Assembly (NCBI GenBank): GCA_977018835.1
Contig: OZ361260.1
Location: forward strand, 2,976,001 to 3,040,000
Source of the DNA: Minutocellus sp. GHC0000111
Taxonomy: Eukaryota
DNA length: 64,000 nt
Direction: 5' to 3'
In this document: one piece after another, positions 1 to 64,000 of the stretch
Position numbering within the stretch: the stretch's first letter is position 1
Layout of the letters: the number at the start of each line of letters is the position of its first letter
Translations under genes and position numbers: made by a program
Notes under the pieces: model-generated
Databases searched by the model: none
The model's input: only the letters and a program-made list of their open reading frames with translations
What the model was told of the DNA's origin: nothing

Positions 1-586
1 TAAATAGCTTGAACTTGCGCAGCGGTAAACCGAGACTGTACATGATAACAGCATGATCCTCATCCGAGGGTGAAGCTGCTGTAGATCGATAGGTGCGAAA
101 CTTGATAAGCTTTGGCCTGTCTTCTGGCTCTTCGCCCGATTGCCCTTCTTCTCCATCACCTTTCAATCTGTCACCGTTGTCGTTGTTGTCATCTCCTTCC
201 TTCATACTCACCATCATCGCTGGAGATTTCAGTTGCAAATGGACGCTCTCACTTGACGCGGAGTCACTACTACTGTAGTCACTACTACTGTTAGTCGATG
301 CATCGGCCACTTTTGATGACGATGTATCTTGGCCAACCTCCTCCGATGCCGCCGTGGCATCCGCACGACGCGGCCTGGGCCTGATGATGCCCGGCATCCT
401 GACAAGCTGCTGCTGCTGCTGCTGCTCTCCTCCGCCCCGGCAATCCCACGGAAAACGCCCTCGCCTGCCGCCACTGCCGTCGCCACCACCGCTGATTACT
501 GCGGTCGCCGGAACAAAGGCACCGGCAGATACCACCGCAACGGCAACGAAAAGGACCACCTGACGGTGGTATCTACTACTACTCAT
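1..586 (-). CDS. 5' part of a probable plastid-targeted protein (runs off the window edge)
   Basis: Manually read open frame from ATG 586 to the edge: MSSSRYHRQVVLFVAVAVVSAGA|FVPAT..., a signal peptide followed by an ASAFAP-type motif. Not in the ORF track because it has no stop in the window. Confidence 0.6.
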   Translation of the reverse strand, partial: MSSSRYHRQVVLFVAVAVVSAGAFVPATAVISGGGDGSGGRRGRFPWDCRGGGEQQQQQQLVRMPGIIRPRPRRADATAASEEVGQDTSSSKVADASTNSSSDYSSSDSASSESVHLQLKSPAMMVSMKEGDDNNDNGDRLKGDGEEGQSGEEPEDRPKLIKFRTYRSTAASPSDEDHAVIMYSLGLPLRKFKLF

Positions 587-946
587 GGTGTGGGCTCGCC
601 AGGTCTCTTGTTCTACGACGGGAATTTTGCAATTTATGACTGGTGTCGGTGGGAAGTCAAAGAAAATGTTGTGAGCGAGAATTTTGGGCGGCTCGGCCGG
701 CTTGTCGGCTGACTGATGGGAAGATCCTTTCAGGCACTACCAAGTGACTTGGTACATGTGGTCCATTTCAAGTGCCAGTTCTTCTACCACCGCCTGGCTC
801 TAGCGCTACGGATCTCAATCGGTCGGATCCTCTGAATCTTGTGCTGCCCGGCTGTTTCATCCTCAACGCAAGTGGACGAATCTTGGTCTCATTTATTTTG
901 AGCATCGGCAGTCAATAAGTAGTGACCAACAATTACAAGTCAAACG

Positions 947-2500
947 ATGAGTGACGACAATAATTATGGAAGCATGAAAGCGAAGAGCGCTAGTAGTAGT
1001 AGCTCCACCAACGTCGGTGCTGCCACGAAGAAGATGGGTGCCAGCGCAACCAAGTCAGTTCTGGGAGCTACCTCAGCCATTGGATCTGGAGTTGCCGGGG
1101 GCCTGTCAACCGTATCTACACTCGTGCTGGGCCCAGACGAGTTGACCCATGCTCAACTCCAATCCATCGAAAAGCGAAGGCGAGCAATTTTACTCCGGAG
1201 TGAATTACCTTTCTACAAAATGCTGACATTCTGGGACGGAACCTGCCTAAAGATCCTTGCCCTTGATCCACTCATGTGGCTGACGACGATTCTCTATGTC
1301 ATCATCCGCGTCCGAGCCAGAACAGGCCTCCCGGATTACTCGTATGTCGAGGCTCTCAGTTCCGGCAACATTGGGGTCCTCGGCACCTTCTTGTCCTTCT
1401 TCCTGGTATTCTTTGTCAACAATTCCAACAAGAGGTTTGATGATCAATACAATCTATCGATGGCTGCCAAGGGACGTATTTTGGATATTGCCTCGATCGC
1501 ACGCGGAACACTCCCAAAAGAGAGGGCCCTTAGAATCGTTCGATACCTGAATGCCAGTGTGAGTTGATTGAGATATGTCATGTTTATTATGCAAACAGTG
1601 GTATATGGAGGGATCGACCTGTTATGAAAATGGTTTTACTTGATTTGGAAGGGTACCTCGAAAGTTGGTTCTCACCATTATTCATTGCCACATTGTTATC
1701 CAATTTCTCTCTCGTACTCTTTAATTCAGCACGTTACGGCATACTGTGGTCTTTCGGATGCGTACAGCAAGGCCAATCTCTTTGATGAAATGCTGTCCCA
1801 GACCAAGTTTTTGACGCCCGCCCAAGAGGCTCGAATCAAAGCCTGTAATATGGATGCTGGCGGAAGTTGCTATCGTGAGCTCGTCTGCTGGGCCCAGCTT
1901 GAGGTTACAGACGCGGCCAAGGCTGGACTCATCGACGCAAGGACGGCTGTGATGTATCGTGATAAGTTGCTGGATTTCCAGGCTGCACTCTCCGGACTGT
2001 ACAACTTTGCAGATCAGCCAATCTCTTTCTTCTACGTCCACTTTATATCGCTTCTTTCAGCCATATATCTGCCTTTATTCTCTGTTTCTACCGCCTTCGA
2101 GGCTGGTACAGGCGCAACAGTGTATTGGACAGCAGACTTGGAAAATGGATTGATTGTTTTCCTCCAGTCCATTTTTGTTATTGGTTTGCGCGTCCTCGGA
2201 CAGAAACTTAGTGATCCTTATGGAAGCGACGTTGAAGATCTATCGGTGATATTCTATCTGAACTTTACGTTCACTCAAAGTAATCGCATTCTCGCCGCCG
2301 AAGCTCCGTCGCAGCCAGACGACCAAGACCCTGTAGCAGTTGAAGAGGAAATTGTCAAAGAAAGAGTTACCGTCGGAGCAGCTTGGGATGGCGAGGAAGT
2401 CAAGGATGGCTACGCTGCCGGCCAAGAGCCTATTCTGAACGAAAAAGGAGAAGTGGTTGATGAGGTCGAAACTCCCAGCCAAGGATGTATTGTTCAGTGA
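947..2500 (+). CDS. Bestrophin-family channel, 2 exons (947-1558, 1730-2500)
   Basis: Motifs FLSFFLVFF..N..RF and GLRVLGQKLSDPYGSDVEDL. GT-AG intron 1559-1729 joins RYLNAS|HVTAYCGL in frame. Confidence 0.85.
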
Positions 2501-2673
2501 TGCTACTTGAGAGATTTTCAACATTTCTTCATGTATCATTTCTTTGTGCGATTTCGTGTTTTAAAAAATAGTTATCAATGTCTTTCGACATGGGGTGTGC
2601 ATTCTTATGAATCGCAATCAGGTCCACCTCGCCATGCTAAGCTCTTTGTGCGGATACTTACGTTGTGTCAAAA

Positions 2674-4102
2674 CTAGAGGAAGAGTCCCACAACCAGCGC
2701 AACGATGGAGAATCCCACAAAGTCCGAGCTGCTCGTGAAGGCCCCGGGTGATGTGGTATCCTCGGGGGGCATGGTGGTGTTGCCATCCTCTGGCATGGTT
2801 TCGTTGCCCATCGCAGGAGGTTCGGTCATGTTGCCACCAGAAAGCTGCTCCTCAACACGAGCTTGCATCTCGGCAATCGAGCCACCACCAGCACACTGCG
2901 CGAGCTTGCCGATTATGGCGGGGTCTAGGGTAGAAAGTACACCCTGAATACACTGCATGTCAATGTCCATGGTCTCTTCAGTAACACAGGCGCCAAGTTT
3001 CTCAACGATACTGCTGGGATCCATGCCAGCATCCATGCCAGGGTCGGTCTCATTACCAGCGCCCATCATCTGGAGCTTTTCAAGGGCAGCAGCAAAGGCC
3101 TCACTCTGGTCCGCTGGCGAGGCACCTTGATCAATAGCAGTAGCGACTGCAGCCGCCTCCTGGGCGGGCGACAGGCACTGGAGGAACTCATTGCAGTCAG
3201 AGGGAACTCCGCAGTAGGGAAACGTATACTTTACGCAGCACGAGCCGGCATTATCGGCAGCACATCCCAGGTTCGTGGTGCAAGGCCCTCCCTTTGCCTA
3301 CGCTCGAAAAATAAATATGTATAAGTAAGGGATAATGGGGGGATGCAGGGAAAATGTCAATATATTTTGCAGAAGTCAATCTTTGAGGATCCGCACAGTT
3401 GCTACGACGCAGAATGGCATTAGCAGAATGAACTCACCAAGTATCCCTCCCAGGTCTCACTCCGAGGAGGGCAGCCATCGTAGTACGCTCCACCGCCATC
3501 CGCGCGGGCCAGCAGCACCTGGAACTCTTCGTTCGTGGCCGGAGTGTCGCTCATGGCGCTGACACTAAAGGGGGCGCCGTTGCCCGCACCTCGGCACTGA
3601 AGGAACTCGTTGCAGTCGGATGGGACGCCGCAGTAACCAACGTGATAGTTGACGCAGCACTCGCCGTCGTTCTGGCAGTGATTGTCGGTCATGCAGCACC
3701 GTGGGTTCCTCCAGCGTTGCCAATCTGAACGATCAATAAGTGGTGAGGAATAGATGAAGCACATCAAAACATACATGGTTAGAAGCGGCATCGGCACGAT
3801 GGCATGCAAAAGTAAAAGTACTTGATCGCAGTCAAGTAATTGGATCCAGCTAGTGCATGAATTAAACAACAAAGTCACCAAGATGCGCCCACATAAAATC
3901 TACATGATGGAGCAGGAGGGGCTCAAAGCGAAGGTGCGGCGAAGGTGTGAAAAGCCCGTCACGCATCGGCACATGACACCACGTGTTGGCATCCGGCGCA
4001 GCATCAACTCACCCAATCCTCAAGCGTGAGGTCAGTCGACGGACAGCCGCCCTTGGCGGCGACCGACGTGGCAAGAAGGAAAAGGGCAGCAAGGCGGTAC
4101 AT
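2674..4102 (-). CDS. Secreted, membrane- or GPI-anchored protein with two Cys-rich repeats; 3 exons (4102-4013, ~3724-3438, 3297-2674)
   Basis: Signal peptide MYRLAALFLLATSVAA, two copies of CC-x6-YCGVPSDCNEFLQC, hydrophobic C-terminus. The exon2/3 junction is clean; the exon1/2 junction needs a 1-nt frame correction. Confidence 0.6.
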
Positions 4103-4387
4103 GGTCTCTATTTTGGGTGTATCGTTGACAATAACAACTCCAGTGCAGCACGGCCAGCAGCCAAGCCAGCAACAAAGCAAGCCAACAACCAATTGCAACA
4201 ACAGAAAGATTTCATGGGATCGGCGTCGTACGTACCGATACCGCGTACATAAAGGGGACCCGGAAATAAATCAGAGAGGGCCTGTCCTTCGTTCGTTCTG
4301 CCCACCCGTTCATTTCCATTCCCCCCTCATCTTTCGAAGAATAGCGAAAGAGGAGAGAGCGCAGGCAGAGATAGATTGAGAGCAGAG

Positions 4388-5201
4388 ATGATACGATCAG
4401 TGACCACAAGAGGTGCCTCGTCCTCTGCACTGGGGGCGGCGGCCAATCGATCGCGTCAGGCGGCCTCCGCTTGGATTGGTGCAACAACACATCATGGCGC
4501 CGGTTCGGTGCACTCTGCCCACGAGTCACTGTCCACCCTCGCTGGTAATGCTGCTGGCGGCATTATCACCAACAGCCAAAGAGACGAGGATGAGCAAAGA
4601 CGAAGGTTGCAGATCAACCCCATTTCAATTTCTGCCGCTGATGCCGCGAACATGCACCAGCTGCAGACATATCGCTCCTATCATGCCACGTCGGCCGCCG
4701 AACGGGGAGGGCCGGCTCTTGCCCTCGGCCTGGGCGCCGTCGCGGCAGTGGCCAAGGCCGGACAGTACGCAGCGCGAGCCTACAACCAGTACCAGATCGA
4801 GGCGAGGGAGGCCGCCGAGGCCGAAGCGCAGCGACGGAAGGAGCAGGGCCTGCCCAGCGAGGAGGAGGAGCGTGCCCAGCAGGAGGCCGAGGAAGCCGCT
4901 CAGGCAAAGGCGAAGACCGATGCCAAGGCCAAGGGCGACGAGGGACCGAGGGAGAACATCTTCAACAAGTTCTTCAACATGGGCGTTGGGTCCAAGTTCT
5001 ACGAGGGCGGATTCGAGGAGGAGATGACTCGGAGGGAGGCTGCCCTCATCCTCGGAGTGCGGGAAAGTTCGACGCCCAAGCGGATTAAGGAGGCGCATCG
5101 CAAGCTTTTGGTTCTGAACCATCCCTACCGGTGGCAGCACGTACATGGCTGGAAAAATCAACGAGGCAAAGGAGCTCCTTCTGAAGGGACGCAAGGCATA
5201 G
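4388..5201 (+). CDS. PAM18: Mitochondrial import J-protein PAM18/TIM14, frameshifted at the HPD motif
   Basis: FYEGGFEEEMTRREAALILGV...IKEAHRKLLVLNHP, then in the shifted frame TGGSTYMAGKINEAKELL..tag. Two nt are missing from the Asp codon at about 5126. Confidence 0.85.
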
Positions 5202-5598
5202 AAAGAAGAAGTAGAAGAAGAGAGGAGGATGGCATGTGTGGTCGACATGACACTTTGTTTTTTCTTTCAGGAGAGTGTAATAGAAATTTTAACGTATGAA
5301 TGCAAAACAGCCCATGTTAACTGCACTTATTTGCAAGTAGATATATGATGCACTGTGCACTGACCCAAGAGTAATGTTTCCTCTGATAGAAGTTATTAGA
5401 ACACTCCTGAGAAAAGATACAAATGGTTTACTTTTAGAAATACAATCTCTCCAAGCACCAGAGTATAGATGAATACCAAGGCGGTACATTCCATGATGGC
5501 TTGGCGTGTTCATCGGATTCATCCCGAACAAATATACTAGTATCGCCACTGCAACCATGGTATTTTGAATTTCCGAATTCATTTGACAAATCTTCTAG

Positions 5599-6099
5599 CT
5601 AGACGATCTCGATGTTTGCAGCGGAAACATAGTCGGTCTGGATGTTGTCGTTGAGATTGATGGTGGGAGTCTTCTTGATGCGAACTCGTCGGCGATGCTC
5701 CAGGACACCAAGAGCAGCGAAGATGACGGTGGCAGATCCAGCGGCACTGGCGACATAAGCCATGTTCATTTCGTTCTCCTCCTCGAGATCATCTCCTCCC
5801 TCCTCATCTTCGACGGCTTGATAAGCTTCTGCCTCCTCGACATCTTCATCCTCATCTTCGTCCTCAGAGTCCTCAGAGTCGTCAGAGTCCTCCTCTTCTT
5901 CCTCGTCCTCATCAGAATCATCGCCAGGAAGCTTTCGGTGCATATCATTGGCACTTAGCACGGAAGAAGCAGCGGATGAATCGAGACTCGCCGCGACGAC
6001 AACGTCGGCTTCGTTGGCGTCGGTGGCGATAGCGGCCTCGCTAACGCTGGTGGCTACAGCAAGAATGGTGAGGAATAAGGTGGCTGCATTGAACCTCAT
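5599..6099 (-). CDS. Small type-I membrane protein: signal peptide, RXL site, D/E/S-rich tract, TM helix
   Basis: MRFNAATLFLTILAVA..., HRKL then PGDDSDEDEEEEEDSDDSEDSEDEDED, hydrophobic AYVASAAGSATVIFAALGVL, basic RRRVR. Confidence 0.7.
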   Translation of the reverse strand: MRFNAATLFLTILAVATSVSEAAIATDANEADVVVAASLDSSAASSVLSANDMHRKLPGDDSDEDEEEEEDSDDSEDSEDEDEDEDVEEAEAYQAVEDEEGGDDLEEENEMNMAYVASAAGSATVIFAALGVLEHRRRVRIKKTPTINLNDNIQTDYVSAANIEIV

Positions 6100-6404
6100 T
6101 GTGGAAGTATTATCTAAAAGAAGTTAGAACGGCGTTTGGTGGGAGAGATTTGGGCATGGGATTTGAGCGATTGTCGATTGTGCTGTCAGTTGCGCCCTTG
6201 GCCAAACCGATCTCGCCATCGTTGAAATCTTGGCACAGACAAAATACCCCCTCGGCAGATCGAAAATTTTAGAATATGAGGTCTTATCTTAGACACTAGA
6301 AAGCTTCATCCTAGTGCTGGCTGGCTGACTGGCTGATGAAATGGCTGGAAAGACGAGTTCACAGTACCGGTATCACATCAATCAGCATACCCAGATTTAT
6401 CCAT

Positions 6405-7394
6405 CTATTTGAGCTCTCCGCTGTCCTTGATGGTGATGGTGCTGCTGGGCTTGCCACTGTTGGAGCCCTCGGCCTCGATCTTCTTGACAACGTCCTCTCC
6501 CTCGAGGACCTTGCCGAAGACGACGTGACGGCCATCGAGCCAGGCGGGTCTTGACGGTGGTGATGAAGACTGTTGCAATTTTCAAGGAGCACACATTCAA
6601 AAGTAAAATCGAAGAACGAATATATTGAGTTGTTGGAACGAAAGTAGTTCAGAATAATTGGAATTGGAAAAACAATATATGTAGGAGGCAGGCAATGCTG
6701 CCAAAGAGGCCCATGACGATGCGTCCGGCATCGGCGTCACCGATCTGAACGTCAAAGAAGACCTTGCTGGTGATCTTCTCGAGGTCCCTGCATCACGTCG
6801 CATGACAAAAAAGAGGAAACGCATAGAATGACCAGGTGAGAGATGAAATTAAAAAGCTGGCTCAACACAAGCCCTTAGCCGAAACCGAGCAAATCCTTTC
6901 GAAAAGGAACCACGCAATGTCATCGGTGCCCTGTCCTCTCCCGAACCAACAATGGAAGAGAGAAGGTACGATGTCCCGTGGAACGTGTATCTTTTCATTC
7001 TTTGACGGTCCTGGACAAACGATGGACGAAATGCACGAACGCAGGATAAGATACGCCCCGACCTGCATCAGCCCAACTGACATATCGCGCTACCAAAGCA
7101 TTCTGGATAACAACCATTATGTCCACTAGGCCTGCCAATGTCCTGCCTGCAACTGGCGGGAGCATCCTACTCATCCATTAACACCGGCACTGCACCATCT
7201 CATTGCATTGTTCCGGTCTTTTTGAGGGAGGGTGCAGAAAGTTCCTTCTCGATCTCATTCTTCATTCACCGTCTCTAGCAGCGATCATTGGGGATCCCCA
7301 ACCTCTATAAAAGGCAAATACCCTCGTCGGAAACTCACTCGGCGTTGACGACGAGGGCCAGGAGGGCGGCGAAGAGGTAGGTGAACGATCTCAT
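6405..7394 (-). pseudogene. ER cyclophilin (CypB-like) with its catalytic core deleted
   Basis: Exon1 7394-7339 MRSFTYLFAALLALVVNAE. Exon2 6787-6691 [32 protein letters not shown], then breaks into intron-like DNA. Last exon 6569-6405 [23 protein letters not shown]...SGELK* with a +1 frameshift. Confidence 0.8.
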
Positions 7395-7653
7395 GGTTGC
7401 TAATTATTGTTGGAAAATGGCCCCGGCCGGCTCGGCTGACTTGTTTCCGCGTGGAAGTTAATCCCGCGAAGCTTTTCAGCATGCTGGTCCCGCCCAATCG
7501 AAAGCGCTCGGTCGCGTCGGCGAACCAAACTCTGCCCAGGCTGTATTGCCCTTTCTTGCATTGCCCGGGCGGTATTGTGGCGAATATTGCGATCCTCTTC
7601 CGGTCGAGCTCAGGCGGTATTGTATCTCGGCCATGCTTCGGCATCCTTCGTCG

Positions 7654-8595
7654 ATGGCCCTCATTTATATTGCCATCGCAGCATTAGTCCTCCTCCCCAT
7701 TGGTGCAGCCGCTACAGTGGCCTTTTCTCCACCAATGCATTCCATCGTTTCTCGTGCCTTCAACAAGTTGGAGGGTTACGTTGCCAAGCGGAAGGTCAAC
7801 GCCAACCTAGACACCAAGACCGACAAGTACGTCACCGGTCCAGACTCGGAATACGAGTATGCCGCCAGCCAGCCCAATTTTGACCATTCACTATGGGACA
7901 ATGTGGTAAAGAAACACGTCACTTCCGGCGAGGTGGAGGGCATCACGACCAATGTCGTCGACTACCGCGCCATTGCCGAAGACAGTGATTTTGACAAATA
8001 CCAGGAAGCTCTTGCCGGTGCCGATTTGAATGATCTCGCGACAAAGCCCAACGAGCTTTTGGCGTTATACATTAACGCCTACAATGCCCTTTGCATCTCA
8101 CATGTGACTCGTTACATCAAAGAGAATGATGGCACTTTGCCCACATCGGTAACCAAAACTACGCCCAGCGAAGAGAAAGGGAAGGAAATTTGGGACTGTC
8201 CCGTGGGCATTGTTGGTGGAAAGAAGGTAACTCTTAACGATATTGAGAATGTGATCCTCAGATCGCGATGGGCCGAGCCTCGGATTCACGCCAGCATCAA
8301 CTGTGCATCGGCGTCGTGCCCAAATCTTCGCACGGAGGCCTTTGTCCCCCACAAGCTCAACGCACAGATGGACGACCAAACCAAGACTTGGATCGCCGAT
8401 GCCACCAAGGGAATGAAAGTGGAGAAGGATGAACTTTACCTCTCCCGCATCTTCCTGTGGTTTGCGGGTGATTTCGATGTTCAAGGTGGAGCGCTTGCCT
8501 TCCTCTCGAAATATGCCGACAGCAAGATTTCAGCGGCCCTGGAAGACAAGAAGGTTGATTACTTTCCATACAATTGGAATTTGAATACAAAGTAG
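7654..8595 (+). CDS. DUF547 family protein
   Basis: LALYINAYNA, EPRIHASINCASASCPNL, LSRIFLWFAGDF and YNWNLN motifs; N-terminal hydrophobic segment. Confidence 0.85.
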   Translation: MALIYIAIAALVLLPIGAAATVAFSPPMHSIVSRAFNKLEGYVAKRKVNANLDTKTDKYVTGPDSEYEYAASQPNFDHSLWDNVVKKHVTSGEVEGITTNVVDYRAIAEDSDFDKYQEALAGADLNDLATKPNELLALYINAYNALCISHVTRYIKENDGTLPTSVTKTTPSEEKGKEIWDCPVGIVGGKKVTLNDIENVILRSRWAEPRIHASINCASASCPNLRTEAFVPHKLNAQMDDQTKTWIADATKGMKVEKDELYLSRIFLWFAGDFDVQGGALAFLSKYADSKISAALEDKKVDYFPYNWNLNTK

Positions 8596-8667
8596 TCCTA
8601 ATGGGAAATAATTCATGTATATGCAAAAATAAATCCAACATTCTCTCCACATCCAACCTAGCTAGGC

Positions 8668-11488
8668 CTACTGCGCCGCCTCTTCTACCGCCTCCTCATT
8701 ATTCATCACATCTTCCCCAAAATATTCCTCTTCTCCTTCATTCTTACTGCCTACTTGCTCCCCAGCACCATCGTTTGGGTCAACCCAACCAGCAGGGGCA
8801 ACGTCCTTGAAGTTGGGCGGGTACTTCGTTTTCACCTTGAGGGATGGCTGCAGATATTGATCGTGAAGCCACTCATATGTAATGCCTTCGGTTTGGTGTT
8901 GATTATCCGCTTCGACAGAATCTCCAGCGGGGAGGAAGGCGGTCACCAAGTAGTGACGCTCCCGAAAATATCGATCGAAAATGATGGAATACACGATTAG
9001 AGGCACTAGGAGAATTCCCGCAATGTATCCTTCCTTGAGAAGAATGACAGCAAGAAGAATGATCTCGGCGATGATCATGCTGATAATAGAAAGCTTTGTG
9101 AAGTTGATCCATAACTTCCCTCCACTGTCATTGGCAGGGGGGTAGATGTAAATGAACTGATTGCGAAATGATTCCGTCACCACGGCGAAGACAAGTAGGG
9201 TGAAATAAGAAGTGATGGGTGCCATGCATGAATACACATACAGCACCATCATGAGTAGAATCGTTTTGGCGCCAAGCTCTCGTCCAAAGTAGTACTCCAA
9301 GGGATCTGAAAGAGAGCGGATGCCCATGAATGTCGAGTTGCTTTCCTTTTCGGTCAGATTAAAACCAATCAGCTTGATGACTATCTTTCGGACAATGTTT
9401 TGGACTACCGGGCTGATGCGAAGGAGTTCCATGCCAATTGCAAGTAGATTTTGCACTAAAATGAGCTGAATAAAGTAACCTGCTTGTGCCGGCAAGGCTT
9501 CGGCAACAAGAGCAACACCAGATATAGGATCGTTGATGATATCTGTTTGGTTTCAGAATGAAATAGAAGGAAGCGACAACAGAAAGGTGATTAGAGATGA
9601 GATAGATTTTTTTTATCGAGAACTGCTTTTTCTGAATCCAATCAAATACTCACCCTCAATCGAAGACCAAAGACTGCCCGAAATGGTACTGATGAAAAAG
9701 GTTTGAATGAGAGTGAAGAATGCCAATTTTGAAAAGAGACTTGGGTGCTGCATCGACTCAATCTCGACTAGGCACTCTAGCTTGACAAATGCAAGCAAAA
9801 TATGCGGGAGAAGAGAGATGAAAATGGTCAAAATAAGGGGAGCCAGCTGTGCCAACAAGTTGGCAAACCACGGGTACTTCATTACCGGATCCAGTAGGAA
9901 TGGAAAGATTTCAGTCAAAGCCTCGACATTAGAAAGCGACGCAACAAAAGACACAGGTATCGTCCAAAAGACGCAGAGCAGAACCGTCAAAAAGAGGCTA
10001 ATGAGTTGCCCCATCTTTCTCTTTCGGTTTCCAATTGACGAATTGCGGATTGGGTGGTTCGGCCGGAACAAATTCCCAAGGCTCGGAGCTATGGACTGCT
10101 CGGAGCTATGGACTGCCTGACGCGCGAGATTGGTAGAAGCGAGATCCTTGAATGTGACAAAGGCCGCTGTTTGGGCTTTTCCATCATCATCGCCCTGCAA
10201 AATACTAGACAATTTCGACGAAAGCCTTTTCGACGTATCTGAAATCAAACTTCTCTTGCGTTTCGCTTCTCCATTTGCACCGCCCTCTTTTCCCCCTCCA
10301 GACGGGTCTTTCATTTCAAGAGCCGATTCTCCCAACTCTGCGTCTTCTTCCGCCAAAATTGCCTCAGGATCAGCTGCTGCCTCGCGACCGCGGGCTTCTT
10401 TAAGAGCTACAATTCTATCGATTTCTTCAGATATATCCTCGTTGAGCTGTTCCAACTCTTCAGTGTACGCAGGGATGCTCTCAACCTTATTCCCTCCACA
10501 CATTTTGGTCTTGTGCATTGGTGTCTCGCCCTTAATGGTCGAGATGTTGATTGCATGCTCGAGCTTGGCAACAAGGGCATCCCGACGGGCCACTTTCTTA
10601 TCCAATTTGGGAATATCTAGAGCTACGTCACCATCAATCACGACATCTTCTCCTGTGAAGCTTCGGAAATACTGCTGAAGAGCCTCATCGCTCCGCAAAC
10701 TCTCCGGAATAGATGAAATAAAAAGGGAGTAATTCTGAGCCCTCTTCTTCGCAAGGAAGCGGTGACGCATGGTCGTGAACCACTCAATGTCCTTGTCGAT
10801 CAAATGCATGGCAACCCCGAAGATAATGTAGGCAGCAACGGTTGTGGCAATGGTACCAAGATTTCCCTGCTTCATATTCGACAAACTCAATTCCTTCACT
10901 GGATCATAGTCGGCCGTCGTCACCTGATCGCCGGCGAATTTATAAACTGGGAATAGGAAGATCGAAACGAAACCACCAACTAACGACATTTTGACACCAA
11001 ATTCAAATAGTCGAAGTGTTGTTGCAGCATCCATTCCACATTCTTCCGCAATGGTATGGTATGAGACGCCAAAGACTTTCCAGATCCAGCTTATTGGACC
11101 GTGAAACTCCTACTTATTTGTTCGTTGATGCATGGGCGTGAGAATAAAGAAAGCGTGAGAAAGCTGAGAAAGAAAAGGGCCGAGATCTCTGCAGACGCAG
11201 AAATGAAGACTCACCTCCGCAAGAGGCGTTGCGAGTTCAGGGTAGGTCTTCTTGAGATTGAAGACTTCCGGCTTCATATTACGAACGAGAAGAAAGAGAA
11301 AGAACAAGATGGCAAAGAGATACTGCCAAAAAAGGCTTGCAAGTTGTCCTGAGTATTTCGGTATCTGTAAGAGCGGCAGTTTCAGTAAAGTTCGTCTGCA
11401 GCAATCGATGATCGTCCTCCTGAAGGAGGTCGCCGCCATCATTCATCTGCAGGGCATCGTCGTCGGCATGCATGTAGAAGGACTCCAT
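8668..11488 (-). CDS. OSCA/TMEM63 (CSC1/ERD4) mechanosensitive channel; exons ~11488-11215, 11109-9654, 9542-8668; carries indels
   Basis: CGMDAATTLR, AAFVTF, FWTIPVSFVASLS, LPAQAGYF, YSCMAPI and QFIYIY...DSGGKLW motifs. GT-AG introns join in frame. Frame disturbances near 11330 and 10030-10114. Confidence 0.85.
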
Positions 11489-12080
11489 GGTGGCAAGGTA
11501 GCCAAAAGTGAGCTCATCTATCTTTTTGTGCGAGGTTCAATTCACCGACTCGCTCGACTCGACTCACCCCAAAGCGCAGGGTCGGTAGACAAAATCAGCA
11601 GGGGAATTTAGTGTTCATAAGTTGAGACTGCCTTCCGTGCTTGAATGCGCTGAGTAGTTAACCGGTTATGCGGGTGCGAGTCCCGTAGCATTCTTTTAGC
11701 AGTGTTGGGAATTCGCATTCCTGGCAGAATTCGATTATTACAGAAACTTCGCCGGCGGCGTAATGCTATCAGTCGGAGAGCTGACACATATAGATCTATC
11801 GATATACAATTGTGCTTGGCTAACTAGCCAGCCCTATAACTTAGCTAACAGTCCTCAGAGGAGATGCCGTTGCAACGACACTTAACTTGACAAGATGGGC
11901 CATTTCAGCCGTTGCCACTGACGTATCTGCTTACGTACGGCAGACAGACGAAAACCCCGGCTGATTTTCTCTATCGGTCCCAGCAGGCGGGATGGCGATC
12001 GAGGCGGGATCGGGAGGCGCGGCCTCTCGGCGAGGAGGAGATTCCATCATCAGCTACGGTACGGGTACTCGTAATGTGTC

Positions 12081-12737
12081 ATGACTACACGGATTGCGTT
12101 AGTCGGCGACTCTGACATATCACGCTGGCCGCCAGAGCTCTTCCCATCGCTTCCAAGCGCCAATTGCTCCGTCGTGAGGAACGGACAGTCAGGTGCTGTG
12201 CTTGATGAAGCCATCGGCCTCGTTTCCGAGACTGTGAGAGACATTGCTGCAACAGAGATCGAAGCGAGAGAAAAGAATGGACCAAGAGCGTCACGAATAA
12301 TAATCGTTCTTTGTGCCGGAGAAAACGACATCGGTCAGGGTTATTCGATTGACAAAATTATAAGATCATTCGAACGGGTGGTTGACAAGTGCTTTGAATT
12401 CGACGAAATAATCAAAGTGATCTATCTTGGACCAAAGATCGAGCCCTGGCTGACCAACGACCCCTCATCTCGAAAGCAGTATGTCAAATTATCCAAGTCT
12501 CTTCAACGAGCAACGGAACGTCACAATAGGAAAGTAGACCTGTGTTATGTTGATTGTCTGTTGATGTTCTGCGGAGAGAGTGCAAACGTCCCTGGCGCAG
12601 TAACCGCCAAAGCCAAGGCGGAAGAACGATACTTTCACAAGGATGGGCTCCATCTAAGCGACGAGGGATACTCCATCTGGAAGGAGGTGATTGAAGGTGA
12701 AATCAAACAGACACTACTGGTAACAGATACGGCGTAA
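12081..12737 (+). CDS. SGNH/GDSL hydrolase
   Basis: Block I VGDSDI, block III GENDI, block V DGLHLS. Confidence 0.85.
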   Translation: MTTRIALVGDSDISRWPPELFPSLPSANCSVVRNGQSGAVLDEAIGLVSETVRDIAATEIEAREKNGPRASRIIIVLCAGENDIGQGYSIDKIIRSFERVVDKCFEFDEIIKVIYLGPKIEPWLTNDPSSRKQYVKLSKSLQRATERHNRKVDLCYVDCLLMFCGESANVPGAVTAKAKAEERYFHKDGLHLSDEGYSIWKEVIEGEIKQTLLVTDTA

Positions 12738-12803
12738 TTTTTCATTAGCTTTCCTCACATTCGACTGAAAGTAGATAAAAATGCCAAGTCGCCACTACAT
12801 GTA

Positions 12804-12983
12804 CAGTCCGTTCTCACCTACAAGCAATAATTGAGACTCGGGCCCGAGGTCTCAAATTGCTTATTTTGGAATAAGGAATAACATGGGAATGAGGTACCAA
12901 TTAGCTCTTAGAATAAGCAATATGCTCAGAATCTCAGCCCTCACCTAAGCAATTACCAATTGCTTATAGGTGAGAACAGACTG
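12804..12983. mobile_element. MITE copy 1 (Tc1/mariner-type, CAGT...ACTG ends)
   Basis: TIR cagtc(c/t)gttctcaccta(c/t)aagcaat. Flanks are TA (left) and CA (right). Near-identical to 13331-13507 in inverted orientation. Confidence 0.9.
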
Positions 12984-13330
12984 CAGTCTCTGCAATTATT
13001 AGTTGGTCTTGAATGATGGGTTATACAACAAATATGGTTATTACTACATGTATCATGCAAACGCAACCATGTATTTCGCTTGGATCAATGTATCAATATC
13101 CCCTCTAAAAAAGAGACGTTGGTTCTTCTCTTTTCGGCCCTTTGAACCCTTGGTAGTCTACGGCACATGCCTTTCATGCCTTTCACCCCCATAAAACGAG
13201 CAAAGCACATATGGCTGGCATGTAGCCATCACACATGCTTCTATCCAGACCACTTTTCACTACATAGGACTTCCTGCCGGTCGGTACGAGTGCTAGATCG
13301 TCTACTAGCTAGAATCTAGCTAGGTACGCA

Positions 13331-13507
13331 CAGTCTGTTCTCACCTATAAGCAATTGGTAATTGCTTAGGTGAGGGCTGAGATTCTGAGCATATTGCTTA
13401 TTCTAAGAGCTAATTGGTACCTCATTCCCATGTTATTCCTTATTCCAAAATAAGCAATTTGAGACCTCGGGCCCGAGTCTCAATTGCTTATAGGTGAGAA
13501 CGGACTG
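13331..13507. mobile_element. MITE copy 2
   Basis: Same TIRs and body. Flanks are CA (left) and TA (right). Confidence 0.9.
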
Positions 13508-14040
13508 TAGTGCTACCTTTGGCTCGTCGGCGCGCAAGCAACAGGCACAAATTAGATTCTTAGCACTAAATAATGAAAGATATGGGATACCAAGTGCGTG
13601 TCGATCTGGCGACGCCAGCGACGTTTTCGCCCAGAAATCGGAAAGTCCGAAGAAATACCTACAAAATCTCATTTCTCAGAATGTTTTCCATAATTTTTGT
13701 TTTGGAACGACAGTTTTGTGCTACTCAAAAAACAAAAAAATAATATTTGCCTGAACTGGAGAACTATTTATTTGAGAATTCGAGTCAATAAGGCAAGTTT
13801 GATGCAAAGTTATGAATGTTACCGAGGTGTCGCACTACATGTAACTATCACCGTTAAAACTATCAACCTTTATGTACTTGTTGATATGTTCGCCGTGTTC
13901 GAGTCACTCGTGTAGGATGACACAGCACAGCTTCAGCATCAGCCATTTTTACCAGCAAACACACGAGGTTTGAGTTTTTACACGTACCAAATGCATCAAA
14001 GCAAGCTAGTAACATAATAAATCTAAGTAAAAATGTCAAT

Positions 14041-15681
14041 CTAAGCTTTCTTGGAGCGAGGGGCGATACCGTCCTTGGTTGCGATGAAGTCGCCTCGGAC
14101 GTTTTGTCCTTGTTGGGCCGTTGGCTTACAACTTCGCAAGAACTCGTTGCCGCCGCCATTTTCTTCCACTCTTTCTAGAATTCGTTTCGCCAACACGTAT
14201 CCATGAGCGACTTTTTCCGATGTCAAATCGCTCCATGTATCTTGGCATCGCTTCCATATTGCATCGTTGTTTCCGATGGCCTTCTCCCCGCCCTCCTTCA
14301 GCAAATGAGAGTGGATTTTAGACATGCAGGGGAAGACGGCCAAGTCAAGATTGTTCGAGTAGGGCATCTGAGCAGCCTGGGGCTCCCAATACCAATGGCT
14401 CCTTATCTGGCATTGCTCCTTGCACCATGCTTGGAAATTGCCCTCGCGGTGAGGACCGGCATTGTCGCCTTGAACAACTACGCCATAGTTCTGGTACTTT
14501 CCATAGAGACTTGGATCAGCGATGGGCGGGGAATTGTTTTCAGGATCAGCCTCGTATCGTTGCTTCTCCTCCTGATACTTTTCTTTGTCAACACAAGTAG
14601 CGGGAGGACCAACTAACTTCTCTAAAAGAGGGATAATTTGATGTTCAAATATCTCTCGGAGAGAAAAGCTAGGATTCGTCGAAGTCCCGCTACTTACGAA
14701 GGGTAGCATCAACCATGTAGGGCCTACCCTTCTCACGAATCAGCTCTCCATCGTAGCGCTGCCGACCCTCATCGTCCTTCCGACCAGCACGCTGATTCTT
14801 CTGCGCCATTCGGCCTGCCATGCATCGACACAGACCAAGCATCAAGCCGTCGCCGCCATCCTCGATGTTACCGCCATAAGCATACCCAGTGAACGCAACC
14901 ACCATAATCTTCGGAATGTGGCACTTATATGCTGACAAAAATTCATTGGGTGATGAAGGCCCAGAGCCTTGCAGATTTTGTTGTTGCGCCTTCCGACGTA
15001 CCCATGGAACCACTTTTCATCGTAATGCACAAGAATAGTAGGCTCGGCTTCTCTCCCCCAGCCATTGAGGAAATGCTTCGCAAATCGGACATGCTCGGCC
15101 ATCTGAGCTGTTGTAAGCAAAGGCAATATTGCTTCTGCACCGCATGTAGCTCCACAATGCGAAGTAAACCACCGATCAATCTTCCTTGCACTGCACCAAC
15201 CGTCAATGTCATCTGCAACATCATGCCAACTTTTGGACTGATCCTTGAGAAGTATTGCAATAATCTCATCTCGAATTCCAGGCTGTCTAGCGATGGCCGA
15301 CCGAGAAAGAAAGTTGAATGGCTCTTTGTTGTCGGCGGTAAGGTATTGGAACTTTTCGCGCGCCATCTTCCTTATGTCTCCCTGCGCAGATGAATCCAAG
15401 AGGTAGCAATTCTCAGCGGCCTCCGCCGATGCCTTCTGTAGCAAATGCTCTCCATAAAAATATACTGGAGTGTACATCGAGCGCGCATGATCATAGTCTT
15501 CGATCACAGAAAGAAATTTGACCCTCTTCGCTCCGGGCTCCTCCCCTCTTTCCTTTCTCTTTCGCTTCTTGCTTTCCTTCTTCGCCTCTGCTCTTCGCTC
15601 GGCCTTCTGTGGCATCATGAGGCGATCGTACGCATCTTTGGGGTGGTGCCGCTCAACTCCATATGTGTGGGCGAGATTCAC
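14041..15681 (-). pseudogene. Mariner DD39D transposase, frameshifted across three ORFs
   Basis: Triad motifs VHYDEKWF, VQGDNAGPH and QMPYSNNLDLAVF, with 39 residues between the 2nd and 3rd Asp. Confidence 0.85.
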
Positions 15682-16998
15682 TATATTGCGAGAGGATCTT
15701 TCGTCGCTGGAAGGGTTGCCATTCCAAGGGTCTTGCGCATGGCAGCAGCAGATGCCACAGCACCATAGTCCACAGCAATTGCAGTGTCAAAATCAGGGTC
15801 GTCCCTTGATAGGCCCATGCTATCAGCTCTCCATCCTCTGCAAAGATTCATTCCACCATTCTTTTTCATGAGCTCAGTTACAATCTGACCTCCGTCTTTC
15901 CGGCACTGCCGTTTCGCCGGCGGACTAGAGGCCGTTCCCCCATCGTCTTTGTCATCTCCTAATGCATCTTGGCGAGTCCTTTTGATAGCTGCACGAGCTG
16001 GGGGGTTGTGGATGATTGGAGCAGAAGATGTGGCTGATCGAATTCGAGTGAGGCGGAAAAGGGGAACATCATGCTCAAATTTCTGGGCTGCGATGGCGTC
16101 ATGCTGCACATCCACCGTCGTCAGCTTCCCACCGGAGCCTTTCACATCGGTAACGATTCCATCACCGCCGGGAGAATTCTTGTGTGGGCTGCAGTCTGAT
16201 GAAACCCTCACGGTATCGCCTTTTTGGAGGAGGGGTTTGCCCGACACATAGTTGCTCGACTTCTTCCCCTTCGGCGGCGTAGTGATGGAAGTGACGGCAC
16301 CTCTTTGTTTTGCATGCTCCTTCCTTTCATATTCAAGGCATATGCGCTTATTCTCGCGCTCTTTCTCCGCCGCGACCTGCGCCTTCTTGGCCGCCTTCTT
16401 CGCAATGTCTTCGGCTGCCTTCGCTTTCTCGGCATCCAATTGTTGGGATCGCTGCACTTGCGCCGGTGCTGGCGACGACGATGGATGAGAGGACGTATCA
16501 GTCGATGTACCAGTCGGCAGAGAAGGCGGAGAAGGCGGAGAACGAGCAGGAGACACAATGGCCGGGCGAGTCGATGGCGTTCGAGTCACGTTCGACGAGG
16601 GTGAGGTATTGGCATTATTTGATTGCGATGCGGCCCGTGCAGACGTTGTTGGACGGCGGGATGAACGAGCGTTGTTGGAGGCTGCTGGCGACCGAAAATA
16701 CGTAGGAGGCCATGGGAGGAGATCACCCCTGGATAAATGCATGTCTGCAAGGAAGGTTTTTGTCGCTGAGATTGGTCGTGTTGTTTATATCGGCCACGAA
16801 GCATTTGTGGCAGCGCAAGTTTGCGTTCTCTTTGCCGTATCTTTGGAAGTGCTGCACTTGACAGCAGTGGTGGAACGATGCGCCACATTTTGTGCACCGA
16901 TCATTGGCGGGAGGGCCGGCCGAGCCAGGGATAGCCAACGCGCAAGCGCCAATTTGAGAATAACTGCAGGAGTTTGGCATAAATGGGAGGAGGGGCAA
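15681..16998 (-). pseudogene. Upstream transposon ORF(s): PHD-like finger, low-complexity linker, Tudor/SH3-like barrel
   Basis: C..C..CTKC-x4-H-x2-C..CHKC pattern (16723-16998). KGDTVRV...GIVTDV...VDVQH...EHDVP segment. Confidence 0.5.
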
Positions 16999-17679
16999 GC
17001 GGTATCGTTTCGTTCTCGTTCTTTATGCTGGATGGTCGGACGATGATTGGCTGATGAACATTGAAAATCTTCAGAGCCGTATAAAAGTTTTACTGTGTCA
17101 GAGAGATTTGGGCGGGAATGTGTCGATTTGGAGGGCGATCCCGACGCCGCCGGATTCGCAAGGAGCGCGATCGATGAAGGCGGCGAACATCACACGTTGC
17201 TCAACATATCTTGAACTAATCGATGAGGGAAAGTCCGATCGGTTGGACAACATTTCGTGATAAACGACCATGCAAAGCAACGACCTTTTGCCATGAAGAG
17301 AGAGGCAAACGAGACGGGCAAGCAAAAAAACGGTCAAAGACGCCCAAAATGTGCTAAATTAAGTAGTGGAGAGCCGGCCATGCCAGTAAAAGACATTTTT
17401 CCGCTCTCTCTTCTCACTCCTGCGAAAATTTCTCGCTGGCGTCGCCAGATCGACACGCACTTGGTATGGGGGTTGCGCTGGACGCTGGATGGATGGCACA
17501 ATGGCACAGGAAATGAATCCCCACGCACTGATACTGAGATAGTTGATGTCTTTACTGATATGTCACTTGACTCCTGGCTTAGCTTTGCCTTCGTTGCATG
17601 TAGGGATCTCTCAAGAGGCACATAAATCAAAGCTTTCATTCAGACAACATTCCTCCCTGCATGAAATCATCGCTCGACC

Positions 17680-19305
17680 ATGAGCATGGACAACTCTCAT
17701 ACTTTGTGCGTCACAGCGCTTTGCACAAGCACATTTGTTCAAGCATATCTGCTGATATCGATATTTCCCTATGCAGGGTTTATGGCGATCGACATCTACA
17801 AGGGAAATCGAACTATCAATGAAGAGAATGCTGGTACATATGCAGGTCTCCTGGCAAGCTTCTTCATGCTTGGCAGGGCGTTATCGGCGTACCCATGGGG
17901 TCTGGCCGCGGACATTTATGGCCGAAAGCCTGCATTGATATGGTCTCTCTTGACTTGGGCATTGTTCTCACTAATGTTCGGATTATCCAAAACATTCGGC
18001 GTTGCCTTGGCAACCCGATTTTGGCTTGGGTTTTGCAATAGCATTCAGTCAACTGCAAAGACATCAGTGACAGAGATTGCCAAGGGTGATGAAAAGCTCG
18101 AAGCAAGGGGGACAGGACTTACAATTGGCATGCGTGGCATCGGCTTTCTTTTGAGTCCTGCATTGGGTGGGATATTGGCAAATCCCGTGAAACAATATCC
18201 AGAGTGGGCATTGACGCAAAGATTCGAACAAATATTAACGCGGTATCCTTTTCTACTCCCCAATATCGTTGGGTGTGCACTGTGCATACTATCAGCCTTG
18301 GCGGTTCAGCTATTTGTCGAAGAGACACTGCCAGAAGATCAGAGGAGACACGTGAAATATTTTGCTACTGATGTCTGGCAATGGATGTTGACCAAGATAC
18401 AGAATATATGTCGATTTATTTTGAGGAAAAAAGAGGTAAACTCTCCCTCCACAATCAATGAAGAAATGCCATTGGTTAGTGGGGAAAGGAAAATGGGAGC
18501 AAAGTTGCAGAGAAGAATCAATGGCGTTGACGAACACGCTGATCAAGCAGATGGAGGAAAGGCAACGATTAATGGATTTGGCGATAAGGAAGAAAATGGT
18601 GGTGCAACTGCAAGTGCTATCTGGAATCGCGAATCAACTCGCCGCCATCTCATTTCATATTGGCTATTTTCATTTGTGGTAGTCGTTGTCGACGAGTCCT
18701 TCCCACTTTTTTGTATATCACGCGTAGGTGGCCTGTCGCTCTCTGAAGCCTCAATCGGCAAAATCTTGTCAGCTGCTGGTGTCATTTTCGTTTTGGGACA
18801 GTACCTCACCTTCGCCACATTAGTTGATAGGCTTGGTCTGTACAGAGCACAGACAATCGGAGCACTGCTTGGGGTACCACCTACAATCCTGATTCCGATA
18901 GCGAATCTTCTGAATGGATCTGTCTCAGAACGCGAGGGGGAATTGGCTTGGTCCACGTTTCTTTTCCTCACTGTAGTTATTGGCGTGGCAAAAATCTTTA
19001 CATGTTTATATATGGCGGTCATTACCATTACCACGAACCGAACAGTGCCGGCATCGTTACGGGCTACGACGAACGGACTTTCTATGGTCGGAGGCAGTGT
19101 AGCGAAAGGCTTGGGTCCAATCTTTGCTGGTGTACTAGTTGCCGTCTCATTTTCTGTGCCAAAAGAAGACATTGCGCGCTATGGCTCCGTGTTTATCTGG
19201 TCTACAATCACCATACTGGGACTTATGGTTTACCAAGATGCACGATCGCTCGAACGATTTAGTGCTCAAGATGACGATGCAGATGCAGATGATGAAGTGA
19301 CATAA
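17680..19305 (+). CDS. MFS transporter (ZIFL-like)
   Basis: Multiple hydrophobic segments, WGLAADIYGRKP motif A, YPFLLPN. Confidence 0.9.
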   Translation: MSMDNSHTLCVTALCTSTFVQAYLLISIFPYAGFMAIDIYKGNRTINEENAGTYAGLLASFFMLGRALSAYPWGLAADIYGRKPALIWSLLTWALFSLMFGLSKTFGVALATRFWLGFCNSIQSTAKTSVTEIAKGDEKLEARGTGLTIGMRGIGFLLSPALGGILANPVKQYPEWALTQRFEQILTRYPFLLPNIVGCALCILSALAVQLFVEETLPEDQRRHVKYFATDVWQWMLTKIQNICRFILRKKEVNSPSTINEEMPLVSGERKMGAKLQRRINGVDEHADQADGGKATINGFGDKEENGGATASAIWNRESTRRHLISYWLFSFVVVVVDESFPLFCISRVGGLSLSEASIGKILSAAGVIFVLGQYLTFATLVDRLGLYRAQTIGALLGVPPTILIPIANLLNGSVSEREGELAWSTFLFLTVVIGVAKIFTCLYMAVITITTNRTVPASLRATTNGLSMVGGSVAKGLGPIFAGVLVAVSFSVPKEDIARYGSVFIWSTITILGLMVYQDARSLERFSAQDDDADADDEVT

Positions 19306-19405
19306 TTTTGGACAGATAAATAGCTACAGCTCGTTTCGAAACAGCCACTCCTAATTTACACAGAATTGATCCATTATCTTTTTGTTTGCGGGTCCATCAA
19401 CTTGC

Positions 19406-20140
19406 TTACGACCAGAATGGATCATCCTCCTCACTCACACCTCCCATGCCACCACCGAGCTCTGCCGCTTCGTTGCCCTCTCCCATATTCAAAACCACAT
19501 TGGGCAAAAGGACATCTCCCAAATCCATTTCTTCTCCACCCTTTTCCCTCCACTGACCTTCAACGTCGTAGTACAACCTGGACCGAGGAGTCATAACATG
19601 GACCATGACATCACCGTAATCCAACAACATCCAACCAGAATCTGCCGTACCCTCGGCGCCACCAGACTTGGTCTGAAGGCCATCAAATTGCTCAGCAACG
19701 TCATCAATGATGGCAGCACTAATGGCCGAGTTCTGTGGACGACTGTTACCACTGACGATGACAATGAAGCAGGTCATGGCGGTTACCTTGGAGACACGAA
19801 GAGCAACGATATCCTCGGCCTTTCGCTTGTCAGCAGCCCCAGCGATACAGCGGACGAGAGGAGCCAAGTCGTCCAGTTCCGGCGTCTCCGTAACGTCCGA
19901 GGCATCGACAGTGTTGTCCATCGGTTCATTGATGAATTCCAAGAAATTATCAGTCCGTGCTTCGGTATTTTTGCTCTTCCCCTGCGACATGAACAGGACA
20001 GAAGATGGTCGTACTGCTGATGTTGTTCGGACTGCTGTGGATGAGGTGGCAGGAGAATGAGATGGCAGCACCCAGCCCAATACCTGAAAAGGGCAAGCGC
20101 ATGATAATAACACACCCGAGACGAGACAGCCTGACTTCAT
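19406..20140 (-). CDS. rsfS: Ribosome silencing factor RsfS/Iojap, probably plastid-targeted
   Basis: AADKRKAEDIVAL, SGWMLLDYGDVMVHVM..R.YYDVE..W motifs; bipartite presequence (VLG|WVLP). Confidence 0.9.
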   Translation of the reverse strand: MKSGCLVSGVLLSCACPFQVLGWVLPSHSPATSSTAVRTTSAVRPSSVLFMSQGKSKNTEARTDNFLEFINEPMDNTVDASDVTETPELDDLAPLVRCIAGAADKRKAEDIVALRVSKVTAMTCFIVIVSGNSRPQNSAISAAIIDDVAEQFDGLQTKSGGAEGTADSGWMLLDYGDVMVHVMTPRSRLYYDVEGQWREKGGEEMDLGDVLLPNVVLNMGEGNEAAELGGGMGGVSEEDDPFWS

Positions 20141-20293
20141 ATTCGTGTATTTGGTCGGTAGAGCAGACCGGTTGAGCGATGGTTGGAATTCCTACTACGT
20201 AGTAATAGTATGGCGGAAACGCACTCGTCGGGTTGGTTGTGTGGATTGGTTGTCTGCGCTGGTCGATCTCGGATACAATGTGTGGATCGCCTA

Positions 20294-20480
20294 CAGTCTG
20301 TTCTCACCTACCATTGGTATAAGCAATTGGTAATTGCTTAGGTGAGGGCTGAGATTCTGAGCATATTGCTTATTCTAAGAGCTAATTGGTACCTCATTCC
20401 CATGTTATTCCTTATTCCAAAATAAGCAATTTGAGACCTCGGGCCCGAGTCTCAATTGCTTATAAGGTGAGAACGGACTG
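20294..20480. mobile_element. MITE copy 3 with a 9-bp insertion in the left TIR
   Basis: Same family, intact TA/TA TSD, extra ccattggta after ctcaccta. Confidence 0.9.
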
Positions 20481-20764
20481 TATTGGTTCGGCCCTTCGAA
20501 GCAAGGCGCAAGCAAGGAAGCAAGCAGAGCCGCCACTCATCAGTCAATGCTGTACCACCGCGGTTAGATCTACTACGGTACATGTAGATCCAGATTTAAC
20601 CCATGGCCTTTCCATAGATCTAAATCCTAGATCTAGATCCTAGATCTAGAAGATCTAGATCTACTCCTATGAACATTTTTAATCTTTTATCCTATTGATA
20701 TATACACATGGTCGTGTCCAATGCCTGCTGCATGCATGTCCCATGACACTGCATTAGATCTACA

Positions 20765-20945
20765 CAGTCCGTCACCGTCAATAAGCATATTTGATATGCT
20801 TGTTTGAGAGACCTCAGATTTTCCGCATATTGCTTATTGTAAGATCCAATTCGCATTTCATTAGCATGAAAACCCTTGTTCCAAAATAAGCATGTTGAGA
20901 CCTCAGCTCCAGAATGGACATGCTTGTGTTGACGGTGACGGACTG
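20765..20945. mobile_element. Related, diverged MITE
   Basis: TIR cagtccgtcaccgtcaa / ttgacggtgacggactg. Shares internal catattgcttatt and ttccaaaataagc..ttgagacctc with copies 1-3. Both flanks are CA. Confidence 0.8.
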
Positions 20946-21016
20946 CAAGGTGCTGCTGAAGGCTGGCTGATACTACGACAAGTCTCTCTTTTAACGTCTC
21001 GCCCGTCCCTTTGAGT

Positions 21017-22122
21017 TTACCCAATTATTCTAGGGATGGCATCCTCGACAATCTTCGTTTCGGCCGAGTCAGCATCAGGAGTGTCGACCACAATCACGAC
21101 CAGATGCTTGTTTGGAACGTCAGGCTTTTGAATGAAGCATTCCAAACAATCACCGCTGTCGTCACACTGCCCTCCAATGGATGCAAGAATCATCGAACAA
21201 CACTCTTGGGGCGCAAGAGGGATGGGATAGGTCCCCTCTTCTGTAGGATGATTGCCGACGGAACAGTCCCAGGGGCCGATTGCAATCTCGACGCCATCGA
21301 TGTGCCACTATGTGTAAGAAATGGGTGTAACGCGCAACAGAGGCGGCGAGAGTCAGATGGAGAGAGCCTTCTTACAAGAAAAAATGCATGTTGTGTACCG
21401 AGGCACACATGCACAGCGAGCGTAGCATGGCATTTTCACTCACCTTGTAGGGATAATGCACAATCGAGTCACCATTCGTTCCCACAATCTGGGTGCCAGA
21501 GTCATCCGTTAGAATGACTACCTTGGCATGGTCAACATCATCTTCGTGTCTCTTGGAGCGGACCTCGAATTGTAGATCATCTGTCGTTCCACCCAAATGC
21601 ATGTGTGAGGAGGGCCTCATTTTGCTCCAAATCTTGCATAATGGTCGCCTCGCATTCCTTTTCGTTCAAACCAACGCAGTTGGGAAATTCCAATTGCAGT
21701 AGGTGTAAGCTTCGAGTGGCGCTGTCGGCACCAGCAGACTCAACGTGTTGATCGAGGTGGGCCATGATTTCCTTGACTCGTCTGAGCATGTCACCCTTGG
21801 AAGGGCCCTCGGTTCCCTTGAGTGAACGCGATGCCGTTGTTGGTTTTAGATAGATCAGTTCCCTATCTTCATCCGAGGCAGTCCCTTCCTCCACCTTGAG
21901 AATTCTCATTGGTCTTGACGGTCCTTCCATGGTCTTGAGCACACGACCCTTGCTCGAAGTGGCAGCTGCGTCAGAAGTGGCAGTGGTGCTTTTATCACCA
22001 TCGCTCGCGAGCAGGTAGCGACTGAAATTTGATGCCGAAGCATCACCAACTCCAAGGAGGGCAGCCGTTCCGGCACAGATGCCCAAGACGGCGGCAAGGA
22101 ACCGCTTTGTATTCAGATTCAT
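21017..22122 (-). CDS. Secreted RXL-repeat protein with C-terminal potato-inhibitor-I-like domain(s); one intron and one frameshift (~21600)
   Basis: Signal peptide; RYL/RVL/RIL/REL/RSL motifs; FPNCVGLNEKECEATI; last exon WHIDG...PRIIG*. Confidence 0.5.
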
Positions 22123-22599
22123 TTGGTGAATTGATGAATATTGTGCTGCTACTTTCGCGTTTTTCTGCGAGAGATGACTCGAGATGATCTCCTAATGCTA
22201 TTATTCTCCACTTTCAGTTTCGATGTACCAGCAGCAAACATGCAAATGCATGCGTGCTGATTCTTCTCAGATTCAACCTCTATCCAGATTATCAAGCCAG
22301 AGTTTCCGATACAAATGTATCGTTGCAAGCAGGCTCAGCAATCATTCATGCCGTCGGTCATGGTAATGGTGGCGGTCATTTGCCGTCACACAGCTACGTA
22401 CGAGCTCGTACGTACCGTCCTTCCGTCGTCGCAGCCCGCAGCTCTTCATGACTCCAGCTCTCCAGCCCACTGCACTGCTACTGGCCGCTCCCGCCGCCGC
22501 TCCCTCGCCTCAGGCACGCCTCAGAGTAGTCTGGTCGCCCTCATACCTTTTCAGAATTGCTTCTATTCACTGCTAGTATCCGTGCATTACATCATTAAC

Positions 22600-24099
22600 A
22601 TGTCCTCCAAGTGGCAGCAGCAGCCCAACCGGCACTACTGTGCCCTGTGCAACGTGTGGATGGCCAACGATCGCATCTCCATCGCCACGCACGAGAATGG
22701 TCGGAAGCACAAGGAAGCCGTCGAGAAGGATTTGCAATCGCGCCGGGCCGACAAGCTCGAGGAGGAGCGACGCCGGAAGGATATGGAGGACAGCCTCCGC
22801 GCCATTGAGGCTGCGGCTGGTAAGAAATTGGAGGAGGACTTGGGTGGTGGCGCCTTCGCCGGATACTCGTACTCGCATGCCGGAGGAGTGGCAGCTGTAG
22901 CGGCCGGGGCAACTGGCAGTTACCCGCCAAGTAATGCTGCGCAGGTTCTGGCACAACCCACAGCCGGACCGGGATCTATTCAGAGCAAGCAGCAGCCTGA
23001 TGCCTCCGCCAAGAAGGAAATGTCCAGCTGGAACGAGCGCAAGAACAAACGCAAGGCGGATGCGACCGATAGGAGGGGAGGCGAAGGTGCCAACGACGGT
23101 GACGATGCCAATGGTGGAGCTGCAGCGGCTGCGAAGAGGCGGAAGGTGCGCAAATTGGCAGCCGATGAGGGACACTACACTCTTGGGGAAAATGACGACA
23201 AACGGACGTATCTAGAGGGCAAGGTGTACTCTGCAATTCTCGAAGAAGAAATGCCAGTTCAGATCTGGATCGGGGACGATGATGCACCGACGTCCAGCAT
23301 GGAACTGGAGATGAAACGAGATGATCGGCAGCATCTATGAAAGATGGGACTTGTCGTGAGAGTTCGAAGGCTCAAGAAGCTGCAGCCAACAATCAAGGGA
23401 GGTTTCATTGAAGAGGGTGCGGAGTCACATCTGAAAGGAAATGATAATGAGGAAGAAATTGCGGTGGATGTTGCTTATCTTCGGAATTCAAACGACGAAG
23501 ATGAGACGATTGAAAAGGCAGTTCCGCCATATCGACTGCGTTTGCTGCTGGGATCCGACGAGATGATACCTGGTACCATCGAGGAGGCCCGATTGGATCT
23601 GATGGGTGGAGAGGAGATTATTGAAACACACGCCGACGATGGAACGGCCGGTGGTGCTGGAGCTGCTGCTGCACCCACCATCGATGAAAACACCGGTCTG
23701 GCAACATGGAGCACAACGACCGTCCGGAAGGTCAGCGCCAACCGCGAGGCCAAGGAGGAGAGGGCGCGGATTCGGGCCAAGAGGAGGGAGGAGGCCGAAA
23801 GGGCTCGACAGCAGGAGCGGGATCTCAATGAAAGGAAGATGGAAGAAGCAAAGGTGGCAAATGCCGACGATAGTGCCCTGGGGAGTTATGATGTTTGGAC
23901 AGGAGGAAAGGCCGGGTACAAGGGAGTGGACATTATGAAGAACGACAAGGTCGAAGTCTCCGATACTGTCAAGAGTTTGGCGAAGGGCAAGGGCACTGTT
24001 GCCTTCAAAAAAATTGGAAGTGGTTCATCGATGTTCAAAGTCAAGGCAAAAAAGAAGAAAAATAGAAGAGTTACAAGTGCCGACGATGATGACGACTAG
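22600..24099 (+). CDS. U1-type (matrin) zinc-finger protein, WBP4/FBP21-like; in-frame TGA at 23338-23340
   Basis: HYCALCNVWM...HENGRKHK finger. The ORFs on either side of the TGA are in the same frame. Confidence 0.7.
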
Positions 24100-24173
24100 A
24101 TCTATGCAGATTTGGGTCAGTACAGCCAACGTGATGAAAACTTATATACTATTCCTAAACACTATTCCTAAAC

Positions 24174-25574
24174 CTATTTCTTTCTAACGAAAATGTTGTT
24201 CTTGCTCGGTCCTAGATGTATCGAAGTAGCCAGAGCAATCGCCGACATTTTGTCAGTAGGGAATGCGCCTCTTGCCTCTTCTTTCATGAGCTCAAGCTCG
24301 TTGTGAAGGCGCTCATTCTCTTCTTTCAGGGCATCGGTTGATTTCTTATTGTGACTCACGGACTCCGCCGCTTGCATCTTCAAGTGACGAATTTCATCGC
24401 GCAAGTTCCCATTTTCCCTTCTCCAGCGCCGCTGTTCCTTTTGGAAGCTTTGATTCTGTAGGCTCGAGCGCTTGAGACGAGTATTCCACATATCTGTATC
24501 CGACGAAGCAAACTTGTTTAGCTCATCAATACACACCGCAAGGTCTTCAAGAGATGGTGGTGACAGAGGATCGATATCCGGCATCTCAGCTAGAAACTCA
24601 ATGCTGTACTGGCCGCGCCCCTTATCGCCAGGAAGATCAGCACCTATTTCTAGAGCCAGTCGATCAATACTTATTAAGAGCTGATGCATGCATGAGCACA
24701 AAGAAGCAACCTTCCGTTCGACTAGATGAGTAGGCATATCTTCTGCCATGTTAGTCATTGTGCCTTTTTCCTCAATCTCTGGAGGTTCATTCGTCATGCT
24801 GGCTTGATCTCGACAGGAACTGCTTGCTGTCTCCGTCATAGTGCCTCTCTCCTCTGTAACAAGTATCGAACTTTCACGAACATTACAACGGCGAGACATG
24901 TCTAAATCCGCCACTGCCATTTCCTCCATTTTACCTTCATTTTCACTTTCCTCCATCGATGAATCTGAATCTCCTTCGAAATCAACCGTCTTTGGTATAA
25001 CTGAACTGCTGGCACTCGGATCTCCTTCTGAATTATCACCACTTGCACAACTCTTTTGTGGTAGAGCATTCGAAGGAGGGGACCCAGGCGGAGGCGGAGG
25101 TGGAGGCAGCCGCAAAGATAGCTCCAATAAAAATGCATCATCATCTATCAGTGCGAGACCCTTGAGCGATTGAAAGGCAGTGTCCAGCGTCAGAACGCTT
25201 GCCGCCCCGATACTGGGCGAGTTGCTTGCCAAGGATTCCTCGTCATCATCCGCGACGGTAATGTCTAATCTCGATAAATCGAAGGCACTCGGAAACGCAC
25301 CAAGCTCTCGGGGATCAACTGAAGCCGAGTCATCTACTGAAAGTGCAACGTCAGCCTCATGAGACAATGATTCTTGCTTTCGACCTCCACTTTCTTCATT
25401 ATCATTGGTATCGTCAAGGCCGTCCCATATGGTACTGCTGCTATCAGATGGCAATAAACGTGGCGGGGTCCGGAAAAAAATCACATCAGCCTCCTTACTC
25501 TCTTCAACACCAGTGGTGCTTCCACCGGGAGACACAGTGCCAGAGTCCTCAGCGAAGGAAAAGTAGGTCGTCAT
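24174..25574 (-). CDS. Hypothetical acidic, coiled-coil protein
   Basis: 466-aa ORF with low-complexity N-terminus and coiled-coil-like C-terminus. Confidence 0.55.
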   Translation of the reverse strand: MTTYFSFAEDSGTVSPGGSTTGVEESKEADVIFFRTPPRLLPSDSSSTIWDGLDDTNDNEESGGRKQESLSHEADVALSVDDSASVDPRELGAFPSAFDLSRLDITVADDDEESLASNSPSIGAASVLTLDTAFQSLKGLALIDDDAFLLELSLRLPPPPPPPGSPPSNALPQKSCASGDNSEGDPSASSSVIPKTVDFEGDSDSSMEESENEGKMEEMAVADLDMSRRCNVRESSILVTEERGTMTETASSSCRDQASMTNEPPEIEEKGTMTNMAEDMPTHLVERKVASLCSCMHQLLISIDRLALEIGADLPGDKGRGQYSIEFLAEMPDIDPLSPPSLEDLAVCIDELNKFASSDTDMWNTRLKRSSLQNQSFQKEQRRWRRENGNLRDEIRHLKMQAAESVSHNKKSTDALKEENERLHNELELMKEEARGAFPTDKMSAIALATSIHLGPSKNNIFVRKK

Positions 25575-25778
25575 GTTTTACTGCACGAAGAAAATGTGAG
25601 CAAACCCCAGAAGGGAGGCATTCAACAAAATAAATAAGCTTATAGTTATGTGAAATGCATATAAATGTCCAAGAGAGTGGGGGAGCATTCTGTCCATATG
25701 TCTCAGCGGATCCTAATTCGTCACGCTCGTCAGCGGGAATATTTATTTTCAGTCTCTGCTTCCAACAATGCAGTTCGG

Positions 25779-25828
25779 TCGGATTCAATCAAATGAAAAT
25801 GCATCGGATTCAATCAAATTAAAATGCA
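25779..25828. repeat. 25-bp tandem duplication
   Basis: tcggattcaatcaaat(g/t)aaaatgca x2, downstream of MOB1. Confidence 0.8.
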
Positions 25829-25905
25829 GGGTATAAACGGCCTTGGCACCATGTCAGAAGACGCATGCGCGCTCGCAGCGTATTCGGGCCAAATGTATAA
25901 ATCAA

Positions 25906-27150
25906 TCACGGCCCGGCTCCGACACTCCCTTGCTGTTTGGTCAGATAGTACTGCTTCCGGATGGGCTTTACCAACACCTCGAGCGGCTCCACCTCCCTTT
26001 CCGGCAGCAACCCAAATTCGGTGCAGAAGAACATGAAATGCTTGAAACAAGTATTGAGATGGGGTGCCATCCCCAACGCTTCGAGCGTTCCAAAGAAACT
26101 CGAGTAAACAATGCCATATACACGGAACAGCCTTCGAAAGATTTGTCCGCAGAGGGCAGCAAACTGCGGCGTCTGGAAGACGCGCAGAGCCTCGGCCTCA
26201 TCGTCGTCGTCGGGGAATTTGGTCTCGTCGTTAATTTGCTCCGCTATCCAATGCAGTACCTTTTCAATGTAAACCGGAGCCGAAACGCTGATGGTCTGCG
26301 CATCGCGGCCTGTGCCCTCCGACCAACGGTACTCGACACCGGAGGGGAATCCCTCGCCGGGTCGGAAGGACGATAGGTACGGATCGCCGGCCATTACCGC
26401 CCAGATGGTCGACACATCATTGTAAAAGTCAACAGCATGGACCGCTACCCAACCTGCGCAGGATTCTCCCGGAGGAAGGGCGACCTGTTTTGTTGCGATA
26501 CGCGCGCGCGCGCACACACACACCAAACACACACCATTCATGCAATTGCAATTTCGCATGAAACACATAATTCAGATGATAAAATCATCAAATATCATCA
26601 CGATATTCAGGGGCATGGAAAGAAACAACATGGCATTCGGTGAGAAGTTATGATGCAAAGAATATTACCACGACAACACCACTGTGACCACACAAGGCAA
26701 TGACACGGCAATCGAATCTTTGGCGAATACAGTACTTCATGGGCCGCATGAAATGCGTTCGAGGAGGAACGGAGTATCTTTCGTGGTACAAGGCACACGA
26801 GGTACCGAGCAAATCTCGCAAACCCCACCCCATCCACCGACCAGATGCAAAATAATCGGTCTATTTGTCGGCCACACACATGACATCTGCCGAGACTGTC
26901 CTCGAACATTCTCGTCGTTGAATTATAATTTCCAACATGCCTCGCTCAACCGCAAAAAAATTCACCCCACGAAAAGGAACGCCGTGGAGACGGAACGGAA
27001 ACGAATTCGAATGAAAAAACTCACCGCCTCGTTCATGGACCCGCCGGCGCCAAGCGTCCTCTTGGTATAGTTGTGCAACCGATCCCTCATGGTGCCGCTC
27101 CGGTGCCGGAGCGGCTGGAACGTCCCCATGGAAGCCTTCTTGGCCGACAT
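25906..27150 (-). CDS. MOB1: MOB1/phocein kinase activator, 2 exons (27150-27025, 26484-25906)
   Basis: AVALPPGE...WVAVHAVDFYN, IFRRLFRVY and HLNTCFKHF motifs; phase-0 GT-AG intron. Confidence 0.9.
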
Positions 27151-27476
27151 CCTTGGGCCTTGCTTTGCTCTTGTTGTTTTGCAGTTTTTGTAGCTACCTA
27201 GGTACGTAGTTTTTGTGCGAGAGACAGGCGGAGAAGGCAGCCTCCGGGTTTCTGCTCTGTGCGTCAACCGGCGTCAACAACCGATGACACATCGAACACA
27301 GTGCCTCCCTCCGCTGATTCTCCCAACTCTATGCAACTTAGTAGAACATGAAATGCAGTTTAACTACGTGAACTGGAGCTGGCATTGGCGGTAAATGAAA
27401 CTTCTTAGAGGGTGAGGTCACTCTCCCCCTCCTCCTTTCCGTAGCACAGATCGGCCAACAATGTGTGTCGTCGTGC

Positions 27477-28793
27477 TTAGGTGAACAGCAGCAGAGGGCG
27501 CGAAGGGGGGCGGGCATTGGAGTCCCGAAGCCGGCATTTCGGCCAACACTGTTGATGCCGGCGAAGGATTGGCAGCAATTTGGGGTCCTTGGGTCTTCGC
27601 GATGGCTCGTCGAGTGTGCGTGGGGCACGTTGAAGAAGGAACCTCGTTGGATCATGCGTGTGGAGACTCCCGGATGTAAATTCTTGGACCTGGCGGCGAC
27701 GGATGCACTTGAGGAAGGCGTCACTGGACCACCGCCCTACCAGCATGATTGTGTACGTGGGAACATCATTTAGATACATTGCCATTGCTGCTCCGCTGCG
27801 AATGGAGTGTGATCCGAATTCAGAGGGATGGCAGCCCAGGACGTCCTCTCCAATCACTGTGGCCGACGACGCTCTCTCGGATCTTGTCAACTGTTCGGGT
27901 GGCAGGAATGCATTTTAACACGCCGTTGACCACGAAGGCATTTACCGGCGTATCGTTGTTGGTACTAGGGCACCCTAGGACTCGTTTCACCAGGGCAGCC
28001 CAAGCTTGAACTGGCTGGGCAGAGGGTGGCGTCGTGGGTGCAGTGTTGCGTAATCGTGTGACGTCACGCTCGTCGTTCTTCTGGAACTCAAAGGTGACGG
28101 AGACAGAGTCTGCTGAGAGGAGGGACCGGTCGTTGTGACACATGCGCCGTCGGCCGCGGTAGAACTGGATGTTGCGGAGGCGGAGCAGCTTGGTCCTGCG
28201 CTCACCGCTGACTCTGGAGTGTTCGCAAGACCTCATCGCGAAGAAAAGAAGGCGCCGACGGCTAGTTGCCCGACTGCACGGTCCTCTTCCGTTTCCCTGA
28301 CGGAGGCGATCTCTCGGAGGAGCCGGCAGGTGATCGCCTTCTCCGGCCGCTCGGCCGGGTCGGACTGGCTGTGTCCTCGGCGGAACTGCCGCTGTAGAAG
28401 AAGGAATGAAGGCTGGCCGATGTCGTCTTTCCCTGGGTCCCTGCGCTGGTTGTGCCGGAAGGACGAGCATGCACATGAGACGGTGTCTCGGACTGTCGAC
28501 GCAGCCAGTCGCGAAAACTTTGGCCCCGAAAAGCTGGCCTGTCGGACGGCGTGGGCAAAGGCGCCGAGAATGACTGTTCGGTCTCGGGGTGACACCTTGT
28601 CGAGGAAGACGTCGTCCCCGGTCCCGATGAGCTGCAGGAGCTCAGTCCAGCGGCTCCACGCGAGAGCGTGCTTCTCGGCAGTGGCCGTTGTAACTGCTTC
28701 CTGACGGGCAGCGTCCGCGCCTGCGAGACAATCCAGGAAGTAATCTCGTTGGGTAGTGGTGCAATCATCCTGAAATTTGAGGGAAGCTGACAT
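27477..28793 (-). pseudogene. Tyrosine recombinase of the retroelement; catalytic Tyr mutated to Cys
   Basis: FFAMRSCEH, FQKND, HSIRSGAAMAM and GRWSSDAFLKCIR motifs; several frameshifts. Confidence 0.85.
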
Positions 28794-30828
28794 TCGGGAG
28801 ATGATGGAAGCAACTTCGTGAGGTCAGCATCAGAGAGGTCGGTGTGTCACGAGAAAGAGAATCGGCCTCCGGATTGTGCTTCCCCTGGAACCACTGTGAG
28901 CACAGCATGGTGTTGGTCTCGATGAGCATGTCGGCTAGTTTCCGCGCCGTGGCCAGCTTGACCGCTACGTCGGCATCCTTCTCGCCGTGAGACACAAAGT
29001 TCGACTTCCTGAGCCATCCCTCGGCCGTGGTGCTGTCGGTCCCCGACAGCACGCAGGAGAGGGTTGGCAGGTTGCCCTCGATGTGGTCGATCCATGGGCC
29101 GATGACGGCGGCGAGGAACTCCAGGTAATTGAGGGTGAACCGGCCCCACAGCTCCTCGGGGAGGGCAAATCTCCACGCTCTGCCGGATGAGGACCATCCG
29201 CCGATGCCGTGCTCGGAGGCGTCACTTGTGCACTCGTGGGTGGGGCAACGGTGCGTGAGGAGGTTCATGCTCATGCCATCGGCGGCCCTTCGGAGGAAGC
29301 GGAGCCACAGGTTGAGGTCTTCTGCATCCTCAGAGTCGAACCGTTGGCGGCCGTGGCGGCGGGCCTTCCAGAGCCGATCCCGAAGGCGGCTGAGGAAGTG
29401 TCGTGCGGCTGGAATGATGTGTCCGACGTGGTTTAGCCTTCCGACCAAGGTGTCCAGCTCTGATCTGGTGGCGCCGCGGGCTCTGAGGAGCCGAAGCATA
29501 TCATCGCGCCAGGCCAGGTGCTTGCTCCAAGGGAGCCTCAGTAGGAGCCGCCGGGTGTCAGCATCCCACCCCAAGAGACACAGCACTTCGGAAGGCGCCC
29601 CCTCGGCGAGCAGCTTCTTGATGGAGGCAAGGTCATCTCTGGGCAGTGGCTCGCTGTCGGACACCGGTCGGCCAAGCGCGTGGATGGCGAGGAGGGTGGC
29701 AGCGGATGTCCGATCCTTGTTGTCGCCCAGGTCAGGGGCTGCGGCGATGAGGTCATCGATGTGCGGCTCGACCATGCCATCCTTGTTGTCGGGAAGGGTT
29801 GCGATCATGTCCAGGGCCGGCGCAAACGGCACATCGTCGCCCTCCACCTTGGGGCGACCCAAGTGCTTCTGCTGGGGGCTGTGGAGCTCTGACGGGTCCC
29901 AGTCCAAGCATTGCAGGAGGGCCCTGGCCAGGTCGGCAAGGGCGGCCGCCGAAAGTCAGAGCAGGAGGGACATGAGGGCAATGCCATCCAGGGTGGTGAT
30001 CGTTTTGACGGCCGTGCTGGGAGCCAAGTGGGCCCGGCGACACGCAGCCTTGAAATCGACCTTCTGCAGGAGGATGGGAGCACGGGGATGCTTGTGACAG
30101 GCGTCTGCGATGTAGTGGATCACTCGCCGGAGGGCATGGCCGAACACCACTGGCTGGTGGTCCTCCATGCGTGCTCTGTTGTTGACGGACCGTGCGGCAC
30201 CGATCTCGAAGGATTGGTCGTGAGTCAGGCGGTCCTTGGGCATGATCTCGCCAGCCTCGCTGATCGTGTTCTGTACCACCAAACCCATCGGAGCCACCTC
30301 CGCTCCAGGAATGAGGGGCGCGACCTTTGCTGGCAGAGGGAGGGCGAAACCGCGGGTCACGTCGTCGAGAACTTGGTCCTTGAGCACCTCCGGCCTATCC
30401 CTGGCCGATTTGTGGTTGCCTCGGCCGATGTTCTTTATCACGCTGTCCAGTCTGCTTTCGTCGCTCACCGGATCGAGGGCCCAGTCGGATCCACCGTCGA
30501 GAATGGAGCGGAAGCGGGGCCACAGCGGGTGCCGGCCAAGAATCGGCTCCAGAAGACTCAGGTCTCTGAACTCCGATCCCGGTTGGAGTGGCGACCCGCC
30601 CTGCGCCTCGAGTGCCCTGCTCAGAGAACGATCGTATTTCTTGAGGACCGACCAATTGTGAGCGGCGGCCTCCGTCAAGAGCTCAAATCTGAACTCCGTG
30701 GGCTTCGGTGTGGCCGACGGGGACTCGACTGCTCGTCGGACGTGCTGCACCAAGGTGGAAACATCGAAGATGGGCTCTAGTTCCCACGTGGAATTGCACA
30801 AGGCGAGAAAAAGGTGAGACATGTGCAT
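28765..30828 (-). pseudogene. Reverse transcriptase / RNase H of the YR retroelement
   Basis: KDRLTHDQS, KVDFKAACRR, LTFGG, HIDD (YxDD position), LGW, SDAS..GIGG, NYLEFLA, TDSTTA and N.EADSLSR motifs. Confidence 0.85.
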
Positions 30829-31414
30829 GCTGCACGTTCACGAGCATGCGGGTCTGTCCGACCGTGGTGGGCCCATTGTGGTCGCTGGGCTGCCCCGTTT
30901 GTTGTAGGTGTTTCTTCACCTGTTGGTCTCACTTACCATTTTGGCGTGTCGGTTCTGCTTCCTTGCTGTGCGTAGGGGAACCAGGGGGAGACTGTGCTTC
31001 GGGTTGGGGCTGCTTACCTAGGAGATCCTTCTCTCGCTGGCCTAGCCGGTCGAAGAGGTTGTCGGTGGCTTCCGCACCGCCAGCGTTAGTGGTGCTGGAG
31101 CCAGAGCCTGAGATGCTGTTGTCGGCGCAGGCATCACCGCTGGTGTTAGGGGGGCCAGGACCCGACCGAAGGTCACTGCTAACGCCTCGGCCTTCTGCTC
31201 CGGTGTTAGGGGCACCGGAGAGCCTGGATTGGTTGCTGATGTTGTTGCGACCGCACACGCCGGATTTTGGGGTGCCGGACAACCTTGGGCGGCTGGAGCC
31301 ACCGGGGCGGATCGACGCCGACGTGTCTGGCTGCACTCGACGGCGCTTGGAGGGACGAGATGTTTCTCCAGCATCCTCCGAGGGTGGGCCACGCCTCCGT
31401 GCCCACCCGATCCG

Positions 31415-33480
31415 TCATTCCTCCGTCTCCTCGTGCTTCCGATCGCATTTCTCGACGTGCTGCTCGACGGGTCCTCTCTCCGATGCCTTAAGAGGCCTCT
31501 TGACATGCGACTTCTTGAGCTTGCACGAGGATCCGGCGCCGCAGACACCTGTCAGGATGAGTGGAGGGCAGAATTTACAGCCATTAATTTCAGGTCTGTC
31601 CTCATAGGGCTCGGATTTCTTGCCATGCCGTTTTGCAAAGTTGCCGGGGTTGATGTCGAACGTGACGAAGTGTTCGTGCTGGTGGCCTCTGCCGCTGGCG
31701 CCGCCCGTCTTTTGCTTCTTTTTCGGACTGGTTCTTGGCTCTGATTTGTCGGAGTCGGAATCCGAGGAAGGGGTGGGAGCGTCGGCCGATTGGACGAGCT
31801 TGATGTGGCTGGGGTAGACGAAAGGATTCTGAGTCTTCATTGTCTTTTTGGACTCGTCGACCATTGAGAAGCAAGAGAGGTCGTTGCCGGCGTCGTCGGG
31901 GGAACGGAGACAAGCTTTCCAGAATGCATGGATGGAGGCGTCGACATTGTGGAACATCGCCAGCCAGAACTTCTCGCCATGGCTCTCGGCGATGTCGCGG
32001 CACTGGTCCTCGTGTGTCTTCATGTGACTGAGGACCCTGGCGACGTAGCGAGCGGGCTCGGAATCCTCTCCGGCAAGGAAGGAACTGCCAGCGCCGAAGG
32101 CCGAGATGTGACGTTTGGCACCGTCGCACTCGGTTGGGGACCGGTAGTTCTGCTTCAGAAGAGCCTTCACCTGAGTCGAGGTGCATCCTTTCTTTTGAGA
32201 GGCGGCGAGGTGCAGGGGCGCATTGCTGCTGCTGGAGTTTACCGGGCTAAAGGCGAAGACAGAGAAGCCATCGTAGATTTTCTTGTCGCTCTTCCCGAAG
32301 CCAAAGAGGCGGACGCAAGTGGTGAGGCCCTGGAGAGATGTCCTGACTCCGGTCTTGCCCTTTACATGCAGCTCGAGGCCGACGGCTGCTTGCGTGAGGT
32401 TTGACTCTTCCAGCAGTGCTTTCAATCCTTCGGGAAGATTCGAGTCGATCGCTGCTACATCATCGTCATGCTCGGTCGAGACCCGGCAGAAAGCGGCACA
32501 GGCCTTGAGGATGGCGCCATTCATCGAGTGCTTCTTGTCGACCTTGTCAGTGTAGGCCATGACTGCGCCGGTGAGGGAGGATGCTTCGGACGCGGCCCTA
32601 GTCATGGCGTTGGCCGCGGTAGTGACTGCAGAGTCGGTCGGGGCGCCACCGGCTGGTGGTCCGTCGCCACTGGCGCCAGTGATGTGCACCGAGCGTGCAT
32701 CTCACGTGCATCTCACGGGCGCATGTCTTGAGAGCCGGGTCCGTCGTTGGGTGCAAGCTGACGGCCGGGATGTCTCCTTGCTCGGACGTGGCGACGAACC
32801 ACAGCCACTTGACGACGTGTTGAATAGCCTCATTGGAGCGAAGACCTGCTGCGCCATGACCCTCGTCGTCACCGCTGTCTGATGCGTCGTCGCTGCCGGC
32901 GTCCTCATCCAGCCGACGTTTGAGGGCGGACAGGATGGCCCAAGGCGATGAATCGTGCTCTTCCAGAACATTCTGCAGAATCGAAGGTGGCAGCAGCACA
33001 AGGGACTTAAACTTCGTGGAGGCACTCCGGTGGCGGGTGTTGGAGCCTTCCTGGGTGAGACCGGTTAGGGCGGCTTCTGACGGTGCCCCCAGCATGGCTT
33101 CCACCGATGGGGCTAGGACCTCCTTGTGCCGCAAGAGGCTAGGTTGGGCCAACGACATTGCCGGGGCTACATCGTCGATCCGGAGGAGCCCACCCAACCT
33201 GAGGTCGGGCTGCATGGTGGTGCCTCCCTGAGCCACGGCATGGTGAATCACCACGACTTTCCCTTCTGGATGGTGGGCCAGCATGGACAAACCCTCGGCG
33301 TCGCGGATTTGCTGCTGGATCGCTCGGGCATGGCTCTGGACCATAGCGGCCGTGGGGTCGGTTTCACAGACGTTGTCGGCGAGGAATCTCTGGAAATCTC
33401 GAGCTACGGCGGCGTCGGCCCCGGCCGGCATCTCTTGTGCCAGTAGGACTGACTTCCAGGTGTTGAAAGATGAAGCCATG
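31415..33480 (-). pseudogene. Gag-like ORF region of the YR retroelement
   Basis: Long same-strand ORFs upstream of RT ending in a C-x7-C-x5-C-x5-H finger (CPPLILTGVCGAGSSCKLKKSH); frameshift near 32700. Confidence 0.55.
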
Positions 33481-35434
33481 GTGATCAATGCTCGATCACC
33501 TTGCTGTCGCCTTCGGCGTCGGTCCTCTCGGCGCTGGATGTGGTTCAGATCGGCCGTGAGGGTGAGGATGCGGTCGGCAATGTCGGGCTCTCCAAAGGCG
33601 GATAGAAGGATGTTGAATGCCTGACGCGGTGGCTCTGATGCCAAAACATCGGCGGTGACATCTCGCAGGCGGATGGGTGTCTCGAGATCGTCGGGGCGCC
33701 GGTGAATTGATGCTCTTTTGGCCAGACGCGGCAGTGGGCACCCTCCCAGCGATTTGGATCGGCCGTATCGTCTAGCCACCTCGGATAGACTCGATGGTAG
33801 GTGCCTACCCAGCGGTGTGAGGGGGACGCCGTTCGGTCTGCCAGCCTTCCCCAGCATTCGCACGGGTTGACCTCCACTCGGTGTCCAAGAGGATTGCTGT
33901 CAGGCCGAGTGTGTCGGAGTCGAGCGCTGGTGAGGCTCTCGAATCCACTGTCCCAGTTGATATTAGCTTCAGTGAGTTGGTCCGGTCGTAGGCACTGCCG
34001 TCTCTGGAACGGGTGCGGCGAATCCAGCGGGAACTGGGTGATCAGGGCGAAAGGGCCGATGAGATCTCCTCGCTCCAATGCCACACTGACGCCAGTCCGC
34101 TCGGTTCGGTCGTGTGCGTCACGTGGGTAGAAGAGTGGCCTTGCCTCCCACTCGAAATAAGTGAGCGGCAGCGTTGGTGGAAGCTCGCTCCCCCGTGAAC
34201 CCATGCAAGCGTGCGGTGTCGGCTCTAGAGGTCTGCCCTCTCTGGCCGCGATGCGCCGTCTTTCTTTTCGGTCGGCCTGGTAGTGGAGGATGCACTGCGT
34301 GAGCCGGCAGAGCTGGGGCCAGATGCAATGGTGTTGCCGCGCTGCTGCTACCGATGCCTCCGGACACCTTCGCCCCCGACACTGTTGAACCACGACGCCT
34401 CCGTCTGCCCGTGGTAGTCGGCACAGTGCACTGCTCAGGTCCAACTCAGTTGCCGTCTCGTGTGCCCGGCGGATCTCAGGCTCGGTAAGGCGCGTGGCTA
34501 TCAGCCAGATGTTGACGAGGTGCGTGGGCCAGTCCGGTGACACCAAGAAGGCTTGTTGCTCGAGGCACTCGGCGACCAGACCGTGCGCTGCTGGAGTAAG
34601 GTGTGAAACGGCTGCTGCTGGGGATGGCTGGTGCCCCGTGGCTCTCGATGGGGGGGAGGTAGCCTGTGGCGCGCTCGACGAGATCGGTGAGGTGCTCGGG
34701 GTAACGTCGATTCGGCCCTCGGCAAAACTTTTCCACCAATCCAGTGCGTCTGTGGTCAGTCTCTCGGACGACGCCCTGGCTGTGAAGAAACTTCTGCGCC
34801 CGGGCCGAATCTGACGTCTTAGTCTGTCCCAGCCTCGTGGAAGGTCAGGAGAGTCTCCTCGGACGATGAGGTGTCTCTTGCCACTCCGAACAACACGTGA
34901 TCCAGTTCCGGTCGATCTGGTTCGGCCATGCACTGTTCTGCCGTCGTAGAGACTGGAATCGGATCTACGTGCACTATCAACGGAGCTGAGCCGTGGCCGT
35001 TTGACTCCGGAGTCGACTGCGGTCTCTGGCTGGTGGACTAACAGCAGTGTGGTGTGGTGTGTCGGCCGGCCAATAATTACGAACTCGTAGAGTAGCACCA
35101 ACCTAATGCTAAAACTAACTAACTACTGAGAGAGAGAGACAGGCTCTGGGAGCCGGTACTGTAAGCTGACTTAGCAATTGCAACGGCAGCAATCGCAGAT
35201 GGTTGTGGCTTGGTCAGTTGAGACGAGAGGAGGCGAAGGTGGTGGTCAGCAGAAAAACTGGGCACTACAGGAATGCAGTTTTAGTGCCTGCTGCTAACCA
35301 CCGTCGCCAGCTCATCCCCACCGTGCGGTACCCACAAATCAGCACCGCCGAGCCTCGCTACTAAGTACGTAGCTCGGCTCGGCCGCGAGTTCCACGAGTT
35401 CATTCATCGGCATCAATCAACCCGCTGCCCAACG

Positions 35435-37059
35435 ATGGCATCCACCATTGGTACAATCCATCGGCCGCGACGACGACATTTCTCTGGTCTAATCCTCTTG
35501 GCAGTTGTGCTTTTGGTCTCCCTCTCCTCATCTCCCGCTGAGGCAATCGAGGCCAAATGGACTCCTGCCGAGGATGCCAACGAGGGAGGAGGTCCACTGC
35601 CTCTCTCGCAAAACCAGCGCGATCAACTCTTCCAGCTGGAGGAGGCCATCGTGACAAGTCCTGATCCGCAGGGTACCCTGATGAAGATTGCCGAAAGCAA
35701 CAATATGAGTCCAAGGGAACTGGTTGACCTCCTTGAGCGCAACCGGATTGACGGCGAGGCGGCTGGGACGGCACCACCGAGACCTGGAGGAGGAGGCGGC
35801 GGTGGCGGAGGAGGAATGGCGGCAGTCCAAAACACGCTGCCGAGGAAAATTCTGGGCGTGTTCTTTAGTGTATTCTCTACGCTGGGCAAGGTTGCCAAGT
35901 CGCATCCCCAAGCGTTTTCGGTCGCATTCACGGCCCTGTTACTGGCCATGTATTGCACGATCCAAGCGCCACGCACTGGAATCGTCATGTCAACTGGGCC
36001 CAACCCCTTGCTCCTGTCGTCGGGCCATACCACCTTCTTTGTACCACCGGCGGCATATCTTGCTCGGTACATGGAATCCAACAAATTCATCACTGCCGAA
36101 TCTAGCGTATCAAGGAAGCTGCTCCCCGCAGGTGGGAAGGCAGGCTCACTCACCAAGGTTCTGGAGGACGAGTTGGAAACTCGGGCAATGTTGGACGGGA
36201 GTGCACTTGTCAACCCTCTGGGCGCAAATCGGCCTTCAGCCTCGCCGTTACGGCCCAAAAGACGTTGAAGATTGAAAAAATACTTCCTGATGGATGGGAG
36301 GCGAAAGTAGACTCCACAGAATCAGCAGACGATGACAATGACAATGACGAAAACAACGGTGGAGAGAATCAACTTGATCAGAGGGCAATATTCATCCAGA
36401 ACGCGGCTGATACGGTGTTGGAGGCTGCCACGGCAGTTCTATCTGCAAAGCGATTCACGGAATTTGCTGGCACCGACGATGGGAAAGCCGAGGCAGTGAG
36501 GTTCCAGCCGTCGCCGATCGGCGGCCGGAAATCTGGCGGCACTTTAGTCGTCAAGTCCATGGGCGATTTCAACCGATTCGGCCTGCAGCCTCTGCGCGTT
36601 GTGCGCCAGGAGGAGAGCGAAGATGCAGCCAGTGTGATCTTTTCCACTCTACAGGGGGGTCACTTTGATGGAGAGATACAGTTCGCCGTACAGATGAAAG
36701 ATGGAGAGGATGACAATGACATTCCATCAGTCGCAATCACGGCCAACCTGGTGGTCCCGAGGAAGGGCCGCAAACTGGGGAAGAAGTATGCTGAACGGAT
36801 TGTTACAACAGTCGTAGAGTCCATGGCTGCCTCCATTGCAACTCAGGCTAAACAAAGTATGGTAAGACGGAATATGAGCAGCCAATACCGAGGACGGGTA
36901 TCGGCCGGTGCAACGGAGAGAAGACAAATTCGATTCGAGAACGAGCGCAAGATGGAAGAGATGGCCGAGGACAGAAGGCGGAGGTGGCAAAGGAGCAATC
37001 CAGACGCTGGCCGATACAGGCCGTCTGGAGATAGGATGCGTTCTCCAAACAATTGCTAA
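35435..37059 (+). CDS. Hypothetical signal-peptide/TM protein; frameshift at about 36170-36220
   Basis: Two consecutive ORFs with continuous coding character and no obvious intron between them. Confidence 0.55.
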
Positions 37060-37584
37060 AAAAGTAAAATGGCCAGGGATTTAGAGTAAATTGTTGATAC
37101 CATGGGATACGTACGTACGTATACATACGTACGGTACGTACGGTGATCAGACCACTGACTCAGTGCCCTCTCCTGACCGTTGATCCATGGGCCAACGACA
37201 TCTCCGATGGCCCATTTTTCATCTACGTAGGTACTATTAACCTCTACTAGCTATATCTATCAAGCTTAGCTTTAGGACCTCTTAGCAGACCTACGTGATG
37301 CATCTTTTCCACCCGTGCTCGCCCCATTTCGGTTCGCACCTCACCGGTTTGTCTTGGGTTCTCACTCGTCACGCAAGAAAAACCGACACATCTTCAATCG
37401 ATCGGCCAAAACGACCGTTTCTTTCGACAATATTGGAACGACGATCCAATCCCTTCCCCGAAAGTCCTGACCAGATCGACCCATCCAATCGATGATCACA
37501 CTTCTCTGGATCGAACCTTCTGTCGATCACACGTCTCGCAGCAACACCGCCGTGCTGCCTGTCTTCGCTGACTGAAACACCAGC

Positions 37585-38872
37585 ATGAATCCCGACGCAG
37601 TTTTTGGCCAACCTCTCGGCGCAGCGCCGATTCTCCCCACCAAGTTAATCACACGTATGAATGACCCAGGACAACCTCCCCAACGCGAGCGTGTTGCCAA
37701 AGCGCTCAAGGAACTTCAACAAGCGGCGGCCAGCATTCCAGCAGGGTGCAATGACCGACCATGGTGAACTCGGCCACTTGGGCCTCGTCGTCAGCGATGC
37801 CGAACACACCACCAAAAGTAACGGCCGACCACATGTGCCTCCGGCAAATCCTGGCCCCAGCCCCACCATTCCCGCCGTGGCCAATCTAGACCAACGCGAT
37901 CGTGCAATCCGGGGACATTGCATCGAAAAGGGCCACTACAACTTGTACGAGCAAGTCAACACGGCGCTCAAGAATCTCCTCCTCGACTCGATCGACGCCG
38001 TCTACATCAATCATCTCGAAGATGACATGCTCGGTTTCCAGCCAGTCACCATCCGCCAAATCATCGACAGCATTACCGATCGCTACTTGAAATTCAACGA
38101 GACTCAGAAGGAGGAATTAGAGAAGCAGCTCGAGAAGCAGCACGACGGGGGACCCATCGACACCCACATCGCCATGTTCAACAAAGTCTTCAAGGCGTTT
38201 GAAACGGCCGGCGAACCCTTCACCAACAAGCAAAAGGTCTCCAAGTTCTACCGCTCCGTGCGCAGGTTCTCATTGGCAAAGAAGGCATGCGAAGACTGGG
38301 ACGACAGACCGGAGGCCGAACGCACGTGGGCCAACATGCAGTCGGACTTCCGCGATTGGCATGATAAGAAGATGGCCAATACCACCACCGAAGCGGCAGG
38401 ATATCATGGCGCGAATTTGGCCTCATCGGCCTCGGACGATCCATTTCTTTCTCGAGCCGATCTCCTTTTGGCTGATACCACCGAAGCCCTCAAGACCAAC
38501 CAAGCCATGATGGCGAACCTCGCCAAAAAGAGCAACGAGAAGGATGACACCATGGCCAAACTTCGCCAAGAAATAGCTTCACTCAAGGCCGAGAACCGCG
38601 TTCTGCGTGAGGGACGCAACCATACTGGTGGCAGTGGAGGCTACCGCGGCGGTGGCCAGCAGAACGGCGCCGGCCACTTCCCAGGCCAAGGTCCTAACCT
38701 CAACCGCCAGGAGAAGCGGGAACTGCAGTCGATCCTCCCCAGAGGCCATTATTGCCACACGTGCGGCTATTCGTCCAACCACCCCAGCTTTGAATGCACT
38801 TGCAAAGGGCCCAACCACGTTGATAACGCCACCAAGTACAATCCTTGCGGTGGCAGCTCGCGTCGTAACTGA
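37585..38872 (+). pseudogene. Copia gag
   Basis: GELGHLGLV, W..R...RTW.N....F and YCHTCG...H.S..C.....HVDNAT..N..GGS motifs; frameshift near the 5' end. Confidence 0.8.
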
Positions 38873-41800
38873 GCGGGAGGGACGGTGGATATTAATCAGT
38901 ATAAAATAGAGGATAGCACATCTGAATCCACCTCCTCCCCTCCTTCGTTAGCTTTTCTTACGTCAAAAAGCAAACCTCCAACTCAAGAGCCAATCGTCCT
39001 CGCAGCAGATACTGGAACGACGGGACATTTTGTCCAGAAGCCCCAACACCTATCGTGCGATGGCCCTATTTTCAACGTCCAACAGACAGCAATTCCTATC
39101 AGCGTCACCCTTCCGGATAATAGCACAATGACGAACACCCACGAGGCCACGCTTCGCTTCCCTGGGGTTTCCCCATCGGCTAGCAAGGCCTATATTTTCA
39201 ATAATATGGCATCATCGCTCCTATCGATTGGGCAGCTGTGTGACGATGGATGTATTGCCACTTTCGATAAGGATTCGGTAGTCATCGCCAAGGACAATAC
39301 CGTCATTTTGCAAGGTAAACGAGACCCCTCAACGAAATTGTGGATGGTAGATCTTAATTGCTCGCCCACCATGTCGCCGCTCCCCGGCCCCAACGTCATC
39401 CAACATGCTGCCAACGCCGCAATTGCCCAGGAGACGGTTCCGGAACGTGCAGCCTTTTTACATTGGTGCGCTGGCAGTCCTCAGCTATCTACCTGGTGCA
39501 AAGCAATCGATGCGGGATTTTATAGATCTTGGCAAGGCCTCACATCAAAGCTTGTACGTAAGCACATGCCACAGTCGATACCGATGATTAAAGGTCACTT
39601 AGACCAGCAGCGCAAGAACATCAGGTCGACCAAGCCCAAACGGTCGATGGCTACGCCAAAATCTCTCCCTGGGGTGGACGAAACCGAGCAGGATCTCCAC
39701 CCGGCACAACACCAACAGCGCACCAACTATGTCTTTGCTGATTGTCATGACATAACGGGCCAGATCTTCTCAGATCAGCCCGGCCGTTTCTTGGTATCGT
39801 CTATTTCTGGCCACCAGTGCATAATGGTCGTCTATGACTATGACTCCAACAGCATCTTGGCCGAACCAATGAAAAGCCGATCGGGAACGGAAATGCGCCG
39901 AGCGTACCAAACTATTTTCGAATACCTCTCCAAGCGAGGATTTCGCCCAAAATTGCAACGATTGGATAATGAAGTGAGTCGAGAGCTGAAGGAGTTCATG
40001 GAAGAAAAGGATGTAGATTTTCAATTGACCCCAACGCACTCCCACCGCCGAAATGCGGCCGAACGAGCCATTCGAACCTTTAAGAATCATTTCATTGCGA
40101 TTCTCTGTGGTGCCGATCCCGACTTTCCCCTCATCTTGTGGGATAAATTGCTGGAGCAGGCGGTAATGACCCTCAATTTCCTGAGAGCATCCCGAGTCAA
40201 CCCTCGACTATCAGCGTACGAGCAACTCAATGGCGGCTTTGATTTCAATCGCACGCCTCTCGGCCCCCTCGGATGCAAGGTCATCTTTCACGAGATGCCC
40301 TCGGCACGCGGCTCTTGGTCCCCGCATGGCGTTGATGGGTACTATGTCGGTCCAGCCATGGAACACTACCGGTGTTACAAGGTTTGGATTGAGGAAACTC
40401 GGGCGGAACGCACTGGTAACACACTCGTCTGGCTCCCCAAAATGATTCCGGTACCCAAAACGTCGTCGGCCGATGCAGCAATAGTCGCAGCTCATGAACT
40501 AAGGGTAGAGTCGTTGCATTTGACAAGAAGTATAAGTACTACAAAATCAAATACGAGGACGACGACGTAGAAGAGATGAACGAGACTGAAGTAGGCCGAC
40601 ACCTTGTCTCCAACCCCAACGCTCCGTTACCTCAGCCCCAGCAACCTCCGAGGGTGGCAAAATCCTCCACATGTGATGCAGCCACCACTAAAAGCCGTCG
40701 ATCACGTCGATCCAACGCGCCACCTCGCTCGTCAGTTTCTTCCAACTACTACAATCCTTTGGCTGCAGTAGACGAGCCCAACGGCGACGATGATGATAAT
40801 CATGACGACGATGCAACCGTCGCAACATCCAATCAAAGTTCCAATGCCCCCACCTCCCGTCGGCAACGTAAACGCAAGTCTCCAACGATCGATACCACTC
40901 CAACATTGCCAGCTCCAGCAAAATCGACAAGCAAGTCCAAACCATCGACCGCCAAACCACCTCGACGACGATCATACCGTCAGCGAGGGTACATTCCACA
41001 TCGGAACCCTCCCCCACGGCCATCATCTCGTCGTAGTACCCACCACGTGGCCAACATGGCAGCTTTCTCGCCTTTACCAAACCTCCAACACTTTGCTAAC
41101 GCCGTCGTCCATCCCGATGCTGGTGCAATGCTTGAATGCCGCGACCTCCTCAAAACGAACATGAGGGACCAATTCATTCAAGCAAACATCGATGAAATTG
41201 GACGGCTAACGGACGGCCGAGTTGGAAACAGTGCTAGCATTCCCTCCAATACAATGGCTTTCGTCCACTGGTCCGAACTGCCTCGGGGGAAAAAGCCACA
41301 TACCTCCGCATTGTCGCCGACTATCGCTCCCATAAACCAAATCCCAATCGAGTTCGATGGACTGCAGGAGGCGACAAAATTCATTACCCTGGTACAGTCT
41401 CGACCCCGACCGCTGAAATGTTGACTGCAAAGTTACTTTTCAACAGCGTCATCTCTACAGACAACGCTCGTTTCATGGGAATTGATGTCAGTGACTTCTA
41501 TCTCAATAGCACCATGCCAGAGCCAGAATGGATGTGGGCGCCAGTAGCTCTCATCCCCGACGAAGTCATGGAAGCCTACGACCTCCACGACAAAGTAAAG
41601 AATGGTCGAGTATTGGTCAGAATCGATGGCGGAATGCATGGATTACCCCAGGCAGGGCGCCTAGCCTACGATCAACTTGTCAAGCATCTCAAACCCCATG
41701 GCTATTTCCCTTGCAAGCGTACTGCCGGCCTTTGGAGGCACAAAACCCGCCCAATTACCTTTTGCCTAACCGTTGACGATTTTGGAGTAAAGTATGTCGG

Positions 41801-42813
41801 GAAAGAGCATGCAGACCATCTCATTCAGGCCCTCAACTCCAAGTACAAGATCACTACCGATTGGGAAGGCCGACTTTATTGTGGTATTCAACTCGAGTGG
41901 AACTACGAGGCCAAATGGGTGGATCTATCTATGCCTAACTACGTCAAGGAGATGCGCCACAAGTTCCAACACGACCGCCCCTCACGGCCCGAGCATGCAC
42001 CATATCGATGGAATCGTCCGACGTATGGCCCGGGACCCCAGATGCCAGAACCGGAAGACGACTCACCACCACTCGACGCCAAAGGCATCAACGAAATTCA
42101 ACAGGTGGTGGGCAGCTCCTTGTGCTATGGTCGAGCAATTGATTCAACAATTTTACCGGCGCTCAACACAGCATCTCAGCGGAACAATCCAAAGCTACCG
42201 AGCGCACTCGACAAGATGCCAAGAAGCTTCTAGATTACCTTGCAACCCATCCCGACGCAGTCATTCGATGCGTCAAGTCAGACATGATCCTACATGTACA
42301 TAGCGACGCCTCCTACTTATCAGCCCCGAAATCAAGAAGCAAGCTCGGAGGGTGCTTCTACCTAAGCTCCCGACCTAAGGACCCGCACCGCCAGCCTGAC
42401 TCAAGTGATCCCATGCCACCAATGAATGGAGCCATCCTCGTCAATGCCAACATCATCAAGCATGCAATGCCCTCAGCCGCTGAAGCCGAATTGGGAGGAT
42501 TATTTTTCAACACATGAAAGATGCAGTGCCAATCCGGGCAGCACTAGAAGAAATGGGTCACCCGCAGCCCCCTACTGCTATCGTCGTTGACAACTCTACA
42601 GCATCTGGAATCGCCAATGAAACCGTCAAGCAAAGACGGTCTAAGGCTATGGACATGAGATACTGCTGGGTCCAAGATCGCATAGAGCAACGACAATTCC
42701 AGGTGCACTGGCGGAAAGGAGCGCAAAATTTGGCCGATTATTTTACAAAGCACCATCCCGCCCGCTACCATGTCGACATGCGACCAGTCTACTTACATGT
42801 AGATTCCAATTAG
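38873..42813 (+). pseudogene. Copia pol (protease, integrase, Tudor-like domain, RT, RNase H) with a deletion and frameshifts
   Basis: ADTGTTGHF; SDQPGRF, RLDNE, RRNAAERAIRTFKNHF; GMHGLPQAG, LTVDDFGVKY; HSDASYL, AAEAELG, VDNSTA, NLADYFTKHH. Confidence 0.9.
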
Positions 42814-43089
42814 GACTCTACATGTAGATTCAATGGCACTAGTCATTGATCTGCGAGGGTGTGTTGATGCCGTGGGATGCGTACGTACGTATACATACGT
42901 ACGGTACGTACGGTGATCAGACCACTGACTCAGTGCCCTCTCCTGACCGTTGATCCATGGGCCAACGACATCTCCGATGGCCCATTTTTCATCTACGTAG
43001 GTACTATTAACCTCTACTAGCTATATCTATCTAGCTTAGCTTAGCTTTAGGACCTCTTAGCAGACCTACGTGATGCATCTTTTCCACAC

Positions 43090-43635
43090 GTGCCAGTCCG
43101 GTGACACACACACCAAGAAGGCTTGTTGCTCGATCGAGGTGCTCGGCGACCAGACCGTGCGCTACTGGAGTAAGGTGTGAAACGGCTGCTGCTGGGGGGA
43201 TGGCTGGTACCCCGTGGCTCTCGATGGGAGGCAGCCTGTGGCGCGCTCGACGAGATCGGTGAGGCACTCGGCAACGTCGATTCGGCCCTCGGCAAAACTT
43301 TTCCACCAATCCAGTGCGTCTGTGGTCAGTCTCTCGGACGACGCCCTGGCTGTGAAGAAACTTCTGCGCCCGGGCCGAATCTGACGTCTGAGTCTGTCCC
43401 AGCCTCGTGGAAGGTCAGGAGAGTCTCCTCGGACGATGAGGTCTCTTGCCACTCCGAACAACACGTGATCCAGTTCCGGTCGATCTGGTTTTCGGCCATG
43501 CACTGTTCTGCCGTCGTGGAGACTGGTGTCGGATCTACGTGCACTATCAACGGAGCTGAGCCGTGGCCGTTTGACTCCGGAGTCGACTGCGGTCTCTGGA
43601 CTAACAGCAGTGGTGGTGGTGTGTCGGCCGGCCAA
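43090..43635 (-). mobile_element. Second, 5'-only fragment of the YR retroelement abutting the copia 3' LTR
   Basis: About 545 bp colinear and highly similar to 34524-35074. Confidence 0.9.
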
Positions 43636-44827
43636 TCAACAATCGTGCCTGAGGGGGGAATTCAACCCCGCATCGTCGAGGAATTTCAACCTCGCATCTC
43701 AAAAAAAGAAAAAAAGAACTCGGGGCGCCATTTTGGCTGGCCATTTTGGCCGACACAGGCAGGACCGGGTCGGCCTCCTCGTCCTGGCGGGGAGGAAGCC
43801 GCGGCTGGGCCAGAGCTTCGGGGGGTGCCGCTCCCACGGCAGTGGTAGCAGCGGTCGATCGGATGTGGACATTTGCTCCACATGCACCACACACAACCAA
43901 GAAGATTTTGAATGTTTTTTTTTCCGTCAATGTGAAGCCTTAAGCACATTGCAGAACAGTCCACACCCCCAATAAGGACATGTTGATTCTAGCTAGAGCT
44001 GAGGCAGAGCAGATGGCTTTTTAAGACACTGATCAATTTAAGATGCTGCATGTTGTCAGGGCCCTCTCCCATAGTGACTACTAGTAACAAGTAATAGGGA
44101 CATTGGTTGCTATGAATAGGGGCATTGATGTCTTGTTAGCGGCATTACTAGCAGCATCTTAATTTGCCACTCATCGATGATGGCGGCAGATTTGAGCTCC
44201 AAACAAAATCCCTGATGTCTCAGGGTAGGCATCGAATAATTTCACCGGACAATTTTTCCTAGAATCAGCATGTTCTCAGCTGTCCAAAGACGCACAGAAA
44301 GTGTTCACACTATTAACGGATCAAAAAATTAATTCAGATTTCAATCTGCAGCACATGTGTCTTAAGAGGGCGCTGTCCATAACTTTTAGGAAGCCCCCAA
44401 AATGCGTGTTTTGTGCCGTTTTTTCTTCGCACCATCGCCAAAGTTAGCACTCCAAGGTGACAATGGGCTCCTCATCGAAGGCCGCCGCTCTCCACAGTGG
44501 CGAAGAGTCATCGACGTTCCTTTCAGCATTAAGTCGGAAATCCCTCCAGGAACACTTGGTTCAGAGGAACTTCGATGAATCAACTCTCCCTCAGAAACAC
44601 AATGGTCGACGTGCACATCATCGTCGGATCGACCGAAATTAGTCTCGGCCGACGCATAACCAGCATTGGTGGTGCTGGTGGGAAGACATCTTGAAGTTTT
44701 TCTGTTGGGAGGTAAGGGGATATTTGTTTGGGGTATTTTTGCACGTCTCCCTCATTTGGGGTTCTTTTTGTAAGGTTCTCATCGAAAAGCGTGTCTTGCG
44801 CCAGAACCGACACAAAAAAAAACAACC

Positions 44828-47141
44828 ATGGAAACATCACGTGCTAACGCCAAGGAGGCAATCCTCTCACTCTTGCTCTCATTCCCAGACGACGTCAGAT
44901 GTACTTACTACACTATTGATGAGCTTGTCCGTATCTTGATGCGCGGTGGCGTGTCGCCGAGCTTAGAGATCTCTCTTGTTCGATCATCTCTTCAACACGT
45001 CCCAACACGACACGAGGTCAACATCCAACGACGACGTCCAGAGAAAATATCAGGCCTTGACGTTGCAAAGCCCTTCTACCGCTTCTCCAGAATAGCCGAT
45101 AACGCCAGCCCACGCTCTCAACGCAATGGCAAGCGATCACTGCCGACCATGCCTGAAAATTGCTTCCAGGACGATGAAAAGCATGGGCCCCATCTCAACG
45201 CGATGCTGAAATGTTATTCCGACAAGAACTCTTCGGGCGGTCGGTCATCTACTCCCACCGCCAACGCTACCGATCGTCCCAACATCACCGGCGTGCAGCT
45301 CAACGGCAAAAGAATTGTGGTTGAGATGAAGCAGCTGCATGATTTCGTACAGAATCTCCACCGATCGTGCGGCAATCTGTGTCTCTCGGCCGAGCCAGTT
45401 CGGCGTGGATTCGGCGTCACATTTGAATGGTTATGCGATAGACGCAACCAACCTTTTTCTTTTTGCACTTGGATCGGCCAGAGGTCAGAAGTTGTGTGCC
45501 CCGGCAGAAAGCATTCTAGAAGTCAGGCTGGAATGAACTTGGAGCTGATGGAGGCAGCGGAAGATGAGGCCATGTGCGCAAGTCGCTTCATGAATTTCTG
45601 CACGAAGGCCGACATCGTCCATCCGACCGAAAAGAATGCCCGACAGGTGGAAAAGAAATGCAGAGCAGCGGCTATTGAAGCAGCTGATGAAATCATTGAC
45701 GAGAACAGGGCAAAAGCATGTGCCGCTAGCAGCAAGACTGTTGAGTTTGAACAAGGCGGCGAGATGCACACGGCGGCGGTGGTTACGGTGGCCCAAGACG
45801 GCAGCGCCCTCAAACGCGACTACGGCCATTGCTACACTGGCTCTGCTGCAGCGGTATTTGCCGTAGACAAGGAAACTGGCCTTGTTGTTGACAAGGGAAT
45901 CTCTCAGGCAAGCTGCCACTATTGCGTGAGAGCCTGCAATGCAAGATTGAGGGAGAGGCGGGAAGCCGGCAATCCAATGACGCCGAGTGAGCTCAAAAAC
46001 ATGAGCAAGGATGAGACACTGGCCCTGTGCGACCATGATGGCTTCTGCTATCGCAACTCTTCCTACTCCCCCGGTGTGGCAGAGGAGCATCTGGCCGAGA
46101 ATGTTGGGAGTTGAAAATTTTAATGCCATCCCCCGACCACGCATCAATCGGATGAAACAGGACATTTCGAAGATTGCTGATCGGTACAAGCACAGCGTTC
46201 TCGATCAGCCCGATGGTGCTGTGTCCGAGGAGGAAAAACAAAGTCATTTGGCCCTCCTTCAGAAAGAACTCCAGTCCGTCGTTCGTCACCAATGTGGCAT
46301 TCACACTTTTTGCACCACCAACACGTGTGATTGGATTCGCCTCAGCATTGCTCATCCTGATTGGAGTGATGGCAAGCTCGATGAGGAATGGAGCTCGGGG
46401 AATCAATTCGATGGCGACATATTGGAGATTAGTGACGACACGATTCGCAAGATGACGCTTGAAATAACCAAGAGAATCAACAAGAATACTGCCTTTTCCA
46501 ACTGCAAGAAGGAATCTACCACCGGCGTCGAACAGCTCAACGGGATGGTGACGAAGTTCACGATGGGGAAAAGGCCGAATTTGACTGCTTCAGACGCCTA
46601 CCCAAATGCAACAAGTAGAGCCGCTGGCCACAAGTCACTGGGTACGGAATTCAATGAGCGAGTTCTTGGAAAGTTGGGATCGAGGGATTCTCCTACCCGA
46701 AAAGATGGATTCGATGCAATTGACCGGAAGCTCGAGGGCGACCTTGCGCGTAAGCGCACCGATGAGTACAAAAAGAGCAAGAGCGACAGCAAGCGCCTTC
46801 GAGCAGCCTTGCGAAACAGAAGCGAGAAAGACGACAAGGACTATGTGTACAAGAAGAACAGGGCCCTAGCTGCTGGTAAGGCGAAACCAGCAAAGCCTGG
46901 CCGCAAGAAGAAGATTGACCAGCAGTGTCAGAAATGCAAGCAGCTTGGCCACACTCGGGCTGAATGTCAATGCGACGATGCTGACGACGTTGTCGTTTAC
47001 GCCGGAAAGAAGCGCAGAAGCCCAGGCAGCAACAAGAAATCTGCAAGAAATAATAAGAAAGCTAAGACAAACTTCGGTGTATCGGCAAATGATGTTAGCT
47101 CTTGGATGCCGGCGATACTGAGAGAAAATGGCAGCTTGTAA
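44828..47141 (+). pseudogene. Kolobok DDE transposase, broken near 46110
   Basis: VAQDGSALKRDYGH, VDKETGLVVD...CHYC, H...C.RN, STTGVEQLN and C-terminal CQKCKQLGHTRAEC. The second-Asp region appears to be missing. Confidence 0.7.
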
Positions 47142-47245
47142 ACACGTGTAAAATATTTTATCACTGTAAATAAAAATGGATTTATTGTGTGCTGTTACTC
47201 ACGTGCTACGCACATTCTTGTTATCTACATGTGTTGAGGTAATGA

Positions 47246-48475
47246 TTATGCATTTTCCTCTTCTTCTTCCTCTTCATCTTGATGACCAGGGATGAATCCA
47301 ACATATCGTTCACCTTTATCATTTGGATAAATGAACCTAATGCAAAAGACTAGACAGGTTGGCAAGGGCTTCCGATCAAGCCAACCTCTCACATGATACA
47401 CCTCAGTTGCATAGTACCAATACAGCATGTTCCTCTTCAAATTATTTGCCATGGCTTCGACTGGCATGGTGGTTGCGTAGTATTTGTCAGCGATATCCTC
47501 CAGGTCCTCCTCCGTCGGCACCAGCATTTCTTCGCAGACGCATTTCTGAAAGAAGAGTGTGCCGTACATTGAGCAGCTTCGGTTGGCGGCAGTGCAGCAA
47601 GCAGGGGGTATTGGCGGCCTCTCTCTGGTCTCGTCCCAATTACCGAATGTGTCTGCCTCCGGCGCTGCCGTCGGATCATGGTCGGCTTCCTCACAAACGG
47701 CCGCAACAAGAGCATCCGTGTCCGATCTGATCGCTGCTGATGGCCCACCATCTACCTGCAGAAGTTGGCCCATTCCAACAATATCAAAATCAACTAGTCC
47801 AATCCCAGCAGTAGAGTGTATGTCATCATATGGAGCCACATGCCATCGGTGGAACTTTGTCAATTTGATCACATGGCCCTGTTGTAGACTTCGGGCCTTT
47901 TCGGTAATTGTCAGGGCAACACGAGCGACGATAAGCTTTCCGCTTCCATCAAGCAAAGTAAGCGATGTGGTGTTGAAAGGTCGGCCGTGCGCAGCAAGAG
48001 CCGATCCAATATCGATCCGTTTCCCATGAAGTTGAAATATAGGGAAGAATTCAGGTCCGGCGTCAAACATGGGATCTTGCAATTGATCGACGATGCCGAC
48101 CGTCAGCCTCAACTTCACATCAGCCACGGACAGGTTGGTAACTACGAGGCCGGGCCGCTCAGCAGCGACATCAATATCATCCCGAACATGATACTTATCA
48201 GCGCGAGCCTCGACTGCTTTGACAAGATGTTGAAGTGCATGGCCGACGCCGGGATTGTTCCATAATTCTCGTCCTTGTCCGTTCGGGTCGTTCTCCAACG
48301 TGACGGCGAGGCCCTCCAGTATCTCGGTAACGGCGTCTTTCGCTTTGTCCTCCGCCTTCTCTTTCTTCTTGTCAACAGGCAAAATCGGGCGACCGGAGTT
48401 ATCTGTCTTGAGTTTCCGCAACCGCGTATCTGCGTTGTGGGCCGGGCCGGCACTATTATCAGCGCTGCGCTTCAT
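47246..48475 (-). CDS. KolX-like accessory protein with a putative N-terminal OB fold
   Basis: C-terminal KRNMLY...RKPLPTCLVFCIRFIYPN..GERYVGF fits the KolX/P2X7-ballast consensus; convergent to the transposase. Confidence 0.7.
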   Translation of the reverse strand: MKRSADNSAGPAHNADTRLRKLKTDNSGRPILPVDKKKEKAEDKAKDAVTEILEGLAVTLENDPNGQGRELWNNPGVGHALQHLVKAVEARADKYHVRDDIDVAAERPGLVVTNLSVADVKLRLTVGIVDQLQDPMFDAGPEFFPIFQLHGKRIDIGSALAAHGRPFNTTSLTLLDGSGKLIVARVALTITEKARSLQQGHVIKLTKFHRWHVAPYDDIHSTAGIGLVDFDIVGMGQLLQVDGGPSAAIRSDTDALVAAVCEEADHDPTAAPEADTFGNWDETRERPPIPPACCTAANRSCSMYGTLFFQKCVCEEMLVPTEEDLEDIADKYYATTMPVEAMANNLKRNMLYWYYATEVYHVRGWLDRKPLPTCLVFCIRFIYPNDKGERYVGFIPGHQDEEEEEEENA

Positions 48476-49131
48476 CGTAATGAAGAGGGGGCAGAGCGGC
48501 GATTCTCATGGTGGGGTCGAGTTTTTGTCATGCTTCGCTAGTCATAAGAAATAAGAATAAGGGGGATTAAAAACGGGGAAAATTATGGACAGCGCCCTCT
48601 TAAATAGCCATTTACTCTAGCTAGGTCTCATCATCATCATCCTTGCCTGCTGCCTTCTTTAGATCTCTACAAAAAATGAATTTATTTGTGGCTCTCAAAC
48701 AAGAATGTGAAATATTCTTATAGATCATAAGGGGACGGACTGTATCCTATCCACTGCACCGAAGATTGGCCACTGGCGTGTGTGGCGTGGGCCGCTCATC
48801 AGCCAGCGCAAGTTTCTCTCGATCTGGGCAACACGACGCCAGTTAGTGCCTCACATCAACATTTTAGTGGAAACGTTCTCATAACGGCGCTACTGCGGTA
48901 TCTTTCTCACATCTTGTGCTTCTTTTTATACACAGAGCAACGACCACTGCGCTTGCCCCCCCCCTCCAAGAGAATAGACCTAAAGGAACACCCCTTGCTC
49001 GTTTTCGGAGTGGACAATTTTGAAGCGCCTGAAGTGTGCCGACACTCTTTCGGAGTCAACCGAACCAGTTCAGCCGCTTCGCTTCCCTTCCTCCGTCCTC
49101 CGTTCCTCCGACCGTTTGGGATCGGGACACC

Positions 49132-50862
49132 ATGTCCGGCCCTTCGGTAACAGGAAGCACAAGGTCGCTGCTGTCGGATTGGGCCAAATCGGTACCAAGA
49201 TCAATGGGAGGATCAATATACAGAGGCGCCGCAGATAGTCGGGCGTCGCTATTCTCACATTGGCCGTTTACCGCCCTTTCATCTTCAAAGGATCCCGCCG
49301 ATGTGTTTGCAAGTGCAACGTTACCGGCATCGGCACGGATACGGAACCTCGCACCACCGCTAATTGATGCGTTGCAATATGAGCTGCTGCCGCTAATATT
49401 GTGCGAGGTTGGTTTTGCCTTCACCACGGCATTTGCCGCTTATGAAGTGTGGGTCACCCGACGGCACAGCCGGCGACACTTGACGAATGGAAATCGGAGA
49501 AATACAAGCACCGTCGTTCCTCGGCTACCATTGATGAACAACACATCCGGCACCGGTGCTGGAGGACGCGGATCACTTCCGACCAGTATGATGACTGGGA
49601 CATTGCAGCAGCCGAAGCGATCGTCACATTTGTATGGTGACTTTCGTCGAGGTAGCGTTGACACACACGATGGCAGACAGAGTTCCGGCTCGTTGGAGGC
49701 AGCTGAAGCAGGTAGCCGAGGTGGGAGGGGATCTGTCATGTCCTCTGCTATCGGACGGGACGGCGCCGGCGGATAATCTGCAGCGGAAAGTAAGGACGGT
49801 CAAAGTTCTGGCGACTCGACCCGAAGAGCATTCTTTAACCTTCTCTTCATCGCCCTGATGTCGCGTCTCCTACTGCTTCCCGTTCAAGCGTTTTACTTTT
49901 CCCCTTCCTCGCATGATATTCATCCCGACAGCGGGATGTGCATGTCTTTGCCAGCCTGCATCTTTTCTCGGACACTGCCAGACATGTGTTTTGCCTCAGC
50001 ATTTTGTTTACTAGTGTTGTTCTATGCCCAGCTGGCGGGGACGGCTTCTGGCGGTGGGCCGCAAGGGCTGTCCTACATACTTACTCGTCGTCGGCTTTTT
50101 CAGACGGCAAACATCATCGTTTATGCCATCTACACGTTCCTCTTCATATTCACTGCATTCGTTCCACATGTTCCATACGCATTATTCCAGACTTGTATAT
50201 GGTCAATGCTCTGTTTTTTCTATGCAGCTCTACTTGGAACCTTGTCGTACTTTGGCCCTCAATTACTGAAGCTGCTAAGGCCAAGTTTGGCGCGACGGTC
50301 TGCGTTGGCCATGCGCCTGAGCACCACGTGCATTGTCTGTGCTGCAGTCTTTCTATCACGGACAGTATGCTTCGCGATTGCCGTATATGATACTGACTAC
50401 AAATGGACACATGGCATTGTCGCAAACTCGATTCCTTCCCATGCCTATCAAAGACAATTTGACCAAAACTTACTCGGCTGCACAATGCTTGAGTTGCTTC
50501 CGTCGGTAATAATACTCGCCATGATGCACCAAAGAGCCCCGAGGAGTGGATCGAGCCAAAGTCCTAGTGCTGCGGCTGGAACCACTCCACCTGTTGGCAT
50601 GAGCTACGGACCGCCCCGTTCGGCTGCGCAAATTGCTGCTTTCGCGACTGATGGAAATGCCCCTTCACCAGGCAGGCTAAGCCCTGGGCAAAGTGGCAGC
50701 GGTGGTCTGGAACGGTCCAGCTCAGACAGAAGGAGTTTGCGAAGGAGTCTTTCAGGCTCGGCAGCTCCTAGCGGCAAGAAAGGATTGGGAGCAGAAGGAG
50801 CCCCGCTTTTGGATGGCCGATCAAGAGGATACGGCGCTGCCCCTGGTACTTCTGGACCATGA
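49132..50862 (+). CDS. THH1/TOM1/TOM3-like membrane protein; in-frame TAA at 49774-49776
   Basis: TLPDMCFASAFCLLVLFYAQL and ELLPS resemble TOM1 motifs. The frame continues through the TAA into ORF 49858. Confidence 0.6.
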
Positions 50863-51005
50863 CAGTATCATAAGGTTAATACGCAAAATGCATCTGCACC
50901 AAATCCATTAAGTATTATATATTACAAAGGTCTTTAGCTATTTCTACCAGACAAACGCAAAAAAAGGAACGATCGGTTCGATTCAAGCATATGTAGGTGC
51001 ATTGC

Positions 51006-53939
51006 TTATGTACTCTTTGCCTTTTCCAGCACACCTTCAATCTTCTCCAGACCGGAAATGTTGGATTGGGCGGCATCCTTCTTTCCTCCGCCCTTTCCGC
51101 CGGTGCCCTCAGTGGCGGCAGCGACCCAGGCCTTGCAATCAACATCCTTCAGGCCCTTGGGAGCAAAGGCAAAGACCAAGAAGCGGCCAGCATCTTCGTC
51201 AGCAGAGACAAGAAGGAAGGCCTTGTCCTTCACCTTCTTGCCAACAGCGGCCGAAATGGACTTGGCAGCCTTGCCATCGAGTCCAAAGTCGCTCCGGACA
51301 ACAATCTTGTTGCCCTCAGTAGTCGAAGCAGCGGCAATGAGTTCATCAACGACCTTTCCAGCCTTGACGGCAGCCTGCTCTTTCTTCCAAGCGACGACCG
51401 ACTTGGTGAGCTTGCCAAGAGTATCATTAAAGCCGGCCTTGCGAACAGTGGAAATTGCCAGCTCACCGAGCTCCTGTCCAAGCTTCTTGATGGCAGCCTC
51501 AAGCTCAAGTCCCTGAAGTGTCGACGTCTCAGTCAATCTCGCCTCAAATTCATCGGCTTTGGCAGTTGCGGCAGCGGCATCGGCCTTGGTAACGCCGACG
51601 ATACGTCGGACGCCCTTGGCGATGCCCTCCTCCTTGAGCAGAACGAAGCCCTCGGCCTCGCTGGTATTGCTCAAATGAGTACCACCACAGAATTCAATAC
51701 TGTACTTGGCCCACTGTCCATCCTGGGGATTCTGCAATATCCTCGGAATATCTTCGTTAGACACCGACACAACGCGGACAGGGTCGGGATAAACCTCACC
51801 GAACACGGAACGAAGGGAGCTAATCTGCTGAGCAGCCTCGAGAGGTGCGACGAAGGATTGGACCGGAATAGAGCTCTTGATCTGCTCCTGGACGATCGAT
51901 TCGATGGAGGCAAGCTGCTCGGTGGTAAGAGCACCACCCCACGAAAAATCAAATCGAAGCTTGTTCTCGTCACACAGCGATCCCTTTTGGTCGACGGATT
52001 GATTGGCGGCATCTCCATCACCCTTGGTCACAAGGACGTCCTTGAGGGCGTAGTTCAGAACATGCGTCATGGTGTGGTTGGCGGCAATAGGAGCGCGTCG
52101 GTCGTAGTCGACAGAACAGCTCACGGATTCACTAAGAGTCACAGTACCCTCAGTGACTTCTCCAAGGTGGAGAACGTACTGACCGTAGGACTGGACGTTG
52201 GTTACCTTGATGGTGGCACCACCCGCAGTCTTGATGCAGCCGGTATCATATGTCTGTCCACCAGCCTCGGCATAGAAACTGGTCTTGTCGAGGATGACAC
52301 CGACAGATCCACTCTCGGCGGTGATGGAATCAACGAAACCAATGCCATCCTCTGTTTCGTTACGGCCAATGAAAAGTCCCTTGGCAGTGCAGCCCTCGAG
52401 CTCCTGGTTCCAAACATATTTGGCGGAATCATCCGTGGCGGCAACGTCCTTACCGACCAGGTAGGCAGTCTGCTCGGCGACGAGGCGCATGTCCTTGCCA
52501 CTGCCTCCCATCATCTTGGCCTGGTGGGCAGCGGCACTGAGCTCCTGCTCCTCCTTCATCTTGGCATCGAACGCATCGCGGTCCAGAGTCAGGCCAAGTT
52601 CTTCGGCCATGAGCTCGGTAAGGTCGACGGGGAAGCCCATGGAGGTGTACAGGAAGTGGGCGTCGACGCCGGAGAAGACCTTGTCGTCGCCGCACTTGGC
52701 GGCCATGTCCTTGAACTTGATAAGGCCCTTGTCGAGGGTCTTGGAGAAGGACTCCTCCTCGTCCTTGATGACGGCGGTAACGTGCGCCTGGTTCTTGCGA
52801 AGCTCGGGGAAGGTGTCGCCCATCAACTCGACGAGCTTGGGAACGAGCTTGGCGAAGAAGCCGAGGTCGGCGCCAAGGTTCTGGCGGCCGTAGCGGACGG
52901 CACGACGGAGGACGCGGCGGAGGACGTATCCACGTCCATCGTTGGAGGGGGTGGCACCGTCGGCGATGGCAAAGCTGAGGGTACGGATGTGATCGGCGAC
53001 GACACGGTAGGCCATGTCGACGTATCCCTCGTCGTCGGTGCCGATCTTGCCGGCGTACGGGCGGGCGCCGGTGATGCGACGGATCTCATCGAACAGAGGG
53101 ATGAAGATGTCGGTGTCGTAGTTGGAGTCGACGCCCTGCAGGATGGACGTCAGACGCTCGAAGCCCATGCCGGTATCGACGTGCTGGGCGGGGAGAGGCC
53201 GGAGGCTCCCATCGGCCTCGCGGTTGAACTGGATGAAGACGTTGTTCCAGATCTCGATGACGTCGGGCAAATCGGCATTGACGAGGCTGGCGGCGTCGCG
53301 CCCGCCGATGCGATCGTAGTGGATCTCCGTGCACGGTCCGCAGGGTCCCGTGGCGCCCATCTCCCAGAAGTTGTCATTGGCGTCGAAGGGGAGGACGCGG
53401 TCGGCGGGAAGGTAGTTGAGCCAGATGTCGCGCGCCTCGAGGTCGGCGGGGGTCGACTCGTCGCCGCCGAAGTAGGTGGCGTATAGCCGGGAGGTGTCGA
53501 ACTTGAACTCCTCCGTGAGGCACTGCCACGCCATGGCGATGGCCTCCTTCTTGAAGTAGTCCCCGAAGGACCAGTTGCCCAGCATCTCGAAGAAGGTGTG
53601 ATGGTACACGTCCTTGCCGACGTCGTCGAGGTCGTTGTGCTTGCCGCCGGCGCGGATGCACTTCTGCGAGTTGGTGGCGCGGGTGAGCTTGGACATCTCC
53701 AGGTTGAGATCGCACGTGCCCAGGAACAGAGGCTTGTACTGGTTCATGCCCGCATTGGCAAAGAGGAGGGTGGGATCGTCGTGCGGGACGACCGGGGAGG
53801 ACGGCCAGAACACGTGCGAGTGCTTCTTGACGAAGAAGTCGATGAAGGTGGAGCGCACCCGGTCCATGGGCCACTCCAGCTCCTTCTTACCGTCGGAGAC
53901 GGACATGGAGGCAACTCCCTCGGCGGCAGAATCGGCCAT
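51006..53939 (-). CDS. AARS: Alanyl-tRNA synthetase (cytosolic type)
   Basis: [47 protein letters not shown] and GGKGGGK motifs; 977 aa, intact. Confidence 0.98.
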
Positions 53940-54171
53940 GGTTGCGAAGCTAAGTTCAACTTGCTCAAAAATGATCGAGATGGGCGGGCAGCAGATGCGA
54001 TCGGGTTATGAGCCGAATGCGAAGAGAAACCGAGCGAGAAAGGAAAAATGCTCATATTCTTTTCAGCCCGTCACATACCAGTGGTACCATTGGTACATGT
54101 GAGATTAGGATAGGGATAGGGATAAGGGATCCCTAAATCCGATTTTGGCTTGGATGGACTGAGCATGAGAT

Positions 54172-54930
54172 ATGTCATCAACAAAGCAGCCACCGCACGG
54201 GTGGCCAAATGACACCAAGTATGTCCCCATCCTTGATCTGACCAATCCTCGGGTCGATGCCGATCTGAAAGTTCGGATGAAAAGGCTGGTTTCCTCGTAT
54301 CAGTCCAAGGTTGCGTCTCGTGGCATCCCACCCTCCAGATTGGTTCGTATACGAACCATATCCGATCCTCACCATCCAGCACATGGCCAGCGAGGTCTAT
54401 TCGCGGCGCAAAATTTGAAGCCCAAGCAGTGGATAATCAACTACGGTGGTGAGCTGGTTCGCGATGACGAGCCGCAGACGCAGACCAGCGACTACTGCCT
54501 TGGATATGTCAGGGGATATTGCATCGATGCCTGCAACAGTGGCAACGAGGCCAGATTTGCAAATGACTTTAGGGGAGTGCCGGGGGCAAGCCGCAACAAC
54601 ATCGAGTTTTCGGAGTATGAACCTCCTGCTCAGGCTGGTGATATTGCGATTGTTGGATACAGAGTTGGACCCATTGGTATCAGAAAAGGAGAGGAACTCC
54701 TCACTTCGTACGGCAAGGGCTTCTGGAGAGGTAGGGGCTTGAATGGGAATGATGATGAAGCCTCGAATTGCCCTGGACGACATGGCTTGAAAAAAATTGA
54801 CATACCACATGGATCTTCCTATTATTGCTCGTTATGCTCAGAAACAATTGATTGCACTTCATCGGTGGGGTTTCGATATTGTCAGCAATGTGTCTTTGGA
54901 GTATGTAATCGTTGTAGAACAAATGGTTGA
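54172..54930 (+). CDS. SET-domain protein with a C-terminal Cys/His finger
   Basis: GQRGLFA, GNEARFANDFRG, GEELLTSYG..FW; CPGRH..CSLC..CQQC..CNRC. Confidence 0.8.
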   Translation: MSSTKQPPHGWPNDTKYVPILDLTNPRVDADLKVRMKRLVSSYQSKVASRGIPPSRLVRIRTISDPHHPAHGQRGLFAAQNLKPKQWIINYGGELVRDDEPQTQTSDYCLGYVRGYCIDACNSGNEARFANDFRGVPGASRNNIEFSEYEPPAQAGDIAIVGYRVGPIGIRKGEELLTSYGKGFWRGRGLNGNDDEASNCPGRHGLKKIDIPHGSSYYCSLCSETIDCTSSVGFRYCQQCVFGVCNRCRTNG

Positions 54931-55043
54931 GGATCGGCATGGAAGCTAGCTAATACAATTCTACACGAACGAAGCATGAGAGATATCAATTCTATTTCTA
55001 TTACATTTTGCAGCAAAGTTACAGAAGGAGAAATGTGCGGACC

Positions 55044-56676
55044 CTAACATGGAACGTTCCAACAAAAGATCCAAAAGCAGGATTGGCAAACCTCCGGCGC
55101 AGGCGTAGGAGGCTGAGGTGATGGTGGTTTGGGTGTGGGTCGAAGGGCAGGAGTGCTACCGCCGCCAACATCGCCAATACTGATGATGCCATCACTAATA
55201 TCAGCGTCGGATTCTCCATTGCCGGGGGTAGCGTTTGGGCAAAGATCTGAAGGAGGTCGACGAGAGTTGTCGCAGATACCCTGCTTGATCCAATCAGACG
55301 CTGCACTGACACGAGAATAGACGCCAGGCGATCCAGTAGCACACCCCCCTGCACCCCAGGAGACCGCACCAACTTGAACGTCTTCTTTACTTTCACCGCC
55401 TTTGAGAAATAGAGGACCTCCACTGTCTCCCTGGCAGCTATCTTCGCCTTGATCCATGGCGCACATCACTGCAAAGAACGGAAGTTCAAAAGCAATGATA
55501 ATAAAAATGCGTTGAGCATTGCAGAACTAGGTAGGTACGAGAAATAGTGCAAAAGGAATCATACACGCATGGATCAATCAATGACGGACTTACTCTGTGA
55601 AGTGATGGTTCCAGGCCAACGAAAGTATCGATTGCAGTTGTCAACATACTTGAGCTCCACTTCCTGCAAATAGTCCGCCAGGGGTCCATCCGTGTATATT
55701 CTTCCCAGCCCAATGGCGGTAAGAGAATCGTAGCTCTCCAAATTTCTATCGGCCCGTCCAGTGTAGTCGATTTTCACCATGGAGTCTAGGAGCTCTCGAT
55801 CTTGGACGGGATCGATTATGAAAAGTGCGAAGTCATAGTTTAGAGAATTGGTATTGTATCGGGGATGGATTAGCACATCACGAATGTCACTGTCATGGAA
55901 TGGTCTCTGTCCTCCGTTACTGTTGGACCAGTCATTGTCCGAATATGCCCCAACTCGAACGCTTTTGGGAGGATTGGTTGGTTCGTAGCAATGGGCTGTA
56001 GAAATGGGTAAATTGCACAAAGAAGGAAACAGCAGTCGTGAAGTCAGATATCGCCATGCTTGTATGACTAAATTCTACGTAAACGCCATATACATACACG
56101 ATTACGATCATTGGTCCTTGTAGCAACGATCACCTAACTCCCACCAGCTAGCGGCATTCTTTGCTGATTTGTACATGTAACACGCATGTATGTAATGTAC
56201 ATTTCCAACTGGTCAAAGCAGAGAATCATCGAATCACAACATAAATGCTCACCTGCACACAGAACGACATCGGGGGCAATGAGCGATCCTCCGCAAGAAT
56301 GAGAGGGCGGTCCCCACCACGAATCGGTGTAAATGCTGACGTAGTACGGGAATCTATCGCGGGTGGCACGTCCGCCGTTGACAATTCTAGGCGACGGAAT
56401 GACTTCAAAGTCCGGGCTGAAGATAGATTCATCGTTGTCCAGACTCCTTTCGAGCGAGGATGTTTTGGGTTCCTCGTCAGGTAGTATTTGGCTAGACATT
56501 TCGGAAACGGCTTTGGGTTTGATCGTGGTGGCATCGGCATCATTGATTGTCTTTACGTTTACGCCACGAAGATTGTTGGTCGTCGCTTTCTCGACATCGA
56601 CTGCACCTGCCAGCGCAAGCGCAGTCTGCGACGATAGAGCGAGGAGACCAGCGCTGATGAAGGAGAGGCGCGCCAT
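55044..56676 (-). CDS. Secreted trypsin-like serine protease, 3 exons (56676-56253, 55995-55594, 55468-55044)
   Basis: RIVNGG, CGGSLI, spliced LCAAHC, YDFAL, DSCQGDSGGP. Confidence 0.92.
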
Positions 56677-57326
56677 TTTGGTTTTAAATAATATCGGAAT
56701 GTGAAAGAATGAGGGCTCGCAGCAGATGCAGAGCGATGTATTCCTTGGAACTGAGACTTGACCTTCCAAAGAAGTTTGTTTGTTCGTGGTCGACTCAGCT
56801 GGCGGGTTCAAATTCGAGCAAAGTGTGTCCGTCGGGACTCAGGACAAAGCTGTTGACACGATCGATCCCGTTTATTGAACGGAGAGCTCGTGACGGCATT
56901 CAGAAAGTAGAGTTTATGAAAACGAAAGATTGATGGCAAGAGAAAATCTGAAGAGCGGAGGTGCATGGTTCCCGAGAAAAACCAGCGAGACGAAAACTAC
57001 TCCCAACAAGACCAGGGCCGTTGGCAGTTGGCGGCAGTGGTGCGGAATCAACCCATTGCTTTGCATTGTGCCGGCTCTTCAGGCACATTACCACACAGCA
57101 AGTTATTGGAAAGCAATTGTAATCTATCGACAGGGCTTTGGGGCGCGCCAGTTCGGATTTGGGCTCCGCCGAGTGGAGATAACACATCTTGTGCGTTGAA
57201 AATTCGTCGCTGTTTCCCCTGGACCGACTTGTTTGTGCCTTCCGAGTGCTAATCTGGATAACCAAGCTTGGCACTGAGGAGAAGGCTCGTACACGAAGCG
57301 CAGCGCACTGCAGATCAAGCGAAAAA

Positions 57327-60300
57327 ATGCCGGGCAAATACACCAATGCTGCAATGGCCGCGGCGGAGGCGAAGGAAGCGGCTGCGCAGGCCGGCCTCGG
57401 CGATGACACTGCGAATTCTTCCAACGCCAATAACAAGTCCTCGAAGAACGTCTTTGCCCGCTTCACTCTGGGCGGCGGAGGCGACGGCCAGGACCGTGGT
57501 GGTAGCGATGGAGATGAAGTTTCCCGTGTCGAATCGGACTACGACCCCTCCATCCTTTCGGGCTACACCGGCATGACAGGCATGACCGGTGTGACGGGCG
57601 CGTCCGGCGCCGGGACGGCCTACTCGGAGGTATCGGAATCGGTCGTCAGTGACGCCGACTACACCCGCAGCACCTTGGGCGGCGGCGACGATGGGACTGC
57701 CGGGGGCTACACGGTCGAATCGGACACGTACGGGGCCGCTTCGGGATACTCCCGCAGTCCGCCGGCATCGCCCACTCGAGCCAGGAGCAGCGCCAGCAAG
57801 CGGTCGACGGCCACGGAACGGCGAGGAACCGGCCGGCGCCGGATGCACGACGAAGACGAGGACGACCACGACCACGACGGTGGCGACGGTGCAGGAGGAG
57901 ACTGGCCCAGAATCCGGCGCTACCGTGGTTTCTCCACCTCCATCTCCTCCCTGTTCCTGGACGAGAGTCTCGTCTGCGGCGCCATCTCCTGCTTCGGCCT
58001 CATCCTATCCCAGCGATCCGAACATCTGCTCAACGTCCGCAACGAGGCGAGGGGATTGGTCCAGCACGGTGGCAACGGGAGGAAGAGTGGCGCCATTCGA
58101 AAGCCGTCCAAGGTCGTTGGGCTGGCCCTCATCGTTACTCTAGTAGGGATGGCCGCGACCTATGCCTACTGGGGCTTCGGCAACAAGTACGAAGGGTCCA
58201 GTGGCATCTCATCGTACTACGACTTCTTTGACGATGGATACGACGGTGGCGCTAGCGCAGGTGACGGTGTTTACTACACCAACGATGATGCCGCCGCTGC
58301 CGGTGGAAATGTCAATGACGACGATGCCGCCGGTGACGATAGATACCACAACCAGAACATGTATTACGGAGATGACAACTGGAGGAATCAGAACAATAAC
58401 AATTACAACAACAACAATGCCTATGCTGCCGACGACGATGGTGGGAATAATTATGCAGCAAACGATGACGCAGCGGCGGCAGGCGATGATCAGTACTACA
58501 ACCGCTACAATGGAAATCGTCGAGATCTTGGAGACAATTCATGGTCAACAACAACGCAACCGCATAACATTGGAATTTGCAAAGTCCGCGATGCACAGCA
58601 CTACCTGTGGCAGCCCCTTTACGGGCTTTTAGATGACACTGTTCGGGAGCAGCAGGAACAAAGGACGGTCGAGGGACAGAAAGACCCTGATCAAACACGG
58701 ATGCTCCAATATGATTATGAAGATGCAGGTCCGCGGGTGGTAGACACTGGAACATGGATCCGTCTCGGGCTGGGCATTGCCTTCCTCGTTGTTTTAGGCC
58801 TCATTGGAAGGCGACGACGGATGAGGACTCGATACGAAATATTGAGGGCCAGGGCTCAGGATGACCATCTATTCTATTCTTCTTCCATTGGTGGCAACGC
58901 TAGCATGGACGAGGAGGTCGAGAACGGCAGAGAGGACAAATATGAGGGCGCCTGCAGCCACACCCTCTGCGGATGCTACCCAGTCGATGAGAATCTGCCT
59001 GAAGATGACGACGACGACGGCGTAGCAGACGATGATACCTTTGCTCATATCGCCAACGATACCAACCCCGGCAAGAAGATTAGAAAGAGCAGGAAGGGTT
59101 CTGATTGCATGGCACGCTTTTTTCCCTGCGTCTCTGCATGCTGCTGTGGCTGGATATGCAAGATTTGGATCCAATGCTTCTCTATATGTGCTTTGGCGCA
59201 GGAGGGGCGTGAGGTTCGCCTATTGCTGCCCCCGAGACTCCAACGAGTTGACATCCTCACCCACCAGCCTTGGTATGAGTACTATAGGGATATCTACAAC
59301 CTCAGACTCAAATGGATGGCTCAAAATCGCGACAAAAAGAGGAACGCCCGAGGCTTCGAAATTGGACCGCACTTTCGTGCCCTTAGTCAGCTGAGTCGCA
59401 TCATGATTACCTTATTCATCATCTGCACCATCGCCATTGTTTTGGTCCTGCAATTCAACCCGCGCGCAACTTTTGACTGGGGGGATGTGTTCGTTTTGGT
59501 GGCAACATTCCTCCAATCTTTCATCGTCCTCTTCATCGTTCACTGGATCTTTCATAAGTCAGATCTTAGTTTCGATGCTGTGGTCAAATTTTACGCGTCC
59601 GGTTTCCTCATTGCTACTCCTACAGCCTTCATTGCGGAGGGCATTCTCATCAATATCATGCTCTTCGTCGCCTACACCCTGTACGCAATTGGTGCTGTGA
59701 TATGGGAAGAAGATTTTCTGGACTGGATTTCACAGAATTATGTGCCCTTCTGGATTGCAGGGGAGCTACTCAATGCCTTCATAGTTGCGGCCATAACCGA
59801 GGAACTGTACGCATTCCGGTCTGTGGAGCATCCAGACCTGATTTTCCTCACTGGTCTCGACCGAGCTAGGCAGGATAGCGACCATTTGATCGGCGGGGAG
59901 AAGAACTATGCCTTCCATTCGCACGTTGTTTCGTCGGATCTTCATACTGGGAGTGAGTTTGACTTGGACCGATCGGTCGCTGCTGGTTTCAGCCAGAAGA
60001 AAAATATGCACAGGGGGAAGCGAACCCAAGCTCGTACAGCCATGAGCATGAGCCTCAACCCAGATGACACTGGCACCGACGAGGAAGAAGTTCGATCCAT
60101 CCGGCAGCGCGCTGCAGCTGTCACCACAGCGATGATTGGTACTGCAGTCGGTTTGGCCTGTGCTGAGAACTTCCTCTATGTCTTCATGTTTGGAGGGGCA
60201 AACTCAGGCACCGAGGAAATGGCTATTCTCATTTTCCGTTCCATCTTCCCAATCCACGCACTGGCCGCTGCCATGCAGAGCATAGGCGTTATTCGCAAAT

Positions 60301-60728
60301 TCCTCGAGGGTCCAGGTGATCGAGATGCCGGAAGGCTGGGGGTTGGCAAGATTATCTTTCCCGCCGTCTTGCTCCATGGAACGTTCGACGCCATACTCAT
60401 GAGCGTCAACGTTTATATTGAAAGTGCGTGGGACTTTTACATGAGAGAGAATAATGGCGAGGTTGCGGAAGGATTCGTCCCCTATAATTCGTTCGTGGTC
60501 AACCTCGTGGTTTGGATCGCCATTTGCACAACAATGTTCGCCGGCCTTGTTTGGTATACGATGAAGAACCGTGAACAGAAGAAGCGTCTTGCCTTGCTCG
60601 AAGACACGGAGGACCGCGTCATGGAGCTGGCAAACATGGGAGATGGGACACGGAAATCACCTCGGACATACGTCAACCCAACACTCGGAGGGGATGCCGA
60701 CGGAGATGGAGGTGGCGAGTTTGTTTGA
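57327..60728 (+). CDS. Large membrane protein with an N/D/Y-rich luminal segment, a Cys-rich region and a PrsW-like intramembrane protease domain
   Basis: AAITEEL, GLACAEN, FPIHAL and LLHGTFD motifs; multiple TM segments. Confidence 0.7.
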   Translation: MPGKYTNAAMAAAEAKEAAAQAGLGDDTANSSNANNKSSKNVFARFTLGGGGDGQDRGGSDGDEVSRVESDYDPSILSGYTGMTGMTGVTGASGAGTAYSEVSESVVSDADYTRSTLGGGDDGTAGGYTVESDTYGAASGYSRSPPASPTRARSSASKRSTATERRGTGRRRMHDEDEDDHDHDGGDGAGGDWPRIRRYRGFSTSISSLFLDESLVCGAISCFGLILSQRSEHLLNVRNEARGLVQHGGNGRKSGAIRKPSKVVGLALIVTLVGMAATYAYWGFGNKYEGSSGISSYYDFFDDGYDGGASAGDGVYYTNDDAAAAGGNVNDDDAAGDDRYHNQNMYYGDDNWRNQNNNNYNNNNAYAADDDGGNNYAANDDAAAAGDDQYYNRYNGNRRDLGDNSWSTTTQPHNIGICKVRDAQHYLWQPLYGLLDDTVREQQEQRTVEGQKDPDQTRMLQYDYEDAGPRVVDTGTWIRLGLGIAFLVVLGLIGRRRRMRTRYEILRARAQDDHLFYSSSIGGNASMDEEVENGREDKYEGACSHTLCGCYPVDENLPEDDDDDGVADDDTFAHIANDTNPGKKIRKSRKGSDCMARFFPCVSACCCGWICKIWIQCFSICALAQEGREVRLLLPPRLQRVDILTHQPWYEYYRDIYNLRLKWMAQNRDKKRNARGFEIGPHFRALSQLSRIMITLFIICTIAIVLVLQFNPRATFDWGDVFVLVATFLQSFIVLFIVHWIFHKSDLSFDAVVKFYASGFLIATPTAFIAEGILINIMLFVAYTLYAIGAVIWEEDFLDWISQNYVPFWIAGELLNAFIVAAITEELYAFRSVEHPDLIFLTGLDRARQDSDHLIGGEKNYAFHSHVVSSDLHTGSEFDLDRSVAAGFSQKKNMHRGKRTQARTAMSMSLNPDDTGTDEEEVRSIRQRAAAVTTAMIGTAVGLACAENFLYVFMFGGANSGTEEMAILIFRSIFPIHALAAAMQSIGVIRKFLEGPGDRDAGRLGVGKIIFPAVLLHGTFDAILMSVNVYIESAWDFYMRENNGEVAEGFVPYNSFVVNLVVWIAICTTMFAGLVWYTMKNREQKKRLALLEDTEDRVMELANMGDGTRKSPRTYVNPTLGGDADGDGGGEFV

Positions 60729-61318
60729 TGACGGACTTCAAAAATCATTCAATTATCCTGAACAACCCACAAACATCCTCCAACAAATCGAGGTGGTGGC
60801 GCAGCGTGATTCCGCCGACACATACGCGTACCCTAGGTACATGCTCCCCCCCTTCTTAGATCTATATGTATTAGGTAAGATTTCCCGGTACCCGGTAGAG
60901 ATCTACCGGTACTTGCTGATGCACTGACATGAGACCTACCGGTAGATCTACCGGTAGGAATTCCTACTGCTCTGGTAGACCAACATAGCAACCTTACATA
61001 CGTAATCATTACTATATGTTTTGTCAAGAAATGAGTCTTCCTACTAGTACCTAGTCTAGTAGCTAGTAGCTTGAGTAGCAAGCCAGTGATCAGCGCAGCA
61101 GCAGAAAGAGGAAGCAAGCAATGCAAGCAGGAGGAGGCTGCGGTCTCAGGTACGTACATACGTACGTATGGCGTGGAGTCTGTTGGAAGCGCAGCGCAGA
61201 GAGAGCTCATTTGGCCAGCCGACCGACCGACCACAAGTGCTGGAGGGATACCGCGGACCCTGCTCCCTCGTTGCTCTCTGTTACCACCCATTAATTCACT
61301 AATTTGCAGCTAAATACA

Positions 61319-62947
61319 ATGGCCGAGGCCATGGATGTGGACCCCCCAAAGGAGGGAGAGAAGGGCGGTGCCGAGGGCACCACCCCGACCACCCCCGACG
61401 AAGATGAGGAGCAGATTTCCGATCTCCTCGACCTTCTAGACCAATCCGAGGAGACCACTCTTGCCTCCTCGGATCGCATCCCCCTCCTCTCCTCGATCCT
61501 CACGGAATCCCAGAACCGCTACGGTCCCAAGGCCAGCGGCGTTAAGGAGCGGGCAATCTACGGTCTGGCCCGTGCGTACTGCGGATCGGCCCAGTACGAC
61601 GAGGTGGTGAGCCTCCTCACCGGCGACACGTGCCGGGGCTTTTTTGACAATGCCACCAAGGCCAAGTGCGCCAAGGTGGTCCGCGCCGTGCTGGACATTG
61701 TTTGCAGTTTGGCGCCGGATCAATTGGAAATGGTAAGTGTGAATATGCGGTCCGGAGGCGCGGGGGGCAACATATCTACGCTGTATGTTTGTGCTGGTTC
61801 GGTAATTTTTGGCCAAGATATGTTTATGCCATACCTCCACTAAACAAATTTTCACCACCTGCCACAACACCCGTTGTTTCCATTCGTGTTGGCTGTCGCC
61901 CGTTTCCGCGTCCTGACCAAATAGCAAGCCGAGGTTTGTCAGAACATCATCAAGTGGTGCAAGGCGGAGAAGCGAACCTTCCTCCGCCAGCGCGTCGAGG
62001 CCAAGCTGGCCTTTATCCTCTACGAGCAGGAGAAGTACGGAGACGCCCTCACCCTCGTCGATGACCTGCTCGTGGAACTCAAGAAGCTCGATGACAAGCA
62101 GCTCCTGGTGGAAACTCATCTGGTCGAGTCCAAAATCCACCACGGCCTCCGCGGTATGGCCAAGGCCAAGGCCGCCCTTACTGCCTCCCGGACCTGTGCG
62201 AACGCCATCTACGTCGCCCCGACTCTCCAGTCTACCATCGATTCCATGTCGGGAACTCTCCACTGCGAGGAAGGCGATTACAACACCGCCCATTCCTACT
62301 TTCTGGAGGCCTTTGAGCAGCTCGATCAAATGGACGACCGCGAACGGGCCATCAAGGCGCTCAAGTACATGATGCTCTGTCGGATATTGGACAGCCTCAC
62401 CAAGGCCCTGAAGCTCAGCGCCGCGGGAGGCGTCGGGGCTAAGTCCGACCGGTCCGACGTCGATCTTTCAGGGATGATCTCCGGCAGACAGGGGGTCAAG
62501 TACGCCGGGAGTGACATCGAGGCCATGTCGGCCATTGCGGCCGCCGCCTCCCGTCGATCCCTCAAGGAGTTCGAATCGGTCATTGAGCAGTACAGTGCCC
62601 AGCTCCAGGAAGATGTCCTCATCAAGCACCATCTTGGTATTCTCAGCGAGCAGCTACTCGAATCCAACCTTATCCGCATCATCGAGCCGTACTCATGCGT
62701 GGAGATTTCGCACGTTGCGGCACTCATTGAGATGCCCCAGCCCACTGTGGAGAAGAAGCTAAGCCAGATGATTTTGGACGGCAAGTTCCAGGGTATTCTC
62801 GATCAGGGCAAGGGACAGCTCATCGTTTACGAGGAGGGGGAAAAGGATGCTGTGATCGAGAAGGGATTGCAGGTCATCTCCAATATGGACAACGTTGTAA
62901 GTTATCTTTTCGATCGAGCTGGTGCTCTCACCGTCATGATGTCGTAG
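61319..62947 (+). CDS. RPN6: 26S proteasome lid subunit RPN6/PSMD11, 2 exons (61319-61732, 61925-62947)
   Basis: WCKAEKRTFLRQ, ELKKLDDK.LLVE, DYNTAHSYFLEAFE, LIRIIEPYS and KLSQMILD..F.GILDQG motifs. Confidence 0.96.
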
Positions 62948-64000
62948 GAGCTACGTAGCTAGATCACCAATACCATCTGGTTACCGGTACGACCAATCGA
63001 AACCGAATTTTCAGAGCTACATGTACTCTAGATCTAGATCTAGCTAGCCCTTTTCGAGTAAGAAAATATACTGGTAGGAATTCCTACTACGAATACTATG
63101 GAGCTAATTACGCAGTTAGTAAAGGCAACGTACAGCATGCAACAACTCTCGGGCAATTACTTTCATGGTAAAAGCAGGAAAGCAAACATCGGAAAATCAA
63201 ATCGGAATAAATCTCGAGGTCGTTGGCCTTAGTTAGTTTCCAATGGTCATCATCATGACGTTTGTGGTTTCGGAGCTGAGAGCCGCGTAGCGTATGCGCA
63301 TTTGCGATCCGGCGAGAGGCGCTTCGAGGGCCGACGTCGAGTGCTAGTGAGGAGAGGCGTGGAGTACGTGTCGTCAGTGGAGCTCCAGTTTACAGTATCG
63401 ATATCCCTCTCGCTGCTGCGTCCACTTTGCAACTTTGCAATAGGCCACGCTCGAACGCATAAACCAAAGCATCGACATGTCTGCGCCCTTTCCAGACGAC
63501 AAAAAGCCACGACGGCGACGACGGAATAGACCAGCCAACGGCGCCGCCGCCGCCACCACGACAACCCCTTCCACGTTGCCGCCACCATCGCCGGCTTCGG
63601 CCGCTGCTGCCCCGTTTTCTATGATCGTCCAGTCCATTGTAAGATATCTTGCAGTTTCGTTCATCCTGGCTCACTGCACTTTCCTTTTGGTATGGTTTGC
63701 AGCATCATCCCTATGTCACGGCGAAAATGCTCCACCACAAAGCGAAGGTAGCGCTATCTGCCCGCATACCTTTTATGCCGAAACTGGAGGCCAATGCGTC
63801 GCCCTTGTGGACGCTGCCACCGCGTCCATAGGCGGCAACTCCGCCGCTGCAAATTCGATACGAACAGACGATTACAGCAGTGGAGTTCTGTGCCACGATG
63901 CCGAGGTTTTGCTGCCCCTCGCTCAAAAGTACTCGCCGTTTTGGCCCCTGGCATTGCCAGCGCGACGTGAAGACGCCTCTTCCGCATCGTGTTGCGACTT

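Follow-up and report, generated by a model that had tools for sequence, protein, structure and literature searches.

TpA depletion and loss of tyrosine codons in a Ngaro-like retrotransposon and other mobile DNA of a probable diatom

The element and its surroundings

The window, a stretch of 64,000 nucleotides of Minutocellus sp. GHC0000111 (contig OZ361260.1), carries on its minus strand a copy of a tyrosine recombinase (YR) retrotransposon, flanked by MOB1 on one side and by a divergent host gene on the other (Table 1). The ends of this copy were deduced from a junction in another copy (P0097) and from a relative (L001), and a scan of the window found that depletion of purine-TA-pyrimidine sites tracks both ends. 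TA is normal in the coding DNA of both adjacent host genes, with a sharp boundary at the element. The likely starts of these two divergent genes are at 27150 and about 35435, which is ~100-130 bp from the element.

Table 1. Features of the YR retrotransposon and of the other mobile DNA discussed in the text
Feature	Position in window	Strand	Details or basis
Whole YR retrotransposon copy, 8,061 bp	27277..35337	-	TTGT at each end, read on the minus strand
RT/RNase H gene	28765..30837	-	Two ORFs, separated by indels: 2 nt inserted near 29964, ~32 nt deleted near 29935
Tyrosine recombinase (YR) gene	27490..28793	-	10 short insertions, 6 of them frameshifting (frameshift-aware alignment to P0098)
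YR nucleophile codon, TGC (Cys) where Tyr is expected	27705..27707	-	Homolog comparison
YxDD tyrosine codon, CAC (His), both aspartates retained	29761..29763	-	Copies and distant homologs
Two upstream ORFs, putative broken gag-like gene	31415..33899	-	Position only
Second fragment of the element's 5' region	43092..43636	-	92% identity to 34528-35074
Mutator-like DNA transposase, same signature	44774..47141	+	PF20700, E = 7e-10
Copia LTR retrotransposon, lightly hit	37092..43095	+	Independent test of the flank rule

Pfam searches with the window's element ORFs matched neither RT nor YR, and profile searches of PDB sequences yielded no significant match. Because Pfam failed on these ORFs, the identity of the element was taken from homologs and folds. 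The predicted model of an RT relative (P0254) matches the RTs of MMLV, CaMV and Ty3 (best E = 1.9e-8), and that of a sister YR protein (P0098) has a Cre-like fold (E = 1.5e-7). PF00589 was found in 18 of 33 YR proteins at E <= 0.1 (best 4.8e-5). Six residues, R184, K235, H321, R324, W347 and Y355, are invariant across 33 aligned YR proteins; this R-K-H-R-W-Y series is the established catalytic set of tyrosine recombinases, with Tyr as the nucleophile. Homologs, catalytic set and fold thus agree with the original prediction, which had called the element a YR retrotransposon and had placed the Cys of FLKCIR at the recombinase nucleophile.

Under the definition of Ngaro-type elements applied here, from the text of PMC4157794, the gene order, the domains and the repeats of relatives indicate that the element is Ngaro-like. 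As in Ngaro-type elements, the RT/RNase H (RT/RH) gene lies upstream of an overlapping YR gene on the same strand, an overlap also present in relatives, and split direct repeats occur in relatives L035 and L046 (2 of the 10 long loci examined). RNase H leads directly into YR with no match to a methyltransferase, though Pfam barely recognises these proteins. Unlike Ngaro-type elements, the window copy carries each terminal region once, with no terminal repeats found within it; in P0097 and L001 the 3' region continues into the 5' region, matching what a split-direct-repeat layout predicts. The upstream ORFs gave no match in a Pfam search, and they are depleted in purine-TA-pyrimidine sites.

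The relatives L001-L080 form an abundant, mostly intact lineage of YR retrotransposons in aquatic metagenomes, estimated at about 810 stretches. Homolog labels include Cyclotella, Skeletonema, Attheya and Ditylum, and some of the YR homologs are labelled Cyclotella or Skeletonema; from such labels the host is probably a diatom. A literature search on diatom Ngaro elements listed no paper that was, by its title, on this lineage.

Tyrosine codons and the direction of change

The substitutions from which the original prediction had started are present in the sequence: TGC at the nucleophile position (FLKCIR) and CAC in the RT motif HIDD, both on the minus strand, as well as the motifs DFKAACRR, RSCEH, NHVGHII and MLCSQW. 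Tyrosine is also as scarce in RT/RH as had been noted, with 1 in a 396-aa ORF and 2 in a 293-aa ORF (given earlier as 380 and 290 aa); it makes up 0.7-3.3% of 80 distant RT homologs. At the nucleophile position, 120 homologs listed of the 212 found have Tyr in 117 cases and Cys in 2, one of the latter being itself a mutated copy, and 1 is unmatched. The metagenome loci have Tyr there in 77 of 80, the other 3 being unmatched. The possibility that relatives naturally carry Cys or His at this position is therefore not borne out among the homologs listed. Among seven other close copies, the position is Cys in 3, His in 2 and Tyr in 2.

How much of the machinery has been lost differs between the two enzymes. 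Five of the six catalytic residues are retained in the window YR, and only Tyr is lost. RT catalysis depends on aspartates, and the three RT aspartates are kept in the window and in 26 of 26, 26 of 27 and 26 of 26 copies. The Tyr of YxDD is conserved but not invariant, since the position is Tyr in 28 and Phe in 9 of 39 distant homologs, and Phe in 9 of 28 loci; the close copies have His in 21-22, Cys in 4 and Tyr in none. The statement that both positions are Tyr in active enzymes thus holds for the nucleophile and only in part for YxDD, and the statement that the catalytic residues are destroyed holds for the YR nucleophile but not for the RT aspartates or the other five YR residues. Tyrosine loss was also overstated as the cause of death: six frameshifts in YR, together with the 2-nt insertion and the ~32-nt deletion in RT, also kill the copy, which would be dead even without it. 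As the frameshifts and the RT deletion already suffice, a defensive effect cannot be read from the window copy.

Compared with the near-intact sister P0098, the window YR has changed at 7 of 11 Tyr codons (4 to Cys, 3 to His) and at 28 of 413 other codons, and many of the 28 differences are common to all copies. At nine RT/RH and YR columns with at least 30% Tyr in distant homologs, the window has Cys or His in six and Phe or Trp in three. For a wider tabulation, 54 close-copy proteins were mapped onto the window; P0098, P0099, P0101, P0216 and P0223 (short-contig, near-intact or sister proteins) were left out, as were columns with fewer than four copies and poorly aligned positions. Among the Tyr-derived cells of this alignment, 255 of 312 have changed, compared with 16 of 1042 for Arg(CGN), and no other residue class exceeds 8%. 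These copies are known as proteins only and some may represent the same locus or allele, so cell-level P values are inflated because the copies are not fully independent. In total, 668 of 15,184 cells differ among the 54 copies, and 459 of these are TA-type: 208 gain or lose TA directly, and 251 exchange TG for CA or the reverse; these swaps alone could derive from CG, and the classifier tested the TA classes first. Their origin as TA follows from the homologs, which carry Tyr at these sites. The direction proposed at the outset, from TA to TG or CA with non-TA codons barely touched, is thus recovered from both homologs and copies.

The same figures bear on explanations that need no special process, namely CpG deamination, general AT-to-GC drift, GC-biased conversion, or active elements that carry Cys or His naturally. 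The 251 swaps among 668 differing cells and the GC content of the element (0.61) would suit them. However, the homologs carry Tyr rather than Arg, the Arg(CGN) codons have hardly changed, and CpG is not depleted over 27277-35337 (O/E 0.92), which suggests that loss of TA and loss of CG can occur separately. The relative L001 is equally GC-rich (0.64), yet its purine-TA-pyrimidine O/E is 0.88. With a Cys nucleophile in only two of the homologs listed, we regard this group of explanations as very improbable.

Comparison at the DNA level points in the same direction. Relative to L001 (78% identical), A>G has occurred at 10 of 29 sites within TA and at 34 of 370 outside it (P = 4e-4), or, by context, at AA in 9 of 70, CA in 9 of 122, GA in 16 of 178 and TA in 10 of 29. 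Relative to the more distant L002 the figures are 13 of 41 and 59 of 315 (P = 0.06). Between 34528-35074 and its second fragment at 43092-43636, 7 of ~9 substitution events are TA-type.

Flanking bases, strands and copies

The process prefers a purine before T and a pyrimidine after A, a rule that the original prediction missed while having the direction right. Among the close copies, Tyr survives in 23 of 251 cells where a purine precedes the codon and in 34 of 59 where a pyrimidine does (P = 0.003 at the level of sites, 19 versus 4). After a pyrimidine, His accounts for 2 of 25 changes, a rarity that fits a requirement for a pyrimidine 3' of A on the strand that is hit. The rule was also seen out of sample, with Tyr kept in 20 of 74 (purine) versus 77 of 87 (pyrimidine) in Copia copies, and in 1 of 32 versus 9 of 11 in 12 further YR proteins. 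In a per-strand fit, the relative rates are 1 for G, 0.64 for A, 0.24 for C and 0.30 for T as the 5' base, and 1 for C, 1.68 for T, 0.08 for A and 0.04 for G as the 3' base. Since the favoured 3' pyrimidine is built into every TAY codon, tyrosines are lost first, and with them the recombinase nucleophile.

Purine-TA-pyrimidine sites number 11 in the 8,061 bp of the element and 49 in 3,750 bp of flank (P = 3e-15, Fisher's exact test), and the favoured sites are near saturation. TpA O/E is lowest in the window over 28001-33000 (0.13-0.30), but it is a weak marker, as the window YR region stands at 0.34 and 3 of 80 intact relatives are equally low. The purine-TA-pyrimidine O/E of the window YR (0.31) is below that of all 80 relatives, so depletion of these sites is the better mark of affected DNA.

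The fitted 3' rates also make TAA and TAG the contexts least hit by the process. It had been suggested that their loss explains the many long overlapping ORFs at the locus, and this is unsupported. The YR ORF has 6.3 TAA+TAG per kb in the intact relative L001 and 14.6 per kb in the window, the antisense frame of AlaRS, a host gene that is itself unmutated, contains 1 stop in 999 codons, and the overlap of the RT and YR ORFs is also present in relatives. The RT core alone is low in TAA+TAG (5.7-6.3 per kb, versus 10.6-34 in host ORFs), where a small contribution of stop loss to long ORFs is possible.

The changed tyrosines of the close copies have become Cys in 126 cells and His in 127, and these near-equal counts indicate that both strands are hit. 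The choice between TG and CA was followed at 24 sites in 36 copy proteins and the window. Over 78 site pairs the mean r is 0.016 and the mean r2 is 0.077, where 0.078 is expected by chance, and 3 of 246 copy pairs are identical. The outcomes are thus unlinked between sites, which argues that each copy was mutated separately after insertion and without strand coordination. A strand-coordinated or processive model was rejected because the choices are unlinked across sites, and the idea that one mutated master copy had passed its alleles on was discarded for the variable sites because the copies share no haplotypes, with the skewed outcomes at 29763 and 30042 as a reservation.

These observations also weigh on ADAR-like A-to-I editing of element RNA that was then fixed by retrotransposition. 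ADAR prefers U before the edited A (as stated in the main text of 10.64898/2026.01.13.699255), in keeping with the T of TpA. Yet editing of sense RNA would yield Cys only, and His is just as frequent. The copies lack common haplotypes, and a Mutator-like DNA transposon has been hit as well. Furthermore, the hot spot of ADAR2 is UAG in the text of PMC10661471, whereas a 3' G is the least favoured context here. RNA editing is, in our judgment, extremely improbable.

Mobile DNA as the target and the likely chemistry

Depletion is confined mainly to mobile DNA, hitting the YR element, Copia and Mutator and sparing the adjacent host genes. In nine close Mutator proteins, 37 of 50 differing cells are TA-type. 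As a DNA transposon is among the elements hit, a route through RNA alone is excluded and the process acts on DNA. The window Copia has kept 16 of 22 conserved Tyr. Of the four substitutions between its LTRs two are TA/TG, a weak result given the small number, and no target-site duplication was found at its flanks. An AT-rich inverted-repeat (MITE-like) element lies at 12802-13512 and 20293-20485; the first of these shows the reverse pattern, with a TpA O/E of 1.00 and a CpG O/E of 0.53, and the few differences between its copies include CA/TA pairs. Both the MITE-like TpA ratio and the tyrosines kept in Copia indicate that repeats are unequally hit. Purine-TA-pyrimidine depletion was absent from a transposase-like tract at 14845-16784. 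On this evidence, a TpA process that acts at the DNA level and targets mobile elements is very probable.

Two other tracts were noted in the window. A second depleted tract at 43001-46000 spans Mutator, the YR fragment and some unassigned DNA. At 21001-22000, 1 purine-TA-pyrimidine site is observed versus 14.9 expected; the tract has no recognisable transposon ORF and may be an unrecognised relic or due to chance.

An excess of short insertions (1-7 nt), mostly repeating adjacent sequence, was observed in the YR gene, between 34528-35074 and 43092-43636, and between the Copia LTRs. The window YR has 10 insertions and no deletion relative to P0098. In-frame indels among the copies comprise 14 insertions and 2 deletions, and 12 of the insertions repeat a neighbouring residue. 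This excess could be a separate signature, or it could stem from assembly error. Two host ORFs also look damaged, with an apparent 2-nt loss in a DnaJ-type gene near 5127 and an in-frame TGA at 23338-23340 in another, either by assembly error or as broken alleles. Such damage is a point in favour of sequencing or assembly error concentrated in repeats, a reading with greater force for the insertions than for the substitutions. A flank-dependent substitution with two outcomes, near saturation at some sites and absent from adjacent genes, matches no familiar error mode, and the 3-kb AlaRS ORF is unbroken. Error as the source of the pattern is very improbable.

Taken together, we consider it probable that the window holds a dead Ngaro-like YR retrotransposon whose genomic copies each underwent their own conversion of TpA to TpG or CpA. 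The agent is likely a host activity that targets mobile DNA after insertion, with adenine deamination as its most likely chemistry. Adenine in chromosomal mobile DNA would be converted to hypoxanthine and read as G at replication, and a candidate enzyme would be a deaminase of the ADAT/TadA type that is guided to mobile DNA in its silenced state, along the lines suggested for Bigelowiella natans. The process may serve in defence. Bacterial TadA acts on a tRNA loop target that resembles the T-A-pyrimidine preference. Deamination is the chemistry toward which we lean, although by itself it leaves the short-insertion excess unexplained.

Error-prone repair synthesis by a Pol eta-like polymerase in silenced transposon chromatin would give both TA transitions and short duplications. 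Such a polymerase favours A>G at WA, and insertions repeating adjacent sequence do accompany the signature, which is at the DNA level and strand-symmetric as repair synthesis would have it. Against it, A>G is hardly raised at AA compared with TA (9/70 vs 10/29), only 43 of 668 differing cells are transversions, and repair patches should coordinate neighbouring sites, which show no strand clustering. We therefore consider repair synthesis unlikely. Alternatively, thymine could be modified (e.g., oxidised or hydroxymethylated) in purine-T-A within transposons and then mispair with G. As the TpA step is its own reverse complement, a lesion on T is indistinguishable from one on A; the two models are formally equal and the flank rule can be read on either base. 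None of the present results indicates a thymine-modifying enzyme, however, and the B. natans precedent was interpreted, as a proposal, in terms of adenine deamination. A thymine lesion is slightly less likely still than repair synthesis.

To our knowledge, fungi are the only group in which defence against transposons by mutation is well known. Repeat-induced point mutation (RIP) of ascomycetes, as commonly described, resembles the process studied here in making dinucleotide-specific transitions in repeated DNA and ruining transposon genes. RIP makes C:G to T:A changes, however, typically CpA to TpA, whereas the process here removes TpA. A closer parallel is the hypermutation at TpA of NCLDV and virophage sequences integrated in the genome of B. 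natans, described in the main text of Mettrop et al. (bioRxiv 10.64898/2026.01.13.699255). In mutation-accumulation lines of that alga, 231 of 302 de novo mutations fell in two viral inserts and were nearly all TpA to TpG/CpA, at a rate of about 6e-7 per site per generation, about 1000-fold above background. RT and DDE domains are enriched among its low-TpA genes, and an ADAT2 homolog, or ADAT2-type deaminase, was proposed. Both cases involve A>G/T>C at TpA on both strands and are confined to foreign or mobile DNA. They differ in that the rhizarian carries viral inserts, and the diatom-like stramenopile carries multi-copy transposons of three classes; the rate there was measured de novo, and the process here is known from existing copies with favoured sites near saturation. 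The main text of that paper reports no flank preference, and the words "flanking", "trinucleotide" and "diatom" occur in it 0 times (figures and supplements aside). A literature search, mainly of open-access titles and abstracts, found no report of a TpA process in diatoms. In print, then, we found the process for one unrelated (rhizarian) alga, and it is extended here to transposons of a probable diatom.

It is possible, and we put it forward tentatively, that diatoms possess a kind of RIP in reverse. A putative natural DNA adenine deaminase, common to distant SAR algae, would edit purine-T-A-pyrimidine sites singly in silenced transposons, with no need for CpG decay, preferentially removing tyrosines from their enzymes, and repair may cause the short duplications. 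Diatom transposons are reported to carry CG methylation (PMC9998398), which might guide the process. Should the reading as RIP in reverse hold, a process whose chemistry runs opposite to that of RIP would operate in a second lineage after B. natans, and on each of the three classes of transposon hit in the window. The flank rule, together with the absence of strand coordination, provides a biochemical fingerprint for an enzyme hunt, and a natural DNA adenine deaminase would be of interest to the base-editing field. Transposon annotation, LTR-divergence dating and arguments from GC content in diatoms would need to account for the process.

At 29763 the outcomes are 22 His to 4 Cys, and at 30042 they are 25 Cys to 3 His, skews that the flank model explains only in part. 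The RT/RH half of the element is more mutated than the YR half, with fitted exposures of 1.97 and 0.72, respectively, which suggests a gradient from the element centre.

Follow-up and report, generated by a model that had tools for sequence, protein, structure and literature searches.

The window analyzed here is a 64,000-nucleotide stretch of a contig from the diatom Minutocellus sp. GHC0000111 (OZ361260.1, positions 2,976,001 to 3,040,000, forward strand). It holds two retrotransposons of different classes, a decayed tyrosine-recombinase (YR) element and a Ty1/copia insertion, the latter adjoined by a second piece of the YR leader.

27500..35358, minus strand: YR retrotransposon, decayed (from ORFs, homologs and composition; right end from the start of single-copy contigs)
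about 27660-28823, minus strand: recombinase of the YR element
27705..27707, minus strand: TGC codon (Cys) in place of the recombinase's predicted catalytic Tyr, RTAY-type context (from the homolog column)
28765-30837, minus strand: RT/RNase H of the YR element
31415-33899, minus strand: gag-like ORF of the YR element
34528..35074, minus strand: copy A of the shared YR leader segment, 5' of the first ORF (from copy alignment)
37092..37313, plus strand: left LTR of the copia element, TA retained at 37098 and 37108
37320..42860, plus strand: copia internal region (gag, integrase, RT), partly converted
42862..43088, plus strand: right copia LTR, with TA>TG at 42869 and 42879, CA/CG at 42872 and a 5-nt duplication at 43032
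43092..43636, minus strand: copy B, a 545-bp piece of the YR leader adjoining the right copia LTR (from copy alignment)

The YR element, whose left boundary is provisional at 27500, contains the gene set of the DIRS order (gag-like ORF, RT, RNase H and tyrosine recombinase), with RT and YR domain matches below cut-off. Pfam and NCBIfam gave no match above cut-off for its ORFs, and PDB sequence searches returned no matches. The RT/RNase H assignment passes through a single distant homolog, P0095 (RVT_1 and RT_RNaseH, below cut-off); the recombinase carries the motif HSIR...GRW and has 1023 relatives, and Phage_integrase matches six of eight of these, all below cut-off. Self-BLAST at E 1e-4 detected no terminal repeats, whose layout (inverted termini or split direct repeats) would assign the element to DIRS or to Ngaro/VIPER. 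Metagenome scans for further DNA copies found none. Contig depth in an RNA library (X7) was about 370 for the YR family, 8-70 for copia and 5-9 for a gene; RNA-contig depth is no measure of expression, but these values are a hint of transcription in the YR family. Ordinary genes of the window display apparent losses of 1-2 nt and in-frame stops; for the gene between the two elements, a frameshift by 2-nt duplication was considered and rejected, as homologs show a 1-nt loss.

Re-alignment of the two leader copies (34528-35074 vs 43092-43636, 92% identity over 561 aligned columns) returned exactly the nine substituted sites, with their coordinates, that an earlier note on this DNA had listed:

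34566/43140: CA in copy A, TG in copy B
34589/43163: TG in A, TA in B
34632/43208: TG in A, TA in B
34660/43232: TA in A, CA in B
34693/43265: TG in A, CA in B
34702/43272: TA in A, CA in B
34820/43390: TA in A, GA in B (transversion at TA)
34947/43517: TA in A, TG in B
34957/43527: AA in A, TG in B (involves a transversion at TA)

The absence of CG-vs-TG/CA differences, likewise claimed, holds for all CpG dinucleotides of copy A (0 of 48 differ in this manner). One random transition could yield a TA/TG or TA/CA difference at 93 of 551 positions, and the chance that five of five transitions are of this type is P ~1.4e-4, with the two TG/CA swaps left uncounted. The same note had taken the shared segment for the 5' end of the element; it does belong to the 5' leader, yet it probably falls short of the terminus, as single-copy contigs start only at 35359. 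The copies also differ by nine short indels, absent from that note, of which eight are clean tandem duplications of 2-7 nt and one is complex (35050).

Read-level alleles, taken from short-read contigs, cover two of the nine sites (43265/43266 and 43272). Transitions make up 193 of the 212 change places in the X2 contigs. Among the 40 rows listed in the read table, 25 are TA-type differences or TG/CA swaps, and the 12 that belong to neither the TA nor the CG type reveal some ordinary background change. Three rows are fixed CA-vs-CG differences (29824, 32002, 33579).

Rates were estimated with the TA-rich copia internal region as the reference, from the amino-acid substitutions of sibling proteins, which are related by descent and may stem from the assembly of the window. 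TA>TG occurred at 87 of 1075 copy-sites and other A>G changes at 14 of 6920, a difference of about 40-fold. Counted by site, 37 of 73 TA positions had changed vs 11 of 445 other A (Fisher p 2e-26), the latter distributed as 5/133 after A, 3/147 after C and 3/165 after G. The spectrum is almost purely transitional (87 A>G, 3 A>T, 1 A>C), with TA>T at 3/1088 and TA>C at 1/1208, or 0.28% and 0.08% vs backgrounds of 0.11% and 0.08%. CpG decay (CG>CA/TG) is some 20-fold below the TA rate family-wide, at 7/1792 copy-sites in copia and 24/4328 in the YR family. The following base matters in addition: TAC and TAT (TAY) had changed at 30 of 40 sites vs 7 of 33 for TAR (p 6e-6).

Both strands are acted upon, as had been proposed, with TpG and CpA products counted for the two strands of the copia copies (64/543 and 27/363); among copies with at least two changes, 11 of 18 bear changes on both strands. 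The load is uneven among copies (chi2 100, df 29), ranging from 0 to 38% with 26 of 68 sites changed in the most loaded copy, and it is uncorrelated with other divergence (rho 0.03, 31 copies). At the copia insertion itself, the LTRs differ by two TA>TG changes and keep most of their 24 TA; this divergence within a single insertion points to changes likely written after it.

The proposed direction of change, with TA ancestral, is borne out by protein columns. At all four Tyr columns that outgroups conserve in the YR RT/RNase H, the window has another residue (C, C, H and W), and the YR siblings split H/C at three of the four; where outgroups have Tyr, siblings have Tyr, Cys or His and never Arg. 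In the copia protein, columns 59, 62, 178, 316, 345, 351 and 490 contain Y, C and H together and R in none. At the nucleotide level, the reciprocal site 43265-43266, TG in copy A and CA in copy B, is TA in contig X3, and contigs X2 and X3 have TA at 43272. In the recombinase, Tyr is present in 133 of 147 homologs at the column of 27705..27707 and Cys in the window. The catalytic role of this column is predicted from its place after GRW together with weak Phage_integrase matches; a TpA change has turned this predicted catalytic Tyr of the tyrosine recombinase into Cys.

Ordinary C>T decay read backwards, by RIP-like CA>TA or by CpG deamination of an ancestral CG, could draw on the low-level CpG decay in the family-wide counts and on the three CA-vs-CG rows, but it is refuted by the three-state columns (Y, C and H without Arg, outgroup Tyr) and contradicted by the TA at the reciprocal site and by elements that are TA-poor, not TA-rich; we assign it a negligible probability.

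TA depletion is evident in the YR element (27500-35074), where TA o/e is 0.31 and RTAY/YTAR counts are 18/54, compared with 568/172 in the genes of the window and 406/304 in its remaining DNA. A Mutator-like ORF region (26/18) displays no clear depletion, and a DDE-like relic (56/18) has gene-like TA content. Within this one window the counts lend some support to confinement to retroelements. Repeat targeting in the RIP sense, by sensing of homology, draws no support from the gene-like DDE-like relic or from a viral region in Bigelowiella natans that is hypermutated as a single copy (Mettrop et al., bioRxiv 10.64898/2026.01.13.699255). Two of five read-table rows in genes are also TA/TG (36887, 37016), and self-comparison of the window revealed one MITE arm pair that differs as TA/CA. 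Of 150 distant relatives of the YR protein, about 25 carry C or H in Tyr columns, but as they display CpG-type decay in other columns too, they are no evidence of taxonomic spread.

The explanation we favor, with some reservation, is that a host DNA adenine deaminase writes A>G at TpA, mostly TAC and TAT, after insertion, in an episodic manner directed by the state of the locus, the short duplications being separate. A predicted host enzyme would convert DNA adenine to inosine at TpA of inserted retrotransposon copies, and the inosine would pair with C at replication, giving TG if the top strand was edited and CA if the bottom. Either product removes TA on both strands, so each site would change once, yielding reciprocal TG/CA pairs and no CG. 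RTAY, a target on both strands, would be the first to disappear. The outcome would be missense (Tyr>Cys/His, Val>Ala, Ile>Met/Thr/Val), not stop codons. Targeting may follow silenced or foreign chromatin, perhaps with small RNA. Spreading families would pass on their loss of TA, so that the older YR family would be nearly saturated. An adenine deaminase is the best-fitting chemistry, and the enzyme is putative; in agreement with the earlier note, no deaminase was recognized by eye among the ORFs of the window. Amphioxus ADAT2/3 is a natural tRNA deaminase able to deaminate DNA adenine (PMC10354150, in part), so the chemistry exists. It prefers GAA for adenine, TCG for cytosine and hairpin loops, unlike the TAY context here, and the same portion of that paper shows no targeting of transposable elements. 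The portion of PMC10661471 consulted gives nothing on the sequence context of TadA.

An alternative chemistry under the same targeting, a mark or lesion on the adenine of TAY, is improbable. Miscoding or deamination of methylated adenine, or excision of the base with dCMP then placed opposite the gap, could give the same A>G outcome, with a sequence motif expected, and the occasional A>T or A>C (34820, 34957, the three TA>T in 1088) would fit abasic bypass. The TA transversions barely exceed background, however, and we found no precedent in the literature consulted.

A Pol eta-like polymerase that carries out error-prone repair synthesis in transposon chromatin and produces both TA>TG and short duplications is unlikely. 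Pol eta mutagenesis of A:T pairs in antibody hypermutation also makes A>G at TA on both strands, with WA hotspots and TA as a mutual both-strand hotspot (PMC7884765, in part), and the duplications adjoin TA changes in all in-window pairs. Here, AA is no hotspot (5/133 vs 37/73 sites for TA) and transversions are rare. The spectrum of Pol eta is less pure in transitions than the 87:3:1 found. The right LTR has three A>G changes in a span of 11 nt, which had prompted a look at clustering and strand coordination; across the copia family neither was significant (P 0.98 and 0.08). The excess of short tandem repeats, finally, sits in non-TE noncoding DNA, and the duplications seem to reflect a separate, genome-wide bias. 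A single Pol eta-like process for substitutions and duplications was dropped on these results.

Changes introduced during retrotransposition (editing of the RNA, errors of the RT) or through selection on transcripts to avoid UA would account for both affected families being retroelements, with DNA-transposon relics less clearly affected, and for RNA-library contigs with TG/CA where the window has TA (30275, 32825, 33344). This is very unlikely in view of the differing LTRs of one insertion, the single copies changed on both strands, the destroyed conserved Tyr residues and the TA/CA pair of MITE arms. A base-calling or assembly artefact, for instance from modified bases in repeats, is more improbable still: the small losses and stops in ordinary genes, the possible origin of the sibling proteins in the same assembly and the read table's inclusion of only two of nine sites would permit it, but contigs from four other runs, of which two are Illumina by their records, contain TA, TG and CA as segregating alleles, the load varies from 0 to 38% among copies, and the B. 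natans signature was Sanger-checked for a subset (bioRxiv 10.64898/2026.01.13.699255).

TpA hypermutation is not categorically new, and the novelty implied by the earlier note was too high, since the same signature is described in integrated viral DNA of B. natans (bioRxiv 10.64898/2026.01.13.699255). There, 230 of 231 new mutations in two viral regions were A:T>G:C at TpA, 11 of 15 lines were affected, and the de novo rate was about 1000-fold over baseline; a deaminase was proposed, unproven, with an ADAT2-like candidate, and TpA-poor CDS were enriched in RT and DDE domains. Both systems have nearly exclusive A>G after T and T>C before A on both strands, and by analogy both are uneven in activity, among lines there and among copies here. 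The signature is confined to foreign DNA there; in the one window here, RTAY is depleted in the YR element and not in genes or remaining DNA, the DDE-like relic is undepleted, and two of five gene rows are TA/TG. The present case differs in concerning high-copy LTR and YR retrotransposons of a stramenopile, in resting on copy comparison and not mutation accumulation, and in a measured TAY preference, the main text of the preprint containing neither trinucleotide analysis nor diatoms. Our literature search, which covered few subscription journals, found no report of the signature in diatoms; the only A-to-G defence it returned was this one preprint on a rhizarian alga.

Mutational genome defences, to our knowledge, act on cytosine. 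Ascomycete RIP resembles the present process in making dinucleotide-specific transitions on both strands that inactivate transposon copies; it converts C>T at CpA/TpG premeiotically, depending on repeat length and identity and on Rid1 (PMC12543289, in part). The changes here run oppositely, TA>TG/CA, raising GC and causing missense rather than nonsense.

The window extends the A-to-G signature to two retrotransposon classes of a diatom, the three-state columns fix its polarity, and the altered predicted catalytic Tyr of the recombinase is a direct functional effect. The TAY target can be used to identify the enzyme. Since diatoms are transformable, both enzyme and targeting are testable. TpA hypermutation would explain GC-rich, tyrosine-poor transposons and would skew ages estimated from LTRs, and base-editor developers would have an interest in a DNA adenine deaminase of natural origin. 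It is conceivable, if short of probable, that diatoms and chlorarachniophytes share an ancient SAR defence in which a dedicated chromatin- or RNA-guided 5'-TAY-3' DNA adenine deaminase edits resident transposons and viruses in double-stranded DNA of the chromosomes, such that surviving retroelements shed TAY, even at conserved tyrosines. If true, this defence would be to A:T pairs what RIP and APOBEC are to cytosine, and would amount to an adenine base editor found in nature.

The copies compared here belong to, or lie beside, the following features:

~27500 to ~35358, minus strand: decayed YR retrotransposon
directly after it and before the copia element: single-copy gene
LTRs 37092-37313 and 42862-43088: copia element, RVT_2 match with E 2.5e-7
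after the copia element: second copy of the YR leader, 545 bp
14041-16784: DDE-like transposase relic, assigned by eye
44774-47141: Mutator-like transposase, Pfam PF20700, E 7e-10

Contig depth in one DNA run, which does not equal copy number, is ~1500 for YR and ~3100 for copia against 12.5 for the gene, arguing that both families are high-copy. The DNA is eukaryotic and probably from a diatom: the copia integrase has named relatives in Phaeodactylum, Fragilaria, Mayamaea, and Attheya, and a neighboring gene in Chaetoceros and Pseudo-nitzschia. No matching target-site duplication flanks the copia element (37092-43088), which is bordered by TAAAT on the left and directly by the YR leader on the right; this points to a deletion or to two insertions having recombined. 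At 35337, contigs of sequencing run X10 run on into sequence that matches 27283-27304, which may mark a split terminal repeat or a circle junction of the YR element.

The nine substitutions that the earlier note described between the leader copies were all recovered where it had placed them, and its statement that CpG is spared also holds (0/48 CpG differ). Single transitions are TA-type in 5/5 cases (P ~1.4e-4). Nine indels that it did not mention also separate the copies: eight tandem duplications (2-7 nt) and one complex event. Copia LTR pairs are identical at the time of insertion; those of this element now differ by two TA>TG, one CA/CG, and one 5-nt duplication. The LTRs themselves have a TA observed/expected ratio (o/e) of 1.53, with many GTAC, and are almost unconverted; the right LTR holds all three A>G differences between them, within its first 18 nt.

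To polarize the changes, window ORFs were compared with distant homologs and with siblings, near-identical proteins of other copies of the same family, which are ENA records related by common descent, mostly on megabase contigs and possibly from the same assembly as the window. Scoring was limited to codons in gap-free, high-identity stretches, and an event is visible only if it changes an amino acid. TAY becomes Cys through TGY or His through CAY, whereas an ancestral CG would mean Arg. In the YR RT/RNase H, outgroup-conserved Tyr is lost in 4/4 columns, siblings showing His versus Cys at three, and seven copia columns hold Tyr, Cys, and His side by side, with Arg in none. In run X3, one contig has TA at the reciprocal site 34693/43265 (C>T at 43265, 43266 unchanged), and position 43272 is TA in X2 and X3 contigs. 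Together these establish TA as the ancestral state, as the earlier note had proposed.

Minority changes in copia (34 siblings supplied, both strands pooled) comprise TA>TG at 87/1075 versus other A>G at 14/6920, with CG>CA at 7/1792, TA>TT at 3/1088, and TA>TC at 1/1208. Counted by site (30 siblings supplied), changes fell on 37/73 TA, 5/133 AA, 3/147 CA, 3/165 GA, and 6/115 CG sites. The 3' base matters (TAC 18/22, TAT 12/18, TAA 4/18, TAG 3/15 sites; p 6e-6), and the YR family follows the same trend on few sites (37/84, 28/59, 1/32, and 6/108 copy-sites, respectively). Both strands are affected, with both kinds of change in 11/18 copies carrying multiple changes. The load per copy is overdispersed, from 0 to 26 of 68 sites (chi2 100, df 29); across 31 copies it does not track their divergence at other sites (rho 0.03), and no clustering of TA changes along copies was found. 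In run X2, transitions occur at 193/212 change places. Among 40 differences listed, with 239 further ones, 25 are TA-type or swaps, 3 CG/CA, and 12 neither. The retroelement-associated TpA>TpG/CpA hypermutation is real and polarized.

That the change is purely A>G, has a trinucleotide target, lacks an AA component, and does not cluster fits an enzyme that acts on individual adenines. Deamination of adenine to inosine, with an enzyme, guide, and timing that we infer, would be the simplest reading, and we consider it somewhat better than an even bet. Another adenine mark or lesion is unlikely, and Pol eta slightly more so; a change made at the retrotransposition stage is improbable, and an artefact a little more improbable still. 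Reversed C>T decay, which would make TA the derived state, can be set aside.

With gene limits drawn by eye from ORFs, the YR element of the window has a TA o/e of 0.31, against 0.58 for the copia interior, 0.54 for genes, and 0.69 for the remaining DNA. Counts of the motif pair RTAY/YTAR are 18/54 for YR, 84/52 for copia, 568/172 for genes, and 406/304 elsewhere, and the YR RT/RNase H retains one Tyr in 396 residues (median 1.9% in 71 homologs). Several observations speak against simple confinement: RTAY/YTAR is gene-like in the DDE-like relic (56/18) and 26/18, without clear RTAY loss, in the Mutator-like region; the copia LTRs are still TA-rich; and 2/5 of the contig differences listed for the gene are TA/TG, close to the LTR. 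A MITE-like element (12802-13512, 20291-20485, 20763-20928) has ~180-bp inverted arms and further copies; a TA/CA change and a duplicated AAT distinguish the two arms, and in one copy two TA are separated by a 9-nt insert.

The short duplications probably represent a genome-wide bias separate from the TA changes, since tandem 4-7-mers are over-represented in noncoding DNA outside TEs, whereas the YR element shows no such surplus (23 vs 28 expected). In the non-TE, non-gene DNA (~15 kb), tandem 4-mers number 100 vs 43 expected (z 10, microsatellites included), with 5-mers at 26/12, 6-mers at 18/4, and 7-mers at 9/1. Of 11 contig indels listed (78 further ones exist), 10 correspond to perfect tandem duplications of 2-4 nt in the window, and extra homology is absent in 7 of these 10; one window duplication is an insertion by 126/148 relatives. 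Siblings carry 15 private in-frame insertions, 12 repeating the neighboring residue, and two private deletions. The non-TE excess and this insertion bias suggest an unusually high genome-wide micro-duplication rate. Staggered breaks joined by end joining can produce tandem duplications, according to PMC5730883. For B. natans, a preprint (bioRxiv 10.64898/2026.01.13.699255) gives 21 indels over 85.05 Mb and 3132 generations, or 7.9e-11 by our own arithmetic, leaving hypermutable regions with no indels.

Some genes in the window appear damaged. The gene between the two TEs (35432-37059), of unknown function and conserved in diatoms, has a frameshift near 36215, an apparent 1-nt loss relative to relatives P0290-P0294, reflecting either a broken allele or an assembly error. 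A DnaJ-domain gene, presumably Pam18-like, changes frame at its HPD motif (5125), and in-frame stops interrupt two further ORFs (23338-23340, 49774-49776); introns, assembly errors, or loss-of-function alleles in the heterozygous state could each account for these.

The YR recombinase of the window reads HSIR...GRWSSDAFLKCIR. Of 147 relatives, 133 have Tyr at its Cys column, 10 have Cys, and 1 has His; this column would be the catalytic position, judging from its placement and weak Phage_integrase matches. RNA-library contigs have TG/CA at 30275, 32825, and 33344, where the window is still TA; converted alleles therefore appear to be handed down within the YR family.

A literature search found no diatom report of TpA hypermutation. 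RIP differs in direction (PMC12543289). Mettrop et al. (bioRxiv 10.64898/2026.01.13.699255) report that the TpA signature of the retroelements here arises de novo in B. natans, in viruses integrated into its genome, that coding sequences with RT and DDE domains are TpA-poor, and that ADAT2 is an unproven candidate enzyme. The hypermutation in this likely diatom is a variant of a kind described once before, and the DDE-like relic and Mutator-like transposase of the window, both without clear RTAY loss, provide a useful test of targeting.
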